From a virus: a stretch of 64,000 nt of DNA. The stretch is taken from IMG/VR virus record IMGVR_UViG_3300015195_000006, positions 1 through 64,000 of that record; one strand, written 5' to 3'. Each line of letters starts with the position of its first letter. Positions within the stretch are counted from its first letter, which is position 1. Below are positions 1 to 64,000 of this stretch, in pieces. Below the pieces are notes generated by a model. It had not been told where the DNA came from, ran no database searches, and worked only from the letters and a program-made list of their open reading frames with translations. The position numbers and the translations under genes are program-made.

Positions 1-797
1 ATCCTGGCTCGACGCCCGCTCAAATCTTGGATTTGCTCGAGCGAACGGTCAAGCACCTGCCAGGATCGGCGAACGATATTGGCGAGGCGCTGGGGCGCGG
101 GGATGCGTTCGCGGCGTTTCAACTCGGACCCGTCTCGCCGCCCCCTCCCCCACCGCCTCCGGTCAAGCCGCCCAGTATCTGGGATGCTTGCTTGCCTAAA
201 GCCGTGGCTATGGTTGCGGTTCTGATCGCGCTGATCGTGGCTTTAGTGGCGTGCCTGGGCGATCCCGCACCGACGCCAGCACCAGGAATCACGGTGACTC
301 CTGCTGGTGGAGTTACTGTGCCTGCTCCGATCACACCGAGTGGATGCACCGTAGGCGATCAAATTCCCTACGTTTATCACGATTATCGCCTTGTAGTTCA
401 AGCGACTTGTATCGTGGTTATTGGGCGCGTTGAGGCGGTTCGCGGAGAAGCAGACGGAGATCGGCACGTGATGGTGCGACTCAACTCGCAATACCAGCAA
501 TACATCAATACTGGGAATACCGCGCATCAAAGCGGTGACTTGGTGGTAGAGCCAGTCTGTTTTTCAGTTCCCACCCAAGCTGATGCGATTGATCCGTGCA
601 GGATCGATCCTGACCCGATTAGAACATTGCCGAACGTGGGAGATTGCGCTCAATTCGAGGGACGCTACGTTTTAGACACGACCCATTTCTCTTGGGCAGA
701 AATCCATCCTCTCGGAAAATGGACTCCATCTAACGCGTGTTCAGCCGCATTGCGTTCGCTTGAACAGTTGCATTTCGAGGATCCACAGGACGATTAA
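1..797 (+). CDS. 3' portion of a subtilase (S8)-like membrane-anchored protein; 5' end lies outside the window
   Basis: Frame is open from nt 3, with no stop before the TTG at 27 used by the ORF track. First residues PGSTPAQILDLLERTVKHLPGSANDIGEALGRGDAFAAF resemble the stretch after the catalytic-Ser helix of subtilisins. An 8-Pro linker, one TM helix (AVAMVAVLIALIVALVA) and a ~170-aa Cys-containing domain follow. Confidence 0.5.
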   Translation, partial: PGSTPAQILDLLERTVKHLPGSANDIGEALGRGDAFAAFQLGPVSPPPPPPPPVKPPSIWDACLPKAVAMVAVLIALIVALVACLGDPAPTPAPGITVTPAGGVTVPAPITPSGCTVGDQIPYVYHDYRLVVQATCIVVIGRVEAVRGEADGDRHVMVRLNSQYQQYINTGNTAHQSGDLVVEPVCFSVPTQADAIDPCRIDPDPIRTLPNVGDCAQFEGRYVLDTTHFSWAEIHPLGKWTPSNACSAALRSLEQLHFEDPQDD

Positions 798-939
798 ATG
801 ATCGAACTGATTGCGGGCATCGTTATTTTCGTAGCGTTCCTACTTGAGCCAACGCTCGACGCGCTCAGCGGCAATTGGCTGGAATGGGTTGACACTCACA
901 TCTGGGAGCCGCAAAGAAGATTTTGGCATACGGTGTTTG

Positions 940-1176
940 ATGCCAAATAATCTGCAAGGTGCAGCGTTTCAGGCAGTCGCCGGCAAGCCAGAAGCTTTCA
1001 AAGACATCGAAGGTAGAACTTGCTACCGCCTACCATTTGTCACGCTCGACCAGGTTCCCGCGGAGATCGAAGGCAAGATACTGCAAGTCTTCGTGCTCGA
1101 TCAACCTATGCCGAGCATTAAAATCCTATCGGATTGGTATGACGACAAAGGACATCATTTCGCATTACTCGCCTAA
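940..1176 (+). CDS. hypothetical protein (78 aa)
   Basis: ATG at 940 inside track ORF 844..1176 (which starts at TTG). Same strand as neighbours. No recognisable motif. Confidence 0.4.
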   Translation: MPNNLQGAAFQAVAGKPEAFKDIEGRTCYRLPFVTLDQVPAEIEGKILQVFVLDQPMPSIKILSDWYDDKGHHFALLA

Positions 1177-1234
1177 TCCTGCTTTGGCGATTGCAGGAAC
1201 GGTGATATAATTAACGCAGAAGGGGGTGATATAA

Positions 1235-1429
1235 ATGGCATACGATCCAGAAAAGCAAGTTTCAGTTCGTGTCGTACAAGAAGATGGGACGCTCGGAGAT
1301 TCCCAGGACATGCGCGAAGAAGAGGCGTTTCCTCTCATCAACAGCTTCACTGCGTTCTTTACGAATCCAGTGGACTCTGATCGAAAGGATTTCAAGGAAT
1401 GGGGCGAAGCAGGTCCCGAAAAATCGTAA
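1235..1429 (+). CDS. hypothetical acidic protein (64 aa)
   Basis: Track ORF. ATG is preceded by the purine-rich AGAAGGGGGTGA. No motif. Confidence 0.5.
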   Translation: MAYDPEKQVSVRVVQEDGTLGDSQDMREEEAFPLINSFTAFFTNPVDSDRKDFKEWGEAGPEKS

Positions 1430-1481
1430 GACCGCCAGCCACGCGGTTCGTGGCTAGTTCAATTTTCAATGAGGTAACAAA

Positions 1482-1898
1482 GTGAAAAAGTTCATTCCGT
1501 TGTTCGTTGCTCTCGCAGTTTTCATCACCGTCACCAGCGCGTTCGCCCAGGGACCCCTTCCGGTCCCGGCTCCGTTTGTGGTGCCACCCGTGTTCATCGC
1601 GTTCGTCGCTGGCTTCTTCGCGTTTCTCGGAACTCAGGGTGTCAAAGCCATTCTTGCGTTGACCGGTATCGATCTTTCCGGTGGATTGGCTGTGATCGTC
1701 GCGGCAGTGGTTAATGTGGTCGTGGACTATCTTGGCAAGTTGATTGGAACACAAACTACCGATCAACAAGCGCTCATCGCGCAGGCATTAGTTCTGGTTG
1801 TATCGCTATTGGCGATGTACGGTGTCCACTATGCCTACCGCGGACTCAAGGGCGCATCTCCGTTTTCGCTCAATGCGAAAGCGACGTTCAAGAAATAA
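1482..1898 (+). CDS. multi-pass membrane protein with signal-like N-terminus (holin-like size)
   Basis: MKKFIPLFVALAVFITVTSAFA followed by at least three hydrophobic helices. Last gene before the convergent terminator. Confidence 0.6.
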   Translation: MKKFIPLFVALAVFITVTSAFAQGPLPVPAPFVVPPVFIAFVAGFFAFLGTQGVKAILALTGIDLSGGLAVIVAAVVNVVVDYLGKLIGTQTTDQQALIAQALVLVVSLLAMYGVHYAYRGLKGASPFSLNAKATFKK

Positions 1899-1915
1899 AG
1901 GAGACTCTGAAAACT

Positions 1916-1941
1916 AAATCCCCTCAACGTTGAGGGGATTT
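1916..1941. terminator. palindromic hairpin between convergent gene blocks (bidirectional terminator candidate)
   Basis: Perfect 26-nt palindrome AAATCCCCTCAAC/GTTGAGGGGATTT, located between the 3' ends of 1482..1898(+) and 1995..2663(-). Confidence 0.65.
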
Positions 1942-1994
1942 AGCCTGATAACCTGGTTTTCTTGGGCTGGTTGGGCTGGCAATCGGCCCCCAGC

Positions 1995-2663
1995 TTATCC
2001 AATTTGGTCTATCACGTCTGAAAGGGTAGGGTCGGAGGTGTCTCCCGACCGCCCTTTTCCTCGCCCAACGATCACGCCCATCTTCTCAAGCATCTCAACG
2101 ATCTGCTCATACTCTTTCCGATTGAGGCGCATCCCGTCTGAAAACTGAAAGTCATTGACCGCGCCGGCCTCTTTCAGCCACTGAGAACGCGCCACCCAGT
2201 TCTTCCGTCCCATTCCAAGCAACTGGTCTTTCCGCTTCATAAACTCCGTGACGTGTGAAACGAAAACCTGACGATGGATGACCGGGCTATCATCCGTGGT
2301 GTTTGCCGGAATTTCCAACACATCCCCAATCCCACCGCTTTTATTCCAATCCTTATTGGTCATAATCTCGATCCACGCCTCTGTTATGGCCGCAAGATGT
2401 TTCAATGGCTTGACACACAAAGCCAGCATCCTCGAAATAAACACAAAGAGAAATGGCAACGCGATAATCGAGAGCGTAATACGCCAATTCCGGTGAAGTG
2501 TTACTTCATCTCCAAATGCGAAAAAGAGCAAGATCGGAAATGAAATAAGCGCCGCAATCGCCGCGATCGAGGCGTGAACGAGTTCACTTTCGAGAACTTG
2601 GTCCCGAAAGGTTTTCCCGTTGTCGGGAACATAACGCGTCACTTCATTTAGATTTTGATTCAC
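1995..2663 (-). CDS. membrane protein (two N-terminal TM helices plus soluble C-terminal domain)
   Basis: Track ORF. Hydrophobic stretches IAAIAALISFPILLFFAF and ITLSIIALPFLFVFISRMLAL. Last gene of the leftward block. Confidence 0.55.
   Translation of the reverse strand: MNQNLNEVTRYVPDNGKTFRDQVLESELVHASIAAIAALISFPILLFFAFGDEVTLHRNWRITLSIIALPFLFVFISRMLALCVKPLKHLAAITEAWIEIMTNKDWNKSGGIGDVLEIPANTTDDSPVIHRQVFVSHVTEFMKRKDQLLGMGRKNWVARSQWLKEAGAVNDFQFSDGMRLNRKEYEQIVEMLEKMGVIVGRGKGRSGDTSDPTLSDVIDQIG
2614..2629. repeat. copy of 16-bp dyad motif TTMCCG-N4-CRGKRA
   Basis: TTCCCG TTGT CGGGAA. Inside CDS 1995..2663, where it encodes VPDNGK on the minus strand. Confidence 0.85.
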
Positions 2664-2755
2664 GAATCATCACCTGAATCAACTTGTAGAGCGCGAACAT
2701 CGTCAAACACGCCGCGATGAAAAAGAAGATCCAAATCAGAATCGCCGGCGGTGGA

Positions 2756-3049
2756 CTATCGAAGAACATTCCCTACAAACTCCTCGGATTCTTCTTTCGT
2801 CTTGAGCGTGACATACTCAACTCCGTTGGCTTCGCACATTGCCTTCATCAGGATTTCAGAAGGCGTGTAAGACCATCTTACCATAGGATTCTTGATTTCA
2901 ATAAAGTAGACTTTGCCTTTGACGAACCAGACAAAGTCACGCCCTTTGCCCGGACCTTCCAGCCAACCTTGCTTGCAATCCCGAATCGGCTGCATCACCT
3001 CATCAGCATTGTTGTCCGGCTTATTGCCCCAATGTTTGCCCGGCATCAT
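2756..3049 (-). CDS. VRR-NUC family nuclease
   Basis: PD-(D/E)xK-type signature GRDFVWFVKGKVYFIEIK, with the size (97 aa) typical of VRR-NUC domains. ATGA overlap with the upstream gene. Confidence 0.7.
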   Translation of the reverse strand: MMPGKHWGNKPDNNADEVMQPIRDCKQGWLEGPGKGRDFVWFVKGKVYFIEIKNPMVRWSYTPSEILMKAMCEANGVEYVTLKTKEESEEFVGNVLR

Positions 3050-3402
3050 TCACCTATCTTCTTCGGCAAAAGCGATTCTGCCAAGTCGAATATCTTTCGA
3101 CGATATTCCTCAGCTTTTCTTTCCCAGTATTGAAAATCCAAAACAGTAGGCGCCTTATGCGCATTCTCCATCGCCTGATCTTGAAGGGCTTTGTATTTCT
3201 TGGCGAGCTCTGAAAGTTCCATCATCGTCCTCCCAATTGGATTTGCAACCAAAGCGCGAACAACCATCCGAACAAAAATCCCAGCACAGTACCGTCCTTC
3301 GCCTTTGTCGCATGACCCAGCATCGCGACTCCAATCGTAACTGTAAATTGGAATCCCATAAACATCAAGAAAGCCGGGTCCAAGAACGATCTCATTTCTC
3401 AC
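3046..3402 (-). CDS. hypothetical protein (118 aa)
   Basis: Track ORF, coupled to both neighbours by short overlaps. Confidence 0.5.
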   Translation of the reverse strand: MRNEIVLGPGFLDVYGIPIYSYDWSRDAGSCDKGEGRYCAGIFVRMVVRALVANPIGRTMMELSELAKKYKALQDQAMENAHKAPTVLDFQYWERKAEEYRRKIFDLAESLLPKKIGE

Positions 3403-3823
3403 CCGCTAGAATTAAATCGGTGCGGTTGAAAAAATCCTTGAACTTTCCCACATATTTTACTGGATCGCGCGCAACGATAGAGATCCGGTGCGAACTAATT
3501 CCTAAAGACGGAATCACAAACACTCCGCGGAAAACATCCACAAGATTATCTGTGTCCAGTGTGTCAAAACAGAAAAGCAGGGTGAGATCACTCAATACAA
3601 CACGAGAGCTTGTTGAACGCTTGCGAATGAATTGATAGCCCTTAGTATCATGGTTGATGCGACCATACCCGGATCCCTTAACCTCAATCTTCAGGCTCCC
3701 AGTCTCAAGGTCATGCGCATGAATATCAATTCCATTGGCGGAATGACACGCCACTCCAAGTTCCAGGACGTAGTCCAATGCAAACTCTTCAACGGCTTTG
3801 CCGCGCTCGAAATTTGTTTTCAT
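3392..3823 (-). CDS. PD-(D/E)xK nuclease-fold protein (restriction-endonuclease-like)
   Basis: Start taken at the internal ATG 3823, which forms an ATGA overlap with the stop of 3820..4254. Motif IDIHAHD...LKIEVKG fits D...ExK. Confidence 0.45.
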   Translation of the reverse strand: MKTNFERGKAVEEFALDYVLELGVACHSANGIDIHAHDLETGSLKIEVKGSGYGRINHDTKGYQFIRKRSTSSRVVLSDLTLLFCFDTLDTDNLVDVFRGVFVIPSLGISSHRISIVARDPVKYVGKFKDFFNRTDLILAGEK

Positions 3824-4254
3824 TTCCTCATCCTCTTTCGTCGCGCTCGATTCTGACAATGCCTCGAATGAAACCGCCGACTGCGTAATTCCGTGATTCG
3901 ATGCTTCCCACAGTAACACGCCAAGTCATATCCTTGGATTTCTGTCCCTGGCACCAACGGAGTTTTGCTGAAGAACACGGCTCGATAACTGAACCCATTC
4001 AGTAAACCAATGATCTTCCACTTCATCTTTTGGGGAATGGGCTTGGACCCGGTTTCATATTGGCGCACCGTGCTTTCCGACGCCACCCCGAGCATCAGCA
4101 TCACGCGATAGACCGAAAAACGGTTTCCAACCCGCCACACTCGCAAATCCTCTCCCGATACGTCTGAAGCCATTGAGAGCGGTTTTGTAGATACGAGGGT
4201 CAGAACGCACGGTGAGCGCCGATCTCGCTTCTTTCGGCGCGATTTAGAAATCAT
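3820..4254 (-). CDS. helix-turn-helix DNA-binding protein with basic C-terminus
   Basis: Segment FSVYRVMLMLGVASESTVRQYETGSKPIP looks like an XRE-type HTH. Start is uncertain (4254, 4299 or 4173). Confidence 0.45.
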   Translation of the reverse strand: MISKSRRKKRDRRSPCVLTLVSTKPLSMASDVSGEDLRVWRVGNRFSVYRVMLMLGVASESTVRQYETGSKPIPQKMKWKIIGLLNGFSYRAVFFSKTPLVPGTEIQGYDLACYCGKHRITELRSRRFHSRHCQNRARRKRMRK

Positions 4255-4732
4255 AGCCCTTGCTCTTTCTCTCACCTTGAATGTAGATTTGCGCTTCATC
4301 TAACTCCTGGAAAATCTTGTCGCTCTTGATTCCATTACAAACTTGGCAGGCGGCAACGAAATTGCGTGAATAATTATTCCGTGAGAACGAGTATGGCAAT
4401 CTGTGATCCCAATTGATCGTGATGGTGAAACTCTTTCCGTTGCGTTTCCGTCTTTCACCAAATCGCATTTCGCAATACAAGCACCGATAGTCCTGTTCTT
4501 TGAGAATCCTCTTTTGATCTTTCGGTGATGGTCGTCTCCGACCTACCGTTGGTTCGCTTTCGCGTTTGAATCCGCTGGGCTTTGAATTAACGTCAATCCC
4601 GCAACAAGCCAGTCTTCCGTCTATGACGAATGCCATTGACTTGCAGTCTGGGCACCGTGCCTTTTCCATCGCCACATTCCCGAACAAAGCCGTATAGTGT
4701 TTCATAACAAATCGCCCCCGATAGAGTGTCAT
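4244..4732 (-). CDS. HNH endonuclease
   Basis: YRCLYCEMRF...INWDHRLPYS...ACQVCNGIKSDK is an HNH/zinc motif. N-terminal CxxC...CC zinc ribbon. Confidence 0.8.
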   Translation of the reverse strand: MTLYRGRFVMKHYTALFGNVAMEKARCPDCKSMAFVIDGRLACCGIDVNSKPSGFKRESEPTVGRRRPSPKDQKRILKEQDYRCLYCEMRFGERRKRNGKSFTITINWDHRLPYSFSRNNYSRNFVAACQVCNGIKSDKIFQELDEAQIYIQGERKSKGYDF

Positions 4733-4734
4733 CT

Positions 4735-4821
4735 TGCTTAGAGAATGACGGGACGTTTGTCCACTATCGGGGGCGATGCCGAACTCGCCAAATAAAGCGT
4801 CCCGATTTCATTCTCTAAGCA
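4735..4821 (-). promoter_or_regulatory. long leader hairpin abutting the HNH start codon
   Basis: TGCTTAGAGAATGA+CGGGACG (4735-4755) pairs with CGTCCCG+TCATTCTCTAAGCA (4798-4821). Its loop holds CTATCGGGGGCGAT (4764-4777), a perfect complement of 4711-4724 inside the first codons of the CDS. Confidence 0.5.
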
Positions 4822-4826
4822 TTTGT

Positions 4827-4855
4827 ATTATACGGGATGCGACTTGCTTTGTCAA
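4827..4855 (-). promoter_or_regulatory. sigma70-type promoter for the HNH gene 4244..4732
   Basis: Minus strand reads TTGACA (4855-4850), 17 nt, TATAAT (4832-4827), a perfect consensus. Confidence 0.55.
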
Positions 4856-4908
4856 TCACTGTGAGCCAACCAGAGCGGCGATACAATTTCGGCAAAGCGG
4901 CAAAAAGG

Positions 4909-4937
4909 TTGAAAACACTATGGTTTTTGAAAACACT
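4909..4937. repeat. 11-bp direct repeat TTGAAAACACT x2
   Basis: Copies at 4909-4919 and 4927-4937, plus a partial third (TTGAAAA at 4952), in a 374-bp non-coding spacer. Confidence 0.7.
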
Positions 4938-5106
4938 GTATGGCAATGCCTTTGAAAAAGTTTTGACGCCCTATTTTCTTGTGGCGCAATCGGCTACGGC
5001 TCTTCTTGGTATAACGTAGCATTTTCCGCTTTGATTTCATCTTGGATTTTCAATGGGTTTCTGGTATATGGCTCAAAATCAGTGAAATTGAGCCATACTC
5101 CGAACC

Positions 5107-5583
5107 TTAAGAAATATCGCGTGATTTCTTACCATCTTCGAGCAAGAATTGCTGAGACTCCAATTTCTCGAAAAGAGTCTTGCCGGTTTTTGGATTCCAC
5201 ATGTAAGACAGGAAAACTTGTTCGGGAGTAACTTGTTGGAGTTTCAGCCGCGTGATGTCGGCGGTCAACGAATCAAGAAGAATTCTCCAAGCCACTCGGT
5301 TTGCCTGTTCACGCACTCGCTTCTCGGTGCCACGCTGTGGTTTCTTAACTTCATCAAAAAGAACGGTGAACACCTTATCCACGTCGCAGGGCATTTTGAA
5401 AAACATTTCTCCATGTCCTGTGATGAGCGAAAAAACAAAGGCTGTAGTCTCACCGCCTCCGTTAAATTCCTTGTGAACCGACTTCACACCGGCTTTGGAA
5501 AGCAACCGTTCGATGTCAAGAATGCTTTTCTCGGCGGCAACCTCAGTCGTATAATTCATGATCTTAAACCTTTGAGCAGACAT
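5107..5583 (-). CDS. hypothetical protein (158 aa)
   Basis: Track ORF with AAGGA Shine-Dalgarno upstream of the ATG at 5583. Confidence 0.6.
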   Translation of the reverse strand: MSAQRFKIMNYTTEVAAEKSILDIERLLSKAGVKSVHKEFNGGGETTAFVFSLITGHGEMFFKMPCDVDKVFTVLFDEVKKPQRGTEKRVREQANRVAWRILLDSLTADITRLKLQQVTPEQVFLSYMWNPKTGKTLFEKLESQQFLLEDGKKSRDIS

Positions 5584-5587
5584 TCAT

Positions 5588-5827
5588 TTATCCTTTCGCG
5601 CAAAATAGCGCCACTGATTGAGCGTCAATCAAATCTTCGCTTTTGTTCTGCCGCAGAGGTTCGGCTTGAGTAAAAACCGCATACCGATCCTTGCGGTAGA
5701 AATAGACCACACTTTGACCCAATGGGGTGAGAACGTAGGGCACTTCATTCAACGTGTGTTTCAATTCGGATCCCGGAATGGCTTCTAGGACTTGTCGCAA
5801 CTTCTTGTCAATTTTACCGTGTTTCAC
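5588..5827 (-). CDS. hypothetical protein (79 aa)
   Basis: Track ORF. 4-nt overlap with the upstream gene. Confidence 0.5.
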   Translation of the reverse strand: MKHGKIDKKLRQVLEAIPGSELKHTLNEVPYVLTPLGQSVVYFYRKDRYAVFTQAEPLRQNKSEDLIDAQSVALFCAKG

Positions 5828-6297
5828 TTCATCCCATCCTTGAAATTCAAATAGGCAAACTCGCCGTGATATTTGAGCGCCATTTCGTCGTAGGCATGGG
5901 CGGCTTCTTCGGCGGATGCAAAACCACCTTTCCGTATACGAGTGCTAAGAACGTTAATCTGAGCTTGCCATTTCCCTCCTTGAAACACAACGCCCTTATA
6001 GCCGCTAGTATTATTACGAAACTTTCCTCGATTCATCCCATTTTGAGAGTTCGTCGCTATTCGTAGGTTCTCGCGTCGATTATCGAGTCCGTTCCCGTTG
6101 ACATGATCGACTTTCATGCCCTGGGGCGGTTTCATAAGGAAAACATGCATAGAATCATTTCCCCATCGGTGCGCAACGGCATAAAACTTTCCATTCTTAC
6201 CGCTTAAAGTGCGCCACTTGCATTGTGCGGTCACTTTCTCAAAGTCCACGTCGTCAACGATCGCAAATTTCCCGTGCGTTAGTGGAATTCGTTTCAT
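5824..6297 (-). CDS. HNH endonuclease with AP2-like DNA-binding domain
   Basis: HVDHVNGNGLDNRRENLRIATNSQN (HNH_3-type), followed by SGYKGV...WQAQI...FASAEEAAHAYDEMALKYHGEFA (AP2). Start at the internal ATG 6297, in ATGA overlap with the stop of 6294..6485. Confidence 0.8.
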   Translation of the reverse strand: MKRIPLTHGKFAIVDDVDFEKVTAQCKWRTLSGKNGKFYAVAHRWGNDSMHVFLMKPPQGMKVDHVNGNGLDNRRENLRIATNSQNGMNRGKFRNNTSGYKGVVFQGGKWQAQINVLSTRIRKGGFASAEEAAHAYDEMALKYHGEFAYLNFKDGMK

Positions 6298-6485
6298 TCG
6301 TATCTCACAACTTTCTTGAGACCCATCGCCTTGAGTATTTTCTTTCCTGGCTCGCGCCGCCCGCGAATAACATCGCTGAAGTAGGCGGGAGAAACATGCC
6401 ATTCCTTGGCGATCTTTTTCTGAGAATTCCCCCTTACAAGTTCCTTGATCGTCTCAATTACTTCCGCCTGTGTGAAAGACTTCAT
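6294..6485 (-). CDS. small helix-turn-helix regulator (63 aa)
   Basis: SQKKIAKEWHVSPAYFSDVIRGRR is HTH-like. First gene behind the promoter at 6509-6537. Confidence 0.6.
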   Translation of the reverse strand: MKSFTQAEVIETIKELVRGNSQKKIAKEWHVSPAYFSDVIRGRREPGKKILKAMGLKKVVRYE

Positions 6486-6508
6486 ATCTACTCCTTTACG
6501 CTGATTTG

Positions 6509-6537
6509 AGTATAAGCGGATTCCCGTTGAGTGTCAA
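6509..6537 (-). promoter_or_regulatory. sigma70-type promoter
   Basis: Minus strand reads TTGACA (6537-6532), 17 nt, TATACT (6514-6509). The -35 overlaps the stop codon of 6534..7367. Confidence 0.5.
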
Positions 6538-7367
6538 GCAGAATCTTTGTTCGCCAACTCCAATAGTACATCGGCGTGGCATGGTTCTCCCAATGGACAC
6601 CAGCACGCGAGATTCTTGCCGCGCAGATCACGCCATACATCCTCGGGCGTGACTCCAAGTATTCCGTATTCAAGGTCTTTTTTGAACATAATTACCGCCA
6701 CATCACTGCAACATGCATAGTGCCAGTTAATCATCTTGGCTGCCTTGAACTCGTTGACAAGGTAAGGATTTCCCCACTTGGTCGGTCTGCCCACATACAC
6801 CGTGTTCGCGGGCATCCTCCATCCGCGCGTCCGCTTTCGCTGAATTCGTTTTGGCATTTCTCTCCTTGACTTTTCCTCTGATTTTGTTATACTTTTGTCG
6901 TCCTGAGCAGACAGTTGAAGAGCGGGCTGATTCCACGTCAGTCCGTTCTTCATTCTTATCGAGGAATAACTAAAGCCACCAGTCACAATGTGATCCTCGA
7001 CCTCGATATTGAGCAACTCACCTGCCTTCTGAATTTCCCGCGTAATCGCAATATCCTCTGAACTCGGCTCCGAATCTCCACTTGGATGATTGTGCCCAAC
7101 GATGATAGACATTGCATTGTGCAAGATCGCGGGCTTGAAGATGTCCGCCATTCGGATCGTCGTCGAATTGAGCGTTCCGTGATTCACCGTCGTCAGACCG
7201 CAAATCTTCCTCCGCGTCGTCAGCGATAGCACGACTAAGTTCTCCTCCGGCTCGTCGTGAAGATAGCCGCTCAACAGTCGCCCTGCATCATCCACGTGAT
7301 TGATAAACATTGTCGGAATCTTCTTGAACCGCCTCATTCGCACCAACTTGATTCGATGGATCAGCAT
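6534..7367 (-). CDS. RadC-like JAB/MPN domain fused in frame to a DUF4326-like domain
   Basis: JAMM motif HNHPSGDSEPSSED. C-terminal GRPTKWGNPY...LRGKNLACWCP...CHADVLLELAN is DUF4326-like. Start taken at ATG 7367, just after the stop of 7361..7597. An internal AAGGAG-N4-ATG lies at 6857. Confidence 0.7.
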   Translation of the reverse strand: MLIHRIKLVRMRRFKKIPTMFINHVDDAGRLLSGYLHDEPEENLVVLSLTTRRKICGLTTVNHGTLNSTTIRMADIFKPAILHNAMSIIVGHNHPSGDSEPSSEDIAITREIQKAGELLNIEVEDHIVTGGFSYSSIRMKNGLTWNQPALQLSAQDDKSITKSEEKSRREMPKRIQRKRTRGWRMPANTVYVGRPTKWGNPYLVNEFKAAKMINWHYACCSDVAVIMFKKDLEYGILGVTPEDVWRDLRGKNLACWCPLGEPCHADVLLELANKDSA

Positions 7368-7597
7368 TTTACACTTTTCCCGGCAACAGTAAGAATATAC
7401 ATCTCGCCGTTCCTGACTATCAATCCCTTTCGCACTAAAGCATTGATCGTGCGGGAATGGACGCAGCGATAGAAAGTGTTCAAGCCATCGCACCGTTGCA
7501 TCCAAGCCCATTCTCCGCGAGATACCTCTCCGCGATAAATCATCCTTCCGTGAGAAAGATTCTCGATCGTTAGTTTCTCAATTGTGTCGAGTCGCAT
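7361..7597 (-). CDS. hypothetical protein (78 aa), possible winged-helix
   Basis: Track ORF. C-terminal INALVRKGLIVRNGEMYILT resembles a wHTH wing. Confidence 0.45.
   Translation of the reverse strand: MRLDTIEKLTIENLSHGRMIYRGEVSRGEWAWMQRCDGLNTFYRCVHSRTINALVRKGLIVRNGEMYILTVAGKSVKC
7377..7392. repeat. copy of 16-bp dyad motif
   Basis: TTCCCG GCAA CAGTAA. Inside CDS 7361..7597, where it encodes LTVAGK on the minus strand. Confidence 0.85.
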
Positions 7598-7603
7598 TGT
7601 CGC

Positions 7604-7795
7604 TTACTCCTTCCGGAACAATAGGTGCTTCATCGAAATATCCAGAATACGCTTCATCTCCAAGCCACTCTGCTTCTTGCTCGAATTCTCCATAAATCGC
7701 CTTATGGATTCGGTGCTTTCCGCCCACTTGGCAAAGAGTTCTGGATTGGTGTCCCGCTCCGTGAAAGATAACCGCCAAACATTGTTCCATATCAC
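7604..7795 (-). CDS. hypothetical protein (63 aa)
   Basis: GTG start in GTGA overlap with the dnaB stop. The alternative ORF 7578..7874 overlaps dnaB by 80 nt and was not preferred. Confidence 0.35.
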   Translation of the reverse strand: MIWNNVWRLSFTERDTNPELFAKWAESTESIRRFMENSSKKQSGLEMKRILDISMKHLLFRKE

Positions 7796-9120
7796 TCCTT
7801 CTGATGTGATGAATTGCCCCAGCGGACTCCATCGAAAAAAGCAGCAAAGCCATCACGTCCGGTTGCTGGACCATCGCGGTATTTCAAAACGGCGATTTTA
7901 GCAGCAAAATCTTTCCGCTTCTTGTCAAACCACGGTGATAAAACCACATCTGGGTTGTAGCGCATCGCCGCACTCCACGATAACTCGCTCAGCATTGGGA
8001 TTTGATCTTCACTGGTTGATCGCGTAAGCGTATGAATCAAAATCACCGCCAACTCAAACTCTTTGGCAACGTTCTTCAGGGCATTGGAAATATGCTCGAT
8101 ACGCAAATCCTCCTTCACATTTGAATCGGTCAGCAACTTGGAGTAATCCACCCCAATCACTCGGACCGGGTTTCTCTGCCTGAGCAGATACGCCCGAATC
8201 CCATCGGTAGAAATCGGCTTGTCCATAAACTCGAGCGCAAAGTCCTCGATCCTATTCATCGCGTCGATAATCGCATCCCGCTGTTGCTTCGTGATCTTGC
8301 CCTGTCGAATCAACCTGCCCTCAACTCCTGATAGGTCTTGAGCGAACCGCATCATCAGTTTGGCAACTGTCATTTCCAGCGTGAAGTAGGTCGCTCGGAT
8401 TCCTTGGCTTGCCACGTTGAGTAGAATCTTGTTCATCAGCGAGGTCTTGCCCATCCCTGGATCTGCGGCGATAATCCACAAATCGCCCGGTTGCAATCCG
8501 CCAAACCGCTGATCCATTTCCAACAACTTCGTCGGAATGCCCCAGGTGTCATTCGGATTCTCCATCCGTTCGGCGACGTGCTCAAGGAACGCTTCCGACG
8601 CTTGCTTCAACGTCACCGCGGCGCCCCCTTCGGATGGAATAATCACAGAGTCCAGAACCTTGTGCGAGGTCGCCAGGAGTTCTTCGCTCTCCAAGTCCTT
8701 ACCGTGATCTTTTCCGTCGTGTCCTATTCCTGCAATTACAGTCGCGGCATAAATCAACTGCCGTTGCACCGAACACCGTTTGATGATCTTGGCGTAAGCC
8801 ACTGCGTTCATTCCCGTTGGAACAGAGTTCAATATCCCGGTGAGATACGCAGAGCCGCCTACATCATTGAGTTTTCCCTGTGACTCTAATTCTGAGGTCA
8901 GAGTCACAAAGTCCACCGGAACTTGGCGCGCATAAAGCGAAAGCATTGCCTTGAATATCCAGCAATGCTTTTCAAGATAGAAGTCCGATCCTTCCGGTAG
9001 AATCAGTTTGACTTCCGCGATAAGATCCGGGTCGAGCAAGCAAGACCCGAGCACCGCTTGCTCCGCCTCGATGTTGCTTGGCATCGTCCTATTCGGCGCG
9101 TCAATGGTTTTTGGTGTCAC
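7792..9120 (-). CDS. dnaB: replicative DNA helicase DnaB
   Basis: N-terminal NIEAEQAVLGSCLLDP, Walker A GMGKTS, and a RecA-like C-terminal domain. 442 aa. Confidence 0.95.
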   Translation of the reverse strand: MTPKTIDAPNRTMPSNIEAEQAVLGSCLLDPDLIAEVKLILPEGSDFYLEKHCWIFKAMLSLYARQVPVDFVTLTSELESQGKLNDVGGSAYLTGILNSVPTGMNAVAYAKIIKRCSVQRQLIYAATVIAGIGHDGKDHGKDLESEELLATSHKVLDSVIIPSEGGAAVTLKQASEAFLEHVAERMENPNDTWGIPTKLLEMDQRFGGLQPGDLWIIAADPGMGKTSLMNKILLNVASQGIRATYFTLEMTVAKLMMRFAQDLSGVEGRLIRQGKITKQQRDAIIDAMNRIEDFALEFMDKPISTDGIRAYLLRQRNPVRVIGVDYSKLLTDSNVKEDLRIEHISNALKNVAKEFELAVILIHTLTRSTSEDQIPMLSELSWSAAMRYNPDVVLSPWFDKKRKDFAAKIAVLKYRDGPATGRDGFAAFFDGVRWGNSSHQKE

Positions 9121-9335
9121 AGCACCTTGTCCTTTCCCTTGGTTACAAGATGAACATTGTAGCCGCGACTCTTTGAGTCCAAGACCTGTTCAGTCGTGAC
9201 CTTCCACGTTTCTTTCACGGCATAGTTCCCTGCTTCAACCCAGTTATCAATTCCTTTCTCGATGACATAAAGCTGGGTAAAGCGGCTGGATTGCGTTTCG
9301 ATGATGGCTTGCGCCACGGCTTCGGTTTCAGTCAC
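9117..9335 (-). CDS. hypothetical protein (72 aa)
   Basis: Track ORF. GTGA overlaps at both ends. Confidence 0.5.
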   Translation of the reverse strand: MTETEAVAQAIIETQSSRFTQLYVIEKGIDNWVEAGNYAVKETWKVTTEQVLDSKSRGYNVHLVTKGKDKVL

Positions 9336-9559
9336 TGACCAACCTCCTTGTCCTTCCTGATTAGGACTTGCAAGCCACCTGATGGCTCAAAGAAATCAGC
9401 AATAGTTGTAAATGGAATTTGCTTAACCTCAGCCAGCGCGGTCTTGATTGCGCTCCGCAACTCAGGGTCAAACACCTTGCTCTCGGAATCCTTCTGCAGG
9501 GTTTCCTCCAAGAGCGCCCACGACTCACGCGGGATCTTCAGGTAAACGTAATTCGCCAT
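9332..9559 (-). CDS. hypothetical protein (75 aa)
   Basis: Track ORF with AAAGGAG Shine-Dalgarno. Confidence 0.5.
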   Translation of the reverse strand: MANYVYLKIPRESWALLEETLQKDSESKVFDPELRSAIKTALAEVKQIPFTTIADFFEPSGGLQVLIRKDKEVGQ

Positions 9560-9562
9560 TCT

Positions 9563-10327
9563 CTACTCCTTTCGTATCGCGACGATGCGCGTCTTTACGC
9601 CAGTGCCGCTTGACTTGAATGCACCCGCGTCTAGCTCGATCGTATCCGAACCTCCGCGACCAGCGCTGACCTTCTCAAGCCATTTGCGGAATGCAACAGC
9701 TTTGGCATCTTTGCGGTAAAACGCTCCTTCACTCATCACAGCGACCATCTCGCCATCGTGGGTCAAGAGGTCGTAAGCGTGACGGACATGCGCCATGTCC
9801 TGTCCTTCTTCAAAGGGTGGATTCATCACAATGGTTTCAAAGCGTGACATCGGATCGTACTGCAAAAAGTCCGTGCAGTTCACGGTGTAGCCCTTGGCGC
9901 GCAGGGCTTCGGCACGCTGGGGATTCTTTTCAACGCAAATCACCGCTGACTTAGCCAGTGGTATATGATCCGCGATTGCCCCCATTCCAGCAGACGGCTC
10001 TAGACAGTTAGCGCGGATGCGAATCATCTCCAACATTTGTTCGAGCACCTCCGACGATGTTTCAAAGAAACCATCGCGCTCAACGGTCAGGACGCCGCTT
10101 TCGAGCAAACCATCTACCTGCGGGCGAGGATCAGTTGGGAAAACGTGTGCCTTAGTCTTGCCGCTCACCCACTTGCCGCCCATCGCGGCAAGTGCCTTAT
10201 TGACCTTCTCATAACTGGGGCGATCCAACGGAGCAATCTTGCACTGCGTACCGTCATCATTCCAAGTTACCTTCGAGCGAAGAATATCCACCACATCCGC
10301 ATCAAATTTGATTGTTTTAGTTAGCAT
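9563..10327 (-). CDS. N6-adenine DNA methyltransferase
   Basis: SAM motif LEPSAGMGAI lies upstream of the catalytic NPPF (MNPPFEEG). Confidence 0.8.
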   Translation of the reverse strand: MLTKTIKFDADVVDILRSKVTWNDDGTQCKIAPLDRPSYEKVNKALAAMGGKWVSGKTKAHVFPTDPRPQVDGLLESGVLTVERDGFFETSSEVLEQMLEMIRIRANCLEPSAGMGAIADHIPLAKSAVICVEKNPQRAEALRAKGYTVNCTDFLQYDPMSRFETIVMNPPFEEGQDMAHVRHAYDLLTHDGEMVAVMSEGAFYRKDAKAVAFRKWLEKVSAGRGGSDTIELDAGAFKSSGTGVKTRIVAIRKE

Positions 10328-10469
10328 GTTTCCTCTTCTGGATTTGTTCCATCGCGATTTCCAGTCGCAAGTCTCTCAGCGCGTCTTGGATCTTGCGCCG
10401 TTCGGCTGGGTCTTTCGCGTGTTCGAGAAGCAGTTCCAAGTGACGCTTCTCTTCTTCGAGTTTCGTCAT
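10317..10469 (-). CDS. small coiled-coil protein (50 aa)
   Basis: Internal ATG 10469 forms an ATGA overlap with the stop of 10466..10813. Sequence begins MTKLEEEKRHLELLLEHAKD. Confidence 0.4.
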   Translation of the reverse strand: MTKLEEEKRHLELLLEHAKDPAERRKIQDALRDLRLEIAMEQIQKRKHAN

Positions 10470-10813
10470 CGCTTTTCCATGCTCTCCCAAGTCGTGCCCG
10501 GCTCGGGACGATCTGGTTTCACATACCCATACAGCGACTTCACAATTGCATTGATTACCGCATTCGGTGGGACGTGCTGAATCGCCCACTCCATTTTCTT
10601 CTTGATGGTTTCATCGGCATAGTCCTTTTCCATTTGCTCCCACTGCTCGCGCTCAGACTTGTTGTTGAAATAGCGCCAGCGAATATAGCGTTTGCCAAAG
10701 AACGATTTGGTTTCGAGATATTTCGCCATCGGCGTTCGCGCCCAAAACTGGCTTGGGTCTTTCGCTGGCATTTCATCCAGCTCGTCAATCTGATCGTCAA
10801 ATGATTTCTTCAC
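10466..10813 (-). CDS. hypothetical protein (115 aa)
   Basis: GTG 10813 is preceded by GGAGG and sits in GTGA overlap with the upstream stop. Confidence 0.5.
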   Translation of the reverse strand: MKKSFDDQIDELDEMPAKDPSQFWARTPMAKYLETKSFFGKRYIRWRYFNNKSEREQWEQMEKDYADETIKKKMEWAIQHVPPNAVINAIVKSLYGYVKPDRPEPGTTWESMEKR

Positions 10814-11106
10814 TTTGCCTCCGCATTCCAAGATTCAAGGCGCTTGCGTTCCTCTTCATTGATGCGCTTGCATTGCGGACATAGATTCGGGTCATTCGTG
10901 TCAATCTCCCAAACACCAATCTTCGCCTCGCCATATTCAGGAGAATTAAAGTCAACCACGTCAGTGCCGCAAGCTGTTTGGTCAGCTTCGTAATAATTGG
11001 GCGGAGGATTCTCAACTCCGTAATTATCTACAATATCCCAATCTTCGAGCGTAACGCGAATGACAAAGTGAATCCGGTTGTAAATCGGATCAATCAAGAG
11101 TTTCAC
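10810..11106 (-). CDS. hypothetical protein (98 aa)
   Basis: Track ORF. C-terminal CPQC motif. Confidence 0.55.
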   Translation of the reverse strand: MKLLIDPIYNRIHFVIRVTLEDWDIVDNYGVENPPPNYYEADQTACGTDVVDFNSPEYGEAKIGVWEIDTNDPNLCPQCKRINEEERKRLESWNAEAK

Positions 11107-11420
11107 ACAACCGCCTTCAATTGTCGCATTATCAAAACCACTTTTCCCAAAACCTTGATGTCACTGAGATTCTCCTTAATCTGCGGAGTCTTCGGATTCT
11201 CTGACTTGAGAAGAATCAAGTCTTTCACTCGGTAGAGTCTTCGCAGAAGCACCGGACCGCCCTTTATTTCCACGGCAACCATTTCACCGTTCTTGACATA
11301 CTTCTGCGGCTGGATCACAACTGTATCGCCTGGATTTACGAATGCATCTTTCATCGAGTCGCTGGCATCGAGCACAATCGTGTCGGGTCCAAAATTCATG
11401 CTGGCAAGGATGGATTTCAT
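11103..11420 (-). CDS. S24 (LexA/UmuD-type) peptidase domain protein without a DNA-binding domain
   Basis: DASDSMKDAFVNPGDTVVI matches the G-x-SM...GD block. LLRRLY...LLKSENP aligns with LexA VKRL...LLPEN. Confidence 0.6.
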   Translation of the reverse strand: MKSILASMNFGPDTIVLDASDSMKDAFVNPGDTVVIQPQKYVKNGEMVAVEIKGGPVLLRRLYRVKDLILLKSENPKTPQIKENLSDIKVLGKVVLIMRQLKAVV

Positions 11421-11587
11421 ACTCTATCCACCTGAACCGTGATACTCTCTATCCTGGAATGACCCGCCGCGTATGCGGGCAAATCTACCGCATCATATCC
11501 AATCTGGTCTGCGTAAACCTCCTTGTTTTCAATCTCGTCTGGAACTTGTACAACGATGACGATCGTTGCTCTCACTTCGAGTTTCAC
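11417..11587 (-). CDS. small ORF (56 aa), below the ORF-track cutoff
   Basis: GTG 11587 follows GGGAGG and sits in GTGA overlap with the upstream stop. Its own stop overlaps the ATG at 11420. Confidence 0.35.
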   Translation of the reverse strand: MKLEVRATIVIVVQVPDEIENKEVYADQIGYDAVDLPAYAAGHSRIESITVQVDRV

Positions 11588-11718
11588 TTCCACCTCCCAT
11601 TCTCAATCTCTTGCTTCTCATCGGTTGGATCGTAGGGCTCGGTTATCTCTTTCCACGCCAACCATCCACCCAAAAGAAAAGCGAGTACGATGCCACTCAA
11701 ACAGAGTAATGCAATCAT
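11584..11718 (-). CDS. small membrane protein (44 aa)
   Basis: ATG 11718 follows AGGAG. Hydrophobic MIALLCLSGIVLAFLLGGWLAW. Confidence 0.35.
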   Translation of the reverse strand: MIALLCLSGIVLAFLLGGWLAWKEITEPYDPTDEKQEIENGRWK

Positions 11719-11723
11719 ATCTC

Positions 11724-11897
11724 CTACTTTCCCATCGCCTTGAGCCATAGAAATCCAGGCACAATCGCGATGAACAGAGCGTACTTGATCGTAAACACAA
11801 AGTCGCCGGTATTGATCCACGCGCCATAGACCGGTGTTCCAAAGATGAATCCCACAAGCGCAATCGCCCACGCAATCTTAAACACGCGCCAAATCAT
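11724..11897 (-). CDS. small two-helix membrane protein (57 aa)
   Basis: ATG 11897 follows AAAGGAG. Hand translation: MIWRVFKIAWAIALVGFIFG...ALFIAIVPGFLWL. Confidence 0.4.
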   Translation of the reverse strand: MIWRVFKIAWAIALVGFIFGTPVYGAWINTGDFVFTIKYALFIAIVPGFLWLKAMGK

Positions 11898-11898
11898 C

Positions 11899-12054
11899 TC
11901 ACTCCTTTGTCATTGAATATTCGAACTGGGCATAAAGCCGTTCCCACTCTTCCGGAATATGTGAACAAAACTCCTTGTGCTCGACGAGCCACGACTGAAA
12001 TGCACCCTTGAGCATCTCGATCTGATGGCGCTGGCAGAATTCCTTGAAGGTCAT
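11899..12054 (-). CDS. small ORF (51 aa)
   Basis: ATG 12054 follows GAGAGG. Hand translation: MTFKEFCQRHQIEMLKG... Confidence 0.35.
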   Translation of the reverse strand: MTFKEFCQRHQIEMLKGAFQSWLVEHKEFCSHIPEEWERLYAQFEYSMTKE

Positions 12055-12134
12055 ACATTACCTCTCATCTGTTGGGCGATAAAGATCGGGCAACTCTCGC
12101 CGTGTTTTGATTCAATCAAATAGACACAACTGCA

Positions 12135-12278
12135 TCAGAATGATTCAATCTTTTTAGCGCATCGTTCGGTTGCCGCGCGCCATGCAATCCAAGCCGTGTC
12201 TTTTCCTGATTCGTCGGATTCCATCTCTGGATTCACTCCAGCGAATCGCTTCCACCATTTATCGAATTCAGCTCTCAT
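12135..12278 (-). CDS. small ORF (47 aa)
   Basis: ATG 12278 is in ATGA overlap with the stop of 12275..12529. Confidence 0.35.
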   Translation of the reverse strand: MRAEFDKWWKRFAGVNPEMESDESGKDTAWIAWRAATERCAKKIESF

Positions 12279-12529
12279 TTCGTCAAGTCCTTTCTTGTGA
12301 TTTCGAGATAAACGCTCTCTTTGTTGCGCATGTTCTCGAGTACCGATCGAATGTATTTCAACATTCCTTCCAAGTCGTCGTCCGTGGTGACCGCCCCCAC
12401 AACGACCTCATAAACCGTTGTAGTTTCGCTCGGCAACGACGCCGATATGAAATGCACCTTCTTCATGTGCTTGGTCAGCGATTCCGCGACCTTGAACTCT
12501 TGTCCGCAAACTTGGCATTTAGGAGGCAT
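12275..12529 (-). CDS. hypothetical protein with N-terminal C2H2-like zinc finger (84 aa)
   Basis: CQVCGQEFKVAESLTKHMKKVH. Confidence 0.5.
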   Translation of the reverse strand: MPPKCQVCGQEFKVAESLTKHMKKVHFISASLPSETTTVYEVVVGAVTTDDDLEGMLKYIRSVLENMRNKESVYLEITRKDLTK

Positions 12530-12731
12530 TCAGCTCCTTCTTTCCAAGAGCATAGAAATTACGCCGCGATGTCGCATTCAAGTGACACGCATTAAGGCAA
12601 ATACCGTCCTTCAGGTGTGCATCACAGACCGGGCAAATCTTGTCGTCAAATCCTAACCTCTCCCAAATACTGCCCTGGAACTTGGGGTCGGTTTTCTTCT
12701 CTGCTTTCATCCACGCTTGGTCAAACATCAT
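12519..12731 (-). CDS. hypothetical Cys-rich protein (70 aa)
   Basis: Track ORF. CPVCDAHLKDGICLNACH. Confidence 0.5.
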   Translation of the reverse strand: MMFDQAWMKAEKKTDPKFQGSIWERLGFDDKICPVCDAHLKDGICLNACHLNATSRRNFYALGKKELNAS

Positions 12732-12960
12732 TCTCCTTTTTCCCGTTAACGGGAACTTGTTTCCGATTGATCAATATCGTCTGCCACACCGGCGCGCCCA
12801 TCGTCCAATAGTGATAACCTCCGATCTCCAAGTAGCGAAACTTGTCGCCCTCCCAAGTCTCGTCAACTCCGTTCTCTCGGATGGCTCGGACCGCTCGACT
12901 AAAAAGAATGGGATTCTCCCACTCGCTTTTCAGCGAGTATTCGTGCGGATTGTCGGGCAT
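12721..12960 (-). CDS. hypothetical protein (79 aa)
   Basis: Track ORF, coupled to its neighbours. Confidence 0.55.
   Translation of the reverse strand: MPDNPHEYSLKSEWENPILFSRAVRAIRENGVDETWEGDKFRYLEIGGYHYWTMGAPVWQTILINRKQVPVNGKKENDV
12740..12755. repeat. copy of 16-bp dyad motif (perfect palindrome)
   Basis: TTCCCG TTAA CGGGAA. Encodes VPVNGK near the 3' end of CDS 12721..12960. Confidence 0.85.
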
Positions 12961-12986
12961 CGTAGATGCGACAATCCATTTGGCAC

Positions 12987-13202
12987 TTACTTACTTGACA
13001 CATATCTTGAGATTGCGGCAACTGCATTAACCTTGCACTCTGCCGCTTGAAGTATTAATGCGCGGACAGCATTTGCGACCGAAAGATTTATTGGCGGATT
13101 TTCCCATAACTTTGCTATGGATACCGCCTGATTTATGCAAACCCGCGCGCGCTGATTCCAAAAATCATGTTGACCCAATGGAGTCATTTCTGAAATTTCC
13201 AT
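12987..13202 (-). CDS. hypothetical protein (71 aa)
   Basis: Track ORF. Confidence 0.45.
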   Translation of the reverse strand: MEISEMTPLGQHDFWNQRARVCINQAVSIAKLWENPPINLSVANAVRALILQAAECKVNAVAAISRYVSSK

Positions 13203-13339
13203 TCACTCACTCCTTTATGTTTCAAATACATAAGTGCCATCCATTTCTTAGAGGCGAGAACAGATTGAAGCAAGTCCGGTGCAAGCGGCGCCCGGGCTTC
13301 GCGGTTCACGGTGAAGAGATACTTCTTGGATGGGTTCAT
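13184..13339 (-). CDS. small ORF (51 aa)
   Basis: ATG 13339 is in ATGA overlap with the stop of 13336..13518. Hand translation: MNPSKKYLFTVNREARAPL... Confidence 0.3.
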   Translation of the reverse strand: MNPSKKYLFTVNREARAPLAPDLLQSVLASKKWMALMYLKHKGVSEWKFQK

Positions 13340-13518
13340 TCCTCTAACGTCGTTTCAGAGTTCATCAGCGAGACTTCGTCCCACACTCCGCTAATCTCCA
13401 CGGCGACGATGTCTTTCGCGGACTGCTCGATTTGAGAGAATGGCAAGCCGACAATATCGGTAAATTCGATCTGACGGATAATGCTCAAGCGAACCTGACA
13501 AACATACTTGCATTCCAT
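13336..13518 (-). CDS. hypothetical protein (60 aa)
   Basis: Track ORF. Confidence 0.4.
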   Translation of the reverse strand: MECKYVCQVRLSIIRQIEFTDIVGLPFSQIEQSAKDIVAVEISGVWDEVSLMNSETTLEE

Positions 13519-13595
13519 CTTGTTCTCCTTTTGAGAAGCACTTCAACGCCCGATTTAGGGCGTATAAAATTGCCGCTTTTTGGCAATTTTATCTA

Positions 13596-13619
13596 TTTGT
13601 TTCTTTGTTTCTTTGTTTC
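13596..13619. repeat. three tandem 8-bp repeats (TTTGTTTC)x3, iteron-like
   Basis: Exact tandem copies at 13596, 13604 and 13612, in an AT-rich spacer. Two hairpins sit immediately upstream (13546-13563 and 13566-13590). Confidence 0.75.
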
Positions 13620-13670
13620 TATCTTCACCTCCCAGGATATTCCAGCGTTACCTAGTAGGATACGCCAGCC

Positions 13671-14126
13671 TCATCTGGTAGGTAGAGGGTTCTTTCGCGG
13701 TTTTGGTGGGAAACGGCTACCGCGAATACGGTTGATCTCCGTCCGTTCTTCAAGGCGTTTCTTCAGCCCCACGAAATCAATGCTCGTTGACTCGAAGTTG
13801 ATCTCATATAGAAGCCCATCGTGGGATGCCTTTGCATCAGGGTGGGCTTTGAGGATGCCAAACTGAACAAGGCTCGATAACGCGGCACTTACTGCGGCAA
13901 CCGACATTCCTGTTCCATTAGCTACTTTCCTCCCTCGGACCTCGTAACCCTTGGAAAACACGGAAAGGGAGATTCTTGCTTGGCGGGATTCTCTGCCTTC
14001 ATCCCATCCAAGGATCTGCCTTGCCGCAAAAAGCAAGACAGTATTCTCTCCGGGTGTCAGAAGATACATCACCTCGTCAACATAGATGTTTGGATATTGC
14101 AGGGTGTTCGGAATAAAGTTGCTCAT
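13671..14126 (-). CDS. winged-helix protein resembling the N-terminal domain of lambda O-type replication initiators
   Basis: LLTPGENTVLLFAARQILGWDEGR...ISLSVFSK...TGMSVAAVSAALSSLVQFGIL follows the Phage_rep_O pattern (L..E..VL..I.R.T.GW...). GGAGG Shine-Dalgarno. Confidence 0.5.
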   Translation of the reverse strand: MSNFIPNTLQYPNIYVDEVMYLLTPGENTVLLFAARQILGWDEGRESRQARISLSVFSKGYEVRGRKVANGTGMSVAAVSAALSSLVQFGILKAHPDAKASHDGLLYEINFESTSIDFVGLKKRLEERTEINRIRGSRFPPKPRKNPLPTR

Positions 14127-14147
14127 TGTTCCTCCGTGGAAATAAAA

Positions 14148-14239
14148 ATATCGCCCAAAAGTAGGGGCTGGTTGCTGAGGTAGAGATGTAACTACCTACG
14201 GTCATTTAGACCGTGCCAGCGCCCACTTCCGGGCGATAT
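14148..14239 (-). promoter_or_regulatory. structured 5' leader (three-way junction) of the initiator-like gene
   Basis: Nested pairings: ATATCGCCC (14148-14156) with GGGCGATAT (14231-14239); GGGGCTGG (14164) with CCAGCGCCC (14216); GGTAG/CTACC (14179, 14192); ACGGTC/GACCGT (14198, 14209). Confidence 0.4.
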
Positions 14240-14270
14240 TCACGTTCCATCTTTTGATTTCAGCAAAATC

Positions 14271-14299
14271 ACTCTACACCCGATTGGCTAGGGTGTCAA
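14271..14299 (-). promoter_or_regulatory. sigma70-type promoter
   Basis: Minus strand reads TTGACA (14299-14294), 17 nt, TAGAGT (14276-14271). Confidence 0.45.
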
Positions 14300-14304
14300 G
14301 ACTT

Positions 14305-14320
14305 TTACCGTCACCGGGAA
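14305..14320. repeat. copy of 16-bp dyad motif
   Basis: TTACCG TCAC CGGGAA. Its centre supplies the TGA stop of CDS 14311..14532. It lies 5 bp upstream of the -35 at 14294-14299. Confidence 0.85.
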
Positions 14321-14532
14321 AACTCGGTGCCCGGTACTTGTCGTTGCGCCATTTCTGCGCTCACAAAGTAGGTGTAGTAGCAGGCGCAGATATCCGGCTT
14401 GACAAACACCGTCCACGCGGTTGAATCGGCTGGCGGTGTTCGGACATTCAAGACCGTGACGCGGTGGTGAAGCGTAAGCGACGCGAGAATCATCGTGCTA
14501 AAGATGATCGCGTAAAGCAGTTTGGCTCTCAT
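14311..14532 (-). CDS. small secreted or membrane protein (73 aa)
   Basis: Signal-like MRAKLLYAIIFSTMILASLTL. GAGAGGAAG Shine-Dalgarno. Confidence 0.5.
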   Translation of the reverse strand: MRAKLLYAIIFSTMILASLTLHHRVTVLNVRTPPADSTAWTVFVKPDICACYYTYFVSAEMAQRQVPGTEFSR

Positions 14533-14812
14533 ACTTCCTCTCTAGGATTGCGTCATGCCTTGGGCGTGACGTTTTCAAATGGGCTTGCGCCTGTAAATGG
14601 TGATCGTGGCAGAGAAGAATTATTTTCGTTTCGTCGGTCAATCGGGCACCATCTCTGCCGTGAACGTGATGAGGGTCGGACCCGATTTTGTTACACCGCA
14701 CTCCATCAATCTCTTCCTCGCACCGTCCTTTAGCGCGGTTTATCACGGTGGGGCGAACGGTTTCACGATAAATCTGCTTGCGCTCTTCAGCGCGTAGGCG
14801 TTTGGGAGTCAT
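14498..14812 (-). CDS. small HNH-type endonuclease
   Basis: RAKGRCEEEIDGVRCNKIGSDPHHVHGR...IILLCHDHH. Start chosen at ATG 14812, 1 nt after the upstream stop; the track ORF extends to 14887. Confidence 0.55.
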   Translation of the reverse strand: MTPKRLRAEERKQIYRETVRPTVINRAKGRCEEEIDGVRCNKIGSDPHHVHGRDGARLTDETKIILLCHDHHLQAQAHLKTSRPRHDAILERKYESQTALRDHL

Positions 14813-14813
14813 G

Positions 14814-14999
14814 CTACCAATCCACCGCAACATCTTCTTTATTCCTACCTCGTAACCACGCATAGCGGTATGCCTCTGACAAACCAATCCTGCGTAAAAT
14901 CTCTACGTATTTCCAGTAGAACCTATCTGGTAACTCTACTGTCATTACGTGCATAAATGGTTTTGTAGAAGCCCAGGCAACCCATGTAACCGTGTGCAT
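14814..14999 (-). CDS. hypothetical protein (61 aa)
   Basis: ATG is preceded by GGAGGAAAG. Confidence 0.4.
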   Translation of the reverse strand: MHTVTWVAWASTKPFMHVMTVELPDRFYWKYVEILRRIGLSEAYRYAWLRGRNKEDVAVDW

Positions 15000-15017
15000 C
15001 TTTCCTCCGATAGATTA

Positions 15018-15040
15018 AGCCGCCTCGGATGAAGGCGGCT
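15018..15040. terminator. GC-rich hairpin in an intergenic gap (weak terminator or attenuator candidate)
   Basis: AGCCGCCT-cggatga-AGGCGGCT. The T-rich run follows on the plus strand only. Confidence 0.3.
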
Positions 15041-15061
15041 CTTTGTTCGTTGTCGAAGTGA

Positions 15062-15514
15062 TCAGTCTTGTTCTGGTCGAGGGCGATCCTCGGGATCGAG
15101 TTTCTGGAAAGCATCGTATTCGACTTGCGATGCCTTCATGCCCTTTACAGACTTGCACCATTCACCGTTCGTCTTGCCAGGACAGTTCCAGAAGAACATT
15201 CCGGGGTGTCCCTCCCAAGCCTTCGGATAAAGCTTGGTCTTGTGCTCTGGACACGATGGAACGTCAGCCCACGACTTGATGTCCTTCGGTGCATCTTGCG
15301 GCTTTCCACCGCCACCGAAAGAACGAACGGGCAAGGCTTTCCATTCCTTGAACACGCCGAGCATTTCGATCATCAGCGTCTTGTATTCCTCGTAAGAGGT
15401 GGCGCGCACGTTGACCATCCGAGTCAGTCCGTTCTTATCCAAACCCTGAATCGTATCTTGCACGATCCAGGTGTCGCCGCTCAAAAGCGCGGCTTGCTTT
15501 TTATCTTCAGACAT
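15062..15514 (-). CDS. hypothetical protein with C-terminal zinc-ribbon-like motif (150 aa)
   Basis: CPEHKTKL...WNCPGKTNGEWC. Confidence 0.55.
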   Translation of the reverse strand: MSEDKKQAALLSGDTWIVQDTIQGLDKNGLTRMVNVRATSYEEYKTLMIEMLGVFKEWKALPVRSFGGGGKPQDAPKDIKSWADVPSCPEHKTKLYPKAWEGHPGMFFWNCPGKTNGEWCKSVKGMKASQVEYDAFQKLDPEDRPRPEQD

Positions 15515-15532
15515 TCAATCCTTTTCAGCGCA

Positions 15533-15901
15533 TTATAGCGCGAGAGTATTTTGACCGTGAGACAACCGATATTGGGTTACTGCTTGTTCTCCTTCTAACC
15601 GAGCTGTCTCGGTTGTTGGACCGGCAACATAGCCATAAGTATTTCTATCGTCGGCAATTCTGATATAGCCGAGCCAGTCCAAGATGGCGCAGATTTGCGC
15701 GATTGAAAGGTCTTTCGTGGAGCCGCTTGTCTCGGGAAAGAGAGACTTGCAAACCTCGTGGCGGGTCGTCGGGAAACATTCTTCCAGGTGAATGACGAGC
15801 ACGGCGCGCAGACCCTTCTCGTTCTTGACGGTGCGATTGAACTCACGCACCTTGCGATTGAGCATGGCTCGAAGATTGTCGAGTGAGAGTGGTCTAATCA
15901 T
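15533..15901 (-). CDS. hypothetical protein (122 aa)
   Basis: Track ORF. Confidence 0.55.
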   Translation of the reverse strand: MIRPLSLDNLRAMLNRKVREFNRTVKNEKGLRAVLVIHLEECFPTTRHEVCKSLFPETSGSTKDLSIAQICAILDWLGYIRIADDRNTYGYVAGPTTETARLEGEQAVTQYRLSHGQNTLAL

Positions 15902-16500
15902 CGCTTGCCTTCTATCGCGTTGATAGCCGCGACAACTGGATTCTCTGCGTCGAGAATCTCAACTTTCCTGTTAACGGTAAAACTCTGATGACAGAACGGG
16001 CATTCAATCTTGGGTGGGTCAATGCCGCGTTCTTCTTTGGCTATTTTATTCCGCAGATGCATCGTTGGCATTTCGTTTTCAATCGCCATCTGCAAATACT
16101 TTTCTTGTTTGTCTGATGAGAGAGCCGCGACCTCGGCGTGTGCCGAAAAAGATATTTCTCCTATCCTGCGCTGGTCAGGCGCAACGTGGGCGGCGGTGTA
16201 TTTGATATTGGCAAGCGTTGAATAACTTAGCCCGGTCACCTCTATGGCTTGAGCATACATTTCGCCGTAATGCTGTTCGCCGTAAACAAGCGCGTCCCCA
16301 ATCCAGAATTGGAAGGGACGCACTATTTTCTCCTCGACCTGCTTGAGAATTTCCATACAGGCATACCACTCGGCATAGTCTGGTTTCCCGCGCACGGTCA
16401 TCCCGTTCTGTTCAAAGTGAAAAGAACCGATGACCAAACAGCCGTTTAAAGCCCATTTGAGTTTGGACTTGCGGGGTGTCAGAGCAGACATTGATTTCAT
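15898..16500 (-). CDS. putative DNA-binding protein (ParB-type HTH-like segment plus C-terminal zinc ribbon)
   Basis: FWIGDALVYGEQHYGEMYAQAIEVTGLSYSTLANIKYTAAHV...SFSAHAEVAAL. CPFCHQ near the C-terminus. The function call is tentative. Confidence 0.45.
   Translation of the reverse strand: MKSMSALTPRKSKLKWALNGCLVIGSFHFEQNGMTVRGKPDYAEWYACMEILKQVEEKIVRPFQFWIGDALVYGEQHYGEMYAQAIEVTGLSYSTLANIKYTAAHVAPDQRRIGEISFSAHAEVAALSSDKQEKYLQMAIENEMPTMHLRNKIAKEERGIDPPKIECPFCHQSFTVNRKVEILDAENPVVAAINAIEGKR
15965..15980. repeat. copy of 16-bp dyad motif
   Basis: Forward TTCCTG TTAA CGGTAA, which is reverse-complement TTACCG TTAA CAGGAA. Encodes FTVNRK in CDS 15898..16500. Confidence 0.85.
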
Positions 16501-16509
16501 TGTGACTCC

Positions 16510-16725
16510 TCAGCTCAAATGCTTCAGATATTCAATCGCTTCATCACACTTGTCTTGATACGCCCTGTAGCCATCGAGAATTTCTTGGCGGGTCTGTCCA
16601 CTCTCGCCGTGTTGCTCTTGCATCTCTTCTTTGGAGAGACCGCGAAATGCGAGTTTGGCTCGCTGAAAATCGTCACCTCTCGAAGCATATACCGCTTCGA
16701 TGGCTAGTTTGATATTTTGATTCAT
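16510..16725 (-). CDS. hypothetical protein (71 aa)
   Basis: Track ORF. Confidence 0.5.
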   Translation of the reverse strand: MNQNIKLAIEAVYASRGDDFQRAKLAFRGLSKEEMQEQHGESGQTRQEILDGYRAYQDKCDEAIEYLKHLS

Positions 16726-16728
16726 TGT

Positions 16729-17064
16729 TTACTCCTGCGGGGCTAACTCCCGAGCGCGTTTGCGAAAGTCCAACTCTCCGTCTTGGTGGCGGGCATCGTT
16801 CCACGCAATCACCAGATAGAGATACTTCTTGTTGATGCGCCAAACACTGCGTCCGCGATCGTTGAAATACTTGATCTCCGAGCGCGGGACCGGGAACGGA
16901 AAGTCGCGTTCCTTGGGGATAGTCGAGTGGGCGGTCCCGGTGGTCGTTTCCTTGATAACCCATCGGCGCAAAGTTGGGGCGATAATTGCGTTTTGAATCT
17001 TGCCTGCGAACTTCAGCCGCATCGCCTCGGTGCAAATTGCGCGAGAGCCGATAAATTGATTCAT
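16729..17064 (-). CDS. hypothetical protein (111 aa)
   Basis: Track ORF. TAGGAGGATAATG start context. Confidence 0.55.
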   Translation of the reverse strand: MNQFIGSRAICTEAMRLKFAGKIQNAIIAPTLRRWVIKETTTGTAHSTIPKERDFPFPVPRSEIKYFNDRGRSVWRINKKYLYLVIAWNDARHQDGELDFRKRARELAPQE

Positions 17065-17143
17065 TATCCTCCTAAACTATAGCGGCTCGGTTCGCCTTCG
17101 CCAGATGCAAGACCGATATTACAAAGCTGGACACCGCTATTCC

Positions 17144-17173
17144 GTTATATCACACTTCGTCTGATGATGTCAA
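17144..17173 (-). promoter_or_regulatory. sigma70-type promoter
   Basis: Minus strand reads TTGACA (17173-17168), 18 nt, TATAAC (17149-17144). Confidence 0.45.
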
Positions 17174-17182
17174 TACAGACGG

Positions 17183-17377
17183 TCAAACAACTAGGAATTT
17201 ACGCCAATCTCGGCGTAGTCGTTTCTTCTCAACAGGAAATTGCATACAGGTTGAGAATCCATTATGAAGCGGGTCAAAGAGTAACCACTTCGGATTACCC
17301 GTCATAAAGACTTGGAATTGTCCGCTACTGATTTGCAACTTCCCGATGTACTGCTTAACCATGTAGCGCGAATCCAT
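17183..17377 (-). CDS. hypothetical protein (64 aa)
   Basis: Internal ATG 17377 overlaps the upstream TAA (TAATG). Confidence 0.4.
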   Translation of the reverse strand: MDSRYMVKQYIGKLQISSGQFQVFMTGNPKWLLFDPLHNGFSTCMQFPVEKKRLRRDWRKFLVV

Positions 17378-17622
17378 TATCGCACGACTACCTTTTCCTT
17401 CTCGCCTTTCAGTCCGGTCTTGAGGAATCCGCGCCACGCATCGGCTTCGGCATAAAGCAGAGATCCGGCGAACGATTCCATATCGAGCATATCATAGGGC
17501 GATTGCTCGGTCGTGTGGGATGCATAGGTAATCCCGTCCACGATGGCGCCGATAGTCGGTTTTGTGCCCGCGCCGCCGTAGGTTTCCATCGCCTTGAGAG
17601 TTTGTTCGTCTTGAGCGTTCAT
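17377..17622 (-). CDS. hypothetical protein (81 aa)
   Basis: Track ORF. Confidence 0.5.
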   Translation of the reverse strand: MNAQDEQTLKAMETYGGAGTKPTIGAIVDGITYASHTTEQSPYDMLDMESFAGSLLYAEADAWRGFLKTGLKGEKEKVVVR

Positions 17623-17978
17623 GCTTTCTCCTTATGACAGTCGCATATGCAACCATCGCAGTAATTGTGCAAATCGGTTTCGCAGGCAACCGTCTTGGTA
17701 TATTGATAGAGCGAGATGCCTGACGTTGCGGGTGGACGAAGATCGCGCTCGTCGTACTCAGCCCGCCTTGGTTCTCTTGCAGACTTGCAGTAATCGCACT
17801 CACATTCGTGTTCTTGAACGAAGACATTCACTTTCAGGTTTGCTCGTTCGACGGCGCGCTCTGCAAGGAATTTCTTTTCGTAGCTATTCACCATGAGAGT
17901 GTCACCGTCAATCGACATCTTGATTGCCTCGGCAAGTTCGGTGTGCCAATTCTTTTCGGGAATGCGAATTGTTTTCAC
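17619..17978 (-). CDS. Cys-rich hypothetical protein (119 aa)
   Basis: Track ORF. CECDYC...CDGCICDC. Confidence 0.55.
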   Translation of the reverse strand: MKTIRIPEKNWHTELAEAIKMSIDGDTLMVNSYEKKFLAERAVERANLKVNVFVQEHECECDYCKSAREPRRAEYDERDLRPPATSGISLYQYTKTVACETDLHNYCDGCICDCHKEKA

Positions 17979-18109
17979 TCATCCTCCTTTGGAATCCACG
18001 TTCTGATTGCTTCGCAATTAGAGCATTTCCAAGAACCATTCGGTTGCTGGAAAAAGAGATGTGATGCGCCACAAGCGAAACAGTATAACCACTTCGTTAC
18101 TTGTTCCAT
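17975..18109 (-). CDS. small zinc-ribbon ORF (44 aa)
   Basis: ATG 18109 follows AGGAGG. CFACG...CSNC. Its stop overlaps the GTG at 17978. Confidence 0.35.
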   Translation of the reverse strand: MEQVTKWLYCFACGASHLFFQQPNGSWKCSNCEAIRTWIPKEDE

Positions 18110-18129
18110 TCTGACCTCCTTGTGAGATT

Positions 18130-18145
18130 TTACTGTTACCGGGAA
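18130..18145. repeat. copy of 16-bp dyad motif
   Basis: Forward TTACTG TTAC CGGGAA, which is reverse-complement TTCCCG GTAA CAGTAA. Its centre supplies the TAA stop of CDS 18136..18336. Confidence 0.85.
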
Positions 18146-18336
18146 GATTGCAGGAACTTTCGGTCAACCTTATCATCATTCTTCCAACTGCTGATGCACG
18201 CTTTGCATGTCACCGACCGAATTGTCGGGTCATAAAGCATCTTGGCACTTATTCCCTTGCCACAGTACGTTCGGCGTACATATCCGCCAATGTGGTTGTC
18301 CCATGTCATTGACCTTTGGAAATGTATTTTCATCAT
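18136..18336 (-). CDS. hypothetical protein (66 aa)
   Basis: Track ORF trimmed to the ATG at 18336, which follows GGAGGAA. Confidence 0.45.
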   Translation of the reverse strand: MMKIHFQRSMTWDNHIGGYVRRTYCGKGISAKMLYDPTIRSVTCKACISSWKNDDKVDRKFLQSSR

Positions 18337-18497
18337 TTCCTCCAAGTGCGCGGATCATTCTTGCAGTAGCCGCACGTGCATTGTGGCGGCTCTTTGTGGT
18401 CAACGCTTGTGAGAACGAATCGCGCCTTGCGTTCGCTTCCGTATTTCTCAACCCATTCCTCAATCTCGCGGGTTGCTGGCGATTCACTTCTTGCCAC
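18333..18497 (-). CDS. small ORF (54 aa)
   Basis: GTG 18497 follows AAGGAGG. Hand translation MARSESPATREIEEWVEKYGSERKARF...CTCGYC. The track ORF 18230..18487, in another frame, is Arg-rich and looks spurious. Confidence 0.4.
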   Translation of the reverse strand: MARSESPATREIEEWVEKYGSERKARFVLTSVDHKEPPQCTCGYCKNDPRTWRK

Positions 18498-18711
18498 TTT
18501 TCACCTCCTTCAGGGGAATTGCGGACTTTATTGTAATCCCTTTATCAATCGCCTCTTGCCAGCACACCTTACAAGCCGGTAGGGTCTCTTCCTTTTCTTG
18601 GACAACGGTTAAGTTGACTATTGCATTGTTATCGCATTGTTCCCAAGTAACCGGTCCAAGCGTAAACGTGCCGCCACGCCTTCTCCAACCCTCACATCTC
18701 GTTGCCATCAA
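18484..18711 (-). CDS. hypothetical protein (75 aa)
   Basis: Track ORF. Confidence 0.5.
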   Translation of the reverse strand: MMATRCEGWRRRGGTFTLGPVTWEQCDNNAIVNLTVVQEKEETLPACKVCWQEAIDKGITIKSAIPLKEVKSGKK

Positions 18712-19010
18712 TCATCCTCATTTCTGGAATAGTCGCCTTCTTCGTAACCAGGACATTCAGCGAGGCGACAAGCTGAGACGTGTCCCGTTCCTTTGCAGTC
18801 CGAACAATCAACCCAGGTAAATTCGTTCTTTTCTGGGGTAACGTCAACCTGACCGCCCACACAACCAAAACCCGGACAGTCAGTTGATTCGCGATGATCT
18901 TCGTAAGCGTAGCCGCAGTTCGCACAGGGAGCCATCGGTCTTTCTTCCGGTGGCTCGATGCTGCGCTCGGCGCGGCGGGTTGTGTAAATCTGATTTGGTT
19001 CCACGGTCAT
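18708..19010 (-). CDS. Cys-rich protein with DnaJ-type CxxCxGxG zinc finger (100 aa)
   Basis: CANCG...CPGFG...CSDCKGTG. Start at the internal ATG 19010, in ATGA overlap. Confidence 0.5.
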   Translation of the reverse strand: MTVEPNQIYTTRRAERSIEPPEERPMAPCANCGYAYEDHRESTDCPGFGCVGGQVDVTPEKNEFTWVDCSDCKGTGHVSACRLAECPGYEEGDYSRNEDD

Positions 19011-19177
19011 TCTCCTTTTAAGAGTAATTCGTGAATCTCTCGCCGCGCATCGCTGACAACTTTCCTTGCCGCGATCCACTCATCGGTGAAGAGGGCGAAG
19101 GTCTTGCCTTCAATGGCAGCAAGTTCGTTCTGTGCATCAATGAATCGGTTGAATAATTCGAGTAGTTTCTCGATCAT
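19007..19177 (-). CDS. small helical protein (56 aa)
   Basis: Internal ATG 19177 in ATGA overlap with the upstream stop. Confidence 0.45.
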   Translation of the reverse strand: MIEKLLELFNRFIDAQNELAAIEGKTFALFTDEWIAARKVVSDARREIHELLLKGE

Positions 19178-19431
19178 TGCGCCTCCGTGAATTGGTCCAG
19201 TTCTTTTCTGATTCGCATTTGGGTTCTGGTAATCTCGTCCTCTACGTCTGCAAACGTGCATACCACCGCAGACTCGAGCATAGACATCGGGATTAGTTCC
19301 GCTTTCTGGTTTTTGAAGACGTTTCGCACCCAGAGCACTTTCACGATTCGGTCGCCCATTACGGAAATGGCGTAGATGTCCAGAACCATTCCACACCCCA
19401 AAACGGTTTTGATGAAATCATTCACCTTCAT
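19174..19431 (-). CDS. hypothetical protein (85 aa)
   Basis: Track ORF trimmed to ATG 19431. Confidence 0.4.
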   Translation of the reverse strand: MKVNDFIKTVLGCGMVLDIYAISVMGDRIVKVLWVRNVFKNQKAELIPMSMLESAVVCTFADVEDEITRTQMRIRKELDQFTEAQ

Positions 19432-19624
19432 AGAGAATCCTCTCTGCCGTGTTTTCGGCTTGCTCGCTGCTTCGGGCATTGTAGCCCAAAAGTCCAAGGA
19501 GGTGAATCAGAATCATGTGCGATCCATCGCGCCAGCTTGAACCTTCATCGCGCTCTCGGCAATCTTGGTACGCATCGGCTAACTGATTGCGTTCATCCTG
19601 AGTCAGTTTCTTTGGCATCTTCAA
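19418..19624 (-). CDS. hypothetical protein (68 aa)
   Basis: Track ORF. Confidence 0.45.
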   Translation of the reverse strand: MKMPKKLTQDERNQLADAYQDCRERDEGSSWRDGSHMILIHLLGLLGYNARSSEQAENTAERILYEGE

Positions 19625-19790
19625 TCTCCTTGGAGATTTTCTCCCTAAGGATTTCTATGTAATCCTTATCAAGCGGCGCCAGCCCAATCGCCTTTAGGAT
19701 TGCTAGTCCTTGTGGCTTGTTGGGCGATGGCGAGGTGTATTCAAGATTGACCGTTGGTTGTTCCATTTTATCAGGAACTTTACGTCCCAT
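19593..19790 (-). CDS. hypothetical protein (65 aa)
   Basis: Track ORF. ATG lies immediately after the upstream TAG. Confidence 0.4.
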   Translation of the reverse strand: MGRKVPDKMEQPTVNLEYTSPSPNKPQGLAILKAIGLAPLDKDYIEILREKISKEIEDAKETDSG

Positions 19791-20021
19791 CTAACCCTCC
19801 CGTTTCAAGATTTCGTCAGCAGACTTTGGTGGGTGACGAGTTCCAAAGGTTGCCATCCAGTAAGACAGCACCTTGCCGGCTTGCTCTTTGGTCAGTTCTG
19901 GGAACTCATCCATCACGTAAGGACGCGCGCCGAACATGTTCGTTTCGCCTGACTCACGCAGTTCGTCCAGATATACGAGCATTTCATCAGTCAGATATTC
20001 GGGCTTAGTTTCGTTTGCCAT
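19791..20021 (-). CDS. hypothetical protein (76 aa)
   Basis: Track ORF with AAGGAG Shine-Dalgarno. Confidence 0.55.
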   Translation of the reverse strand: MANETKPEYLTDEMLVYLDELRESGETNMFGARPYVMDEFPELTKEQAGKVLSYWMATFGTRHPPKSADEILKREG

Positions 20022-20395
20022 TTCATTCTCCTTGTCGGTTTAAGGATGACCGCCAACCTGAATTATCCCACAAGTCTTGGGATTTCTGAGTAGCCCATCG
20101 ACGTCGCTCATACAGCGTGTCTGAGTCAATTCTGTTCTTGGCTCAACCTAACCCGGTGGGCTACTCACAAACCCCAAGTAGGGCAGATCCGTATAGGTTC
20201 TGCCCATTGGGTTTGTTTAACATTTGCTCAGCCATCGTTTGTGGCATCCGGGCAACGTTTCCTATTCCGTCTTAGGTCAGGAGAGTTACTGACTGCGTTT
20301 GCGAGGATCATTGTCACCGCGGAACCCCGTTGCTCATTTGATAATGAGTGGGATTTTGTGAGAGGATTCAGTTGGTAAGGAGCTACGAACGATTA
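20022..20395 (-). other. 374-nt non-coding, hairpin-dense spacer inside the leftward operon
   Basis: No ORF over 25 codons on either strand. Stems include GAGTAGCCCA/TGGGCTACTC (20089, 20157), CAAACCC..GGGCAGA/TCTGCCC..GGGTTTG (20168-20215), GTCAG/CTGAC (20276-20293) and CTCATT/AATGAG (20333-20348). Confidence 0.4.
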
Positions 20396-20617
20396 CTACA
20401 CTGAAAATATCCACGCATTATTTGGAAAACATGCGTGATTAAAATGCTTGCCGTCTTTTTGAAATTCTCTATAAGCGATGTCTTCAAGCCCACAGGTCAT
20501 ACAGGTGCAAAGTTCGTCTTGCTTGAATCCAGATATTCGGGGCTTGGCAGTTGCGATGTGTTTTACAAATTCTGCCTTAGCCCGCAAACTCTTGCTAGTC
20601 CGTCTTGTGGCTTTCAT
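20396..20617 (-). CDS. hypothetical Cys-containing protein (73 aa)
   Basis: Track ORF. Confidence 0.5.
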   Translation of the reverse strand: MKATRRTSKSLRAKAEFVKHIATAKPRISGFKQDELCTCMTCGLEDIAYREFQKDGKHFNHACFPNNAWIFSV

Positions 20618-20887
20618 CTATCTCTCCACGCGAGAGACACACACAACGCCTTGCTCTTGATATGCGCCGGTGGCAATTCCAACAAACTCAACCTTGACGT
20701 TTTTGGGAGCGGTGCACCAAAAAAGACCTTTTCCCCACTGTGCATTACTCATGGGCTTACCGTCTGCTGGGTTCATAAACCGAGCAGCTTTCTCATTTGG
20801 CGCCACCACGATGGCGGATTCAAAAGCACCCTGCTCGTTGTTTTCCTCTTGGCTTATGCGGTAGATTTTCATTTTATTTGCGCTCAT
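20618..20887 (-). CDS. hypothetical protein (89 aa), first gene of the leftward block
   Basis: Internal ATG 20887 follows AAAGGAG. The longer track ORF would run through the promoter region. Confidence 0.5.
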   Translation of the reverse strand: MSANKMKIYRISQEENNEQGAFESAIVVAPNEKAARFMNPADGKPMSNAQWGKGLFWCTAPKNVKVEFVGIATGAYQEQGVVCVSRVER

Positions 20888-20923
20888 TCTATTCTCCTTT
20901 GTCTGGATACTCGCTACAGACAC

Positions 20924-20952
20924 AATATAAATCATTTTGTCTGCAATGTCAA
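20924..20952 (-). promoter_or_regulatory. leftward sigma70-type promoter
   Basis: Minus strand reads TTGACA (20952-20947), 17 nt, TATATT (20929-20924). Confidence 0.55.
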
Positions 20953-20996
20953 TACCCAATATGGCAAATTCGGGCAAAATGGTATTAAAGTTTTGG

Positions 20997-21026
20997 TTGA
21001 CGGTATAGGGGTTTAGCGAGTATACT
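20997..21026 (+). promoter_or_regulatory. rightward sigma70-type promoter
   Basis: TTGACG (20997-21002), 18 nt, TATACT (21021-21026). Confidence 0.45.
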
Positions 21027-21260
21027 ATGGATTGTATGCAATCCCTGACACAGCAAATAGCCACGTTCTCACGGACGTTTTATGACTTGTGGATTCATCA
21101 GCATCAATTCAATGAGGAAGCAACGCGGGAAATAGCTTTGTTGAAGAAAGAGATTGCTGATCTTAGGGCGCTTCGCGAGCAAGACGGCAAGGACATTGCG
21201 ACCATCGGATTGGGGCTTGGCGATGCGGCGCAACAAGTTAAGAAGATGCGGAATGAGTAA
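21027..21260 (+). CDS. small coiled-coil protein (77 aa; may start at ATG 21036)
   Basis: Track ORF. No Shine-Dalgarno; the ATGs lie 1 and 10 nt after the -10 hexamer. Confidence 0.45.
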   Translation: MDCMQSLTQQIATFSRTFYDLWIHQHQFNEEATREIALLKKEIADLRALREQDGKDIATIGLGLGDAAQQVKKMRNE

Positions 21261-21828
21261 TTTACCCGTCAACGGGAAAACCGAGCCGATTCCTAAAGCC
21301 AAACGCAAATTGACCGATAGGCAGAAAGTATTCGTTTGGGAATATCTGCATTGTTGGAATGCCAGTGAAGCGGCAAGGCGTGCTGGCTACAAGACACGCT
21401 CCAATGAAGCGGGTCGTTTGGCTATGTCAAACCCTGACATACGTGCCGCGATAGATGTGCGGTTGGCAGAAATGGGTATGAGCGCGAATGAGGTTCTGTC
21501 TCGCCTATCCGAACACGCACGCGGCGATCTGGCTCCGTTTCTAAACCCCGAAGGCGTAATAGACCTAACGACCCCTCAAGCAAGAGAGCACCTTTATCTA
21601 ATCAAGAAAATAAAACAACACGAGGTTCGCGGGACCAATGCCGCCGGTGCCGATTTTGAGAACGTTGACACAGAGATAGAGCTTCATGATCCCCAGTCCG
21701 CCCTTGTGCATCTTGGGCGTCATCACAAATTGTTCACAGACAAAATTGAGCAAGGCGGTTCGTTCGTCTTGCGCGTGGTCTATGGCGATCCGAGCAACGC
21801 GGTCGAGGCTGGGTTAGATAAGAAGTAG
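21253..21828 (+). CDS. terS: terminase small subunit
   Basis: LTDRQKVFVWEYLHCWNASEAARRAGYKTRSNEAGRLAMSNPDIRAAI matches the Terminase_2 HTH pattern. Lies directly upstream of the large subunit. Confidence 0.8.
   Translation: MSNLPVNGKTEPIPKAKRKLTDRQKVFVWEYLHCWNASEAARRAGYKTRSNEAGRLAMSNPDIRAAIDVRLAEMGMSANEVLSRLSEHARGDLAPFLNPEGVIDLTTPQAREHLYLIKKIKQHEVRGTNAAGADFENVDTEIELHDPQSALVHLGRHHKLFTDKIEQGGSFVLRVVYGDPSNAVEAGLDKK
21263..21278. repeat. near-copy (one mismatch) of the 16-bp dyad motif
   Basis: TACCCG TCAA CGGGAA. Encodes LPVNGK at the N-terminus of TerS. Confidence 0.75.
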
Positions 21829-21858
21829 TTACATAAGATTATGAATAGTTACATAAGA
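21826..21858 (+). repeat. 13-bp direct repeat TAGTTACATAAGA x2
   Basis: Copies at 21826-21838 (overlapping the terS stop) and 21846-21858, in the terS-terL gap. Confidence 0.8.
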
Positions 21859-21914
21859 CAGTTTACGGCTTTTTGCGCGATGCCCTGCCCTCTCTCATAG
21901 TCCGTCATATCGCG

Positions 21915-23168
21915 ATGGTAAAAGAGCTTGTAGTTGCAATCCCAGAGCCGCATCCTAGCCAATTAGAATTTATACGGTCAAGTGTTAAGCGCAAAATAAT
22001 CCGCGCGGGACGCCGTTCCGGGAAAACAGTTGGCGTTGCGATCCTCGCTCTTGAACAATTCCTAAAGGGGCGTCGTGTCTTGTATGCCGCGCCGGTGCAA
22101 GACCAAGTAAATCGTTTTTGGTATGAAGTGACACGCGCTCTGGCTGAGCCAATTGACTCCCAGGTTCTTTACAAAAATGAAACAGAGCACCTCATTGAAG
22201 TGCCGAGAACGCTACAAGCCATCAGAGCAAAAACCGCTTGGAACGCCGACACCCTGAGAGGCGATTACGCTGACCTTCTCATTCTCGACGAATACCAACT
22301 AATGAATGAAGACACATGGGAAGTTGTTGGGGCACCCATGCTCTTGGATAACGATGGCGCGGCGGTTTTCGTCTACACACCGCCTTCTTTGCGGAAACTG
22401 GGCATCTCGAAAGCCAAAGACCCACAACACGCCGCCAAGATGTTCAACCGGGCGGCACTCGACAAGACGGGAAGATGGAAAGGGTTTCATTTCACAAGCC
22501 ACGACAATCCGCACATCAGCGAGATTGCGCTAGCCGAGATCACCGACGATATGACCGAGATGGCATATCGTCAAGAGATTATGGCAGAGGACATCGAGGA
22601 CAATCCACTTTCCTTGTTCAAACGAACCGACATTGAGAAGGGACGTGTTCTGCAAGTCCCGCAACTTTCTGAGATTGTCGTCGCTGTGGATCCAGCGGCA
22701 GACGGAGAAGGCGATGCCTGCGGCATTGTAGCCGCTGGACGCACCAGCGAAGGCGGTACCGGCAAAGACCATTACTATGTCTTAGAAGATGCAACGATGA
22801 ACGGATCGCCCGAACAGCAAGCGATTGCCGCAATCACGCTCTACAACAAATATCACGCCAACCGAATCGTCGCCGAAAAGAATCAAGGCGGCAAGTGGAT
22901 CACCGCAGTATTCCGTCAAGTAGACAAAGAAGTCCCAGTCAAACTGGTTTGGGCATCTGAAGGAAAAGAAGCACGCGCCGAGCCAATTGTGGTAATCTAT
23001 GAGCAAGGACGAGCGCATCACGTTGGAATGTGGAACGCGCTCGAAGATGAAATGTGTCTGTGGGCTCATGGATCACCCTCACCCAACAGACTCGACGCTC
23101 TAGTGTGGTCTGCTACTGACTTGATGCTTAAGAAAGGTCAGACCTGGGTGCCAAGGAGTAAAGAATGA
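21915..23168 (+). CDS. terL: terminase large subunit
   Basis: Walker A AGRRSGKTVGVA, Walker B-like LLILDEY, and a C-terminal nuclease-like region. Start taken at ATG 21915 rather than TTG 21873. Confidence 0.9.
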   Translation: MVKELVVAIPEPHPSQLEFIRSSVKRKIIRAGRRSGKTVGVAILALEQFLKGRRVLYAAPVQDQVNRFWYEVTRALAEPIDSQVLYKNETEHLIEVPRTLQAIRAKTAWNADTLRGDYADLLILDEYQLMNEDTWEVVGAPMLLDNDGAAVFVYTPPSLRKLGISKAKDPQHAAKMFNRAALDKTGRWKGFHFTSHDNPHISEIALAEITDDMTEMAYRQEIMAEDIEDNPLSLFKRTDIEKGRVLQVPQLSEIVVAVDPAADGEGDACGIVAAGRTSEGGTGKDHYYVLEDATMNGSPEQQAIAAITLYNKYHANRIVAEKNQGGKWITAVFRQVDKEVPVKLVWASEGKEARAEPIVVIYEQGRAHHVGMWNALEDEMCLWAHGSPSPNRLDALVWSATDLMLKKGQTWVPRSKE

Positions 23169-24757
23169 GCAACCAAGCGCGCAAAAGAGCACGATTAGAA
23201 CGGGAACTCGCCCGTCTGTCGTCGGCTAATGCGCCCATTCAACGAGAAGAAAGCGAAATCGAATCGAAGCAACCGCGCTTCAATCAGCCAGTCAGCATTT
23301 GGAATTCGATCTTTCGCTGGGTGATGACCGCGATCGATACCGAGCCCGACCCAGGACGCGGCTTTCGTGCAAGGGATGAGTGGATGCGCATCTTCATCCA
23401 GAAAGAACCCTTCCTGCAAGGCATCGTCAATTCGGTGGTGGACATTGACAAAAACCGCGGCTGGACGATTGAAGGCGGTCGCAACCAAGTCGCCAAATAC
23501 ACCGAGATGCTTCACGGCGCAGACGAAGGTGCCGGTTGGCGCAAGTTTATCGAATGGCAAGCCCAGTCCTATTACACCGCTCGAATGGGTTTCGTGACCG
23601 AACTGGGGCGTGAGGGCGAAGATGGTCCGTTACGCGCTATCTGGTCGGTTGATCCAGCACGCTGTCTCTTGACCGGCATCCCGGACAAACCCTTTCGGTA
23701 TTATCCGCTTTTGGGTGGCGAGCAAGAATGGCCAGCAAGTTCATTTTGCCGAGTCGCCAGTCTCGTTTCAACCGATGAAACCAAGTTGGGCTATGGCTTC
23801 CCAGCGGCAGAACGCTGTCTTTCACTTGCCAAGATTATGATTGGCGTTCTCTCTCAATTCAAACAACAGGTCTTGAGCGAAGCACCCGAAGGGTTGCTCA
23901 CGGGTAAGAACATCGGACAAGATCAATGGGACACCGCGCTCGAGCATTACGGCGAAGCCCTGCAATCCTATTCGGACAAGTTCGCTCGTTTGATGACACT
24001 GATGAGCGACGGACCGGATGCGCCTGAAGTCGCACTCACCTACTTCCGCAAACTACCGGAGGGTTTCGACCTGACCAAATGGACGGAAACGCTCATCGCC
24101 GGCTATGCCCTCTGCTTTGGCTACGATCCGAGAGAGTTCTGGCCGGTCAGCGGCGGACCATTAGGAACAGCAAGGGAGACTGACATTCAGCATCGCAAGG
24201 CATCAAGCAAGGGCGATCTCGACTTCTCGCTTGCCTTTCAAGAGCAACTGCAAAAAGTCCTTCCCGAATCGCTCTCCTTTGAGTTTCAGAACCGCGACGT
24301 GGATGGCGAGAAAGCCGATGCTGATTTACGCACTTCCAAAGCGCAAGTCTTCACTGCGCTAAATCAAATCGCCGTAGGCGGGCAACCTATTCTAACTAAA
24401 GTCCAACTCCTTGAAATGATGGCTGAGGATGGTTTGATTCCCGACGATTACACCATCTTCGAAGAACCCGCCAAGTCCACCGACACCGGTGAGGAATTGA
24501 AGAAGGAACTGGCAGACGAGAATATGGATGCGAGAGAGCCAAGCCCGGACGTTCAAACGATTGTTGACAAACCCGCCATTCAAGCGGCAATGCGCCGCTT
24601 CCCGGATGAACCCATTTATCGGTATGACTCACGCAAGAACCGAATGCGGAAGCTTTTCGACCCCTGGCGATTGCCGCGCAGTTTTCCCGTTAACAGTGAA
24701 AAGTCGGAATTCTATGCCGCGCTGGATGCCTACCATGCAATATCAAAACCAGTTTGA
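23165..24757 (+). CDS. portal protein
   Basis: 530 aa, ATGA-coupled to terL and followed by a head-morphogenesis gene. Called by position and size only. Confidence 0.7.
   Translation: MSNQARKRARLERELARLSSANAPIQREESEIESKQPRFNQPVSIWNSIFRWVMTAIDTEPDPGRGFRARDEWMRIFIQKEPFLQGIVNSVVDIDKNRGWTIEGGRNQVAKYTEMLHGADEGAGWRKFIEWQAQSYYTARMGFVTELGREGEDGPLRAIWSVDPARCLLTGIPDKPFRYYPLLGGEQEWPASSFCRVASLVSTDETKLGYGFPAAERCLSLAKIMIGVLSQFKQQVLSEAPEGLLTGKNIGQDQWDTALEHYGEALQSYSDKFARLMTLMSDGPDAPEVALTYFRKLPEGFDLTKWTETLIAGYALCFGYDPREFWPVSGGPLGTARETDIQHRKASSKGDLDFSLAFQEQLQKVLPESLSFEFQNRDVDGEKADADLRTSKAQVFTALNQIAVGGQPILTKVQLLEMMAEDGLIPDDYTIFEEPAKSTDTGEELKKELADENMDAREPSPDVQTIVDKPAIQAAMRRFPDEPIYRYDSRKNRMRKLFDPWRLPRSFPVNSEKSEFYAALDAYHAISKPV
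24684..24699. repeat. copy of 16-bp dyad motif
   Basis: TTCCCG TTAA CAGTGA. Encodes FPVNSE near the portal C-terminus. Confidence 0.85.
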
Positions 24758-25373
24758 CGTTCAGCAGGCACTCCGTAATTGGTCGGTTCGGCTTGGCGTG
24801 GACTTCAACCAAGCAATCATTGACCGCGCTCTCAAGGACTTTACCTACGAATACAGTCAGGCGCTCTACACGCTAGTGAATGAGAACATCGGCGGCAAGA
24901 TCGATTCTCAGGAAATGGCGAAGCGACATCGCGCCCTGATCCGTTCGATGGCGCCGCAAATCTACGAAGAGGGTCTTCGCCTCATTGGGATTGATGAACT
25001 GGATGAAGAAGACCAATCCCAAGTGCGGGGCTGGATCGCAGGGCAGCTTGGCTATGTAAACGATTTCGCCCGTTCTCCCAACACGAACAACATCGAAACA
25101 TGGACAAAGGCGCTCGGCAATCTCGGACAGCTAGCGAAAGCCAGCGCCGAACACAACACGATGGTCACCTGGCGCTTCAATCCTAACAAAGACCACTGCC
25201 GCACTGAAGGCGAACGGTTCGGCTGTGCCGATCTCAACGGCACGCGCCACCGCGTCAAATGGTTCATCTCGCGTGGACTCATTCCACAAGAGGTTGGATC
25301 TGAGACGATTGTCTGCGGAGGATGGGAATGTGGCTGTTCTTGCCGCGACGACAATGGAAAGAGGATTCTGTAA
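24726..25373 (+). CDS. minor head / head-morphogenesis protein (Mu F / SPP1 gp7-like)
   Basis: Position after the portal. C-terminal Cys/His block DHCRTEGERFGCADLNG...CGGWECGCSC. Start at 24726 or 24735. Confidence 0.5.
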   Translation: MPTMQYQNQFDVQQALRNWSVRLGVDFNQAIIDRALKDFTYEYSQALYTLVNENIGGKIDSQEMAKRHRALIRSMAPQIYEEGLRLIGIDELDEEDQSQVRGWIAGQLGYVNDFARSPNTNNIETWTKALGNLGQLAKASAEHNTMVTWRFNPNKDHCRTEGERFGCADLNGTRHRVKWFISRGLIPQEVGSETIVCGGWECGCSCRDDNGKRIL

Positions 25374-25388
25374 CCGAGGTAGTTACAA

Positions 25389-25580
25389 ATGAACAAAGAA
25401 CTATTGGAAGCCCAGGAAAACCTTGCATCCAACACCGAGATGATTGCGGTGCTGCTCACGTCGTATCGCCAGTCACTCATTGGGAAAGGCGTTGAATCAA
25501 AACTGGCTGATACACTGATGGCAGACTGTGCCTGGCTATATTGGAAGAACTTGTTCGAATCAACAACTAGACCAAAATAA
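25389..25580 (+). CDS. hypothetical protein (63 aa)
   Basis: Track ORF with GAGG upstream. Confidence 0.45.
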   Translation: MNKELLEAQENLASNTEMIAVLLTSYRQSLIGKGVESKLADTLMADCAWLYWKNLFESTTRPK

Positions 25581-25587
25581 GGAAAGT

Positions 25588-25815
25588 ATGCCAAACGAAA
25601 AAAGCGAACTCCGAATAACCTTCGATGGTCCTGCTTCGGCGGTCTTCAACATCGCGCTAGAAAACATCATTCCAGGACAACTCTTTGCCGCCGCCGCCTA
25701 TCTCCAATGGGTCGCGCAAGAAGAGGCGACTCGTATTGCCGCCGCTAAAAACAAGAAGACGGTAGCGGAAATGATCCAAGACACTCCAACGATTGCAATT
25801 CCATTTCAAAAATAG
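25588..25815 (+). CDS. hypothetical protein (75 aa)
   Basis: ATG 25588 follows AAGGAAAG. The track ORF starts earlier, at 25528. Confidence 0.5.
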   Translation: MPNEKSELRITFDGPASAVFNIALENIIPGQLFAAAAYLQWVAQEEATRIAAAKNKKTVAEMIQDTPTIAIPFQK

Positions 25816-25823
25816 GGGCTATC

Positions 25824-27035
25824 ATGGCAGACGATCAACAAGTAGGCTGGGCTGAAGGCGAAGCGGACCGAGAAGAAGACCAAGAACAAATTGACGCGGC
25901 AATAGCCAAACTTCCAACACCAGTTGTGTCGGTCAACAACCTTCCATCTGGTTCGGTGTTGCCCGCTGTCTTGCCCTATGGTCTCAAATCTCCCTGGACG
26001 CGCACGGTCATTGTGGACGCTGGCGGCAAGGGCGATTTCACTAGTATCGGGTCGGCGTGTGTCTATGTTGCGGCACAAACCCCAACTGCAACTGGACAGT
26101 GGAGAATTAAGGTAAACCCAGGGGTCTACACCGAAGACGCCTTTACGATACCAATATTTACATTGCTTGAAGGGTGTTTTCCCCAGGGAGTCTCTCCAGA
26201 TGGGCTTATTCCGATAGTTAAGATACTCCCCTCTGCTGGTTTTTGGGCTGGGGGAGGTGGATATTTTATCACTATGTCTAACGATTCGGCTCTGTACGGA
26301 GTGTATTGCAAAGCCGCACAGAATGTCACTAAAGACTCCGGAGTTGTCCTATCAGGTAATAACTGTCGGATTGTAGGTTGCTATCTCTACTTTGGTCTTT
26401 TCACTAGCACTGGGGCGTACAATGTATCGGCCGTCAAACACGCAGGGACTTCACTGGCTACTGAAATAATGTTTTCTACCCTGGCTACCTTTGACCCTTC
26501 TGGATTAAATCCAAAGACAAATGCCAGGACAGTATGGGATAGCTCTGGTCACGGAATATCAATGGGGTATTGCCAGATTGTTGCTGCGCTCCATGGTTGC
26601 GGATTTTGGGAAGATGCCGGTAACTCCAATCTCTATTTTGTCAGGATGGGAATCGGTAGCGGCGGCAGTGCCGCATATGATATTTATATCGCGGGTGGAA
26701 CCGTTATAGTCAGCAACACTCCATACCAGACTGCGTTTGGAACTCCAATTCATTTTGACAGATGGTTTCCAACTATTGCCGCAATCCGCCAAGCCCCAAC
26801 CGCTACCGATACGCCCACCATCAGCAAGGGCGCCGTAGCGCAAAGCGCAGACATTCAGCAAGTGCAAGGCAGCGACGCGGCGGTTTTGCACGCCATAGGG
26901 CCTACTGGACAAATTAAGACAAATCAATCGGCGAGCGCTGCTGTTTCGGTCGGAACGTTGGCGAACAAGATGCCGATTTACGACGCGGCGGGGACGCTAC
27001 TTGGATACATTCCGATTTACGCGACCATCACGTGA
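25824..27035 (+). CDS. right-handed beta-helix (pectin-lyase-fold) protein
   Basis: TVIVDAGGKGDFTSIGSA...WRIKVNPGVYTE resembles the pectinesterase/pectate-lyase N-terminal signature. Acidic N-terminus. Confidence 0.5.
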   Translation: MADDQQVGWAEGEADREEDQEQIDAAIAKLPTPVVSVNNLPSGSVLPAVLPYGLKSPWTRTVIVDAGGKGDFTSIGSACVYVAAQTPTATGQWRIKVNPGVYTEDAFTIPIFTLLEGCFPQGVSPDGLIPIVKILPSAGFWAGGGGYFITMSNDSALYGVYCKAAQNVTKDSGVVLSGNNCRIVGCYLYFGLFTSTGAYNVSAVKHAGTSLATEIMFSTLATFDPSGLNPKTNARTVWDSSGHGISMGYCQIVAALHGCGFWEDAGNSNLYFVRMGIGSGGSAAYDIYIAGGTVIVSNTPYQTAFGTPIHFDRWFPTIAAIRQAPTATDTPTISKGAVAQSADIQQVQGSDAAVLHAIGPTGQIKTNQSASAAVSVGTLANKMPIYDAAGTLLGYIPIYATIT

Positions 27036-27706
27036 AGCTCAGCATCGTCTTCGCCACACTCAACCGAATCCAATACTTGCCGCGCTGTCTGGACAGCGTT
27101 TATCGCACAGTCAGCGGGCTCGATTACGAAGTGATCGTTGCCGATGGCGGCTCAACCGATGGCACACTCGGCTATCTCAGAGAAGAGCAAAAGCAAAACG
27201 GATTACGATTGATCGAGCAGGGCAAGCCACTGGGCTGTGTTCGCGCTTTCAACGAGTGCTTCGCTTTAGCGAAAGGCGAATACGTCTTCAACTTCAACGA
27301 CGATGCCGAACTCGTTGGAGATGCCCTTGTAAGCGCGTGCAATATCCTTGACCAACGCAATGACATCGGACAGATTGCCATTCCTTACGCCTTCCCGCAA
27401 TTACCGCCTGAAGTCTCGATGATGAAGATTGGCGGCAGACTTGTCCCATACGCCAACTTCGCTGTAACGACCAAATGCCTTGGGGATAAAGTTGGATGGT
27501 GGGGCGGTCCCGAAATCAATCTCTACCGATACGCTGGCGACAACCAACTCTCGATGAACGTGTGGGCGAGCGGGTGCAAGGTTTTACCGTTACCGGTAAA
27601 AATGGGCTCGATCATCCACTATGCCGCCGAGGACGCGACACGACTAAATTCTCCTGACGACACGACCAAATTCTATTCCTACTGGAAAGACTTCAAATGG
27701 GACTGA
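27032..27706 (+). CDS. family 2 glycosyltransferase
   Basis: LSIVFATLNRIQYLPRCLDSV...YEVIVADGGSTDGT is the GT2 N-terminal signature. Confidence 0.8.
   Translation: MKLSIVFATLNRIQYLPRCLDSVYRTVSGLDYEVIVADGGSTDGTLGYLREEQKQNGLRLIEQGKPLGCVRAFNECFALAKGEYVFNFNDDAELVGDALVSACNILDQRNDIGQIAIPYAFPQLPPEVSMMKIGGRLVPYANFAVTTKCLGDKVGWWGGPEINLYRYAGDNQLSMNVWASGCKVLPLPVKMGSIIHYAAEDATRLNSPDDTTKFYSYWKDFKWD
27584..27599. repeat. copy of 16-bp dyad motif
   Basis: TTACCG TTAC CGGTAA. Encodes LPLPVK in the GT2 gene. Confidence 0.85.
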
Positions 27707-28317
27707 CACCGCAACTCTACGACGAAGGCGAAGAATCCTGGAAACTCAAGGTGCACGTGGGCTGTGGCAACATCTATCTCAATGGCTACTGGAACGTCGA
27801 TCTCGCCGGCTTTCTGGAAAAAGACCAAGGCCCGCATATCAAGCAGATGAACGAAACCTCCGTCGAGGATTACTACGCTCGGCTCAATGGAACGATCTTG
27901 GAACTCCCGCAGCGCCGCGTAACCATCGTAGATGAGTTTATGGACATGACCGACCTTCAGTTCGAGCGCGGCTCAGTTCAAAAGATTGTGGCGATTCAAT
28001 GCTTCGAGCACCTTTCGCCTGTCAAGGCGCTGAATACTCTTGTCAATTGGTGGGGCGTTCTCGCTCAAAATGGCATGGCGATTGTCTCCGTTCCGGATAT
28101 GAGACCAACGATCGCTTGGCTCAGCGATGAATCGGACGTGCGTCAGTTCGCCATCCGACACTTGCTTGGCTCTCAGCGCGACGACCTGAATTGGCATCAA
28201 GCATGGTATACGCCTGAAACACTCACCGAACTGCTGTCGAGTGTTGGATTCCAGGTTGAACCGCTAGAGAATCCACACATCTACCCAGCAATTTGTGTGA
28301 GGTGTCATAAGGTTTGA
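27697..28317 (+). CDS. class I SAM-dependent methyltransferase
   Basis: VHVGCGNIYLNGYWNVDL...IVAIQCFEHL is the Methyltransf_11/23-like pattern. Confidence 0.65.
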   Translation: MGLTPQLYDEGEESWKLKVHVGCGNIYLNGYWNVDLAGFLEKDQGPHIKQMNETSVEDYYARLNGTILELPQRRVTIVDEFMDMTDLQFERGSVQKIVAIQCFEHLSPVKALNTLVNWWGVLAQNGMAIVSVPDMRPTIAWLSDESDVRQFAIRHLLGSQRDDLNWHQAWYTPETLTELLSSVGFQVEPLENPHIYPAICVRCHKV

Positions 28318-28342
28318 CAGAAGAGACGGTACGGCTAATAAT
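28314..28342 (+). promoter_or_regulatory. promoter placed for a leaderless GIY-YIG transcript
   Basis: TTGACA (28314-28319), 17 nt, AATAAT (28337-28342), 6 nt, ATG 28349. No Shine-Dalgarno. Confidence 0.45.
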
Positions 28343-28348
28343 AAGAAC

Positions 28349-29035
28349 ATGGATAAAAACAAACCTGGGATTTACGCGATTCGATGCACCGCCGACGGTA
28401 AGAACTCTACGTACATAGGGCAGGCAGGCAACACAATCAAGGGAAGGTGGGGGAAACACAAAGCCGAGTTGAGAGGCAACCGTCACGGTAACGCGCATCT
28501 ACAAAACGCATGGAACAAATACGGAGAACGCGCCTTTGAATTCATAATACTAGAAAACTCCGAGGTTCGATATTTGACTGAACGAGAACAGTACTGGCTT
28601 GATCGAACCAAAGAAACAACCCCAATCTACAACATCTCACACAAGGTTAGATCGTCGTGCATTGGTACTACCTTTTCAGATGAACACAGACAAAGACTAT
28701 CCAGTAGCTTGATGGGGCATTCTGTTTCTGAGGCAACTCGTCAAGCCGTTTCAAAAAGATGGGAAACACGAGAAAGTGATTCCTGGATAACTCGCTGGCT
28801 AAAGGGTTCTGGGTTTCGCGGAAAGAAATTTACAAAAGAACATTCAGATCAGATTAGTTTAAGTGAGGCACGCCCGTATCCTTCATTTATCAATAAATCC
28901 ACTGACGAGATAATTCCAAGCGGCACTGGACTAAATCGGCTTTGTAAGGCGAGGGGATTGAGTATCTCTAAAATGTCAGAGGTAAAGAACGGAAAGCGTG
29001 CACACCACAAGGGATGGAGATTGTTCGGTGGTTAA
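28349..29035 (+). CDS. GIY-YIG homing endonuclease (copy 1)
   Basis: GIYAIRC...YIGQAGNTIKGRWGKHKAELR...NAWNKYGERAFEFIILE, followed by repeated helical NUMOD-like modules (SDEHRQRLSSSLMG...). Confidence 0.85.
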   Translation: MDKNKPGIYAIRCTADGKNSTYIGQAGNTIKGRWGKHKAELRGNRHGNAHLQNAWNKYGERAFEFIILENSEVRYLTEREQYWLDRTKETTPIYNISHKVRSSCIGTTFSDEHRQRLSSSLMGHSVSEATRQAVSKRWETRESDSWITRWLKGSGFRGKKFTKEHSDQISLSEARPYPSFINKSTDEIIPSGTGLNRLCKARGLSISKMSEVKNGKRAHHKGWRLFGG

Positions 29036-29882
29036 GATTTGCTTTCAAATGGTTGTTTGGCAAAGTGATTATTTCCTTGAGCCGTGCCTGAAAAGCATAT
29101 CTCCTTATGGTCAGATTGTTGTAACAGAGGGTCCGGTATCGTTCTGGACTAAGCGCGGAATGGGAACCTCTACTGACAAGACCAATGGAATTCTACGCAA
29201 GTTAGTTGGCAATAAAAGTGTGATTCATGGGGTTTGGTCTGAGAAAGACGAAATGATGAGAGCGGCAGAGCATTTGATTCCTGCTGATACTGATTTTGTT
29301 TGGATGGTCGATTCGGATGAAATCTATAAGGCAGAGATGGTGGAGAGAGTAATCGCCGCATTGGATACCGGGATGTATGACAGCATCGAATTCACCCCGT
29401 TCAGCTTCTTTGGCGGTTTCTCCAGATATATGACTGGATTCGAGGAGCATCCGCCCTTTGGTTGGCATAGAATCCAAAGATGGTATCCTGGGGCTACCTG
29501 GGAAACACATCGCCCGCCGACTGTGGTCGCACCGGACGGAAAGCCATGGAGAGAGCATCGGCACGTTGGCGCAATCCAATCAGAATCTTTGTTTGGTAGA
29601 TATTTCCATTATTCATACGTCTTCCCGTCCCAAATCAAAGCCAAGACCGAATATTACGCCAACAAGCGAACCATCCCGGACTACTTCAATCAGGTCTATC
29701 GTCCGTGGGTCTTGGGCGAGCGAAAAACGATCGAGGATCAATTCGAGGGCGTTCACGATTGGCTACCGGAAATCCGCGGTGCTTGTCGGACTCGAAAATT
29801 CATCGGCAGCCATCCAGAGGAAATCCAGCGGGTTCTGCCGCAACTCAGAGAACGGTTCGCCAAAGAGATTGCTGAACTATGA
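29028..29882 (+). CDS. putative glycosyltransferase (GT-A-like, DxD motif)
   Basis: FVWMVDSDEIY is a DxD motif within a ~280-aa protein sitting inside the glycan gene cluster. Start at GTG 29028 or ATG 29049. Confidence 0.45.
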   Translation: MVKICFQMVVWQSDYFLEPCLKSISPYGQIVVTEGPVSFWTKRGMGTSTDKTNGILRKLVGNKSVIHGVWSEKDEMMRAAEHLIPADTDFVWMVDSDEIYKAEMVERVIAALDTGMYDSIEFTPFSFFGGFSRYMTGFEEHPPFGWHRIQRWYPGATWETHRPPTVVAPDGKPWREHRHVGAIQSESLFGRYFHYSYVFPSQIKAKTEYYANKRTIPDYFNQVYRPWVLGERKTIEDQFEGVHDWLPEIRGACRTRKFIGSHPEEIQRVLPQLRERFAKEIAEL

Positions 29883-29937
29883 AGACCGCGCTCGTCACAA
29901 TGGCATTCACCAAGGATCGGCAAAAGTGGGCAGAACT

Positions 29938-31959
29938 ATGACCTATCCCGACTATATTGACCGCATAATTTGCGGCAATACGCTCGACTCATTGCGAACG
30001 CTGCCCGATGAATCCGTCCATTGCATCGTCACGAGTCCGCCGTACTGGGGCTTGCGCGATTATGGCACGCCGCCACAAATTTGGCGCAACGGCAAAGAGC
30101 CGTGCGAGAATCACGAGTGGGTTGAACGTGCGGAACGAACCGACGAAACGGGATACCAGCGCAATCGCAAGGGGCTGAATCACGCGGCATTGGCGAGTGA
30201 TGGAAACGAACGCACAGCAGAAGCGCGGGTCAATAACATCGTCAAAAAGTCTGACACCTGTCTCGTCTGCGGATCGTGGCGCGGTCACTTGGGACTGGAG
30301 CCGACGCCAGAACTCTACGTTGAGCATCTAGTTGAGATATTCAGAGAGGCGCGGCGTGTGTTGCGGGATGATGGGACGCTGTGGCTGAACCTGGGAGATA
30401 GTTATTGGGGCGGGAAAGGGCAAAGCGCGCAGGCGTGGTCAACCGAAAACACCGACCGCGATACGCTAGAGAAACCGCAACATCAAATAACTGGCAAAGG
30501 CGAGACGCGCCCGCAAGATGGCAAGCATTCAATCTTGAAACCCAAAGACCTCGTCGGCATCCCTTGGCGCGTGGCGTTCGCATTGCAAGCGGACGGCTGG
30601 TATCTGCGAAGCGACATTATTTGGCACAAGCCGAACCCGATGCCAGAGAGCGTGCGCGATAGACCGACGAAGGCGCACGAATACATTTTCCTGATGAGCA
30701 AGTCGCAGAAGTATTACTACGACTATCAAGCGATTCTCGAACCCGCAAATTACGACGGGCGCAAGAAAACGTTTATGCCTGGATCGCCAAAATATCAGAA
30801 CGGCTTTGCGCCAACAAACGGGTCAGAACAAACACTGCGGGCAAAAGGACATGAACGCTGGTCGAATAAAATCGTGGGACGCACTGAAAAGAAAATGGAA
30901 GGCACGGGTTACGGAGGAGATGGAACTGGGTTGCACGGACATAGCGGTTATTATGACGGCGACGGCAAATTGAGAATGAACGTGGATGCAAACGGCATTC
31001 CCGCGCGCAACAAACGAAGCGTCTGGACGGTCACAACGAAGCCGTTTAGCGGCGCGAAACTGATGGCTGATTATGTTGGCGACGATGGCAAGCCCTACAC
31101 AGCGTCAAAAGATTGTCCTCTGCATGGGCATCTTGCGCGTCCTGAAACGTCTGATACTCTTTCAGGTGGTGAACGACAAGTGGAGAACGAGAGCCGCATT
31201 TCTGACAAGCGTGATGATCGCGGTCAAGAATCTTTTTCCGAATCGAGAGCCAAGACTTTCCATAGCCACGCGGAAGGGTTAGGCGAAAATGCTCTCGCGC
31301 AAATTCCTGAAAGCAGGGGCGACCACAAAACTTCAACTGACCAGAGCGAACATACTTTGCCCGTTCAAAGTCTTTCCCGCACCACGCGCAATTTAGAATC
31401 TCATGGCGATGTGGGCGATAAAAAGGATTCAAGCGACCCAGCACATTCTTTGATTGCCAAGTCCCATAGCAAGCGAAAGAGCAGAACTGACCGCGCTCTC
31501 CTGACATCGCAACGTGATAGCGTTTCCGTACAAACTCTTTTTGGCACACCGAACAACGAATCGTCTGACGTGCGTACTGATTCGGATGTCCGCATTGGCG
31601 AGAGCAATAACGCGGCGGATTACGTTTTAAGTGCGACGGAGCAGAGTCCTTCGGCTGAAATGATTTACCGCACCTTTCACAACGATATTCCATCTGACAC
31701 CTCTACGTCTATTATATGCAAATGCGCGAAAGTGTCAATAGACCATTTCGCCACCTTCCCGCCTGACCTGATTGAGCCATGTATCTTGGCGGGCTGCCCG
31801 AAAGATGGCGTGGTACTTGATCCGTTCTTTGGAAGCGGCACAACGGGCGCGGTAGCGAAGAAACACGGGCGGCATTATCTCGGGCTAGAATTGAAGCCAG
31901 AATATATTGAGATGGCAGAGCGCAGAATCGCAGACGTGCAACCGCAATTGACTTTATGA
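29938..31959 (+). CDS. beta-class N4/N6 DNA methyltransferase carrying a 229-codon in-frame insertion
   Basis: Motif IV IVTSPPYWGLRDYG lies near the N-terminus. RSVWTVTTKPFSGA is separated by 229 codons from HFATFPPDL...VLDPFFGSGTTGAVA (motif I). Start at ATG 29938; the upstream part of the 833-aa track ORF overlaps the preceding gene. Confidence 0.8.
   Translation: MTYPDYIDRIICGNTLDSLRTLPDESVHCIVTSPPYWGLRDYGTPPQIWRNGKEPCENHEWVERAERTDETGYQRNRKGLNHAALASDGNERTAEARVNNIVKKSDTCLVCGSWRGHLGLEPTPELYVEHLVEIFREARRVLRDDGTLWLNLGDSYWGGKGQSAQAWSTENTDRDTLEKPQHQITGKGETRPQDGKHSILKPKDLVGIPWRVAFALQADGWYLRSDIIWHKPNPMPESVRDRPTKAHEYIFLMSKSQKYYYDYQAILEPANYDGRKKTFMPGSPKYQNGFAPTNGSEQTLRAKGHERWSNKIVGRTEKKMEGTGYGGDGTGLHGHSGYYDGDGKLRMNVDANGIPARNKRSVWTVTTKPFSGAKLMADYVGDDGKPYTASKDCPLHGHLARPETSDTLSGGERQVENESRISDKRDDRGQESFSESRAKTFHSHAEGLGENALAQIPESRGDHKTSTDQSEHTLPVQSLSRTTRNLESHGDVGDKKDSSDPAHSLIAKSHSKRKSRTDRALLTSQRDSVSVQTLFGTPNNESSDVRTDSDVRIGESNNAADYVLSATEQSPSAEMIYRTFHNDIPSDTSTSIICKCAKVSIDHFATFPPDLIEPCILAGCPKDGVVLDPFFGSGTTGAVAKKHGRHYLGLELKPEYIEMAERRIADVQPQLTL
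31046..31693 (-). CDS. HNH endonuclease encoded antisense inside the methylase insertion
   Basis: ACQKCGSRSPLVVHHL...NLLTLCRACHRRQH, plus several CxxC zinc-ribbon units. GAGGTG Shine-Dalgarno at 31698-31703. Confidence 0.8.
   Translation of the reverse strand: MEYRCERCGKSFQPKDSAPSHLKRNPPRYCSRQCGHPNQYARQTIRCSVCQKEFVRKRYHVAMSGERGQFCSFACYGTWQSKNVLGRLNPFYRPHRHEILNCAWCGKDFERAKYVRSGQLKFCGRPCFQEFAREHFRLTLPRGYGKSWLSIRKKILDRDHHACQKCGSRSPLVVHHLKEYQTFQDAQDAHAEDNLLTLCRACHRRQHNQPSVSRR
31711..31738 (-). promoter_or_regulatory. sigma70 consensus promoter for the antisense HNH gene
   Basis: Minus strand reads TTGACA (31738-31733), 16 nt, TATAAT (31716-31711). Confidence 0.55.
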
Positions 31960-31975
31960 ATCACCCGCATAGAAT
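31948..31975 (+). promoter_or_regulatory. promoter placed for a leaderless GIY-YIG transcript
   Basis: TTGACT (31948-31953), 16 nt, TAGAAT (31970-31975), 6 nt, ATG 31982. Overlaps the methylase stop codon. Confidence 0.5.
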
Positions 31976-31981
31976 TCGAGT

Positions 31982-32647
31982 ATGCCAAAAAGTAATTTGC
32001 CTGGAATCTATGCGATTGTTAATCTTGCAAACGGGAAGATGACAACCTATGTTGGCTCTACGGGCAACGCAATCGGATTGAGATGGACAGAGCATAGAAC
32101 GAAATTGCGAAGCAATAAGCATTTCAATCGCTATCTTCAAAGCTCTTGGAACAAACACGGCGAAAGCGCGTTTAGATTCGAGGCATTGGAGAACGTGCTT
32201 GAATCGGGTTGGCTGCCAGAGCGAGAACAATTCTGGCTAGATGAGATTAGATCACATAGACCAGTTTACAATACTGGAAAGTGTGCGGCGAATCCGTTAT
32301 TAGATAAACCGATGTCTGATGCCACGAAAAAGAAATTGTCAGAAGCGCGCCTGTCTTTTTCGGATGACGTAAAGAAACGGTTAGCCGCGATGGTTTCAAA
32401 GGTGCATAAGGGCAAGGAAATCTCGAACGCGCAAAGAGAATTTATGCACTTTAGGATGCTAGGAAATAATAATCATCCGCCCGCCAAGCCGTATCCCGCA
32501 TTTGTAAATCAAGTAACGGGTAAAGTCATACCTAGCGGCATGGGTCTTAGAACGATGTGTCGGCAACAGAATCTAAACCAAGCGGCAATGTGGCGCGTGA
32601 TGAAGGGAATCTGCAAACAACACCTTGGGTGGGAGGTTCTAAAGTGA
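31982..32647 (+). CDS. GIY-YIG homing endonuclease (copy 2, paralog of copy 1)
   Basis: GIYAIVNLANGKMTTYVGSTGNAIGLRWTEHRTKLR...SSWNKHGESAFRFEALE. C-terminal PYPAFVNQVTGKVIPSGMGL parallels copy 1. Confidence 0.85.
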   Translation: MPKSNLPGIYAIVNLANGKMTTYVGSTGNAIGLRWTEHRTKLRSNKHFNRYLQSSWNKHGESAFRFEALENVLESGWLPEREQFWLDEIRSHRPVYNTGKCAANPLLDKPMSDATKKKLSEARLSFSDDVKKRLAAMVSKVHKGKEISNAQREFMHFRMLGNNNHPPAKPYPAFVNQVTGKVIPSGMGLRTMCRQQNLNQAAMWRVMKGICKQHLGWEVLK

Positions 32648-33330
32648 AGGACATTGCCCTGGTGACAATGGCTCTGACGCCAGACAGATTGAAAATGGGA
32701 GAGGAGTTGACATTTCCGCGAATGAGAGTCTATGCCAAGAAATACGGCATGGACTTTATCATAATCAAGAAATGTAAACGAAGTCCAACTCTGGGAGACA
32801 TATTTGACTGGGAAAGAGCTGACTGGCTGTATGATCTTTTGTTTCAGTATCGGAGGCTGATCCACATGGACGACGATGTAATCGTCCGCCAAGACGCCGA
32901 AGATATCAGCGACCTTCCTTTCGGCACGTTCTACGGCTTTGACAACGCGCCCTTCAATCCCGCCGAAGTAAGACGGTGCTGGCACCAAGCTCAATCCACC
33001 TGGCACGAATTCCGAGACTTCCCGCCAATGCAACACCTCTACAACAACGGAATGTTCGTCGTGGATTCATCCCTGCAACTTTTATTCGCACCCACTGATG
33101 CTGAACCCTACAACGTCAATTCGGATCAAACGCGCGAGTCTCACTATAAAGGAATGGGAATTCTTAATGCGCGACTCCATGCCTTGGGATATTCGTCTTC
33201 GTATCGCCCTGATTTATTTGGTGTATCTTATCAGCATCCAAAACCGTCCCCAAGTTTCCTGCACGTCCTTTGGCAAGACGGATCGAAGCAAGAAGCAGTA
33301 AAACACTTCATCGAGGAAATGGACAAATGA
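32644..33330 (+). CDS. putative glycosyltransferase (nucleotide-diphospho-sugar transferase fold)
   Basis: IHMDDDVIV is a DxD motif. GTG 32644 is in GTGA overlap with the upstream stop. Confidence 0.5.
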
Positions 33331-34232
33331 AACGGCTACTTCTAACCGGCGGCAACGGCTTCTTGGGAAAACACCTCGCCAAGCGACTCACCGACTACAA
33401 GGTCACCATCCCTGAATACGACCTGAGGAATTGGGAGAACTGCCAGCGCGTCACGCACAATCAGGACATTGTGATCCACCTCGCCGGACGAGTGGGCGGA
33501 ATTGGCTACAATCAAAAGAATCCTGGAACTCTCTTTTACGACAACGCCATTATGGGGATTCAACTGATAGAATCGGCTCGACTCAACGGCGTTTCAAAGT
33601 TTGTCACCGTAGGAACGGTCTGCGCCTATCCCAAACTCACAAACATCCCTTTCAAAGAAACCGACCTTTGGAACGGCTATCCCGAAGAAACCAACGCACC
33701 TTATGGTTTAGCAAAAAAGATGCTTTTGGTCCAAGGGCAAGCCTATCGGCAGCAGTACGGCTTCAACGCCATCTATCTCTTGCCGACCAATCTCTACGGA
33801 CCCGGCGACAACTTTGATCCATCCTCAAGCCACGTCATTCCTGCCATCATCCGCAAGATTCACGAAGCCCAAGTCGCAGGGCGCGACCAAGTTGAAGTGT
33901 GGGGAAGCGGGCTAGCCACGCGTGAATTCCTCTATGTCGAAGATGCCGCCGAAGGAATCTTGCTTGCCGCGGAAAACTACAACGAACCCAAACCGGTCAA
34001 CCTCGGCGGCTATAGTTTCATCTCGATCTCCGGACTTACAACGCTGATTGCAAAACTGATGCATTTCAACGGCGAAATCGTTTGGGATAAATCCCAACCC
34101 AACGGGCAACCGATGCGCACTCTAGATAAAACCAAAGCACTTGAATTTGGATTCAGAGCCAAAACCGAACTCAGCCAAGGACTTCAGGCAACGATCGAAT
34201 GGTATCATGCTCAACTTCTGCACCCTCTTTGA
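33327..34232 (+). CDS. fcl: GDP-L-fucose synthase (GDP-4-keto-6-deoxymannose epimerase/reductase)
   Basis: [13 protein letters not shown] Rossmann motif; [16 protein letters not shown]; catalytic YGLAKK; [22 protein letters not shown]; [16 protein letters not shown]. This is the characteristic Fcl/WcaG pattern. Confidence 0.85.
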
Positions 34233-35016
34233 TAAGGCGTACACGCCCAAGGGAATGGCTTTGCTGGCATCCATCAAACGCTGGATGCCGGATGCCAAGT
34301 GCTATGTGCTCTACCTTGGATCTGAATCGCCGCAGTTCGAGGAAGTGACCTTCCTACGAGATGTCATTACCGATGAACTCATTGAAGCCTCGGAAAACCG
34401 ATCCTACAAAGAATTCGTCTGGACACTCAGCGCTTGGTGGGTCTGGTATCTCTTGAAAACCCTAGACTCTGTCATTTACGTAGACGCCGACATGTTCTTT
34501 TTCAACCCGCTCGAACTACCTAAAACCGACATCGCCATCTGTCCGCATCGCTGGACTCCTCGGCACAAAGATAATTTGGTTGCCAATGGAATCTACAACG
34601 TTGGACTCATATCATTTCGCAATACACGAGCAAGCAAACGCTGTGCCAAGGATTGGAAAGACCAATGCCTTGAGTGGTGCTACGAAAAGCATGATGGTGA
34701 ACGATTCGGCGATCAGGGCTATCTCGATAACTGGGTCGAAACCTATGGGGCGTTTGTCATCAATCACTTGGGAATCGATCTCGCGCCCTGGAATCAGGAG
34801 CAATACCGCTACTGTCTGGAGAACGGACATTTATTCATTGACGATGGAAAGAACTGCGATCCGCTGGTGCTCTATCACTTTTCCGAGTTTGGCACTCTCC
34901 GACACGGCAAGCCCGTTTGGACCAACTACAAACTACACCCGATGGTCGCCAGTTACATCTACCCGACCTATCAAGCCGAGGTTGCAAAGTGGACGTTTGG
35001 CTCAAGCCTGAAGTAG
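34207..35016 (+). CDS. putative glycosyltransferase (GT8-like, DxD)
   Basis: [13 protein letters not shown] is a DxD motif. Start at ATG 34207 or 34255. Confidence 0.5.
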
Positions 35017-35579
35017 CCGAGGCACAAAGGCAACTCGTGCTCACCGAACTAAAGAATCCCAGCAAGACCCCAGCGCTCTCCTACTTTCTGCGAGTAATGG
35101 AGTCTTTGCCGAAAAAGGGCGGCACGTTTCTCGACGTGGGTTGCGGATGCGGTCACTACGGTTATCTCATCGATTTAAACTTCCCCCAATGGGACTACAT
35201 CGGCACCGACTATTCACCGGCTATGATCGAACGCGCCAAAAACATTGTGCCTCTGGAAACCTTTCGGGTCTGCGAATTCCTCGACAACAAATTCGAGCAG
35301 TATGACGCGGTGCTCATATCCCAAGTGATGGAACAAGCGCCCGACCCTTGGGACTGGCTCGATTATGCCGTTCAAAGAACACGCGGCTATTTGATCCTGC
35401 ACCGCCTCCGCCTCATCAAAGGATATTCTCGGCGGATCTCCGAACCCACTTATCTAGGACTTCCTTGCAAAAATTACGAGTGGAATTACAAACAGATGCT
35501 CAGACACCTCAGCCCGGACGCACTGGTGCTTCCGTGGCTCGATCAAAGACAATACACCATCGTACTGCCGCCAGTATGA
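34989..35579 (+). CDS. class I SAM-dependent methyltransferase
   Basis: GGTFLDVGCGCGHYG is SAM motif I. Start is uncertain (GTG 34989). Confidence 0.65.
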   Translation: MDVWLKPEVAEAQRQLVLTELKNPSKTPALSYFLRVMESLPKKGGTFLDVGCGCGHYGYLIDLNFPQWDYIGTDYSPAMIERAKNIVPLETFRVCEFLDNKFEQYDAVLISQVMEQAPDPWDWLDYAVQRTRGYLILHRLRLIKGYSRRISEPTYLGLPCKNYEWNYKQMLRHLSPDALVLPWLDQRQYTIVLPPV

Positions 35580-35626
35580 AAACTTGACCCACCCAGAAGC
35601 AGAAGCAGAAAAAGGAGCATACGGAA

Positions 35627-35884
35627 ATGTTGACACTTCGACACGTCGAAAAGAATGGGTACGAAAGCGTTCAGCAAGTGGCATCGGTATCACTCGAAAT
35701 GCCCGCTGAACACAATGAATATCACCCAACGCTAAATCGCCACAACGAAAACGGGCAAGTACTCGACGGTGGCTATGGCGATGGCAAGGTCTATGTAATG
35801 AACGAAAACGGCAAAACGGTTGCAGTCTACGATTTGGATGAATTGCAACTAGCCGCGAAAATCTCGAAAGAGAAGAAAAAGTAA
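35627..35884 (+). CDS. small conserved protein (85 aa), paralog of 50732..50953
   Basis: MLTLRHVEKNGYE...KVYVMNENGKTVAVYDL compared with VLTVRWLNNTGEF...DLFVMNEAGKTVADYHL. Confidence 0.55.
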   Translation: MLTLRHVEKNGYESVQQVASVSLEMPAEHNEYHPTLNRHNENGQVLDGGYGDGKVYVMNENGKTVAVYDLDELQLAAKISKEKKK

Positions 35885-35906
35885 TTGACCCTGGGTGGGT
35901 CAAGCC

Positions 35907-36656
35907 ATGAAAGTTCATCCACTCGACATCTCTTATCTCACGGAGCAGTTAGAACGCAAACAGCCCTTCTCGCTTGTGCGCTATGGCGACGGAGAGTTTT
36001 ACTCCATCCTCGGCGCATCAGGCGCAAACTGCGACGGCGCTGAATACAATCTGCCAAAACTCCGTGAATCGCTAGCACATACTCTCACCGAACCGAGAGA
36101 CTATCTCTACTGCATTGGTCCCAAAGTGATGAACCGCAAAAACGGCATCACGGAAAAGTCTGTCGAATGGATTGAGCAGAACGCACCTTCAATTCGCTGG
36201 CACACCTCCGAAACCATCCTTGAGGCATCGCTTGCTGGCAACCTAAAACCACTCACTCAGGCACTTGGAAAGGTGATGATCGTCGGACCGGTACATCTTC
36301 GTGGTCTTCCCATTCCTTTCAAAACTTTCGTCCAAGTCCCAACCATCAACGCATGGCTTCATTACGATATGATTCTCTACCTCATTCGCAGAGAACTCTA
36401 TCAAGTGGACACCATTCTTTTCTCGGCAGGGTTTGTGAGCAAGTGTGCGATATGGTCTCTCTTTCCGTCCGTAGGAGAAACCCACAATCTAATTGACATC
36501 GGGAGTTCCTTCGACAGTGCGGTGGGGGTTGACTCAAGGTCTTATTCTAGAAAACTAACACTGGAACAAAAGATTAGGCTTTCTGTTTTGAATTTCGGTA
36601 TCTCCGAAGAAACGGCACGCCAGTTATTGACAAGTGATAAGTCTGTATTAAAATAG
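35907..36656 (+). CDS. putative GT-D type glycosyltransferase (DUF1792-like)
   Basis: FSLVRYGDGEFYSILG matches the RxGDGE N-terminal motif of DUF1792/GT-D proteins. Confidence 0.5.
   Translation: MKVHPLDISYLTEQLERKQPFSLVRYGDGEFYSILGASGANCDGAEYNLPKLRESLAHTLTEPRDYLYCIGPKVMNRKNGITEKSVEWIEQNAPSIRWHTSETILEASLAGNLKPLTQALGKVMIVGPVHLRGLPIPFKTFVQVPTINAWLHYDMILYLIRRELYQVDTILFSAGFVSKCAIWSLFPSVGETHNLIDIGSSFDSAVGVDSRSYSRKLTLEQKIRLSVLNFGISEETARQLLTSDKSVLK
36627..36654 (+). promoter_or_regulatory. promoter placed for a leaderless GIY-YIG transcript
   Basis: TTGACA (36627-36632), 16 nt, TAAAAT (36649-36654), 6 nt, ATG 36661. Confidence 0.5.
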
Positions 36657-36660
36657 GATC

Positions 36661-37371
36661 ATGGGAAAATTCTACGTCTATGCACTCTCTTATCCTGACG
36701 GTACTGTTTTCTACGTTGGCAAGGGAAGCGATAAAACGCAGCGTCTTCGCAAACATGAGTTCAATGCAAGGCGTGGGCACAAATGTCATAGATGTAGTGT
36801 GATAAGGAAAATCTGGAGAGAGGGCGGGGCAGTTGGCTTTGAAAAGATATTTCAAACTGACAATGAAGATGTGGCTCTTTCAGAAGAAGTCCGCTTAATT
36901 GCTCACTATAGGTCTATTGGAGTTTGTCTAACAAACGAGACAAACGGTGGCGATGGCAAGTCCGGCTATATTGCATCGGCGGCAACCCGGTTAAAGCATA
37001 GATTGGCAATGCTAGGAAATAAGCATTCCCTTGGAAAACTTCTTTCCGAGGAACACAAAGCCGCCATTTCTGCTGCGTTACGCGACAAACCGAAGTCAGA
37101 AGAAGCTCGCAAAAGAATGAGCGACGCACAAAAGGGGAATAAGCACTGCCTCGGTCGGAAATGGACTCCTGAATTTCACGCAAAGTTTATTGCAAAAAGG
37201 AAGAATCATCCCGTGTCTAATAGCACTCGTGCCAAAATAAGTGCATCTCTAGCGGGTCATATCCCTTGGAATAAGGGATTAAAAACAGGGAAAGGTCTTA
37301 AACAGTCACCCGAAACAATCAAGAAAAGAACTGAAACCAGAAGGAAGAATCACCCAAACTGGTTCGATTAG
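36661..37371 (+). CDS. GIY-YIG homing endonuclease (copy 3) with NUMOD3-like repeats
   Basis: FYVYALSYPDGTVFYVGKGS...RLRKHEF, followed by repeated units of the xxHxxKISxxLxG type (EEHKAAISAAL, ARKRMSDAQKG, TRAKISASLAG). Confidence 0.8.
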   Translation: MGKFYVYALSYPDGTVFYVGKGSDKTQRLRKHEFNARRGHKCHRCSVIRKIWREGGAVGFEKIFQTDNEDVALSEEVRLIAHYRSIGVCLTNETNGGDGKSGYIASAATRLKHRLAMLGNKHSLGKLLSEEHKAAISAALRDKPKSEEARKRMSDAQKGNKHCLGRKWTPEFHAKFIAKRKNHPVSNSTRAKISASLAGHIPWNKGLKTGKGLKQSPETIKKRTETRRKNHPNWFD

Positions 37372-37409
37372 CCCTGAAAGCCCCTAACTTTTGAGTTTTA
37401 CGTTTCTAC

Positions 37410-37438
37410 TTGAAATCGCCTTACAAATTTGATATATT
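37410..37438 (+). promoter_or_regulatory. sigma70-type promoter
   Basis: TTGAAA (37410-37415), 17 nt, TATATT (37433-37438), 7 nt, ATG 37446. Confidence 0.45.
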
Positions 37439-37445
37439 AGGATTG

Positions 37446-37637
37446 ATGACGCCAATTCAAACGGACGCATTTCTGGCGATGCTTTGCGGGATGCGCGTTG
37501 CCTTGCTAGGCATCGTGGATTCGCTAGAAGTATTCCTGATTGCGAACGGCAAACTGAAAGAGCGCACCAGCGAGATACGGCGCGAATCAAAGGCACACTG
37601 TAGGAATTGCGAAGCAGCGAACGAAGTGATACAATAG
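37446..37637 (+). CDS. small ORF (63 aa), possibly leaderless
   Basis: The ATG lies 8 nt after the -10 hexamer. The track ORF's TTG start at 37410 coincides with the -35 hexamer. Confidence 0.35.
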   Translation: MTPIQTDAFLAMLCGMRVALLGIVDSLEVFLIANGKLKERTSEIRRESKAHCRNCEAANEVIQ

Positions 37638-37707
37638 TGGCAGTCGAGTAACCCGAAATAGGCAGTCCTCACGGAACGCCACTTTAATCGTAGCCGCCGC
37701 GCAAGCG

Positions 37708-37741
37708 AGCGCCACGAATGAAGTGGCGTTCTTTTTATTTT
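37708..37741 (+). terminator. intrinsic terminator
   Basis: AGCGCCAC-gaatgaa-GTGGCGTT followed by CTTTTTATTTT. The same 3' arm can also pair perfectly (11 bp) with GAACGCCACTT at 37674-37684. Confidence 0.6.
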
Positions 37742-37796
37742 ACCGAGGTGTCAAATTCCATATCCGGGGATCAGCGACCAAGCGACGATTGATAAG

Positions 37797-40700
37797 ATGG
37801 ATTCCTGTGTCAAGCAAGTAATGGCGCAAGGGAAGGACAAATCATCAGCGATCGCGATCTGCATGTCATCTATCGTCAAGCGCGACGGTCTCCCGCGTTA
37901 CATGGCATACATTGACAATGACTTTCCGAAGATCGCCTACAACGTCATTGACACGATCACCGGCGAGAAGCAATTCTTTACGTATGGCGTGGGGCATAAA
38001 CGATTCCAAACCCAGGAAGCCGCACAACACGCGGCAGACCAATTGAATGCTAAAGAGGCAAAGATAACCCAACGCGCCGATAGCGGCTTCTTCGTCGGGC
38101 TAAAAGTCCCATCGAATATTGCTCAAGATTACGAACTCGATGGAAACTCCGCAACCTGTCCTTATCAGCAAGAGGGCAGAAACGCCAACCCACAGGGATA
38201 CGAAGATTGGTGGGATGGATTCCTAGCCGCCAAGCATCACGCGGAGTGGCCCAATGTCGCAGGCGCGCAAGACCCATATCGCGAGACACGCCAAACCAAC
38301 TTCACTCGCATTCTCTTTCTGGTCAATCTCGAAAACGATGCCAACGACGACCCTGCTCTTATCGAGGAAGCTCGATCCGTCAAGACAATCCTTGAGACTC
38401 GCTTACCGACTGAACTTGTTTTCATCCGGACACCGCAAGATATCGAAGTCGCTTTAGCCAAGTTCGATCCAAGCGACACGTTCATTTACAACTGGGCTGA
38501 AAATCTACCGGGCTGGATTGAAGGCGGCGAAACCGCCACCTCGATTGTCGATGATGATTGGGCACACAGCGCCAGTGCCGCCGGGGTTCAGCGGCTCATC
38601 TTTGACCGAGCGCAGACCTACTTATTTTTACAGGAATGGGGTATTCCCATTCCCAAATTCTTGCTCATCTATGGGCTTGCGGACATTGGACAATGGGAAG
38701 ATTATCCCGCCTTTTTAGGACCGAACAACGTCCATGGCTCAGAATCTTTAGCCCTCGTCAATGATACCGAGGAAGCGCAGAAGCACATTGAGACACTGCA
38801 AACGAAACACCAACCGCCCTGGCTCTTTCGAGAGTATATTGGCGGAGAGCGACCTGCCCGTGAATTCTCGGTTGCCCTTCTCAGTGATGGAACGACGACA
38901 ACGGTTCTCCCGGTTGCTGAAACGAATTTTGAGGTCCTGCCGCACGATTACAAAACGGAACAGGATAAAGGCGTGGCAGGTCCGAGCGTTCAAGAACTCA
39001 ATACCTGTCCGGCGGTCTTAGACCCAGCCCTACAAGAGAAACTCACCGAGTGGTCACGCGAGATATTCCACAATGTGGGAATCAAGATTTATGGACGAGT
39101 GGACTGGCGACTTTACGAAGATGAATCAGACCCGATCTGCATCGACATCAATCCGGAACCGGAAACCTGTCACGACTCGCTCATGGAACAAATCGGACTT
39201 GCCGCGGGAATGTCGTTCGACCAACTCATTTTGAAGATTCTCGACAATGGAATTGCCTACGAAAAACGGCTTGAAGCCAGCGAGGAAAATATGCCACAAA
39301 GAGCGCAGATAATTGATGTCCGAGCGAAACCGCGTCAGATGAATCCACGTCCAATGAAACTCGTCGCGGCAAAGCAACGCGCTCTCTCCACCGGCGATGT
39401 ATTCCGCGCAAGTGGCTCAGCCGGGGGCGTGACTCTCGGAAAAGAGTATGCAATTATCTTTGTTGCTTCCAATATGGTAACCGTCCAACCAACGAGCGGA
39501 GGCGGCGGAACGATTGACTTGAGCGATTCAGAGTTTCAACAAGTGACGGGCGAAACGATAGCGAGAGCCAGTGAATACACCGTCAAGAAACAACCCGGCG
39601 GCAAATTTGTTGTGGTAGACAGCGCGGGCAAAGTTCACGGAGAGACATTTGACGACGAACTCACCGCGAAGAATAGTGCGGCATATCTAAACACCGCATT
39701 AGCAATGGGGCAAGAGATTCATCCAGGTCAGCGCGCCACTCTTCCCGTCAACAGTAAAAACCCCATCGCGCAACTCTTCAACTCCATCAAGCGAGCGTTT
39801 GAGCCCTACATCAAAGAGCAAGCCACCAACGGCGTGCCTGATTACGTCCCCACTGAATCAAAGGCAACGTGGATCCAAACCTACAACGATGCGATTGCCA
39901 AGTCTCGTACCCACGATGAGGCAGCGATGCTGGCAGATAAAGCCGCAGGGATTCAACGCGCAATGACCGCTCAGCGTCTTGTCTCTCAAATCCTCCAACG
40001 ATTCGATGAGATGAAGCGCGGTTACACCACAACTGGCACTTCTATTTTCTTCGACGACGGTAGCGAATATTCTGCCGCAGTCGAGAAACTTCAGGGACAA
40101 TTTTTATCGAACGACGCCAGCGTTCTCCAGATAAAATTCAAAGATGCGGAACAAATGCAGACCGCTATTGCTAGTCTCAGCGGTCAGCGCGACTCCGACA
40201 TCAAAGCGCCGATGAAGAACGGCGAGACCCTGCCGCAGATGCGCGCTCTCGACCCGCTTGACATCTACTTCGACAAAGGGCGCATGTTCGTCCTCGCTAC
40301 TGGCGACGGAAGGCTCTATCGCTTTGCGGTGAACGTCAAAAATGGAAACGTCAGTCTGTCAGAACGGACAGAGATTACCGAAGAACGCGCTACCCAATCC
40401 TTTCAAATCATCCGCGAGAACGGCAAAGTCCGTTGGCTTGCTATCGCTGCCTCAAGCGTCCTCAACCGTTCGGGCGAGATTGACTCCACGAAACTCTTTG
40501 ACTCATTTGTGGACTTTATCGATCGGTCCGGGATTTATCCCGTCCTCGACTTCTTCCACACCCGCGATGAAGTGAGACTCGGACAATCCGATTTCGTCGC
40601 TCGGGACGGCAATCTCTACATCTCGGCGGGCACGTTTGACGACACCGAGATCGCAAGAGCCGCGATTGAAACGCTCGAAAAGACACCCGACGACTGGGGC

Positions 40701-41678
40701 TTGTCCATCTCCTATCTAAAAACCCAGGAACCCGTGATGACACGGGTTGCTGATGGAATTGATATTCCCGTTTACACCGAAGGAATCAACGATTTTATCT
40801 CAGTCTTGCCAAAGACGCGCGCTTGCAATCTGTTCACCGTCATTGGCACACAAGGAGTTGAACGTATGAAGAAGGAAGTTTTCGACGCTTTGGTGTCATT
40901 GGTCGGACCTGAACGCGCCAAGACATTCTCAGCAAACGTCGACCAAACCAACCGCGTGATTGACGAGCAACGTCTTATCACACGCGCCGCGAAAGTCATT
41001 CGCCAGGGTGCGGCGTACGAGGAAGGCAAAGCGGCGGCGGTCGCTGATCCAAACTCGACCAATCCCTACCCCGCCGGTTCACCGGAAAACGCTGAATGGC
41101 AGAAGGGCTTCGATGAAGCGGCAAAGGGTGCTTCTGCACCCGCGGCGGATGCGCCTCCCGCTACTCAGCAACAGGCAGCGCCATCGCCCGATCCAACTCA
41201 AATGCAACCAGACTTGGGAGCCACCGGTACAGGTGCGGCTCAATTCTGTCCCCAGTGCGGACAACCCGTTCCGCCTGAAGCTACAGTTTGTCCCAACTGC
41301 GGCTATGACCTCACGCAACCGCAAGAGGTGCAAGTGGATCCGGCGTTGCAAGACCAAATCGTCGAACAGGCAGCTAGTCTCGCCGTTCGGCAGATTGGCA
41401 AACCGATCGCTGACCTTGCGAAAAGCGTGGAAGATCTGACCAAACTCGTCGCAGAATCCGTCAAGACACGGGCAACAGATGACGAGCGAATCAAGGCGCT
41501 TGAGAAAGATGAAGTAATCAAGCGACAAGAGTGGTCGGCTGACCTCCCAAAAGGGAAGCGTCCGCAAATCATCGTGCGCCCGCGAGCGGTTGAACGTGAA
41601 GCCGCGCCTCTCACGCCCGATGAGATTGCCAAAGCAACGATCGCGAAACTCAGCAATCAAACGAAACTGAATCCATAA
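37797..41678 (+). CDS. 1293-aa head polyprotein: ATP-grasp (D-Ala-D-Ala-ligase-like) domain, HK97-type prohead protease domain, zinc ribbon and scaffold-like coiled coil
   Basis: ATP-grasp, about nt 38300-39260: FREYIGGERPAREFSVALL and GRVDWRLYEDESDPICIDINPEPE...GMSFDQLILKIL. Protease, about nt 40400-40900: DFFHTRDEVRLGQSDFVARDGNLYISG..DDWGLSISYL. CPQCG...CPNCG at about 41245-41310. Helical C-terminus directly precedes the capsid gene. Confidence 0.75.
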   Translation: MDSCVKQVMAQGKDKSSAIAICMSSIVKRDGLPRYMAYIDNDFPKIAYNVIDTITGEKQFFTYGVGHKRFQTQEAAQHAADQLNAKEAKITQRADSGFFVGLKVPSNIAQDYELDGNSATCPYQQEGRNANPQGYEDWWDGFLAAKHHAEWPNVAGAQDPYRETRQTNFTRILFLVNLENDANDDPALIEEARSVKTILETRLPTELVFIRTPQDIEVALAKFDPSDTFIYNWAENLPGWIEGGETATSIVDDDWAHSASAAGVQRLIFDRAQTYLFLQEWGIPIPKFLLIYGLADIGQWEDYPAFLGPNNVHGSESLALVNDTEEAQKHIETLQTKHQPPWLFREYIGGERPAREFSVALLSDGTTTTVLPVAETNFEVLPHDYKTEQDKGVAGPSVQELNTCPAVLDPALQEKLTEWSREIFHNVGIKIYGRVDWRLYEDESDPICIDINPEPETCHDSLMEQIGLAAGMSFDQLILKILDNGIAYEKRLEASEENMPQRAQIIDVRAKPRQMNPRPMKLVAAKQRALSTGDVFRASGSAGGVTLGKEYAIIFVASNMVTVQPTSGGGGTIDLSDSEFQQVTGETIARASEYTVKKQPGGKFVVVDSAGKVHGETFDDELTAKNSAAYLNTALAMGQEIHPGQRATLPVNSKNPIAQLFNSIKRAFEPYIKEQATNGVPDYVPTESKATWIQTYNDAIAKSRTHDEAAMLADKAAGIQRAMTAQRLVSQILQRFDEMKRGYTTTGTSIFFDDGSEYSAAVEKLQGQFLSNDASVLQIKFKDAEQMQTAIASLSGQRDSDIKAPMKNGETLPQMRALDPLDIYFDKGRMFVLATGDGRLYRFAVNVKNGNVSLSERTEITEERATQSFQIIRENGKVRWLAIAASSVLNRSGEIDSTKLFDSFVDFIDRSGIYPVLDFFHTRDEVRLGQSDFVARDGNLYISAGTFDDTEIARAAIETLEKTPDDWGLSISYLKTQEPVMTRVADGIDIPVYTEGINDFISVLPKTRACNLFTVIGTQGVERMKKEVFDALVSLVGPERAKTFSANVDQTNRVIDEQRLITRAAKVIRQGAAYEEGKAAAVADPNSTNPYPAGSPENAEWQKGFDEAAKGASAPAADAPPATQQQAAPSPDPTQMQPDLGATGTGAAQFCPQCGQPVPPEATVCPNCGYDLTQPQEVQVDPALQDQIVEQAASLAVRQIGKPIADLAKSVEDLTKLVAESVKTRATDDERIKALEKDEVIKRQEWSADLPKGKRPQIIVRPRAVEREAAPLTPDEIAKATIAKLSNQTKLNP
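39742..39757. repeat. copy of 16-bp dyad motif
   Basis: TTCCCG TCAA CAGTAA. Encodes LPVNSK in the polyprotein. Confidence 0.85.
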
Positions 41679-41686
41679 GGAGCATT

Positions 41687-43123
41687 ATGCCTTTACCAAA
41701 ACGCGCGAAGCAGACTGACGCGCAATTCCTTCAGTCGCTTCGCCAAACAATCGAACGAGCCGAGGGACCCGGTGAATCAAATCTCTCGGTGTCCACTGGC
41801 GGCACGATCTACGGCTGTTGCGGATTGTTCGACCTCTGCGGCGACCAAGATCTGATGTCGCTCTCCCTCGAAGGAACAAACAAGTTCCTCGACTGGATCG
41901 GCTGGGAAATGACCGATGTCTGCCGCATCCGCAAGAACTTCGTCGCGTGGGTTGCGCCCGCGCAAACCGAAAGCGGCTACACCGCCGGTTACATCTCCGA
42001 TCCCTGCGCTGACGCTGAAGCGGTTGACTGGGGTGTGTGTGATTTCACCCTGGAAGACTTTGGGCGTTTGCGCCGCAAGACTCCCGTCCGCGATATCACG
42101 AAGGTTGGCGTTCGCCTGTGCGAAGCGCAACCGCGCTATCGCCTCGACGGTTCTCCGATCACCGACGACCTCGAATATGATATGCGCATCGTGTCGGAAG
42201 GCATCGTCCAAGACATGAAACGCTACATCATTTCGGGCGCGAAAACAACCGCCGGTCTGTTCGACGGATTCCAAGCCTTGATCAACACAGGCTACAAGAA
42301 TTCAGACGGGCATCTCTGCCAGTTGATGGACTCGATCGTCATCGATTGGAACGCGAACACCCTGAACGGTGGCGCGGGAATGACCTGGAACAGCGCGGCA
42401 ATCGGCTCATCCTACAACTTCATCGATGTTTTGATGGCGGCGTATCGTCGCGTGCGCCAGCGCATCTCCTGGGCTCCGGCTCTCGCGGCAATGGATATGA
42501 AGCCCGGCGATATGGTCATCGTCGGAACGACAAACTTTATCCAGTGCTTGCTCGATGCGTTCACCTGTTGGTCGGTCTGTCCGCAAGTGGGCTCGCTGAT
42601 TGACCTGCAAGCGGCATTGATGACGCTGGACGTGCACGAAGCGCGCCAGTTCCGCGATGCTTTGAATGGCGGGATGTTCGGCGCGGGTCAAATCACGCTC
42701 GATGGCTTCACCATCCCTTGTGTCGCGTACGACTGGGGTCTGACGACAGGAACGCTGGACGATGTGTATCTCTTGACCGGGCAAGTCGGAAACGTCAAAC
42801 TCTTGCAAGGTCAGTTGAACGACATGCGTCCTGCTGCAACGCACGAAGCCACCGGTGGGAAATATGCTTACACCGATGGCGGACGCTTCCTGACGTGGAG
42901 TGAGTTCGATGGAACTTGTTTGCAGCGCTACGTCGAACAACAGCCGCGCCTCTTGGCGTGGGCGCCTTGGTGTCAGGTAAGATTTGAGGACGTAAAATGT
43001 ACTCGACCGGGTGGACGAATTTCACCTGATCCTACCTCCTCGTTCTTTCCCGAGACATCGTTCCGCGGAACGATTTGCCCTCCCGAATTGGGACAAGCAA
43101 ACTCCGGACCGCTACTCGGTTAG
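41687..43123 (+). CDS. major capsid protein
   Basis: 478 aa, immediately downstream of the protease/scaffold gene and followed by a strong hairpin. Called by position. Confidence 0.65.
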   Translation: MPLPKRAKQTDAQFLQSLRQTIERAEGPGESNLSVSTGGTIYGCCGLFDLCGDQDLMSLSLEGTNKFLDWIGWEMTDVCRIRKNFVAWVAPAQTESGYTAGYISDPCADAEAVDWGVCDFTLEDFGRLRRKTPVRDITKVGVRLCEAQPRYRLDGSPITDDLEYDMRIVSEGIVQDMKRYIISGAKTTAGLFDGFQALINTGYKNSDGHLCQLMDSIVIDWNANTLNGGAGMTWNSAAIGSSYNFIDVLMAAYRRVRQRISWAPALAAMDMKPGDMVIVGTTNFIQCLLDAFTCWSVCPQVGSLIDLQAALMTLDVHEARQFRDALNGGMFGAGQITLDGFTIPCVAYDWGLTTGTLDDVYLLTGQVGNVKLLQGQLNDMRPAATHEATGGKYAYTDGGRFLTWSEFDGTCLQRYVEQQPRLLAWAPWCQVRFEDVKCTRPGGRISPDPTSSFFPETSFRGTICPPELGQANSGPLLG

Positions 43124-43141
43124 GTTCGTAGTAAATAGAAA

Positions 43142-43169
43142 CTGGGTGCGGATTGAAATCCGCACCCAG
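43142..43169. terminator. strong GC-rich hairpin after the capsid gene (bidirectional)
   Basis: CTGGGTGCGGAT-tgaa-ATCCGCACCCAG, extended by GTTCGTA (43124)/TACGAAC (43170). Lies between convergent 41687..43123(+) and 43186..43854(-). Confidence 0.75.
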
Positions 43170-43185
43170 TACGAACTTTAACAAT

Positions 43186-43854
43186 CTAATCGGATTCCCA
43201 CAATTCCTTAAAGCGTTGCGCGGCGCTACTGATTTTAATTTGCCAGTCGCTCGGAAGTTCGGACAAGTCCTTGTCCCGTTTGGCTGAATTACAGGATTTG
43301 CAAAGAATCACCGCATTTCCCGGTTTCAATTCATACCCTTTTGACACAGGGAATACGTGATCAATCGCCAATCTCTCGGTTGAACCGCAAACAACGCAGG
43401 CGGTTTGAGTTTTGAAAAGAAATTCCTGCATTTCAAGCGTCCAATTGCGATCCGCATTCCTTCTTTGATGCTTACTCCATCTCCAATAAAAAGGAGTGTG
43501 GCTAAGTCCGTGTTTAGTAAACAGCCGTTTTGCTTTGGCGACATTGACTTCTTTGGAGTAACAACCGCAACTTTTACTGGCACCATTAGTAAGACTATTT
43601 TGTCCGATGGTTTTCTCATTGCCGCAATCGCAATGGCACAACCATAAAGAACCGTGTTCGTCACTGCCGTTTTGTTTGATGGCGACCCATCGCCCAAATC
43701 GCTTACCAGACAGGTCTCGTGTGCGCGCCTTGTTTCGAGCAACGGTAGCACAGTAGTTGCCGCAAAACTTACTTCTGTGTTCCTGACTTGGCTTGACCGG
43801 ATATTCCGTTCCGCACTCTTCACAAATCTTTTTGACTTTCATTTTAAGACTCAT
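43186..43854 (-). CDS. HNH endonuclease
   Basis: ACVVCGSTERLAIDHVFPVSKG...VILCKSCNSAKRDK, plus N-terminal Cys-rich modules. Confidence 0.8.
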   Translation of the reverse strand: MSLKMKVKKICEECGTEYPVKPSQEHRSKFCGNYCATVARNKARTRDLSGKRFGRWVAIKQNGSDEHGSLWLCHCDCGNEKTIGQNSLTNGASKSCGCYSKEVNVAKAKRLFTKHGLSHTPFYWRWSKHQRRNADRNWTLEMQEFLFKTQTACVVCGSTERLAIDHVFPVSKGYELKPGNAVILCKSCNSAKRDKDLSELPSDWQIKISSAAQRFKELWESD

Positions 43855-44086
43855 CGTCAGGATCGATATGCAGGTCTCGGCGCAAAATAACCAATAGGCA
43901 ACCGGGATTATGGTCTACTTTCCAGTAGTAATCGCGGTTCCCGTAAACATCGGCTTTCCCGCGGCTCAATTCGTAAGCATCCGCATTGCAGATATTGCAA
44001 AAAGAATTATCGCAATCAAGTCCGCCCGTGCCGATGAAGTATTTTGTTTTGGACAGCAGTTTTGCAACATCATTCATTATTGCCAT
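43844..44086 (-). CDS. hypothetical Cys-rich protein (80 aa)
   Basis: Track ORF with AAGGAG Shine-Dalgarno. Co-oriented with the HNH gene. Confidence 0.5.
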   Translation of the reverse strand: MAIMNDVAKLLSKTKYFIGTGGLDCDNSFCNICNADAYELSRGKADVYGNRDYYWKVDHNPGCLLVILRRDLHIDPDDES

Positions 44087-44199
44087 TTTGCTCCTTAAAA
44101 CAGTTCGCCCCGCCTCCCACTAGTGCAAGTAGCAGGAAACAGGGCGATGGCTGGAAATAGAAATGCCCGCTTGCACCGGACATGATAATTGCTGAATTC

Positions 44200-44228
44200 A
44201 ATATAAGATAGAAAGTGATTAAAGTCAA
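44200..44228 (-). promoter_or_regulatory. sigma70-type promoter of the antisense two-gene cassette
   Basis: Minus strand reads TTGACT (44228-44223), 17 nt, TATATT (44205-44200). Confidence 0.5.
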
Positions 44229-44230
44229 GA

Positions 44231-45973
44231 GTGGATAATCTCACAGTAATCATTCCATTCCGCGATGGACAAGCGACGATCCTTAAACTGCTTGCTTCGC
44301 TACCAAAACTCCCGGTCATTATCGTGGATGACCAATCGAAAGAACCTTACCAATCAAATAAACATCAAGTCATTCGGCTTGACCAACGCGGCTACTTCTC
44401 CGGTGCGGTCAACAAAGGGATTCAGTCCTGTGACACCGATGTTCTGATCCTCAATCAAGACGTATGGCTTGAGGATTTCAACTGGGAGGATCTGGACACC
44501 CAGCGTAAGACCTTCGCAATGATCGGCGATGGAGTCTTCGGGCATCCTGCTTTCCCTCAAGGATATGTGCAAGGCACATTCATGTTCCTCCGTCGAGACG
44601 CGATCGAGAAGGTCGGGCTTCTCAACGAGAAAGATTACCCGCTGTGGGGCTCAACGTGCGAATACCAGACCCGTCTTTGCCGCCTGGGATTCGAGGCACT
44701 CCCCCTAAAGATTGGCGCTCTCCATCACGAGCGCAAAGGGAATTACGGCAGTTCCATCAAACAGGCACTCAAAGATGAACCTAACAAGCAATCGCTCTTG
44801 GTCCGAACGCCACCGGAGATTTCAGTCATTATCACCTGTCACAACTACGGCAGATTCCTGAACGATGCGGTCAATTCCTTAATCGGCGGAAATACGATTC
44901 TTGGTGAGATGGCGCCACAGACCTTTCAGTCTTTTGAAGTGATCATCGTCGACGATGCCAGCACCGACGAAACGCCCGAAATTGGCAAGTCCTTGGCAAA
45001 CGACTGGAAAGGAATTCACTACCTTCGGCTTGATAAACTGGGCGGCTCAGCAAGAGCAATGAACGCAGGGATCAAGGCATCTTTCGGAAAAGTGATTGCA
45101 CCGCTCGATGCCGACGATATGATGGAGTCGAATCGGCTCGAAACCTTGTATAATGTGCTCAAAGAGAATCCGCACAGTTGCGTGTATGACGATGTGATGT
45201 GGGTCGAGCGAAACAAACGCAGTCGCGTGGATCGGTTGCCTGATTACGAATTTGAAGAACTGGTCCAAAAGAACGGCATCCACAAGGGCGTGATGTATTC
45301 AAGACAAGCTTGGATTGATACCGGTGGCTATCCCGAATCCATGCAACACGGTCGTGAGGACTGGGCATTCAATATCGCCCTCGGATTCAAGGGCTACTGC
45401 GGCAAGCACATCGAACAACCGCTCTATCTTTACCGAAGGCACGAACTCAATCGCACGAATCAGCAAGAAAAAGACATGCTGAAAGGCTCGGTCAACTGGC
45501 GCCGAGTTTTCTACGAACAAATTCACGCTCTCTATCCAATGCTACAGACAGGAGAAAGACCTATGGGTTGCTGCGGAGGCGGCAGAGCCGCTAACCAAAC
45601 CATTCAAACAGGAAGGACGCAAGGTGCATTTATGACACAACTCGGTCAGCAAGGTATGGTGATGCTTCAATACCTTGGCAACAAGGCAGGCACGATCTCG
45701 TTCTACGGCTCGGTCACCAAAACGCGCTATCTCTTCGGCGGTCAACGCACCGTCGGCTATGTGGACTCAAGAGATGTTGAAGGCTTTGTCAAACTCTACG
45801 AAGGCAAAAGCCCACTCTTCCAGGTCCAACAAACTGAAGAGCCGAAAGTTTACAAAGCGGCGCAGTCTACTTCACCAGAAAGAATCACTCGAGATATGGC
45901 TACCTCGGCTCCCGGCGACTCTGCGCTTGTAGCCAAGTCGCGCAAGCCTCGCAAAGTCAAAGATGTGGCTTGA
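44231..45973 (+). CDS. two-domain family 2 glycosyltransferase (580 aa)
   Basis: Two GT2 N-terminal signatures: TVIIPFRDGQ...VIIVDDQS and ISVIITCHNYGRFLNDAVNS...VIIVDDASTDET...DADD. Confidence 0.8.
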   Translation: MDNLTVIIPFRDGQATILKLLASLPKLPVIIVDDQSKEPYQSNKHQVIRLDQRGYFSGAVNKGIQSCDTDVLILNQDVWLEDFNWEDLDTQRKTFAMIGDGVFGHPAFPQGYVQGTFMFLRRDAIEKVGLLNEKDYPLWGSTCEYQTRLCRLGFEALPLKIGALHHERKGNYGSSIKQALKDEPNKQSLLVRTPPEISVIITCHNYGRFLNDAVNSLIGGNTILGEMAPQTFQSFEVIIVDDASTDETPEIGKSLANDWKGIHYLRLDKLGGSARAMNAGIKASFGKVIAPLDADDMMESNRLETLYNVLKENPHSCVYDDVMWVERNKRSRVDRLPDYEFEELVQKNGIHKGVMYSRQAWIDTGGYPESMQHGREDWAFNIALGFKGYCGKHIEQPLYLYRRHELNRTNQQEKDMLKGSVNWRRVFYEQIHALYPMLQTGERPMGCCGGGRAANQTIQTGRTQGAFMTQLGQQGMVMLQYLGNKAGTISFYGSVTKTRYLFGGQRTVGYVDSRDVEGFVKLYEGKSPLFQVQQTEEPKVYKAAQSTSPERITRDMATSAPGDSALVAKSRKPRKVKDVA

Positions 45974-46274
45974 ACTCGTCCTAAGCGCGTTCGCGTGCTA
46001 CCGCTTGTCCGAAATGATCGCCACGGATGATGGATTATTCGATTGTTTCCTTAGACTCCGCATCCTCTCCGGAGTTTATGACTTGGGCAAGGACGGACGA
46101 CCGCGAACGAACTTAGGACGCCTGATGCAATGTCCGTATTGCGTCGGGGTATGGCTAGCAGGACTCATCACCCTGCTAGTTTTCCCGGTAACAGTAAATT
46201 CAGTTCTCTACTGGCTAGCCATCTCAGGCAGTCAGGCATTTCTACAAACGATTGGAGGTCGAAGTGGTTCTTAA
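45963..46274 (+). CDS. small membrane protein (DUF1360-like)
   Basis: MWLELVLSAFACYRLSEMIATDDGLFD...CPYCVGVWLAGLITLLVF. Confidence 0.45.
   Translation: MWLELVLSAFACYRLSEMIATDDGLFDCFLRLRILSGVYDLGKDGRPRTNLGRLMQCPYCVGVWLAGLITLLVFPVTVNSVLYWLAISGSQAFLQTIGGRSGS
46182..46197. repeat. copy of 16-bp dyad motif
   Basis: TTCCCG GTAA CAGTAA. Encodes FPVTVN in 45963..46274. Confidence 0.85.
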
Positions 46275-46536
46275 CACGGCAAAGCGAGACGTTGAGAGGG
46301 CGGTTGCGATGGTTCGCGCCGATCCCTACGTCGCCAAGATCGCACAAGCCATCCAGAGTTACATTGACAGCCAATTGACCGATGGGACTGTTTCGATGTC
46401 AAAAGCGAACCTGAAACAGACGGTCTCGCCCCCATCGGGCGGACCAAGCGGAACAAACGCGCAATACATCTACGGGCAGATGTTCGATGAAGCAATTCAA
46501 TCCTTGACGGGAAAGTATAAAAAGTTTGTCCAATGA
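46264..46536 (+). CDS. hypothetical protein (90 aa)
   Basis: GTG 46264 follows GGAGG. Confidence 0.45.
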   Translation: MVLNTAKRDVERAVAMVRADPYVAKIAQAIQSYIDSQLTDGTVSMSKANLKQTVSPPSGGPSGTNAQYIYGQMFDEAIQSLTGKYKKFVQ

Positions 46537-47606
46537 CCGTCGTCCCTTCCCTTTCTGTTCTCGATGAATCGCTCTCCGCTGTAAAGCTGGCGCGTTACGC
46601 GGCAATCGTCGGCTTGCACGAATGCAATCTATTCGGCGTGAACTTTGGCGATTCAAGCCAATGCGAACCGCTCTGGTCGCTTCAACAGCGAGCCATGCTC
46701 TTGCGCTATCTCATCGAAGCACAGAGCGAGATCGAGCAAGTTGCCGGGTTTTTCCTGATGCCAAAGTATGTCATCGGTGAGCAACACCCCTATCGCTATC
46801 CACTCGTTTCAAAGTGGATGAAAGTTATCGCGATGGGTGTCAAAGCGATCAGCAACATCTCGCTTGGAAAGACAGTAGATTACACCAACGACCCGTGTGA
46901 GATAACTGTAACCACCGCTGTTACGAATGACGAGATTCGGATTTATCACGCAGGAACGGACATTGAGATTACGCCAAGTTCAATGGTCAACGTCGCTGGA
47001 ACGCTCACGATCGAAGTGCCTCGCTGTCGGATGGTTGAGATTGCAGCGCAGGACACGCCGCAGGGTGGGTTAGACTACAACGATGTGCCGCCCAGCGGAT
47101 CCAGCCCGTTCGTTTTTACCGTTGACGTGAAAAGAGTCTATACCGACACGACTGATACCGGGGATTTGGTTTATCCACATTCCAAGAGCGATGGGCTGTC
47201 TTGTTCTTGCCAAGTCACCTGTTCGGAGTTTCTGCACGAAGCCTGCGCGTATTTGAAAGTGCCTAAAACAGGCGTCATTGACGTATTAAAAACCAACAAC
47301 GGAATCCCGTCGAATGCTTGTGGCTGTTTTTCGAGACGCGCGAGTTATGCACGGATCAACTATCTTTCAGGGATGGATCCGCTGACGAGCCAAGCCGAGG
47401 ACACAATTATACGGCTCGCTCATTCAAAAATGGCGCTTAAACCTTGTGGCTGTGACATTGCAAATTCCGTGTGGGAGCGTGACCGTCACATTCCAGATCA
47501 ACTTGATTCGCAGAGATTAGGCAATCCGTTCGGGGTTTCCGATGGCGCGTGGGTTGCTTGGAAATTTGCCAATGCTTTGAAGATTTGGCGCGCCGGGGTT
47601 CTCTAA
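46533..47606 (+). CDS. hypothetical virion-module protein (357 aa)
   Basis: Track ORF in the head-to-tail joining region. No motif recognised. Confidence 0.6.
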   Translation: MTVVPSLSVLDESLSAVKLARYAAIVGLHECNLFGVNFGDSSQCEPLWSLQQRAMLLRYLIEAQSEIEQVAGFFLMPKYVIGEQHPYRYPLVSKWMKVIAMGVKAISNISLGKTVDYTNDPCEITVTTAVTNDEIRIYHAGTDIEITPSSMVNVAGTLTIEVPRCRMVEIAAQDTPQGGLDYNDVPPSGSSPFVFTVDVKRVYTDTTDTGDLVYPHSKSDGLSCSCQVTCSEFLHEACAYLKVPKTGVIDVLKTNNGIPSNACGCFSRRASYARINYLSGMDPLTSQAEDTIIRLAHSKMALKPCGCDIANSVWERDRHIPDQLDSQRLGNPFGVSDGAWVAWKFANALKIWRAGVL

Positions 47607-47613
47607 TCAAGAG

Positions 47614-47629
47614 TTCCCGGTGACAGGAA
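47614..47629. repeat. copy of 16-bp dyad motif, intergenic
   Basis: TTCCCG GTGA CAGGAA. Lies between the stop at 47606 and the GTGGAG Shine-Dalgarno of 47643..48428. Confidence 0.85.
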
Positions 47630-47642
47630 AAGTGGAGACACA

Positions 47643-48428
47643 ATGAAACGTGCAATCTATACCAACGACAAATTCAACCTGACGACCCAAGAGCAAGAAG
47701 CGGCTCTGACAGCCGCGGGTATTCCGCTTGATTCTTCCCAATGGGATGATGCGATGATGGCGAAAGCCGAGGAGGTTTTGCAAGCGGCAGTAGACGCAAA
47801 GACCGGCAATCGCGCTGACACCGCAGAGTACGTTGGATACGTTGATGGGAAGGAATATGATGTATTGAAAGTTTCCCCAACCGATCCCACTGTTGGTTAT
47901 TGTGCCGTAGAGGGAATGACATCGCCGCAATGGTGCAGCTTTGATAGGATTGAGAAAAAGCAACGCGCCGACACTGGCAACTATGCGCGCATGACCTATC
48001 AAGGTGGAAGCAATGAAATCACATTCCAAGATACTGCTACCATTACACAGGCACTTGGAGTGTTAGCGACACAGGGCTTGAATTATGAATCGGATGGCTA
48101 TTTGACCGTCACATTCCAAAGTCCTGATGATGCAAGCAAGGCATTCAAGATTCTACAGGGAAAGTTGCGCGTGAGTGAGGGTGACTTGTCAGATGGCGTT
48201 TTGGTCGTCAACATCGCTCATCCCGAATGGGGGACGTGGAAAGTCTCGGAAGCCGGTGGGGGTCAGTGGACAGTGACCGGCGCAAGCGGCACGAAGGCAT
48301 TGCTAAATCCGGAGGAATGGGAAATAAAGCGATCCGTAACTCCGATGGGAGCACAGCGTGAAGTGTGGAGATCAATCACTCGGGCGCGTGAGATTCAGGC
48401 GCAGATGCAAAGGCAACGCGGCAGATGA
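47643..48428 (+). CDS. hypothetical virion-module protein (261 aa)
   Basis: Track ORF. Confidence 0.6.
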   Translation: MKRAIYTNDKFNLTTQEQEAALTAAGIPLDSSQWDDAMMAKAEEVLQAAVDAKTGNRADTAEYVGYVDGKEYDVLKVSPTDPTVGYCAVEGMTSPQWCSFDRIEKKQRADTGNYARMTYQGGSNEITFQDTATITQALGVLATQGLNYESDGYLTVTFQSPDDASKAFKILQGKLRVSEGDLSDGVLVVNIAHPEWGTWKVSEAGGGQWTVTGASGTKALLNPEEWEIKRSVTPMGAQREVWRSITRAREIQAQMQRQRGR

Positions 48429-48913
48429 TCGTTGTCCGTTCCTTCTCAACCTTCAAGCCATTGAAAGAAAGCGTCTTTCGCGAAGAATCCAAGAAAGCAC
48501 TCCAACGGCTTGAGAAGAATGTCCTGGATGACTTCCGTCGCACGACCAAAACCTGGAAACGGCAACCGAAGTTCACCAGCAAGATCGTCGTAGATCGGGC
48601 GCAGATCGCGCTCTTTGTCGGGACCGATGACAAGATTTACGGTTATGTGGATAAAGGCACGAAGCCGCACATCATCCGAGCGAAAACGAAAAAGGGCTTG
48701 ATCTTCCTAACCGGTGGAACACCCAAGACGACACCCAACGTGATTCAGGCGTTTCCATCGAAGCCCGGAACAAAGTGGAATCGCAAGATGCAGGTGAAGA
48801 ATCCCGGAACGAAAGCAAGGAACTTCACCGCCATCATCACCAAGACGTTAAATAAGGAATTTCAAAACGAAATGAGACTAGCAATGGAACGATTTGCTCG
48901 AAGGTCTAAATGA
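48425..48913 (+). CDS. possible HK97 gp10-like neck / tail-completion protein
   Basis: Size, position, and IYGYVDKGTKPHII resembling the gp10-family (Y)VExGT block. Tentative. Confidence 0.4.
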   Translation: MIVVRSFSTFKPLKESVFREESKKALQRLEKNVLDDFRRTTKTWKRQPKFTSKIVVDRAQIALFVGTDDKIYGYVDKGTKPHIIRAKTKKGLIFLTGGTPKTTPNVIQAFPSKPGTKWNRKMQVKNPGTKARNFTAIITKTLNKEFQNEMRLAMERFARRSK

Positions 48914-49239
48914 AAATCACCATCCTTGAGGAAAACACTAAAACCGCGCTGGTCGAATGGTCGGATGCCAACGGATTGCATCGTGGCTATCTGCCACGCG
49001 GTATCATCAAAGACGACCTTTCGGCAGTAGTTCTCCGAACCGCCGTTCCTTTTGGGCTCAATTTCGAGGATTTCCCGGTAACGGTAAATTTGGCTAAAGC
49101 CCTGCACGATCGGGGCATTTGGACCATCAACGATATGAACGATATTGCGAACGTGAAAGCCGCGATTCAAGACGCGCTGGGAATCCAGCTCGAATCGCTA
49201 CTCAATTATGCGCGCAGAGCGCGTCAGGAGGCACCATGA
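48910..49239 (+). CDS. hypothetical protein (109 aa)
   Basis: Track ORF. Confidence 0.55.
   Translation: MKITILEENTKTALVEWSDANGLHRGYLPRGIIKDDLSAVVLRTAVPFGLNFEDFPVTVNLAKALHDRGIWTINDMNDIANVKAAIQDALGIQLESLLNYARRARQEAP
49072..49087. repeat. copy of 16-bp dyad motif
   Basis: TTCCCG GTAA CGGTAA. Encodes FPVTVN in 48910..49239. Confidence 0.85.
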
Positions 49240-50723
49240 GTTCAACCCCACTAAAGGGCAGTAACGGCAGTCTGTTCATTCAGACCACGCCCGGTAAAAC
49301 CGCCCAGTATATCGGCTGTCTCGACCTCGACCCATTGGTCGAACCCGCCGGCGACCAAACGCTAATCCACTGTCGCAACCGCGATGGCGTCCTTGAAACC
49401 ATCGGCGTTTCGCAGGGTATTCCTGCCGCGGTGACGACTGGACTCAAGGGTCCAGTTTTCCCCGAAGGCGATATCCTGGACACACTAACGCGTTGCGACT
49501 TCGCACTCTACGCACTCCTGCGAGACTGCGGACGCGCCGGACTATTCTCGAACTTTGTGCGCGCTGAGATCGTGCAACACGCTCGCATCACGTCACGTCA
49601 GGTCGAGAACGCAGTTATGCGCGAGTCAGACGATATGACTCTCCGCACACTAGCGATCAGCGGCTACAATCCAATCTTCCGTCCACGCAATGTCTCGGTG
49701 GTACGCGAGGCGATTGCCGAGACCGGGAACTTGGATGCCGTGACCTTCTACGACACGCTTCAATGCGCATCGAACTGCGGCGCGTTCCAACTCCCCGGTT
49801 TGCGCGGTGCGGTGGCAGGTGTCGCAGCGGCTGGCTCACCCACTACGCTTTCCGATGTGTGGTGGACGCTCACCGGCGGTGGACTGTGGACGCCTGGTAC
49901 CGGCGGCGCGGCTCATCCCTTCGGCGGTGGTGTCGATGTGATGGCGCTCGGCGGGTTCTATCTCGATGCGACCACGATTCGGATGATCGCGGTTCGCAAG
50001 CAAGTCAACGCCGAACCTCTCAAAATCGCATACTCCGACGATCTCGGTGCCACCTGGACACTCGTCACCTTGGGCGCAACCAACAATGAAGGTTGTGCCA
50101 ATGCCAAAGCTCTCTATATCGCAGACCGCGACCATCTCTGGTTGGCGACCACGGCCGGGAACATCTACTTCTCGTCCAACGCGGGCGCATCTTGGACCGC
50201 GCAATCAAGTGCTCTAAGTGCCTCCGGTGGGTCGTCCTTGAAAGCCATTTCCTTCAGTGACTATTCGAATGGCTGGGCGGGTGGCGCGGCTTCCGCGCTC
50301 ATCAAAACCACCGATGGCGGCGCAACGTGGGCGGCAGTCACACCTCCTGTCGCAATGAACATCACCTCCCTGCACGCTTTCAGCAAACTGCGTGTGATCA
50401 TCGGGTCAGATTCTGGAAAACTTTACGAAACGTGGGATGGTTTTGTCTCGGACTTTGAAGCCAAGACCTTCTCCGGGCAAACCGCGTCGAGCACCATCAA
50501 GGCGCTCACCTTCGTGAATGACCACGTTGGCTTTATGATCACCAACACCGCCTCTCCGGTGGGAACGATTCACCGCAGTATTGATGGCGGTGACCAATGG
50601 GAATTGCTCGTCACACCTTCCAACCTTGGACTGAACGACATCTTCCAAGTGAACGAAAACTTGGCATATGCCGTTGGCAATGTCCAGGGCGGAACGAGCG
50701 TTGTCCTGAAAGTGTCCGCGTAA
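49236..50723 (+). CDS. major tail (tube) protein candidate fused to a BNR/Asp-box beta-propeller
   Basis: Lies upstream of the chaperone and tape-measure genes. Four Asp-box repeats (SDDLGATW, SSNAGASW, TTDGGATW, SIDGGDQW). ATG 49236 is in ATGA overlap with the upstream stop. Confidence 0.55.
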   Translation: MSSTPLKGSNGSLFIQTTPGKTAQYIGCLDLDPLVEPAGDQTLIHCRNRDGVLETIGVSQGIPAAVTTGLKGPVFPEGDILDTLTRCDFALYALLRDCGRAGLFSNFVRAEIVQHARITSRQVENAVMRESDDMTLRTLAISGYNPIFRPRNVSVVREAIAETGNLDAVTFYDTLQCASNCGAFQLPGLRGAVAGVAAAGSPTTLSDVWWTLTGGGLWTPGTGGAAHPFGGGVDVMALGGFYLDATTIRMIAVRKQVNAEPLKIAYSDDLGATWTLVTLGATNNEGCANAKALYIADRDHLWLATTAGNIYFSSNAGASWTAQSSALSASGGSSLKAISFSDYSNGWAGGAASALIKTTDGGATWAAVTPPVAMNITSLHAFSKLRVIIGSDSGKLYETWDGFVSDFEAKTFSGQTASSTIKALTFVNDHVGFMITNTASPVGTIHRSIDGGDQWELLVTPSNLGLNDIFQVNENLAYAVGNVQGGTSVVLKVSA

Positions 50724-50731
50724 GAGCAGAA

Positions 50732-50953
50732 GTGTTGACGGTTAGGTGGCTCAATAACACTGGTGAATTCCTGTGGGAAACCAGATCGGTTGAAATGCGA
50801 CGCAATGACGGTGACAAAGAAGTCATCGTCACGCGTTCGGACGGCATTATTGAGCAAGTCACCTCCGGTGATCTCTTCGTGATGAACGAAGCCGGTAAGA
50901 CCGTCGCAGACTATCACCTGTCTGTAGGTAGAAGCAAACAAGGAGCAAAATGA
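50732..50953 (+). CDS. small conserved protein (73 aa), paralog of 35627..35884
   Basis: The GTG 50732 start is supported by N-terminal alignment with the paralog (VLTVRW / MLTLRH). Confidence 0.5.
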   Translation: MLTVRWLNNTGEFLWETRSVEMRRNDGDKEVIVTRSDGIIEQVTSGDLFVMNEAGKTVADYHLSVGRSKQGAK

Positions 50954-51603
50954 AAGGTTTCACGACCAGTCGTGGAATTGAAGTTACGTTCCACGGAATC
51001 GCAACAATGCTTGATTCGTTGCGAGCGGCATATCCAGAACCCGAAGCACCAACCTATGAAGTCGAGTTACCGGGGACTTTGGATCCACAAACCGAAAAGC
51101 CACGCACTGAAACGCATTACCACGATGATACCACTGTAGCGACTCCCGAAGAAAAGGAAGCCATGCGGTTGTATCACGAAGCAGTTCAGGAAAACACCGC
51201 CCAATACGAAGCCGCGATAGAACGCTTAACCTACCTGCGCGGCATCAAATTCCCTCGCCCTACAAACGAAGACTGGATTGCTCTCCAGCACGAAATCTCT
51301 CCAAAGATCATGGTTCCCGACGACCCAGCCGAACGCCTCGTCTACTACGTCAAGACCGAAGTGATTGGTTCGCTTGACGATGCCCAGAAAATAATGACCG
51401 GTGTCATGGAAGCCAGTGGGGTTTCGGAAAAGGCGGTGACTGCTATGCAGGATGCCTTTCGGCGTCCGATGGAAGAGCCCAACGGGAACGGCGCTCATGG
51501 ATCTCCCAATCCCCTCGGGACCGATGGGTTGGTACACCTCTCAACGGTTCGAGCAGGTCAAGATAGCCCTCCTGAAACTGCAAATTCCGGTAAGCCAGTT
51601 TGA
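50950..51603 (+). CDS. tail assembly chaperone candidate
   Basis: Position immediately upstream of the tape measure. The C-terminal ~45 residues are low-complexity, while an overlapping frame looks protein-like. Confidence 0.45.
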   Translation: MKGFTTSRGIEVTFHGIATMLDSLRAAYPEPEAPTYEVELPGTLDPQTEKPRTETHYHDDTTVATPEEKEAMRLYHEAVQENTAQYEAAIERLTYLRGIKFPRPTNEDWIALQHEISPKIMVPDDPAERLVYYVKTEVIGSLDDAQKIMTGVMEASGVSEKAVTAMQDAFRRPMEEPNGNGAHGSPNPLGTDGLVHLSTVRAGQDSPPETANSGKPV

Positions 51604-51718
51604 TGCGTGGGACGAAGACGACAAGTACTATGCGATTGCTTTATTCAGAACACTCGACCGAATGACCGCATGGGAGTCCAAGATTCAACAGGACGAAGCA
51701 CGTAAACCAGTGAAATAA
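51452..51718 (+). CDS. overlapping +1-frame ORF (possible frameshift extension of the chaperone)
   Basis: Open in the +1 frame relative to 50950..51603. Ends in a TAATG overlap with the tape-measure start. Confidence 0.35.
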   Translation: MPFGVRWKSPTGTALMDLPIPSGPMGWYTSQRFEQVKIALLKLQIPVSQFDAWDEDDKYYAIALFRTLDRMTAWESKIQQDEARKPVK

Positions 51719-54339
51719 TGGTAGACAAACCCAATCAGACCGGGCTTGAAGCGATTTTTGAGACAAAAGCATTCCAGGCCGGTCTCAAAATTTACAACGA
51801 AGGTTTAGCCCTTGCCGAAGCAGGTGCTAAAAAGGCAGCGAGCGCAATCTCGTCTGCGTTTTCTGGGTTGGGCGAAAAGGTCGGCGGAACCCTCAGTTCT
51901 CTTAAACAATCCCTCGGAAATATAATTGGCGGATTAGGGAACACTTTAGGACTGGGTGGACTATTCGGAATTGCTGGCGGCATCGGTAGTATTATCGGGC
52001 TGGATGCCGCCGTTAGTACCTTAACCAAGTATCACGAATCTATAAATCAAGTAAACTCCGCGATGCACGAGGGCATACAAGTCGCGGCAGATTACGTCTT
52101 TGGCGCAAAATCGATCGGACTAGGCATCGGCACAATGACCAGTGCCTTTCAATCCTTTACCGATACAATACGACAGGCAAATTATGCCCAGGAAGACCTA
52201 ATTCACAACGCGGCAATCACCTTCCGCGACAATTCACGCGCGCTAATGCTCAATGCACGTGACCTTGCGGAAGGACTAGCAAATCTCGACCGTGAAATCG
52301 CTCGGTCGGCTGAGGACCGGGCAAGAACCCTGCAACGCGCCAACGACGATTACGCGCTCTCCGTTTACCGAACCAATCGTGATAATCTTGAATCTCTACG
52401 CGGGGTGCACGGACGCGAACGGCGCCTGATGATCATGCACCAAAAGGAAGCGCGAGAAGACCAGGAGAAAGCGCGCGCGCGTGAGGCTGAAGATCGAGCG
52501 ATTGCTGATAAACGGCGTATCGAGGACAACGCGAGAACGGAAATGCTCTTGCGCCGCAGTTCGGCAGAATCATTGATGTTACTGAAACAAGGGATGGCGG
52601 AAGTGGCGCGTTCGTTAAGGGTTTCGGCGGAGCGCAACCCGCTACTTGTCTTCCTAGAAAAATCAGGTCTCAGCATGAAATATCTCTCCGATATTTCGGT
52701 GCCACTGTCTGACCGAATTAAACTAGTCGGGGATGCGCTCAACAAGATGCCGGAAGGCGCGGAAAAGTCCAACGCCATCTTTGCGCTCTTCGGAACGCGC
52801 GACCAGAAATTCCTCGATTTTCTTGAAGCCGGTCCTACTCAGATTGACAGCATTACCAAGCAACTGAAGGGACTTGGGATTGTCTTCGACAAAAAGATGA
52901 TTGACGAATACACCCGCACGATGGCTGGGCTGGGGATTCAATTTGACATCTTGGGAATCGTCATTGCAAAGAACGTGATACCGGTTATCGTTCCTCTGGT
53001 GAAGATGTTCACACAGTTTATCGCAAATAACATGCCTCTCATCAAGAATTTTATCGATGGAGTAGGGGACTTTACAAAGAAAATTGCCGAGGGGTTTAAG
53101 AGTAATGGGTTACAGGGTGCGTTCGACGCGATGCAATTATGGATTACCGGGCATAAGGCTGACATTGAGCGAACAATGAAGACACTCGGTGATGCGCTGG
53201 GCGAGGGATTGAGGATTGTCATCGAAAACGCCAAGTGGGTCGGAGCACGTACTTCGGAATTGGTTGCGAAAATCAAGACGTGGTCTGAAACTCCAGAAGG
53301 CAAAGCGCAGATCAAAACCTCGATGGACAGCATCGGGAATACGCTGAGTTGGGCATTAGATGAGTTCATCAAGGGAACAAAGTGGATAGACACTATCATG
53401 GGGGACCTAGTAAAGGCAATTAGGAAGTGGGCAACTGAAGGAGAAGGCAAGAAGCAATTGAACGACACCGGTAAAGCGATCCAAGACTCTATCCTACAGG
53501 GACTTGGATTCACAGATAGCAAGGGAAATATTGACTGGAACAAAATCCTATTCGGGTCAGCGCACTTTGATCCGTCCCTTATCGGCGGCGGACTCTTTGA
53601 TTGGAAAAACTTCTTCAAGTCGAAGGGAAATGAAGTTGACTCAACCATCGTTGGAATGCTCATCAACGGAATCAAGAACGGATTCAAGGACGTGGATTTC
53701 TCGCAAGCGGCGGACGATCTATTGAACAATCTCAAAAAGGCATTCGGAATTCAGTCACCCAGTAAACTCTCAAGAGACCAGGTAGGAATGCCGCTCAGCC
53801 AGGGAATCATCACTGGAATTTCTGCGTGGATTGAGCAAGACGAGGGGAAAAAGCAGATCTCGGATATGATTCAAGAGTTGCTGGCGGCGCTCTTAGACCG
53901 CATCGGTAGTCTCATGGGGACTTTTCAATGGGGCGCGGAAATCCTCAGCGGGATTGCCAAGTCATTCGTCAGCGAACTGGATTCCTGGACGGCTTCAATG
54001 GCGAGTTATTTCGAATACTCTCTTTTTACCGCAATCGCGAAATTGGACTGGCAAAGTCTAGGCGTTTACATTATGCAGGGCATTGGCGCTGGCATGATGA
54101 GCCAACTATCTCTTCTACAGGGAATCGTTGGCGCAATCTCGCAGCCAGGTGGGGGATACGCTTTGGGCGGGTCAGTTCAGATGCTTGCTCCGGCTACTGT
54201 AGGGGTTAGCGGTGGTAACACCTATCAATTCAATCACAATTGGACTGGCGCGCCCGCAAATCTGGATAGAGCGACAATCGAGCAGGTCGTGCAAGACGCA
54301 ACCTATGCCGCGATGCGGAAAGTTATTCCAGGTGTTTGA
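51718..54339 (+). CDS. tape measure protein
   Basis: 873 aa. Gly-rich N-terminal hydrophobic segment, long helical repeats, canonical position. Confidence 0.85.
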   Translation: MVDKPNQTGLEAIFETKAFQAGLKIYNEGLALAEAGAKKAASAISSAFSGLGEKVGGTLSSLKQSLGNIIGGLGNTLGLGGLFGIAGGIGSIIGLDAAVSTLTKYHESINQVNSAMHEGIQVAADYVFGAKSIGLGIGTMTSAFQSFTDTIRQANYAQEDLIHNAAITFRDNSRALMLNARDLAEGLANLDREIARSAEDRARTLQRANDDYALSVYRTNRDNLESLRGVHGRERRLMIMHQKEAREDQEKARAREAEDRAIADKRRIEDNARTEMLLRRSSAESLMLLKQGMAEVARSLRVSAERNPLLVFLEKSGLSMKYLSDISVPLSDRIKLVGDALNKMPEGAEKSNAIFALFGTRDQKFLDFLEAGPTQIDSITKQLKGLGIVFDKKMIDEYTRTMAGLGIQFDILGIVIAKNVIPVIVPLVKMFTQFIANNMPLIKNFIDGVGDFTKKIAEGFKSNGLQGAFDAMQLWITGHKADIERTMKTLGDALGEGLRIVIENAKWVGARTSELVAKIKTWSETPEGKAQIKTSMDSIGNTLSWALDEFIKGTKWIDTIMGDLVKAIRKWATEGEGKKQLNDTGKAIQDSILQGLGFTDSKGNIDWNKILFGSAHFDPSLIGGGLFDWKNFFKSKGNEVDSTIVGMLINGIKNGFKDVDFSQAADDLLNNLKKAFGIQSPSKLSRDQVGMPLSQGIITGISAWIEQDEGKKQISDMIQELLAALLDRIGSLMGTFQWGAEILSGIAKSFVSELDSWTASMASYFEYSLFTAIAKLDWQSLGVYIMQGIGAGMMSQLSLLQGIVGAISQPGGGYALGGSVQMLAPATVGVSGGNTYQFNHNWTGAPANLDRATIEQVVQDATYAAMRKVIPGV

Positions 54340-54716
54340 TGGAACGACATAAACTAGGGACTTCACTCGGAACGCTAAAGCCAATCTGCGAACTCATTCG
54401 GGTTGGCAAGGACCCCGTTTCCACACCGGTTATTTTCCAAACAGTTGGAACGGATCTAAACGGCATTCCAATCGAGGCTGGCTTTGGCTCTGCCGTTTGG
54501 ACGTGGGACACCCTTCCGCAGGAGGACTATGACTTTCTCCTAGAATTACAGGGTGATGTTCCGGGCGTGGCGATGGAGGTCTATACCTCGAAACGAAGCG
54601 GCGCAAGTGGGATTGATTTCGACAACTTTGCCTGCATTATGGGAAGACCAGTAATGGAGAGTCGCGAAGGACTCATCTGCCGAAACGTCAAGATTGAATT
54701 TACGAGGATGATCTAG
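54339..54716 (+). CDS. minor tail protein (125 aa)
   Basis: ATG 54339 overlaps the tape-measure stop. Called by position only. Confidence 0.45.
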   Translation: MERHKLGTSLGTLKPICELIRVGKDPVSTPVIFQTVGTDLNGIPIEAGFGSAVWTWDTLPQEDYDFLLELQGDVPGVAMEVYTSKRSGASGIDFDNFACIMGRPVMESREGLICRNVKIEFTRMI

Positions 54717-57700
54717 TGCCGGTAGTCCCTGCGCCCAATCTCGCCCTTTTACGCACCAAGCAACACGTCACGGACTTGTCGCTGAATGTTTACGTTCCTC
54801 CCACGATTTGGAGTGCGCAGGTAAACGGTGCTCAAGCAAACGGCTCTACCTCGATCGCGGTGGATAATGTCGTCAATGTTCGGACTCCTGCCAAAAACAT
54901 GCAAGTCTTCTTTGGTACAACTCCCGGTGCTTCGGACCTTGGCGAGGCGCGCTGGCGGTCTTATGCAGCACCAACTCTCAACGTTAGCATCCACAATTCC
55001 GATCTGGGCGACGATGTTTACATCACGGTCAAAGAGGTCATTCAGCCCCAGTCCATTCACGTTGGGATAGTTTATGGAGTTGGATTTGGGCTCGATCATC
55101 TCTTTGAAGACAATGACATTCCGTACACGGACGACAATACTAACTATCCTCCGTTAGCTCGGTGCGGAACGCATTGCGTCATTTATCTCGACCCCAACAC
55201 TTTACTGGCAACGGGAAAATTCTATTCACGTTCAACCGGGATTGCTGGCGCAACAATTTCAAGTGTCCTCTGGTCATGGCGCGGCGGAACAGTTACCGCC
55301 GGCTCTACGGTTACCGCTGGGACTTCAGGGGCACCGAATCAGGTCACTTGGAACGCGCCAGGAGATTATTACTGCTCCCTTACTGTGACGGACAATCACG
55401 GCAAGACGCACACCCGCTTTTTCGTCGTGATGGTGCGAAATCCCAACTCATTTCTCGATACTATTTCCTACCGCAAATTAGAGATCAGCACGCTTGAAGG
55501 TGATGAAGCCGGTGTCTGGTCTGGAACGATTACTGTTCGTTCCATCGCCGCCATCTCTGAGTTTCCAAAAAATGCGTTGTGTGTTCTTTCAGCGGTTGAT
55601 CGCTACGGTGCGACCCAGCAGTCTATTGGAAACGAACTCTATCGCGAGAACATCGTGATGGTCGGGTACATCAAAAGCGGCTCGGTAAAACAGGACTGGA
55701 TCAAAGGAACAGTTACCTTCTCGCTTTGGAATATCGCGGGTGTACTTTCAACCTTGGGGGAACTAGCGGGAGATTTGGAAACTCCCAACCCACCAAATGC
55801 AGTAGATCCGTGGCATCTCTTGAACGGAATGACCTACAACCTAGCCGTACACCATCTCTTGGTTTGGCACTCGACGGTTTCCCAACTTGCAGATGTCTAT
55901 CTCAATCTGACAAATTTCACCGCGGAGTTTGTCACACTTCCCGAAGGCGCGATGAGCGAGCAACTGACACCGATTTGCAATTCAGTTTCAGGTCGCTGGG
56001 GCGGGACTGCGCTGGGTCATTTGTATTTCGAGCCACATCCGCAACTTCAGCCAGTCTCAACTCGCTCAACGTCCTATATCCTAGCTCAGAATCTCACAGA
56101 CCTTCGAGATGAGGTAGATTTCGGAGATGAACCGCAGAATAAGATCGTTTCAAGGATTGACTTTTGGGGTGAAGATGCAGCGGGAACTCCGTTCGGCTCT
56201 TGGGCACCACCAACTCCTTGGTCATCTGGCTCTCCGCTAACACTCAACGGAATCAGAATTGTTGACCAAGCCAACTGCAACGTCTTGGCGGGACTTTACG
56301 AGGCATACAAGAATCTTGGCTTCAAACAAGTCATTCTTCCGTGGAGAGGAAACTATCGAATCTTCGATGTCTTTCCAGCAGAACCTATTTCAGTTACCGC
56401 TCCGCCAAATAAAAGAAACATTGCTTGGGCTGGGATGAGGTTTTGGATCAATCATGTCACATACGATTTTTCGAAGATCGGAAGCGGAGTTTTGCTGGTT
56501 TCAACGACCGTGGAGATGGACATCAAGGGAAGCCTAGCCATCGGACAGCCTGAACCACCGCCGGGGACTGTGCCACCTTATCCGACGGTCATTCCGCCGC
56601 CGGGGACTTTGCCTCCGGTTATATGGCCGGGTCCAACTCCATTCCCTCCACCGCCGCCGAATCCGCCGCCGAACCCCACTACAGTTCCAGGACGCGGGAA
56701 TTTGCTCTATGTCTCAACGCACAAAGGGCTTGCGTGTTGCAAGGGCGCATACGGAACCACCGGGCTTAACGGTGCGCCAATTTGGACGAATCTAAGTGCG
56801 CAACAAATCACGGCAACCGTTGGAACGATCACGCAAGCTGGATTTACAATCACGGGAAGCGGCACTCAATTCCTGTCTCAAGTTGCAGTTGGAGATCGAA
56901 TTATCGCGGTTGGAATTGACGCCACAGTAACCGTCATCGGCGGAGACACTAGTCTCACGGTTGATGTTTCTGCAACAGTTGGAGTTGGGGCAACGTTTAC
57001 GCTCTACCACCCCAATCCGGTCTTGGCGGCAAATGTATTGTCCTTGGTTATCCGCAAATTCGTTGTAGATCCATTCAGTTTGTCAGGAGATCACTTTACC
57101 GCTGCTTGGGCGATGACCGACGGTGGGCTGTATCGCATCACAGGTCTTCCCAATACACCTGTTTGGACGCTACAATTAAATTTGGCGACTGCGTATGCTC
57201 TTGCAGGTAGTCCTGGAATCGCAGGAACTCAGCAACTTACATACAGTTTATCCGCAAACGCAATGATACCAGGTTTTATAGCAACCCAACTTTGTGTGAG
57301 CAATGATTATTTTTCACCGCGTCCATTCGTTTATGGGGCAGATGTTTGGACTATTTATTCGCTTGATTATGGGGCAACGTGGCACTGCGATTCCGCAAAG
57401 TATTTACATTTTGGCGGCGTAATCGGTTCTGGGAACGTTAGCCCTTGGCTCTACATCGCGCCATCAACCCATCTCGGAGGTGTCTATTATGTCGGAGGTA
57501 ATGCGCCATCTGGCGATCAAGCAAGCGGCTATTATGCCGCTCCATATCCGAGCATCGCGCGAGTTCCAGGCAATCGCGGAGGTGCGTTTCCTGATTTTTC
57601 GGCGGGCATGTCCATAGATGTTACCCCAGTATTCGACATCTATAGATATTTTCTAATACCCTACAGCGACAAATCTGGTGTCATTTATGCTAACGACAAT

Positions 57701-58807
57701 CGGATCTATGTTTTTAATGGCACGCCCCACTCTCCAGGTGTTGCTGAAATTAGGCGGTTTGACCAAGCATTCAATCCAATCTACTCGAACGGCTACACTC
57801 CCCCAACCGGAATAAATATTGGTGATGCGGGGATGGGGAATATAAATCACCTCCTAACCAATATGTTCAATGAGGACTATGGAGTCGGTATTGCGCAACT
57901 TCAGATCTGGTTCACCAAAGACCTAACGGCAAGTCCTCCAACCTGGAACGGCTGGACGCCTCCTGCCGTTGGCGCACGCGCCTTAAACCCGATTAATCTA
58001 TTCTGCGTACCGATTGACAAAAATCTAGTTTATTTTACCGGTGCTCCGGTCGGCGGTGGATTTGGTCTGCCGTGTTTCACAACTGATTTCGGAGTCGCGG
58101 TTTTCAATGACATATCGAAGCAGGGTCTTCCAGATTCCTTCGACCAAGTAATGGGTTTGTCCTCTACATCGCAGATGGACGACTCGGAAATCTTCATTGA
58201 CTTTAACTACACCGATGGAAGTCCAGTCGTCCCACCGAATCCCCTCGGAAGTCAGGGAATAGATATTTCGCATTATCAAGGTGCAATGGACTGGGCAAAA
58301 GCAAAAGCAAACGGAGTGACCTTTGCCTTCATCAAAGCAAGCGAAGGAACCGGCGTTACGGACGCTCAGTTCGCGGCAAATTGGGCTGGTGCAAAAGCGC
58401 AGGGGATTTCCCGCGGAGCGTATCACTACTTCATCAACAATCTGAATCCTACGACCCAGGCGAATCATTTTCTCTCAGTCTTGGGGTCTGATCACGGTGA
58501 ATTGAAGATGGCATTGGATTGCGAGGACACCGGCTCTGCGGTTTCTGCGGCAAATATCCAAACATTCCTTACAGTAGTAGAAGCGGCACTCGGGTACAAG
58601 CCGATTATCTACACCGGTTCTTGGTGGTGGAATAATACTAGGTTTGGTGGAGCGCAGGCGTGGGCGAAGAATCATGAACTTTGGCTAGCAGGCTCTTCCA
58701 TCCCTACCGACTGGTCGGATTGGAAGTATAATCAGTACAGCACTCACGGAGTCGGGGCTAATTACGGCGCAACTCCCGGTGATATTGATCTCGATAAAAC
58801 GAAATGA
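54716..58807 (+). CDS. 1363-aa tail tip protein with PKD domain, Pro-rich linker and C-terminal GH25 muramidase
   Basis: PKD: VTWNAPGDYYCSLTVTDNHGKTHT (about 55330-55440). Pro-rich linker at about 56550-56690. GH25: GIDISHYQGAMDWAKAKANGVTFAFIKASEGTGVTDAQF...GAYHYF...LDCE...IYTG (about 58250-58800). Confidence 0.8.
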   Translation: MPVVPAPNLALLRTKQHVTDLSLNVYVPPTIWSAQVNGAQANGSTSIAVDNVVNVRTPAKNMQVFFGTTPGASDLGEARWRSYAAPTLNVSIHNSDLGDDVYITVKEVIQPQSIHVGIVYGVGFGLDHLFEDNDIPYTDDNTNYPPLARCGTHCVIYLDPNTLLATGKFYSRSTGIAGATISSVLWSWRGGTVTAGSTVTAGTSGAPNQVTWNAPGDYYCSLTVTDNHGKTHTRFFVVMVRNPNSFLDTISYRKLEISTLEGDEAGVWSGTITVRSIAAISEFPKNALCVLSAVDRYGATQQSIGNELYRENIVMVGYIKSGSVKQDWIKGTVTFSLWNIAGVLSTLGELAGDLETPNPPNAVDPWHLLNGMTYNLAVHHLLVWHSTVSQLADVYLNLTNFTAEFVTLPEGAMSEQLTPICNSVSGRWGGTALGHLYFEPHPQLQPVSTRSTSYILAQNLTDLRDEVDFGDEPQNKIVSRIDFWGEDAAGTPFGSWAPPTPWSSGSPLTLNGIRIVDQANCNVLAGLYEAYKNLGFKQVILPWRGNYRIFDVFPAEPISVTAPPNKRNIAWAGMRFWINHVTYDFSKIGSGVLLVSTTVEMDIKGSLAIGQPEPPPGTVPPYPTVIPPPGTLPPVIWPGPTPFPPPPPNPPPNPTTVPGRGNLLYVSTHKGLACCKGAYGTTGLNGAPIWTNLSAQQITATVGTITQAGFTITGSGTQFLSQVAVGDRIIAVGIDATVTVIGGDTSLTVDVSATVGVGATFTLYHPNPVLAANVLSLVIRKFVVDPFSLSGDHFTAAWAMTDGGLYRITGLPNTPVWTLQLNLATAYALAGSPGIAGTQQLTYSLSANAMIPGFIATQLCVSNDYFSPRPFVYGADVWTIYSLDYGATWHCDSAKYLHFGGVIGSGNVSPWLYIAPSTHLGGVYYVGGNAPSGDQASGYYAAPYPSIARVPGNRGGAFPDFSAGMSIDVTPVFDIYRYFLIPYSDKSGVIYANDNRIYVFNGTPHSPGVAEIRRFDQAFNPIYSNGYTPPTGINIGDAGMGNINHLLTNMFNEDYGVGIAQLQIWFTKDLTASPPTWNGWTPPAVGARALNPINLFCVPIDKNLVYFTGAPVGGGFGLPCFTTDFGVAVFNDISKQGLPDSFDQVMGLSSTSQMDDSEIFIDFNYTDGSPVVPPNPLGSQGIDISHYQGAMDWAKAKANGVTFAFIKASEGTGVTDAQFAANWAGAKAQGISRGAYHYFINNLNPTTQANHFLSVLGSDHGELKMALDCEDTGSAVSAANIQTFLTVVEAALGYKPIIYTGSWWWNNTRFGGAQAWAKNHELWLAGSSIPTDWSDWKYNQYSTHGVGANYGATPGDIDLDKTK

Positions 58808-61800
58808 GCCGAAACCAACTACAGACCGCGAATCAGTTTGACTCCTTCAAGTCCCGCGAGAGAAAACGGCTTGAGGGCATTGACGCGACCCTCGGCAATG
58901 GACACGGACTGGTTGACATTGGAGATTCGGGTTTCGTTTGGGCGAGACTCTATGGCGATGGTCGGCGCCTGATTCGCGTACGAGACGTGGCTGAAACGCT
59001 GAAGATAGACAACACCCCTATTCTCGTCGAGCGCGTCAACGAGAGCCAGAAAGCACTCTATCGCTTTGTGGGGAGAAATTCAGACCGCGCTTATTCTTCA
59101 GACCCACAGTCAAATACCGTAGCCAAACACGCGCTTCAGCACGAAGATGCCGATCGGGGAACTGGCGGGTTCGACAAAGTAAGAATATTCAACCGCGCCC
59201 TTGCCGAGGTTAAGGCAGTCGCCTTCGCTAATCCAGGGATGAGCGTCTTTGTCACACCGGGACCTTTTACCGTTAACGGGAACTGGAATTATTGGGCCGG
59301 GGGGAATACACCGGTCTTCGTCGCGCCTGCCTTGACTCGGATGGATCTGATTTATCTTGGGGCTGATCTCGCCCTTCACGTTCTCGCAGGATCGGATATG
59401 GCTTCGCCACCGACTCCGCCCGTCGTCCCAGACAATGTCTTTCCGATTGCGTGGGTCTTTCTAACTTCAGCTACGACAGCGATCAGTGAAACAGAACTCG
59501 CCAATGCTAAAATTATTGGGTCGCAAACTTTCCCTCCCGCTGTTGTCATACCGCCGTATTCAAACCCGATGACGACTCTTGGGGATATGGTTTATGAAGA
59601 TATATCTGGGGCGAACCTTGTGCGCTTTCCTGCAGGTGGGGTTGCTAGTTACAGCGCAGTCAATTCTTATAGCGGATCTTATTTGCCCGATAAAGCAGCA
59701 GACGGAGATATTACAACCGATTGGGTCGCATCTGGTTTACCTCATCCTTGTTGGTGGCGCGTAGATTTCACGGTCGCCCAAATTGTTGGCAGGGTTATTT
59801 TACGAAATCGAAACAATGGAGTAGACCAGTTTGGATCCACCGGAACTATAACTTTCAGCGATGGCTCGTCTGTTCCTTTTTCAGGACTGGCTCTTGGTGG
59901 CGCACCGCTCACGATTGATTTTCCGGTTAAAAGCGGGATCACCTGGATTCAGGCAAACGGTGACGCACTGGCTGGAGCAAACGCGGGTCTAGCTGAGGTC
60001 GAAGCATATGCGGAATCTGCTACACGGCTACCCATCGGTACTGTCGGACAAGTCTTGCAGGTAGTCAGCGGCTTACCCGCGTGGGGTAGTTTAACAACTC
60101 CAATCCACGCCGCCACATCCAAAGTCACACCCGTTGACGCAGACGAGATTCCTCTCGCTGATTCTGCTGCGTCCTGGGGACTGAAAAAACTAACGTGGGC
60201 AAATATCAAAGCCACGTTGAAAACTTATTTTGATGGATTTTATTCCCTCATAGGTCATACTCATTCCTATCTTTCGTCAGCATTAACTTCCGCGCATATC
60301 TTTGTGGGCAACGGCTCGAACGTCGCCACTGACGTTGCAATGAGTGGCGATGCGACGATTAGCAATACGGGTGCATTGACGCTGGCAACGGCTAATGCTA
60401 ATGTCGGCACATTCGGTAGCGCAACCCAGGTCGGACAATTCACGGTTGATGCAAAGGGCAGAATCACAGCCGCAAGCAATGTGGCGATTGCGGCGGGTGG
60501 AACTCCAGGCGGATCAAACACGCAGGTTCAATATAACGATTCGGGCGTGTTTGGCGGGGATGCGGGATTAGTTTGGGATAAGACCAACAAGGTTTTGACC
60601 ATCGCGCACACCGCGCCCAAGTTTGTAATGACCAACACCACAGGCGGGGCGAAATCACTGACTATCGCCGTTGGTGCAACTGCGAACATTGCCGATTTTC
60701 GAGAATCAGCGGGGGCGAGTGGAAGCTTGCTAGCGCTGGATTTAGCGAATAAACGAGTGGGAATTGGAACGAATGCGCCGTCATTTGATTTTGAGATTTA
60801 TGGAACAAACTCGCCATCTATTAAAGTTAATAACGGAAGCACAACTGGCTATAGCCAGGTTTTGCTTTCAAACACCACTGGCAACGTCTGTCAGTTTTTT
60901 GTGAATGGGTCAGCGCAAGCAACTTACGGCGGAGCAAATTCATTTAACATTCTAACGGCGGGAAACTACCCAATCACATTCAATACCAATAACGTTGCCA
61001 GGGCAATCATTCTAGGAAACGGGAATGTTGGTATTGTCACGCTGAACCCAGTTGTGCCGTTTCAGGTCAAAGGTGTGTCCAGCTTCTTCGTTAGCGACAC
61101 TGGGCGTGGATTGACGATAGATCCGGGGCTGACAACTGGGGTAGTGAATATCTACACAGACTACCTAGGCGGGAGTCAACCCAATCTGCATCTTGCGTCT
61201 TATTCTGATCGCGCTGGGGCAAACGGAATTACTATTATCAATGGCGGGAGCGTTGGGATTGGCACATCTTCGCCAACCAACCTTCTCTCTCTCGGCGGCA
61301 ACTCTGCCCGCACGATCTGGATGGAACGCCACACCGTAAGCAATTCAGTTGGCAACCCTTTGACCGTTCAAGCGGGCGGAGCAACAAGTGGGGCAACAAA
61401 CAAATTAGGCGGTGATGCGATCTTTGCAGCTGGACTTGGAACTGGTAACGCCGGAAGTGGGAAAGTAAGATTACAAGTTGCTCCGCCAGGTTCGTCTGGC
61501 ACAGCCGATAATACGCTGGCAGACGGATTGGTGATTGACAATTATGGAAATGCTTCGCTTGGCGCAGCAACGACCACTGGGAAAAACAGATTGTTCATTC
61601 CTGGCGGAACGGCGATTGCGGTTGGCGACGTTGTGCTAGGAGCGGGTTGGGGCGCGAACGCGGTTGTCACGGCAGTATCGGGCAACGATATGCGCGGGAC
61701 GATCACGGTGACGACCAGTGCGCTTGATACGCCTCTGGCGACTCCATCTCTGACTCTGACATTCAAAGATGGAACGTGGACATCCGTGCCACTAGCGATT

Positions 61801-61944
61801 GCCAACATCAATGATCAAAGCACAGGGACACTTGCGGCGGCATCGTGTCATTGCACCGCGACAACACTTGTGATATCATACGATGGAACACCAACTGCAC
61901 TATTGTCCCGCACCTATGTATTCAATTACGTTTGCCTAGGATAG
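58804..61944 (+). CDS. tail fibre with discoidin / F5/8-type-C-like carbohydrate-binding domain
   Basis: 1046 aa. YLPDKAADGDITTDWVASGLPHPCWWRVDF...VILRNR (about 59640-59950). Gly/Thr/Asn-rich repetitive C-terminal half. Confidence 0.7.
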   Translation: MSRNQLQTANQFDSFKSRERKRLEGIDATLGNGHGLVDIGDSGFVWARLYGDGRRLIRVRDVAETLKIDNTPILVERVNESQKALYRFVGRNSDRAYSSDPQSNTVAKHALQHEDADRGTGGFDKVRIFNRALAEVKAVAFANPGMSVFVTPGPFTVNGNWNYWAGGNTPVFVAPALTRMDLIYLGADLALHVLAGSDMASPPTPPVVPDNVFPIAWVFLTSATTAISETELANAKIIGSQTFPPAVVIPPYSNPMTTLGDMVYEDISGANLVRFPAGGVASYSAVNSYSGSYLPDKAADGDITTDWVASGLPHPCWWRVDFTVAQIVGRVILRNRNNGVDQFGSTGTITFSDGSSVPFSGLALGGAPLTIDFPVKSGITWIQANGDALAGANAGLAEVEAYAESATRLPIGTVGQVLQVVSGLPAWGSLTTPIHAATSKVTPVDADEIPLADSAASWGLKKLTWANIKATLKTYFDGFYSLIGHTHSYLSSALTSAHIFVGNGSNVATDVAMSGDATISNTGALTLATANANVGTFGSATQVGQFTVDAKGRITAASNVAIAAGGTPGGSNTQVQYNDSGVFGGDAGLVWDKTNKVLTIAHTAPKFVMTNTTGGAKSLTIAVGATANIADFRESAGASGSLLALDLANKRVGIGTNAPSFDFEIYGTNSPSIKVNNGSTTGYSQVLLSNTTGNVCQFFVNGSAQATYGGANSFNILTAGNYPITFNTNNVARAIILGNGNVGIVTLNPVVPFQVKGVSSFFVSDTGRGLTIDPGLTTGVVNIYTDYLGGSQPNLHLASYSDRAGANGITIINGGSVGIGTSSPTNLLSLGGNSARTIWMERHTVSNSVGNPLTVQAGGATSGATNKLGGDAIFAAGLGTGNAGSGKVRLQVAPPGSSGTADNTLADGLVIDNYGNASLGAATTTGKNRLFIPGGTAIAVGDVVLGAGWGANAVVTAVSGNDMRGTITVTTSALDTPLATPSLTLTFKDGTWTSVPLAIANINDQSTGTLAAASCHCTATTLVISYDGTPTALLSRTYVFNYVCLG
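59267..59282. repeat. copy of 16-bp dyad motif
   Basis: TTACCG TTAA CGGGAA. Encodes FTVNGN in the tail fibre gene. Confidence 0.85.
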
Positions 61945-61951
61945 GAGAACT

Positions 61952-62441
61952 ATGTTACCCAATCTTGACCGATACGCCAAACTCAAAGCAAAAGGCAGAA
62001 TAACGCTGGCGAAAATCCCCGGTACACCCGTAACTTATACGCTGACGCGACAGACGATTGATCCTGATACTGGGGGATAATTTTACACAGGAAGTCGAAG
62101 GTCCAATCACACTTGCCGAGATTGACGCAGCGATTGCTGCGCACAATGCCGCGCGAACTCAACTCAACAATTTCAAAGCCGACCTAGTGGCTTTGGGATA
62201 GAAAGATAAAATAAAAAATCCACTCAATAGTCGAACTGTTCAGAAATCGCCCGAACAGAAATTCGCGGATGAGTACGATGCACTGTGTAGAAAGCATGGC
62301 TTGCAAGTCGTTGCAATTCCAAACTGGGTCGTGACAAATCATGGCACGTTTGAACTGGCAATGCAATACTCGGTGGGGCGATTGCCGAATGTCCCAGTTC
62401 AAGCAAGCCCCGAACCTGCGCCAATGCCAGATAAAGAATGA
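61952..62441 (+). pseudogene. interrupted coding region (three consecutive open segments)
   Basis: Segment 1 (61952..62080) ends just after a G5 run at 62072-62076. Segment 2 continues in the +1 frame to TAG 62199-62201. Segment 3 stays open in that same frame to 62441 but has no start codon before 62301. Confidence 0.35.
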
Positions 62442-62563
62442 ATGACGACATCTATACCTGGCAAGACGCGTTGATCGCGTTCATCGTTTGGGGACTGGGA
62501 GGCACCGCCATCGTTGTGGGGTTCGCGGGGATGCTGATTCAACTCTTTTATAGGATTCAATAA
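62438..62563 (+). CDS. small single-TM protein (41 aa), holin-like
   Basis: Hand translation MNDDIYTWQDALIAFIVWGLGGTAIVVGFAGMLIQLFYRIQ. TAATG overlap with the next gene. Confidence 0.4.
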   Translation: MNDDIYTWQDALIAFIVWGLGGTAIVVGFAGMLIQLFYRIQ

Positions 62564-63132
62564 TGGGCGAGACACCTCCAAACGGCAAAGGCATCACAAC
62601 CCAGGAATGGGTGCGCGACATCCTGAACTTTCTCATCAAACTTGTTGAAGCAAATGACAAGCGTTATGAGGAACGCTACCAGGCGCAAAAAGAAGCGATC
62701 ACCAAAGCCGAGGTTGCCCAAGCGGGTTACAATATTGGACACAATAATTTGCTGGCAGACAACCGCAAGCAAGCCGATGAGTTCTCCAGGAAATTCGAGG
62801 GTCTTACAACCAAGGATGAAACGACCCTCCGCATCGCGGCAATCACGGATAGAATCAACGTCATAGACAAGGCGCACATTGAATTAGTTTCCCAGGTTAC
62901 CAATCATTTGCAAATGCCCATTCATCCTGGGGCGCATAGTCAGTTAGACAGTATTAGGGCAAGCGTCAAAGAACTCCAGGACACCCAACTCAAAGTAATT
63001 GGCGCACAGTCACAGAAAACAGAAACGAAGATTGACACTCGCTGGATTGCCGCATTTGTAGTAACTCTGTTTTTCTCGCTGGCAGGATTCCTCATCGCGA
63101 TATTCAATCTATTGCGGAGTCTGGTCAAGTGA
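62563..63132 (+). CDS. coiled-coil protein with C-terminal TM anchor (189 aa), lysis-associated candidate
   Basis: Long helical region, then WIAAFVVTLFFSLAGFLIAIFNLL. Confidence 0.5.
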   Translation: MGETPPNGKGITTQEWVRDILNFLIKLVEANDKRYEERYQAQKEAITKAEVAQAGYNIGHNNLLADNRKQADEFSRKFEGLTTKDETTLRIAAITDRINVIDKAHIELVSQVTNHLQMPIHPGAHSQLDSIRASVKELQDTQLKVIGAQSQKTETKIDTRWIAAFVVTLFFSLAGFLIAIFNLLRSLVK

Positions 63133-63341
63133 ACGAGCCGTTCATCGTCCCGCGCCGCCAGTTCGAGGGTTGCCGCGAGTGGACGTGGCGCGTGATCGAA
63201 TGCCAAAGGGCAGAAGGATTTTTTGATGATTCTACAAAATATGAACCAGGGAGACTTATTCCTAGTGCTGATCTTCGCGTCCCTGCTCTTGACCTGGTGG
63301 GTTGTGAGCGAGTGGAGGAAATAAATGCAAACGTCTTCTGA
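63129..63341 (+). CDS. hypothetical ORF (70 aa); alternative to 63241..63324
   Basis: GTG in GTGA overlap with the upstream stop. Overlaps the subtilase start by 17 nt. Confidence 0.3.
   Translation: MNEPFIVPRRQFEGCREWTWRVIECQRAEGFFDDSTKYEPGRLIPSADLRVPALDLVGCERVEEINANVF
63241..63324 (+). CDS. mini membrane ORF (27 aa)
   Basis: MNQGDLFLVLIFASLLLTWWVVSEWRK. Its TAA abuts the subtilase ATG at 63325. Confidence 0.3.
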   Translation: MNQGDLFLVLIFASLLLTWWVVSEWRK

Positions 63342-64000
63342 TCTGTACCAACAAAAGGTTCACCCGACTCTGATCGCGTATCTCGAAGGCGTTCACGCCG
63401 AAAACGCACTCGTTCCCGTGATCGTCACGAAGGTTCCACGCTTTGCGGTTCCGCTGTGGATGCCGCGCGCTACGTTCGTCTCGCATCTGACGATGCACTA
63501 CGCGCTCAAACTCACGTCCCAGCAAATCCGCGCTCTCGCGGAGCACGGCTCGTCCGAACGGATCGAGCTAGACAAGATCGTGCATACGCGCCTGAGCGAT
63601 TCGGCGCCGCTGATCGGTGCGCCGCAGGTCTGGGCGCAAGGCGATACAGGCGTTGGGATCAAGGTTGCGGTTGTGGACACAGGCATCGACGACACGCATC
63701 CCGATCTCCAGGGTCGCGTGATCGCGAGCAAAGATTTCACGGGAAGCGGCTCGACCGAAGACGGATTCGGGCATTCCACTCACGTCGCCAGTATCATCGG
63801 TGGCACGGGCGCGGCGAGCGGCGGCAAGTGTCGCGGCATCGCGCCGGGCGTATCGTTTCTCAATGCGCGCGTGCTGGATTCGTCTGGGTCAGGATCGGAC
63901 TCCTGGGTAATGGAGGGTGTACAGTGGTCAGTGGACAACGGCGCGCAGATCATCAACCTCTCGCTGGGGAGCGACGGTCAGAACGATGGCACCGATGCTC
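63325..64000 (+). CDS. subtilase (S8) peptidase, N-terminal part; runs off the window
   Basis: Hand translation: propeptide-like region, then VAVVDTGIDDTHPDL (Asp), GHSTHVASIIGG (His) and IINLSLG. GGAGGAAATAAATG start context. No stop before nt 64000, which is why it is absent from the ORF track. Confidence 0.8.
   Translation, partial: MQTSSDLYQQKVHPTLIAYLEGVHAENALVPVIVTKVPRFAVPLWMPRATFVSHLTMHYALKLTSQQIRALAEHGSSERIELDKIVHTRLSDSAPLIGAPQVWAQGDTGVGIKVAVVDTGIDDTHPDLQGRVIASKDFTGSGSTEDGFGHSTHVASIIGGTGAASGGKCRGIAPGVSFLNARVLDSSGSGSDSWVMEGVQWSVDNGAQIINLSLGSDGQNDGTDA

Follow-up and report, generated by a model that had tools for sequence, protein, structure and literature searches.

Probable dual coding of a homing-type HNH endonuclease gene antisense within a phage DNA methylase gene

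Introduction

How can a phage gene for a DNA methylase go on encoding a single protein when a second gene, read from the opposite strand, lies in its middle? This question is raised by a locus in the IMG/VR virus record IMGVR_UViG_3300015195_000006, of which positions 1 to 64,000 were analysed (this whole stretch of 64,000 nucleotides is called the window). A reading of the letters alone, here called the sequence-only reading, had proposed that a mobile HNH endonuclease gene invaded the methylase gene in antisense orientation while the host frame was kept open, and that the arrangement corresponds neither to introns and inteins nor to free-standing homing endonuclease genes. Both proposals are supported by the present analysis, the former, with selection keeping the frame open, by about 100 relatives, and the latter by the lack of any Rfam match and of intein motifs. 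We regard it as probable that the locus contains a dual-coding HNH gene of the homing type, antisense in the phage methylase gene, and that neither RNA splicing nor protein splicing is involved.

Results

The methylase gene and its insertion

The plus-strand ORF that reads through the insertion (Table 1) matches the Pfam family PF01555 (N6_N4_Mtase, 7.9e-49) in two separated stretches. The methylase core of the AF2 model has a pLDDT >90, and the model resembles M.BceJIV, CcrM, M.PvuII, M.RsrI and M.MboIIA with target-normalised TM values of 0.7-0.8; the matches to beta-class methylases found with Foldseek span both halves. The motif TSPPYWGL is located upstream and DPFFGSGTT downstream of the insertion, and the fold is that of the beta class (Foldseek on the AF2 model), so that Pfam, Foldseek and motifs agree on the beta-class methylase recognised in the sequence-only reading. 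In an alignment with 91 homologues, the residues H603, F604, A605, P608, D628, F630 and G632 of the C-terminal part are invariant, and the downstream motifs are conserved and still in phase beyond the insert.

The homologue alignment, which had been asked for as a check, also bears out the predicted 687-nt in-frame insertion. The insertion could be placed at the positions given in Table 1 because insert-free homologues, for example that of Salicola phage CGphi29 and P0003/P0004, continue ...RPYKGA-HFATFPPDL... without a break. The insert starts at ...GA/KLMADY and ends at ...KVSID/HFATFP, at the junction of the methylase variable region and the HFATFP motif; a P0003-like insert-free allele reads ...KPYKEAHFATFP... 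at this site.

Table 1. Positions of the features of the locus in the window
Feature	Positions	Strand	Remarks
Full-length beta-class N4/N6 DNA methylase ORF, reading through the insertion	29938..31959	+	673 aa, ATG at 29938
Methylase N-terminal part: motif IV (TSPPYWGL), DIIWHKPNPMPES block, variable region, end ...RSVWTVTTKPFSGA	29938..31056	+	91-homologue alignment
In-frame insertion of 229 codons (antisense HNH cassette as read in the host frame)	31057..31743	+	687 nt
N-terminal "clasp" (residues 374-406, KLMADYVGDDGKPYTASKDCPLHG...)	31057..31155	+	pLDDT 88-95; about 33 aa
Putative zinc ligands in the N-terminal clasp	C393 31114-31116; H396 31123-31125	+	C-P-x-H motif
Hydrophilic Ser-rich disordered loop, residues 407-576 (170 aa)	31156..31665	+	pLDDT about 30
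C-terminal "clasp" (residues 591-602, SIICKCAKVSID)	31708..31743	+	pLDDT about 91; about 12 aa
Putative ligands in the C-terminal clasp	C594 31717-31719; C596 31723-31725	+	C-x-C motif
Methylase C-terminal part: HFATFP motif and AdoMet-binding DPFFGSGTT	31744..31959	+	Invariant columns
HNH endonuclease gene: three CxxC...(F/Y)C..C zinc fingers, then C-terminal HNH domain	31046..31693	-	215 aa; Pfam
Sigma-70-type promoter of the HNH gene, TTGACA-16-TATAAT	31711..31738	-	12/12 consensus match; inside methylase codons ...SIICKCAKVSI...
Ribosome-binding site GAGGTG	31698..31703	-	4 nt before the HNH ATG; read from sequence
8-bp direct repeat GCGCGAAA	31052..31059 and 31724-31731		Judged coincidental

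The antisense HNH gene

The minus-strand ORF matches Pfam HNH (PF01844; 8e-8) and zf-FCS (2.9e-5), and its profile matches PDB 5h0m, an HNH endonuclease, at 1.7e-5. The C-terminal HNH domain, encoded at about 31067-31207, contains an HNH motif, whose catalytic residues are His, Asn and His, as well as CxxC zinc ligands, which places the protein by sequence in the HNH class, and the catalytic and zinc residues C163, C166, H175, H176, N194, C199, C202, H203 and H207 are invariant among the six relatives compared. With regard to functional class, a homing endonuclease is indicated indirectly by the patchy distribution and the absence of co-divergence described below.

The HNH ORF fills 648 of the 687 nt of the insert, leaving only 39 nt outside the ORF. 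The full consensus match of the promoter and the Pfam match confirm that the antisense cassette is complete, with promoter, ribosome-binding site and coding region, and the proposed overlap of the last HNH codons with conserved methylase codons is equally real, as the stop codon and the last three HNH codons overlap the methylase F-S-G-A codons. Promoter-like sites (at least 9/12) upstream of the HNH start were found in 41 of 93 relatives, compared with 2 of 93 intragenic controls.

Selection for an open host frame

In the phase in which the two genes overlap, a host-frame stop arises whenever an HNH codon of the form NTT, NCT or NTC is followed by a codon starting with A; this rule, put forward in the sequence-only reading, is correct. 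The window HNH gene contains 30 junctions at risk, and safe codons are used at all 30; the insert is indeed free of plus-strand stops, versus about 5-6 expected. When the HNH gene was recoded in 10,000 trials, the host frame was open in only 3-5, both upon permutation of synonymous codons (P = 3e-4) and upon resampling from the codon usage of the genome (P = 5e-4). In this codon-shuffle control, which had been set beforehand as a possible refutation, opening by chance was thus rejected (P = 3-5e-4).

The relatives of the locus were ascertained through the HNH gene and not through ORF calls of the methylase, and the bias of seeing only open frames was therefore removed. This survey yielded 95 non-identical copies with identities of 31-63%, and 90 of them share the methylase site, the antisense orientation and the phase, and have no stop in the host frame. 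Over the 17,735 codons of the 95 HNH genes, the host phase contains 30 stops and the four other frames contain 519, 709, 405 and 1106, and all 30 host-phase stops come from five loci, versus about 3.1 per locus predicted by synonymous permutation over the relatives; it should be noted that the loci are phylogenetically related, so that such cross-locus counts do not represent independent events. The host phase is also intrinsically the least stop-prone antisense phase, with about 3-5 stops expected versus 4-12 observed in the other phases. A Phe followed by I, M, T, N or K, expected about 98 times, occurs at none of the 627 Phe residues of the HNH genes, and therefore the host-frame constraint extends to the amino-acid sequence of the endonuclease.

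Natural controls are provided by loci in which the methylase has decayed or been divided: three HNH copies with only a methylase remnant next to them (L011, L012 and L141) carry 7-8 host-phase stops, and the copies of L056/L057, whose methylase is divided into two parts around the antisense HNH gene, carry 11. Selection acts against host-frame stops in the insert.

The ends of the inserted peptide

The peptide that the insert adds to the methylase had been interpreted as a tolerated disordered loop. This description holds for residues 407-576, but not for the two ends, which are modelled with a pLDDT of about 90 and are conserved in the host frame. Between relatives the loop is 23% identical in the host frame versus 44% in the HNH frame; it has a GRAVY value of -0.77 and a Ser content of 13%. 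The idea that a depletion of A at third positions of the HNH gene keeps the loop hydrophilic found no support, the A3 fraction being 0.166 versus 0.170 in the methylase core. The only wobble shift seen in the HNH gene is from C3 to T3.

The C-P-x-H motif of the N-terminal end is conserved in 79 of 82 loci. Opposite its His, the HNH gene uses the His codon CAT in 81 cases and CAC in one, against a background of 525 CAT and 377 CAC, and the wobble base opposite its Cys is C in all 87 of 87 loci (67 GAC and no GAT, against a background of 339 GAT and 259 GAC). The C-x-C motif of the C-terminal end is present in 87 of 89 loci at a fixed distance to HFATFP, and both Cys codons are used (103 TGT, 71 TGC); the window copy of the motif is situated upstream of the start codon of the HNH gene. 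C-P-x-H is missing from three loci, and two of these, which do not form sister lineages, are also the sole loci without C-x-C. As judged from sequence conservation, the clasp residues are demonstrably under protein-level selection in the host frame. The C-x-C motif may additionally have a role at the DNA level, which is conceivable because in 37 of 86 loci its position coincides with the promoter spacer or with the first few codons predicted for the HNH gene. The Cys and His residues of the two ends would form a zinc clasp that tethers the tolerated loop, an interpretation drawn from conservation and the structural model.

Distribution and mobility

The about 100 diverged loci come from soil, sediment, freshwater and marine viromes and from MAGs of several phyla, and all seven copies found in bacterial MAGs have the same arrangement. 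Seen from the HNH clade, the association is tight, with this methylase family and site occupied in about 115 of 120 loci. Seen from the methylase it is rare: among 80 methylase-ascertained IMG/VR homologues only one carries the insert and 73 are free of any insert. A search with the insert peptide for further insert-bearing proteins gave only 8. In protein catalogues the HNH clade is nearly absent (7 matches among 5.8 billion proteins versus more than 100 loci at the DNA level), because gene callers choose one of the two readings, either the long methylase ORF or else the HNH gene together with a "truncated" methylase (L140).

Insert-bearing methylases are scattered among insert-free ones in an NJ tree without support values, in which the conserved blocks are perhaps saturated. 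The closest core relative of the window methylase, P0003 (72%), is free of the insert, and P0020 and P0095 have cores that are 74% identical and HNH genes of different subfamilies. Co-divergence was measured on conserved methylase blocks, the 200 aa upstream of the site being contaminated by inteins and variable regions; the correlation of HNH identity with host-block identity was r = 0.00 for 528 pairs, with the reservation that these blocks, too, are perhaps saturated. The patchy distribution and the absence of co-divergence of HNH and host therefore indicate homing; precise loss could add to the patchiness. In some loci HNH copies persist beside decayed methylase remnants.

Close relatives of the window phage were sought by blastn against phages, which gave only 13-16% coverage, and a scan of IMG/VR with the N-terminal part of the methylase gave nothing above 52% identity. 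A near-identical pair of a filled and an empty allele was not found in these searches, the best insert-free core being 72% identical.

The 8-bp direct repeat that had been noticed at both junctions is present at the positions listed, and its significance has dissolved: the second copy is located 12 nt inside the junction, and in 82 related loci the longest word shared between the junction windows follows the same distribution as in a control window, with 8 nt reached in 2 of 82 in both. A transposon or insertion sequence with target-site duplication was rejected, because the repeat is not exactly at both junctions and shows no excess in the 82 relatives.

Discussion

The results can be combined into the following mechanism. 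From the minus strand, the sigma-70 promoter and the ribosome-binding site of the cassette would yield the endonuclease, while on the plus strand the ribosome translating the methylase would pass through the cassette and add 229 residues, that is, a structured N-terminal segment of ~33 aa with C-P-x-H, a disordered loop of ~170 aa and a structured C-terminal segment of ~12 aa with C-x-C. The four Cys/His residues would bind a metal and clasp both ends of the loop together, which would let both halves of the methylase fold as in insert-free enzymes, and the 74-kDa protein is probably an active methylase. During co-infection, the endonuclease would cut insert-free methylase alleles, presumably with specificity for the conserved coding site ...GA/HFATFP..., and repair of the cut allele would copy the cassette in. 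Such homing may be ongoing.

Other explanations have to be weighed against this mechanism. From the low stop propensity of the host phase one might suspect that composition alone has left the frame open by coincidence in a methylase that is simply disrupted, but this idea is refuted by the shuffle tests and by the stop counts across relatives: the pattern recurs in about 90 diverged loci, forbidden Phe contexts are absent, and the downstream methylase motifs are in phase and conserved, so that its probability is practically nil. The insertion could also be a self-splicing group I or group II intron that carries an antisense homing endonuclease ORF and is removed from the methylase mRNA; among eukaryotes, certain rDNA group I introns do contain antisense endonuclease ORFs. 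In phage genes, group I introns bearing HNH ORFs are frequent (PMC3428280). However, a search with Rfam covariance models over 29500-32500 on both strands gave no match at E <= 1, and the ORF leaves only 39 nt of the insert free. An open host frame is not required for splicing, but 90 of the 95 diverged copies are free of stops, the host-frame Cys and His are fixed via synonymous sites of the HNH gene, and the open frame disappears where the host gene is dead; an intron thus appears very improbable. The same low standing is given to an unusual intein, or any other excision of the host-frame peptide after translation. In-frame insertion at a conserved motif is typical of inteins, and relatives bear genuine LAGLIDADG inteins at another site of the same methylase gene, but the insert starts with Lys (after ...SGA) and ends with ...SID followed by His, and thus has no N-terminal Cys or Ser, no terminal His-Asn and no Cys, Ser or Thr at position +1. 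A Pfam search of the window methylase matched only N6_N4_Mtase and no Hint or intein domain, and the middle 170 residues are predicted to be disordered and poorly conserved.

An explanation with somewhat more weight, albeit still an unlikely one, is that the HNH protein is a domesticated partner of the methylase in a pair resembling a restriction-modification or addiction system. The nuclease would attack unmethylated DNA of the host or of competitors and the methylase would protect the phage, and with one gene nested antisense in the other the two could not be separated, while convergent transcription might link their expression. The near-exclusive association of the HNH clade with this methylase family and site is in line with such a pair, as are the age of the association (HNH identity down to 31%), the intactness of both genes and the conserved convergent promoters, which would permit antisense regulation. 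Nevertheless, matched specificities should co-evolve, and HNH and methylase show no co-divergence; most members of the methylase family do without the insert, closely related methylase cores contain different HNH subfamilies, and HNH copies outlive the methylase as seen in the decayed remnants. In addition, homing endonucleases typically show both the architecture of multiple zinc fingers plus HNH and insertion at a conserved motif. Thus, the dual-coding gene of homing type is preferred.

The sequence-only reading had not recognised the arrangement from any known system. In this respect it has to be qualified, because a same-strand version has been published: the ShiLan domain is a "hidden out-of-frame HNH" in DNA methylases of mycobacteriophages (Arsenault, Gosselin & Gogarten 2025, Genes, PMC11855218; Gosselin et al. 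2023, PMC9957025). The antisense variant appears to be new. In both cases an HNH protein with CxxCGKxF...(Y/F)CSxxC zinc fingers is hidden in an insertion of a phage PF01555 methylase, the insertion brings no host-frame stop and lacks the signatures of introns and inteins, most of the host-frame peptide is modelled with low confidence, the host methylase family also bears inteins, and the distribution is disjunct without co-divergence of element and host, as judged here from a crude NJ tree and an identity correlation. The ShiLan layout was reproduced in gp64 of phage Mantra, and the E. coli phage BUCT618 contains a further ShiLan-like case that is apparently unreported; its methylase gave no match in complete E. 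coli genomes. Gp63 of Rando14 was rejected as a hidden-HNH case and is a methylase with a C-terminal extension.

The differences are nevertheless considerable. The ShiLan HNH occupies the third frame of the methylase strand, whereas that of the window, and likewise of about 90 relatives, is on the opposite strand; the former has no recognisable ribosome-binding site and leaderless translation from the host transcript has been proposed, while the latter has its own promoter. The hosts are a gp63-like methylase and the PopTart gp60-like subfamily, respectively, and the sites differ. The ShiLan protein consists of a finger, an I-HmuI-like HNH and a second finger, in contrast to three fingers and a C-terminal CxxC-type HNH in the window, and ShiLan inserts are bordered by an 11-aa duplication of host sequence, which the window insert is not. 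The C-P-x-H...C-x-C ends with their synonymous-site signature are a feature of the window that is undescribed for ShiLan, and antisense, opposite or reverse strand are not mentioned in the ShiLan paper (PMC11855218). The antisense form, the own promoter, the clasp and the prevalence therefore appear to be undescribed.

The locus shares with inteins that contain homing endonuclease domains the in-frame position at a conserved motif, the translation through the element, presumably the promotion of homing by the endonuclease, and the patchy occurrence; unlike inteins, it has neither the chemistry nor the motifs of protein splicing, its endonuclease comes from the opposite strand and is not part of the host polypeptide, and the insert apparently stays in the mature protein. 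As in group I introns with HNH ORFs (I-HmuI, I-TevIII, I-PfoP3I), a conserved phage gene is interrupted by an HNH gene and nevertheless stays functional or intact, but no ribozyme was detected, there is almost no non-ORF sequence, and the host frame is held open by selection, which splicing would make needless. Free-standing homing endonuclease genes can also split genes, a situation known as "genes in pieces" and exemplified by mobE in nrdA of Aeromonas phage Aeh1. There, too, a conserved gene harbours the endonuclease gene and neither an intron nor an intein is involved, and L056/L057 show such a split methylase; the window and about 90 relatives, in contrast, encode one continuous methylase polypeptide. 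Rickettsia palindromic elements are likewise selfish insertions, and they are tolerated because they stay in frame and are translated as a surface loop, but these repeats are short and non-coding, and they lack both dual coding and an endonuclease gene.

Whether antisense dual coding constitutes a third, widespread lifestyle of homing endonuclease genes inside conserved genes, besides RNA and protein splicing, is in our judgement evenly balanced. In this reading, overprinting of the HNH catalytic motif and of its wobble bases would have turned the reverse strand into a self-tethering module, whose Cys3His zinc clasp would hold the ends of the disordered loop and let the methylase fold and work with the element in place. 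If this is so, these loci, with about 650 nt of overlap, would rank among the longest and the most widely conserved cases known in phages of two protein genes that overlap fully in antisense, and endonuclease genes of this kind would mostly be invisible to gene callers and protein databases. Natural long antisense dual coding with measurable selection on both strands, in which wobble bases of the HNH gene are fixed such that the opposite strand encodes Cys and His, offers a test case for the evolution of overlapping genes and for methods of their detection. If the zinc-clasped loop is real, it would mark a natural site at which methyltransferases tolerate large insertions and would show how these can be tethered, possibly a lead for engineering. 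The locus represents a further route by which selfish endonuclease genes can persist inside host genes, a route that was reported only in 2023-2025 and in one orientation, and that is now extended.

The methylase gene and its insertion

In insert-free homologues, e.g. Salicola phage CGphi29, P0003 and P0004 (P-numbers denote methylase protein homologues, L-numbers DNA loci), the conserved stretch ...RPYKGA-HFATFPPDL... is uninterrupted, and therefore the window methylase has 229 extra codons, as had been proposed from the sequence alone. The AlphaFold2 model of the protein matches M.BceJIV, CcrM, M.PvuII, M.RsrI and M.MboIIA across both halves. The complete HNH cassette claimed for the opposite strand was also confirmed with its promoter and ribosome-binding site (see the table), and its final codons overlap the F-S-G-A codons of the methylase. 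The HNH protein has three CxxC...(F/Y)C..C zinc fingers followed by a C-terminal HNH domain; the catalytic and zinc residues do not vary among relatives, and the family profile matches the solved HNH endonuclease structure 5h0m.

Features of the window
Feature	Position	Strand	Remarks
Large terminase	21873-23168		Tailed-phage origin of the window
GIY-YIG endonuclease gene	28349-29035	+	Free-standing; paralogue of 31982-32647
Beta-class N4/N6 DNA methylase ORF, 673 aa	29938-31959	+	Pfam N6_N4_Mtase in two separated stretches
HNH endonuclease ORF, 215 aa	31046-31693	-	Pfam HNH 8e-8, zf-FCS 2.9e-5
Insertion, 229 codons	31057-31743	+	Between ...KPFSGA and HFATFP; from comparison with insert-free homologues
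GAGGTG ribosome-binding site		-	Upstream of HNH start
Promoter TTGACA-16-TATAAT	31738..31711	-	Score 12/12; upstream of HNH ORF
GIY-YIG endonuclease gene	31982-32647	+	Free-standing; paralogue of 28349-29035; no Pfam match
Phage protein, 1293 aa	37797-41678	+	ATP-grasp (D-Ala-D-Ala ligase C-terminal) domain and zinc ribbon
Phage protein, 1363 aa	54716-58807	+	GH25 muramidase at its end

The two GIY-YIG paralogues, which share an N-terminal ...PGIYAI... and a C-terminal ...PYP.F.N..T...IPSG.GL..., flank the HNH-bearing methylase, so that three selfish endonuclease genes lie within 4.3 kb. Several glycosyltransferase-like genes are also found around the methylase.

Distribution of the antisense arrangement

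The window HNH matches only seven proteins in a catalogue of 5.8 billion. Metagenome and viral contigs were searched with an HNH alignment, which avoids a bias toward called long ORFs, and 95 non-identical HNH genes with 31-63% identity were found. Ninety of them lie antisense inside a long methylase ORF, in the same phase, with zero stops in the host frame (the methylase frame running through the cassette) and at a common site (...VW(T)..T.PFSG, the insert, then ...HFATFP); this layout and site are also those of L003 from IMG/VR, the HNH of which is 57% identical to that of the window. A methylase protein search retrieved mainly insert-free enzymes of 370-470 aa, but insert-bearing proteins as well (P0016, P0020, P0026, P0050, P0051, P0056, P0059, P0067, P0077, P0084, P0095, P0111), and in the DNA of P0020, P0056, P0059 and P0084 the antisense HNH ORF is intact and has the same phase in all four cases. 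Copies in bacterial MAGs (Acidobacteriota, Patescibacteria, Solirubrobacterales, Gammaproteobacteria) have the same arrangement in 7/7. At L140 (GCA_020444145.1, JAHLLP010000003.1), the NCBI annotation contains the HNH and, of the methylase, only a 164-aa C-terminal fragment, with no gene called for the N-terminal part; even so, the HNH does not interrupt the methylase frame, which stays open along its full length.

Promoter-like sites scoring at least 9/12 are present in the 90 nt preceding the HNH start at 41 of 93 loci, versus 2 of 93 intragenic control stretches. In many relatives (L013, L015, L017, L020-L023, L026, L028, L032-L037 and others) the predicted start codon comes 6-7 nt after the end of the -10 or -10-like hexamer, the start-codon calls being approximate; this spacing suggests that many HNH relatives may be transcribed as leaderless mRNAs. 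At other loci, among them that of the window, a Shine-Dalgarno sequence lies in a spacer; in the window, the leader is 17 nt long and contains GAGGTG.

Chance, splicing or selection

An open host frame could be a product of chance, and the sequence-only reading had named codon shuffling as the check. In this phase, as that reading had correctly stated, a host stop arises where an HNH codon ending in TT, CT or TC precedes a codon starting with A. In the window HNH there are 30 junctions at which synonymous choice could create such a stop, and all 30 carry safe codons. About 5-6 stops are expected under shuffling or resampling, and the frame stayed open in only 3, 5 and 8 of 10,000 trials (synonymous permutation, resampling from genome codon usage, and codon-order shuffling, respectively), so that chance is rejected for the window. 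Across the family, 17,735 HNH codons contain 519, 709, 405 and 1106 stops in the other four frames versus 30 in the host phase, all confined to five loci; synonymous permutation predicts about 3.1 host-phase stops per locus. In the HNH proteins, none of 627 Phe residues precedes Ile, Met, Thr, Asn or Lys, pairs that make a host stop unavoidable, versus about 98 expected, and thus the host-frame constraint extends to the HNH protein sequence.

The stop-free property is absent where the host methylase is not intact. Stops occur in L011 and L012 (7; AT-rich, decayed remnant 'SIDHCATIPQLI*', HNH 63% identical to that of the window), L141 (8; AT-rich, apparent decayed remnant 'GHLSTIP', HNH 69% identical), L056 and L057 (11; methylase divided into two ORFs, one on each side of the antisense HNH) and the frameshifted copy L070 (3). 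The fifth stop-bearing locus is L053 (2). L011, L012, L141 and L142 have 36-37% GC and harbor the closest HNH relatives (63-69%), free-standing beside a decayed methylase remnant, with 7-8 stops in what was the host phase; L141 is neighbored by a LexA-like gene and another HNH. In the split variant L056/L057, a longer HNH (about 333 aa; 3001-3993, +) lies antisense between the separate methylase ORFs, and part of the junction peptide occurs twice (...NVWTIPEP... and ...NVLTINPKPTKEAHFATYP...).

Removal of the insert by splicing was also considered. An intron is rejected, as no Rfam family matches and the non-ORF part of the insert is only 39 nt, and so is an intein, as its termini and domains are missing; the sequence-only reading had not recognized the arrangement from either. 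The 8-bp direct repeat at the junctions, pointed out in the sequence-only reading, is no more frequent than expected by chance. A true LAGLIDADG intein (CLSGG...THN, then C) is present in homologous methylases within the DIIW|xKPNPMPES motif (L003/L015, where the methylase occupies 2738-5563 on the minus strand of the locus; P0026, P0092, P0008, P0046, P0071), and it coexists with the antisense HNH insert in one gene in L003 and P0026.

Mobility is suggested by several features. Insert-bearing methylases are scattered in a neighbor-joining tree of the cores, and the closest cores to that of the window are insert-free (P0003, 72%). HNH identity shows no correlation with identity of the host conserved blocks (r = 0.00, 528 pairs). 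The cores of P0020 and P0095 are 74% identical, their HNHs being of different subfamilies, and only 1 of 80 methylase-ascertained IMG/VR sequences has the insert. Among the homologues examined, no near-identical pair of methylases with and without the insert was found. The patchy distribution and the lack of an HNH-host correlation would fit a homing element.

The host-frame peptide

With this phasing, each HNH wobble position faces the second base of a host codon, and therefore synonymous HNH changes always alter a host residue. C-P-x-H is conserved in the host frame at 79 of 82 loci, opposite the HNH segment ...H-x-L-D-N..., immediately before the catalytic Asn. At this place the HNH encodes His by CAT in 81 cases and by CAC in one (background 525 to 377), and the codon preceding Asn ends in C at 87/87 loci (GAC 67, GAT 0; background GAT 339, GAC 259); these fixed 'silent' sites encode His and Cys on the opposite strand. 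At the other end of the insert, C-x-C is found 7 or 12 residues before HFATFP at 87 of 89 loci, encoded by either Cys codon (TGT 103, TGC 71). It lies outside the predicted HNH ORF in 49/86 and overlaps the ORF start in 37/86, mostly by at most 13 nt; in the window it is upstream of the HNH start. The only loci without C-x-C, L124 and L126, are not each other's nearest relatives and are two of the three without C-P-x-H; in the third, L083, Cys replaces His. These codon and residue patterns indicate that selection acts on the host-frame peptide itself.

The sequence-only reading had judged the insert consistent with a tolerated disordered loop. With a 92-sequence alignment, AlphaFold2 gave a pLDDT of about 30 for residues 407-576, in agreement with that view, but 88-95 for residues 374-400 and about 91 for 591-600, the ends with the conserved Cys and His (core >90). 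The middle is hydrophilic and Ser-rich, and is 23% identical in the host frame versus 44% in the HNH frame. The ends would form a small putative metal-binding clasp (C393, H396, C594, C596), by which a disordered loop would be tethered.

P0078 (L233, 190-1452) has an insert of about 43 aa at the same site (LELCQNCNTVF...RICTCGAWDRWLS, then HFATFP) with CxxC...CxC, no HNH on the opposite strand, and a C-terminal end resembling the L063/L104 subfamily (CTC..W...SHFA). Either loss of the HNH, leaving a 'mini' derivative, or an ancestral zinc loop could explain it. Unrelated to the HNH insert, and present or absent independently of it, is a second variable insertion between ...ILAGTS and VLDPF, a zinc-ribbon segment (CPxCG...W.P.C.C) 60-150 aa long (P0002, P0018, P0029, P0050, P0088, P0092, P0097 and many L-loci).

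Relation to known hidden endonucleases

The ShiLan domain of mycobacteriophage methylases is an insertion with zero host-frame stops that conceals a zinc-finger HNH, encoded out of frame on the same strand. It bears no hallmarks of introns or inteins, and its distribution is disjunct (PMC9957025, PMC11855218); its layout was reproduced in phage Mantra. In contrast, the HNH of the window is antisense and has its own promoter, the host belongs to the PopTart gp60-like rather than the gp63-like PF01555 subfamily, and the insertion site differs. An opposite-strand arrangement is not mentioned in the ShiLan papers (PMC9957025, PMC11855218), and our literature searches found no paper on it.

Escherichia phage BUCT618 (L001, OM735461.1) has a further same-strand case: an HNH with zinc fingers (2486-3091, +; 29% identical to that of the window) nested out-of-frame in a PopTart-gp63-type methylase (2073-3935, +) with an open host frame. 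The site differs from that of ShiLan, duplicated SK.IDK host peptides lie on both sides of the insert, and the record is annotated only as 'site-specific DNA-methyltransferase'; megablast found no match to this methylase in complete E. coli genomes.

The antisense HNH in an open methylase frame is thus real, and its interpretation as a mobile endonuclease that keeps the host frame open was essentially right. The functional steps, namely activity of the 74-kDa methylase, binding of a metal and cutting of empty alleles, are putative. The window case is an antisense, own-promoter variant of the recently described hidden-HNH methylase insertion; what is new is the scale (some 100 diverged loci), the quantitative evidence of selection on both strands, and the conserved Cys/His ends of the insert.

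Follow-up and report, generated by a model that had tools for sequence, protein, structure and literature searches.

Organization of the locus

An ORF scan of the window (the whole 64,000-nt stretch of viral DNA analysed here) revealed a reading frame continuous over 3879 nt whose predicted product, a 1293-residue polyprotein, carries an ATP-grasp domain, a prohead protease domain and a zinc ribbon with a scaffold-like tail, in that order (Table 1). An earlier note, made by inspection of the sequence, had proposed this architecture within one ORF, and both the arrangement and its order are fully supported by the uninterrupted frame and by domain searches. The profile searches and structure prediction that the note recommended identified the ATP-grasp domain by profile and by fold, and the protease by fold. 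We looked for a Shine-Dalgarno sequence ahead of the polyprotein's own ATG and found none, nor is there an obvious promoter just upstream of the gene, near the terminator-like hairpin. The identical protein is recorded only once, on a 64,475-bp JGI contig, and the polyprotein is thus known from one metagenomic contig.

Table 1. Positions of the polyprotein gene, its parts and its neighbours in the window (aa, residues of the polyprotein; a slash marks a candidate cleavage position).
Feature	Position (nt)	Strand	Remarks
Terminator-like hairpin and T-run	37707..37745	+	about 50 nt 5' of polyprotein ATG
Polyprotein ORF, 1293 codons	37797..41678	+	stop codon included; ATG start, no internal stop
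N-terminal region, aa 1-93	37797..38075	+	SAIAIC helix, then beta/alpha unit; ends TQR93/A
Linker, aa 94-168	38076..38300	+	low-confidence model; CPY..W.GF (RMF-like) motif directly before ligase
Three-domain Ddl-like ATP-grasp, aa 169-498	38301..39290	+	Pfam, NCBIfam, PDB, Foldseek
R502 in PQR/AQI, candidate cleavage site	39300..39302	+	4 residues past ligase domain end
Middle region, aa 503-654	39303..39758	+	no assigned function; QRA motifs at R528 (KQRALS) and R646 (GQRATL)
Start of homology to standalone protease-scaffold family, aa 655-818	39759..40250	+	alignment; contains R721
R721 in IQR/AMT, family-conserved candidate site	39957-39959	+	family alignment
Prohead protease domain, aa 819-1023	40251..40865	+	assemblin/HK97-like fold; candidates H921, S970
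Candidate catalytic H921	40557-40559	+	invariant in 26-sequence alignment
Candidate catalytic S970	40704-40706	+	invariant in 26-sequence alignment
Internal AGGAG, 8-nt spacer, ATG (Met1024)	40853..40868	+	candidate nested scaffold start
Scaffold-like C-terminal part, aa 1024-1293	40866..41678	+	contains R1063, R1263
R1063 in ITR/A, family-invariant	40983-40985	+	family alignment
Zinc ribbon (CPQC...CPNC), aa 1150-1172	41244..41312	+	above Pfam thresholds
Helical tail, aa 1176-1293	41322..41675	+	homologous to family C-terminal tails; 33% identity to L003 protein
R1263 in RPR/A, candidate site	41583-41585	+	motif
Conserved Cys/Trp-rich 478-aa protein	41687..43123	+	own AGGAG RBS; presumed coat protein by position only

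Conserved synteny, the sole basis for the assignment, suggests that the gene directly downstream encodes the capsid protein; its product has no detectable similarity to known coat proteins. This presumed coat protein begins with a 25-aa extension that ends in ERA just ahead of the conserved core, and its homologue in the related locus L002 has NRA just ahead of the same core. In this lineage, glycosyltransferase genes crowd the head module, which further encodes an epimerase as well as a nucleotide-sugar transferase-like protein. In another related locus, L001, the portal is split.

A protease-scaffold family with a predicted nested start

The protease family has no match in Pfam (E up to 10, PF04586 included), PHROGs, NCBIfam or sequence and profile searches of the PDB. 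Its modelled structure, with a core pLDDT of 85-94, matches the fold of T4 gp21 (5jbl; probability 1.00, TM 0.5) and those of the herpesvirus assemblins (probability 0.9-0.98), and most of the 66 matches at E<1e-3 in BFVD bear the annotation of a prohead, COG3740 or HK97 protease. When aligned to HK97 gp4 with hhalign (E 0.0025, at a probability of only 12%), H921 falls on H65 and S970 on S114, the catalytic residues of gp4, and the motifs FFH and GLS pair with FNH65 and GMS114. The HK97-type protease pattern described in the earlier note therefore holds for the motif, the fold and the invariant His and Ser, but does not extend to Pfam S78 membership by sequence.

A word-index search returned 26 family matches (down to E 7e-63) and an exhaustive search 1082 representatives at E<1e-3, every one of them 330-730 aa long; no match was found in GenBank phages. 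The protease is a separate, unannotated metagenomic family of more than 1000 representatives that has the assemblin/HK97 prohead-protease fold and the same catalytic dyad. Ordinary members of 430-500 aa correspond to residues ~655-1293 only in the 26-sequence alignment, in which the window protein has specific insertions at aa ~676-708 and aa 740-805. N-terminal extensions are frequent in the family, with ChaB the sole Pfam domain detected in them, and the ligase-bearing 650-aa extension occurs in no other member among the 1082 representatives. No homologues of its first 93 residues were found, and the model shows a small beta/alpha unit at aa ~593-636 within its middle region. We regard it as somewhat probable that a complete protease-scaffold gene (aa ~655-1293) from a large uncultured phage lineage acquired 650 residues of N-terminal cargo, the main domain of which is the Ddl-like ATP-grasp.

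The C-terminal zinc ribbon and helical scaffold-like tail that the note had described were borne out by Pfam thresholds, the model and family homology. The ribbon is an insertion, missing from the 25 aligned family members, and aa 1182-1235 of the tail are modelled as a single long helix. In five of six related loci the conserved Met equivalent to Met1024 has AAGGAG, GAGGT or GAGGAG 6-8 nt ahead of it, and no separate scaffold gene lies between the protease gene and the next structural gene. This conserved internal AGGAG-ATG suggests a nested scaffold gene, and the full-length protein and the predicted scaffold would then have a common C-terminus.

Candidate cleavage sites

The tripeptide QRA occurs five times in the window protein where 0.42 occurrences are expected (p = 5e-5), and RA 18 times where 7.1 are expected; these sites fall at domain borders. 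Across the family, the site at R721 is 92% conserved and Ala follows in 21 of 24 sequences. The broader motif [EQKDNT]RA, counted N-terminal of the protease family-wide, occurs 113 times where 44 occurrences would be expected and recurs within the long N-terminal extensions of family members. Hence the (Q/E)-R-A motifs that bracket the domains of the extension are likely protease cleavage sites, and it is from the conservation of the motif only that we infer cleavage with Arg at P1.

The ATP-grasp domain and its portal-fused relative

The domain boundaries obtained with Pfam and Foldseek agree with the ATP-grasp layout that the note had placed at nt 38300-39260. PF07478 (Dala_Dala_lig_C) matches aa 296-482 (E 6.6e-12; 45.8 bits, the gathering score being 24), PF01820, the N-domain, has no match in the window ligase in Pfam, and a sequence search of the PDB aligns solved Ddl chains to the domain at E 7e-6. 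The AF2 model of this domain is of moderate confidence (pLDDT 60-90); used as a Foldseek query, its best 50 PDB matches are all Ddl or VanA (E ~1e-13, TM(target) 0.6-0.75, ~335 aligned columns). NCBIfam Ddl models also match, with E down to 7e-17, yet far under their curated cut-offs (61 bits against 243 for PRK01372 and 39.5 against 245.65 for TIGR01205, ~4-fold below).

The only close homologue of the ligase is the protein P0002 of an unrelated phage with different head genes, with 55% identity over 331 aa; these two proteins, too few for conservation statistics, make up the entire clade. P0002 scores 50.5 bits against PF07478. Its ligase (aa 349-676) forms the C-terminal end of a portal protein, in which aa 6-154 match Pfam portal positions 170-318. 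Both proteins thus join an effector domain covalently to an assembly protein of the head interior, each in a late-gene setting, and fusion to the portal would place the P0002 ligase inside the head as well.

We aligned the domain to DdlB. The earlier note had raised the prospect that nucleotide-binding residues might be missing, and this proved partly right. The DdlB ATP-phosphate lysines K97, K144 and K215 are replaced by R271, G308 and E388 in the window protein (R452, R489 and E566 in P0002), but the two nucleotide-site glutamates E346 and E356 are retained, as are S461 and the Mg2+/transition-state residues R434, D436, D450 and N452 (R-x-D and D-x-N motifs of the Mg2+ and acyl-phosphate site), the last four being common to the window protein, P0002, P0174 and P0175. 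The D-Ala site is absent (E15, S150 and Y216 of DdlB correspond to N183, G314 and Q389) and the glycine-rich loop GSSxG reads HGSES. A D-alanine--D-alanine ligase proper was rejected on the scores under the curated cut-offs and the loss of E15, S150 and Y216.

Because the three ATP-phosphate lysines have become Arg, Gly and Glu, catalytic activity is uncertain, and the window ligase may bind ATP poorly. Together with the altered loop, the lost D-Ala residues and the low PRK01372 score, these replacements are what one would see in a degenerate pseudo-enzyme that still enters the head, whether as cargo or as one of its internal proteins, and works by binding a partner (host protein, nucleotide, DNA or scaffold) instead of ligating. 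We nevertheless consider a pseudo-enzyme unlikely. R434, D436, D450, N452, E346, E356 and S461 are kept in both copies although these are only 55% identical and come from unrelated phages, and the nearest cellular relatives also have the D-x-N form, with all three lysines in place. Having Arg at the two lysine positions does not preclude catalysis in carbamoyl-phosphate synthetase, and the G308 codon, GGA, is one transition away from the Arg codon AGA.

Proposed delivery into the head

By being joined to the front of the protease and scaffold, the ligase is probably carried into the virus head. Three lines of indirect support bear on delivery into the procapsid. First, the only close homologue of the ligase is portal-fused. 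Second, family-conserved (Q/E)RA motifs bracket the domains of the extension. Third, the full-length protein would end in the scaffold's own C-terminus, as the conserved nested start predicts.

A ligase held in the head could instead act there, before assembly or in the procapsid, adding amino acids or amide links to coat, scaffold or glycan decorations rather than serving as an injected effector. The fusion would give it stoichiometric contact with scaffold and coat, ATP can enter an empty procapsid, and the glycosyltransferase-rich head module suggests that virion proteins are modified. We judge such a role quite improbable, since none of five sequenced relatives with the same glycosyltransferase-rich module carries the ligase, so that it is not part of that conserved machinery; the 12.4-kb P0002 locus has no glycosyltransferase matches, and the portal-tethered and protease-tethered copies have only an interior location in common. 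That the fusion is an artefact or non-functional accident (mis-assembly, a sequencing frameshift or recent loss of a stop codon joining an upstream ATP-grasp gene) is very improbable: the single contig, the extension's absence from other family members, a homologous module that begins at aa ~655 precisely where standalone genes start, and the split portal of L001, which indicates that frameshifts occur in such assemblies, would all fit it, but the 3879 nt contain no stop codon, neither a Met nor a GTG at the junction has an RBS, the five QRA copies at the extension's domain borders imply that it co-evolved with the protease, many family members have N-terminal extensions, and the ligase's only homologue is likewise fused to a head protein.

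The explanation that we favour, with moderate confidence, is a head-assembly polyprotein that is encapsidated and cut at Arg, so that the ligase is released and ejected with the DNA. The encapsidation, cleavage sites, ejection, enzymatic activity and substrate that we infer would fit together as follows. The full-length protein would be made at a low level from a start codon without a Shine-Dalgarno sequence, and the nested scaffold (aa 1024-1293) at a higher level from the internal AGGAG-ATG; through their common C-terminal helical tail both products would assemble together with coat protein in the procapsid interior. The His921/Ser970 protease would then cut after Arg in (Q/E)-R-A at R93, R502, R528, R646, R721, R1063 and R1263, freeing within the head a ligase fragment of ~45 kDa (aa 94-502) that would most likely exit with the DNA and, once in a newly infected cell, function as an ATP-dependent carboxylate-amine ligase. 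Possible, if doubtful, is the more specific proposal that two unrelated phages independently package an active ATP-dependent amide-bond ligase on different carriers (protease-scaffold and portal), release it at Arg-Ala and inject it, so that a host molecule is covalently modified at the very onset of infection.

If this account is true, the ligase would represent a biochemical class of injected phage effector not known before, adding amide-bond formation to the chemistry deliverable with phage DNA, and its target could expose a new host vulnerability or counter-defence mechanism. The polyprotein would also be a natural cargo-loading route, in which cargo sits on the N-terminus of a protease-scaffold and is flanked by the protease's own sites, an arrangement that could be copied for engineered protein delivery in capsids. 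By-products of the analysis are the large unannotated prohead-protease family (>1000 representatives), its predicted (E/Q)-R/A motif and the predicted nested scaffold gene.

Comparison with known systems

Relative to Ddl and VanA (PF07478 plus PF01820), the window ligase has the same three-domain ATP-grasp fold, R-x-D and (E/D)-x-N motifs, two glutamates and S281/L282, but differs in lacking a PF01820 match and the D-Ala site, in its replaced lysines and in its place inside a virion polyprotein. The protease has the fold of the HK97 gp4 type (MEROPS S78/PF04586; T4 gp21 and the herpesvirus proteases have it too) and a His...Ser dyad 49 residues apart in register with H65/S114; it resembles gp4 also in the tail C-terminal of the catalytic domain and in the position of its gene just 5' of the presumed coat gene. 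In contrast to gp4, its family of more than 1000 representatives has no PF04586, PHROG or NCBIfam protease match, and the window protein adds a tail of scaffold length and the unique 650-aa N-terminal cargo.

Nested protease-scaffold genes include lambda C/Nu3, Mu I/Z, P2 gpO and herpesvirus UL26/UL26.5. As in these genes, protease and scaffold here occupy one frame. A conserved internal RBS and ATG mark a candidate start for the scaffold part, and a minor protease fusion and an abundant scaffold would then have a common C-terminus, internal initiation being predicted in the present case. We know of no nested protease-scaffold gene with an unrelated enzyme ahead of the protease.

Phages load enzymes into their heads as T4 Alt, P1 Dar and MuF or portal fusions, and T4 internal proteins carry a capsid-targeting sequence. 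Most payloads known so far are ADP-ribosyltransferases, nucleases, methylases, polymerases or lysins. No earlier report describes a Ddl-like ATP-grasp as phage-head cargo, and it would be a variant of capsid-targeted cargo.

Where an effector domain is fused to portal or MuF, it has been interpreted as cargo that is packaged and then injected, and the effectors of polyvalent proteins should be cut free by a peptidase (Iyer et al. 2017, PMC5512222). The text of that study does not list Ddl-type ATP-grasp among its domains and mentions ATP-grasp only for RNA ligases (PMC5512222). The window protein resembles these capsid-targeted cargoes and polyvalent proteins (T4 Alt, internal proteins, MuF and portal fusions) in attaching an enzyme to a head-assembly protein with release by a peptidase expected, and P0002 is a literal portal-effector fusion. 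The window protein differs from these systems in that a prohead protease-scaffold takes the place of MuF, portal or short targeting peptide as the carrier, and in that the proposed processing enzyme is the prohead protease rather than an MPTase.

The polyprotein gene and its late module

The polyprotein gene is a single frame that runs uninterrupted from its first ATG to the stop, so that the earlier reading of one 1293-aa polyprotein stands. An identical polyprotein has been recorded once, on a 64,475-bp JGI contig, and the window is therefore nearly the whole genome of an uncultured phage. The gene belongs to a late module transcribed rightward, whose features are collected in the table below.

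Features of the late module and of the polyprotein (window coordinates; residue numbers refer to the polyprotein)
Feature	Position	Remark
TerS	21154-21828	late module
TerL	21873-23168	late module
530-aa ORF after TerL	23165-24757	portal by position only; without family match
281-aa ORF	24528-25373	overlaps the 530-aa ORF by 230 nt in a different frame
Glycosyltransferases, three or four	27032-27706, 28998-29882, 44231-45973	within head module
Four homing endonucleases (three GIY-YIG and NUMOD, one HNH)	28349-29035, 31982-32647, 36661-37371 (+), 43186-43854 (-)	dispersed over the late operon; one directly 5' of the polyprotein gene, one directly 3' of the 478-aa gene
DNA methyltransferase, 833 aa	29458-31959	N6_N4_Mtase match in two stretches
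NAD-dependent epimerase	33270-34232	within head module
Nucleotide-diphospho-sugar-transferase-like ORF	34141-35016	within head module
Polyprotein ORF	37797-41678 (+)	1293 codons
ChaB-like helical segments	37797-37890, 39801-39900	short
RMF/CrpP-like motifs	38145-38234 (aa 117-146), 41010-41123 (aa 1072-1109)	just before the ligase; in the protease-scaffold linker
QRA sites	R93, R502, R528, R646, R721	polyprotein sequence
478-aa ORF	41687-43123	starts 8 nt after the polyprotein; own AGGAG RBS

The stretch from the 530-aa ORF to the polyprotein is dense with genes for glycosyltransferases, homing endonucleases, a DNA methylase and an epimerase, and non-structural genes break up the head module at 27032-36656 and 43186-45973. 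The glycosyltransferases and epimerase in the head module, together with two glycosyltransferases and a DUF1360 gene kept in relatives, suggest that virion proteins are glycosylated in this phage lineage. Of the 221 positions in the N6_N4_Mtase profile, the best stretch of the methyltransferase takes in only 1-144; this partial, two-part match points to an insertion, either an intein or some other domain. About 167 nt of the same gene are 79% identical to Burkholderia phage KL4 by megablast against GenBank phages, and a 20-kb query (window 30000-50000) returned nothing else in that search. A tblastn search of 50,697 GenBank phages with the polyprotein and the 478-aa protein gave zero matches.

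The 478-aa protein is presumed, by its position only, to be the coat protein. Its Cys and Trp content is very high, and it shares 55-56% identity with 427-445-aa homologues in related contigs. No similarity was found in Pfam, PHROG, NCBIfam, PDB or GenBank phages, and a coat identity was borne out neither by a PDB profile search nor by hhalign with HK97 gp5. A 357-aa downstream ORF likewise had no PDB match.

The Ddl-like ATP-grasp domain

Several searches bear out the D-Ala-D-Ala-ligase-type ATP-grasp layout that had been noticed by eye. Pfam PF07478 matches aa 296-482 with an E value of 6.6e-12, exceeding the gathering score; the NCBIfam Ddl models reach a best E of 7e-17, yet score only a quarter of their curated cut-offs; and solved Ddl structures are matched by sequence at E 7e-6. 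For aa 1-660 an AF2 model was built, whose pLDDT is 54 overall and 60-90 inside the ligase domain. When this model was searched with Foldseek, the top 50 PDB matches were all Ddl or VanA (E ~1e-13, TM 0.6-0.75), in alignments of ~335 columns spanning all three Ddl domains.

The domain was then set against E. coli DdlB, one further bona fide Ddl and the two nearest cellular relatives in an alignment. DdlB R255/D257 correspond to R434/D436 and E270/N272 to D450/N452, the D-x-N form being also that of the nearest cellular relatives; S281/L282 are retained. The nucleotide-binding residues expected of an ATP-grasp enzyme are present only in part: E180 and E187 are kept as E346 and E356, but all three phosphate-binding lysines are replaced (K97 by R271, K144 by G308 and K215 by E388). 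E15, S150 and Y216 of the D-Ala site are likewise absent. With both the lysines and the D-Ala site lost, the domain is a Ddl-like ATP-grasp protein, possibly still catalytic, and not a D-Ala-D-Ala ligase.

A sister ligase fused to a portal protein

Among 5.8 billion protein clusters the ligase has only one close relative, P0002, which is 55% identical over 331 aa. It is encoded on L001, a 12.4-kb contig from an unrelated phage, and stands at the portal protein's C-terminal end. Further phage copies were found neither in a word-index search, which returned only two distant cellular Ddl-like proteins, nor in an IMG/VR scan and two JGI metagenome scans; a scan of GTDB also gave no phage copy, its only match being a housekeeping Ddl encoded by a Gemmatimonadales MAG.

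At the first and the second lysine position P0002 has Arg, the residue that carbamoyl-phosphate synthetase also uses, and the Gly308 codon of the polyprotein (GGA) is a single transition from AGA (Arg). These two points soften the concern over the lost lysines.

The L001 portal comprises two overlapping ORFs (region 2866-6399), and the portal Pfam profile is divided between L001:2866-3531 and P0002 aa 6-154. The split is probably due to a frameshift, sequencing error being the other option. A separately translated MuF gene follows the fusion. Portal C-termini point into the capsid interior, and the sole point common to this fusion and the one with the protease-scaffold is thus that the ligase is placed inside the head. 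A 1054-aa ORF on L001 (7838-11002) resembled a protease-scaffold-coat fusion by eye only; its product has no similarity to the polyprotein or the 478-aa protein and was rejected as a relative of either.

A previously unannotated family of prohead proteases

Searches of Pfam, PHROGs and NCBIfam with the whole polyprotein and sub-fragments yielded no protease family at E values up to 10, and a PDB profile search with the protease family alignment gave only coiled-coil noise; the assignment consequently rests on fold and hhalign. With aa 781-1068 as query, 26 proteins were recovered at 40-48% identity and E values as low as 7e-63; save for the weakest match they are 429-504 aa long, and nearly all lack a Pfam domain. 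When 1.84 billion representatives were searched exhaustively with HMMER, 1082 relatives passed E<1e-3 and 352 of these passed E<1e-30. N890, R891, D896, S897, D902, H921, S970 and R1063 are invariant in the 26-sequence alignment.

The AF2 model of aa 650-1293, with a core pLDDT of 85-94, matched T4 gp21 (5jbl; probability 1.00, TM 0.5) and herpesvirus assemblins in the PDB, and 66 BFVD models at E<1e-3, mostly annotated as prohead protease, COG3740 or HK97-family. In hhalign against HK97 gp4 (E 0.0025), FFH921 falls on FNH65 and GLS970 on GMS114 with an equal 49-residue spacing; H65 and S114 are the catalytic residues of gp4. Fold and register together lead us to predict that the domain works like an HK97/assemblin prohead protease. 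The HK97-type protease that the earlier note had seen is thus upheld by fold and by the H921/S970 register, but not by any HMM library, and the protease belongs to a distinct, previously unannotated family.

Standalone members of this family correspond to polyprotein aa ~655-1293 in the 26-sequence alignment. From the N-terminus on they have in common a helix (NP..LF....), an ERA site that is conserved, the protease and a likewise conserved Met; a linker of variable sequence, acidic or rich in Pro, then leads to a long helix and to the C-terminus, which is basic (..RPR..). Five related contigs keep the gene order protease-scaffold, 427-445-aa protein, two glycosyltransferases, DUF1360 and ~347-aa protein, and none of the five has an ATP-grasp gene. 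Relative to the family, the polyprotein is peculiar in a 650-aa N-terminal extension, insertions in aa ~676-805 and a zinc ribbon, which had been noticed in the C-terminal part and which we can place in the linker.

Extensions of up to ~400 aa occur in other family members, and the ten with the longest contained no enzymatic cargo, ChaB being the sole Pfam domain. Apart from the ligase domain, no piece of the polyprotein's extension has a homologue at the loci of the relatives or in the rest of the window. We rejected the idea that it was assembled from genes separate in relatives, as no such genes were found.

Several family members (P0003, P0054, P0163) bear genuine ChaB domains at the N-terminus, and the polyprotein has short ChaB-like helical segments (SAIAICMSS; VPDYVPTESKATWIQTYNDAIAK). 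It also contains the RMF/CrpP-like motif (C/N)PY...W..GF..A twice; Pfam RMF matches only the second copy, and below threshold (E 4e-4, 20.9 bits versus a cut-off of 27.9). On the related contig L008, a small protein (5064-5288) with a Pfam match to the Acb2/Tad1 hairpin, an anti-CBASS/Thoeris sponge family, is encoded just 5' of the protease-scaffold gene.

Candidate cleavage motifs and a predicted nested scaffold start

The polyprotein contains five QRA tripeptides where 0.42 would be expected (p = 5e-5), and 18 RA dipeptides where 7.1 would be. The R502 site lies four residues beyond the end of the ligase domain, and R721 is the family's conserved site (92% Arg, mostly preceded by Glu and followed by Ala in 21 of 24 sequences). 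N-terminal of the protease in 127 family representatives, [EQKDNT]RA was observed 113 times against 44 expected, with a sharp peak 90-110 aa upstream of NR..EIDS and a second cluster in long-extension proteins. Further downstream, the family shows an invariant R1063 (ITR|A) and ~80% conservation of RPR1263. In the 478-aa protein an ERA, and in its L002 homologue an NRA, stands immediately before the point where three homologues become alignable. We take this conservation to mark all these motifs as putative cleavage sites in which Arg occupies P1.

Across the whole family a Met is conserved after the protease domain, and in five of six loci AAGGAG, GAGGT or GAGGAG precedes it at 6-8 nt, these Shine-Dalgarno-like stretches being encoded via differing amino-acid contexts. 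The polyprotein's own ATG lacks a Shine-Dalgarno sequence and lies 3' of a terminator-like hairpin. In lambda C/Nu3, Mu I/Z and herpesvirus UL26/UL26.5, the nested scaffold is abundant, the protease fusion is rare, and the C-terminus that they have in common is the protease's route into the procapsid. With its predicted internal start the polyprotein would have the same arrangement, and through the C-terminus common with the nested scaffold the ligase would travel into the procapsid with the protease fusion.

The ligase as proposed capsid-targeted cargo

Taken together, the portal fusion of P0002, the (Q/E)RA motifs and the conserved candidate nested start lead us to read the extension as cargo, and we lean toward the view that the ligase is targeted to the capsid, that the prohead protease frees it there and that it probably leaves together with the DNA. 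That it is instead a degenerate cargo domain without catalysis would fit the loss of the phosphate-binding lysines, but we think this unlikely, the metal-site residues having been kept in two copies that are only 55% identical. Somewhat less probable again is a ligase whose targets are head or glycan components of the phage itself: the module is rich in glycosyltransferases, but relatives sharing that module have no ligase, and the P0002 locus shows no glycosyltransferase-type genes. An assembly or read-through artefact, conceivable for a polyprotein known from a single contig, is very improbable given the QRA sites in the extension, a junction without a start signal and the parallel fusion in P0002.

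Capsid-targeted cargo has precedents. T4 Alt and the internal proteins are loaded via the scaffold core and trimmed by the prohead protease, a logic to which our model of the polyprotein is akin. The polyprotein would also share with "polyvalent proteins" the logic of effectors fused to head proteins with built-in peptidase processing (Iyer et al., 2017, PMC5512222). Neither that paper nor our literature searches yielded a Ddl-type ATP-grasp payload, and we found no earlier description of an ATP-grasp protein with a prohead protease, portal or capsid. Effector fusions to head proteins, and scaffold-core loading with prohead-protease trimming, are thus already known; what is new is the payload, a Ddl-type ATP-grasp domain, the carrier, which is the N-terminus of the protease-scaffold itself, and the hitherto unannotated protease family.
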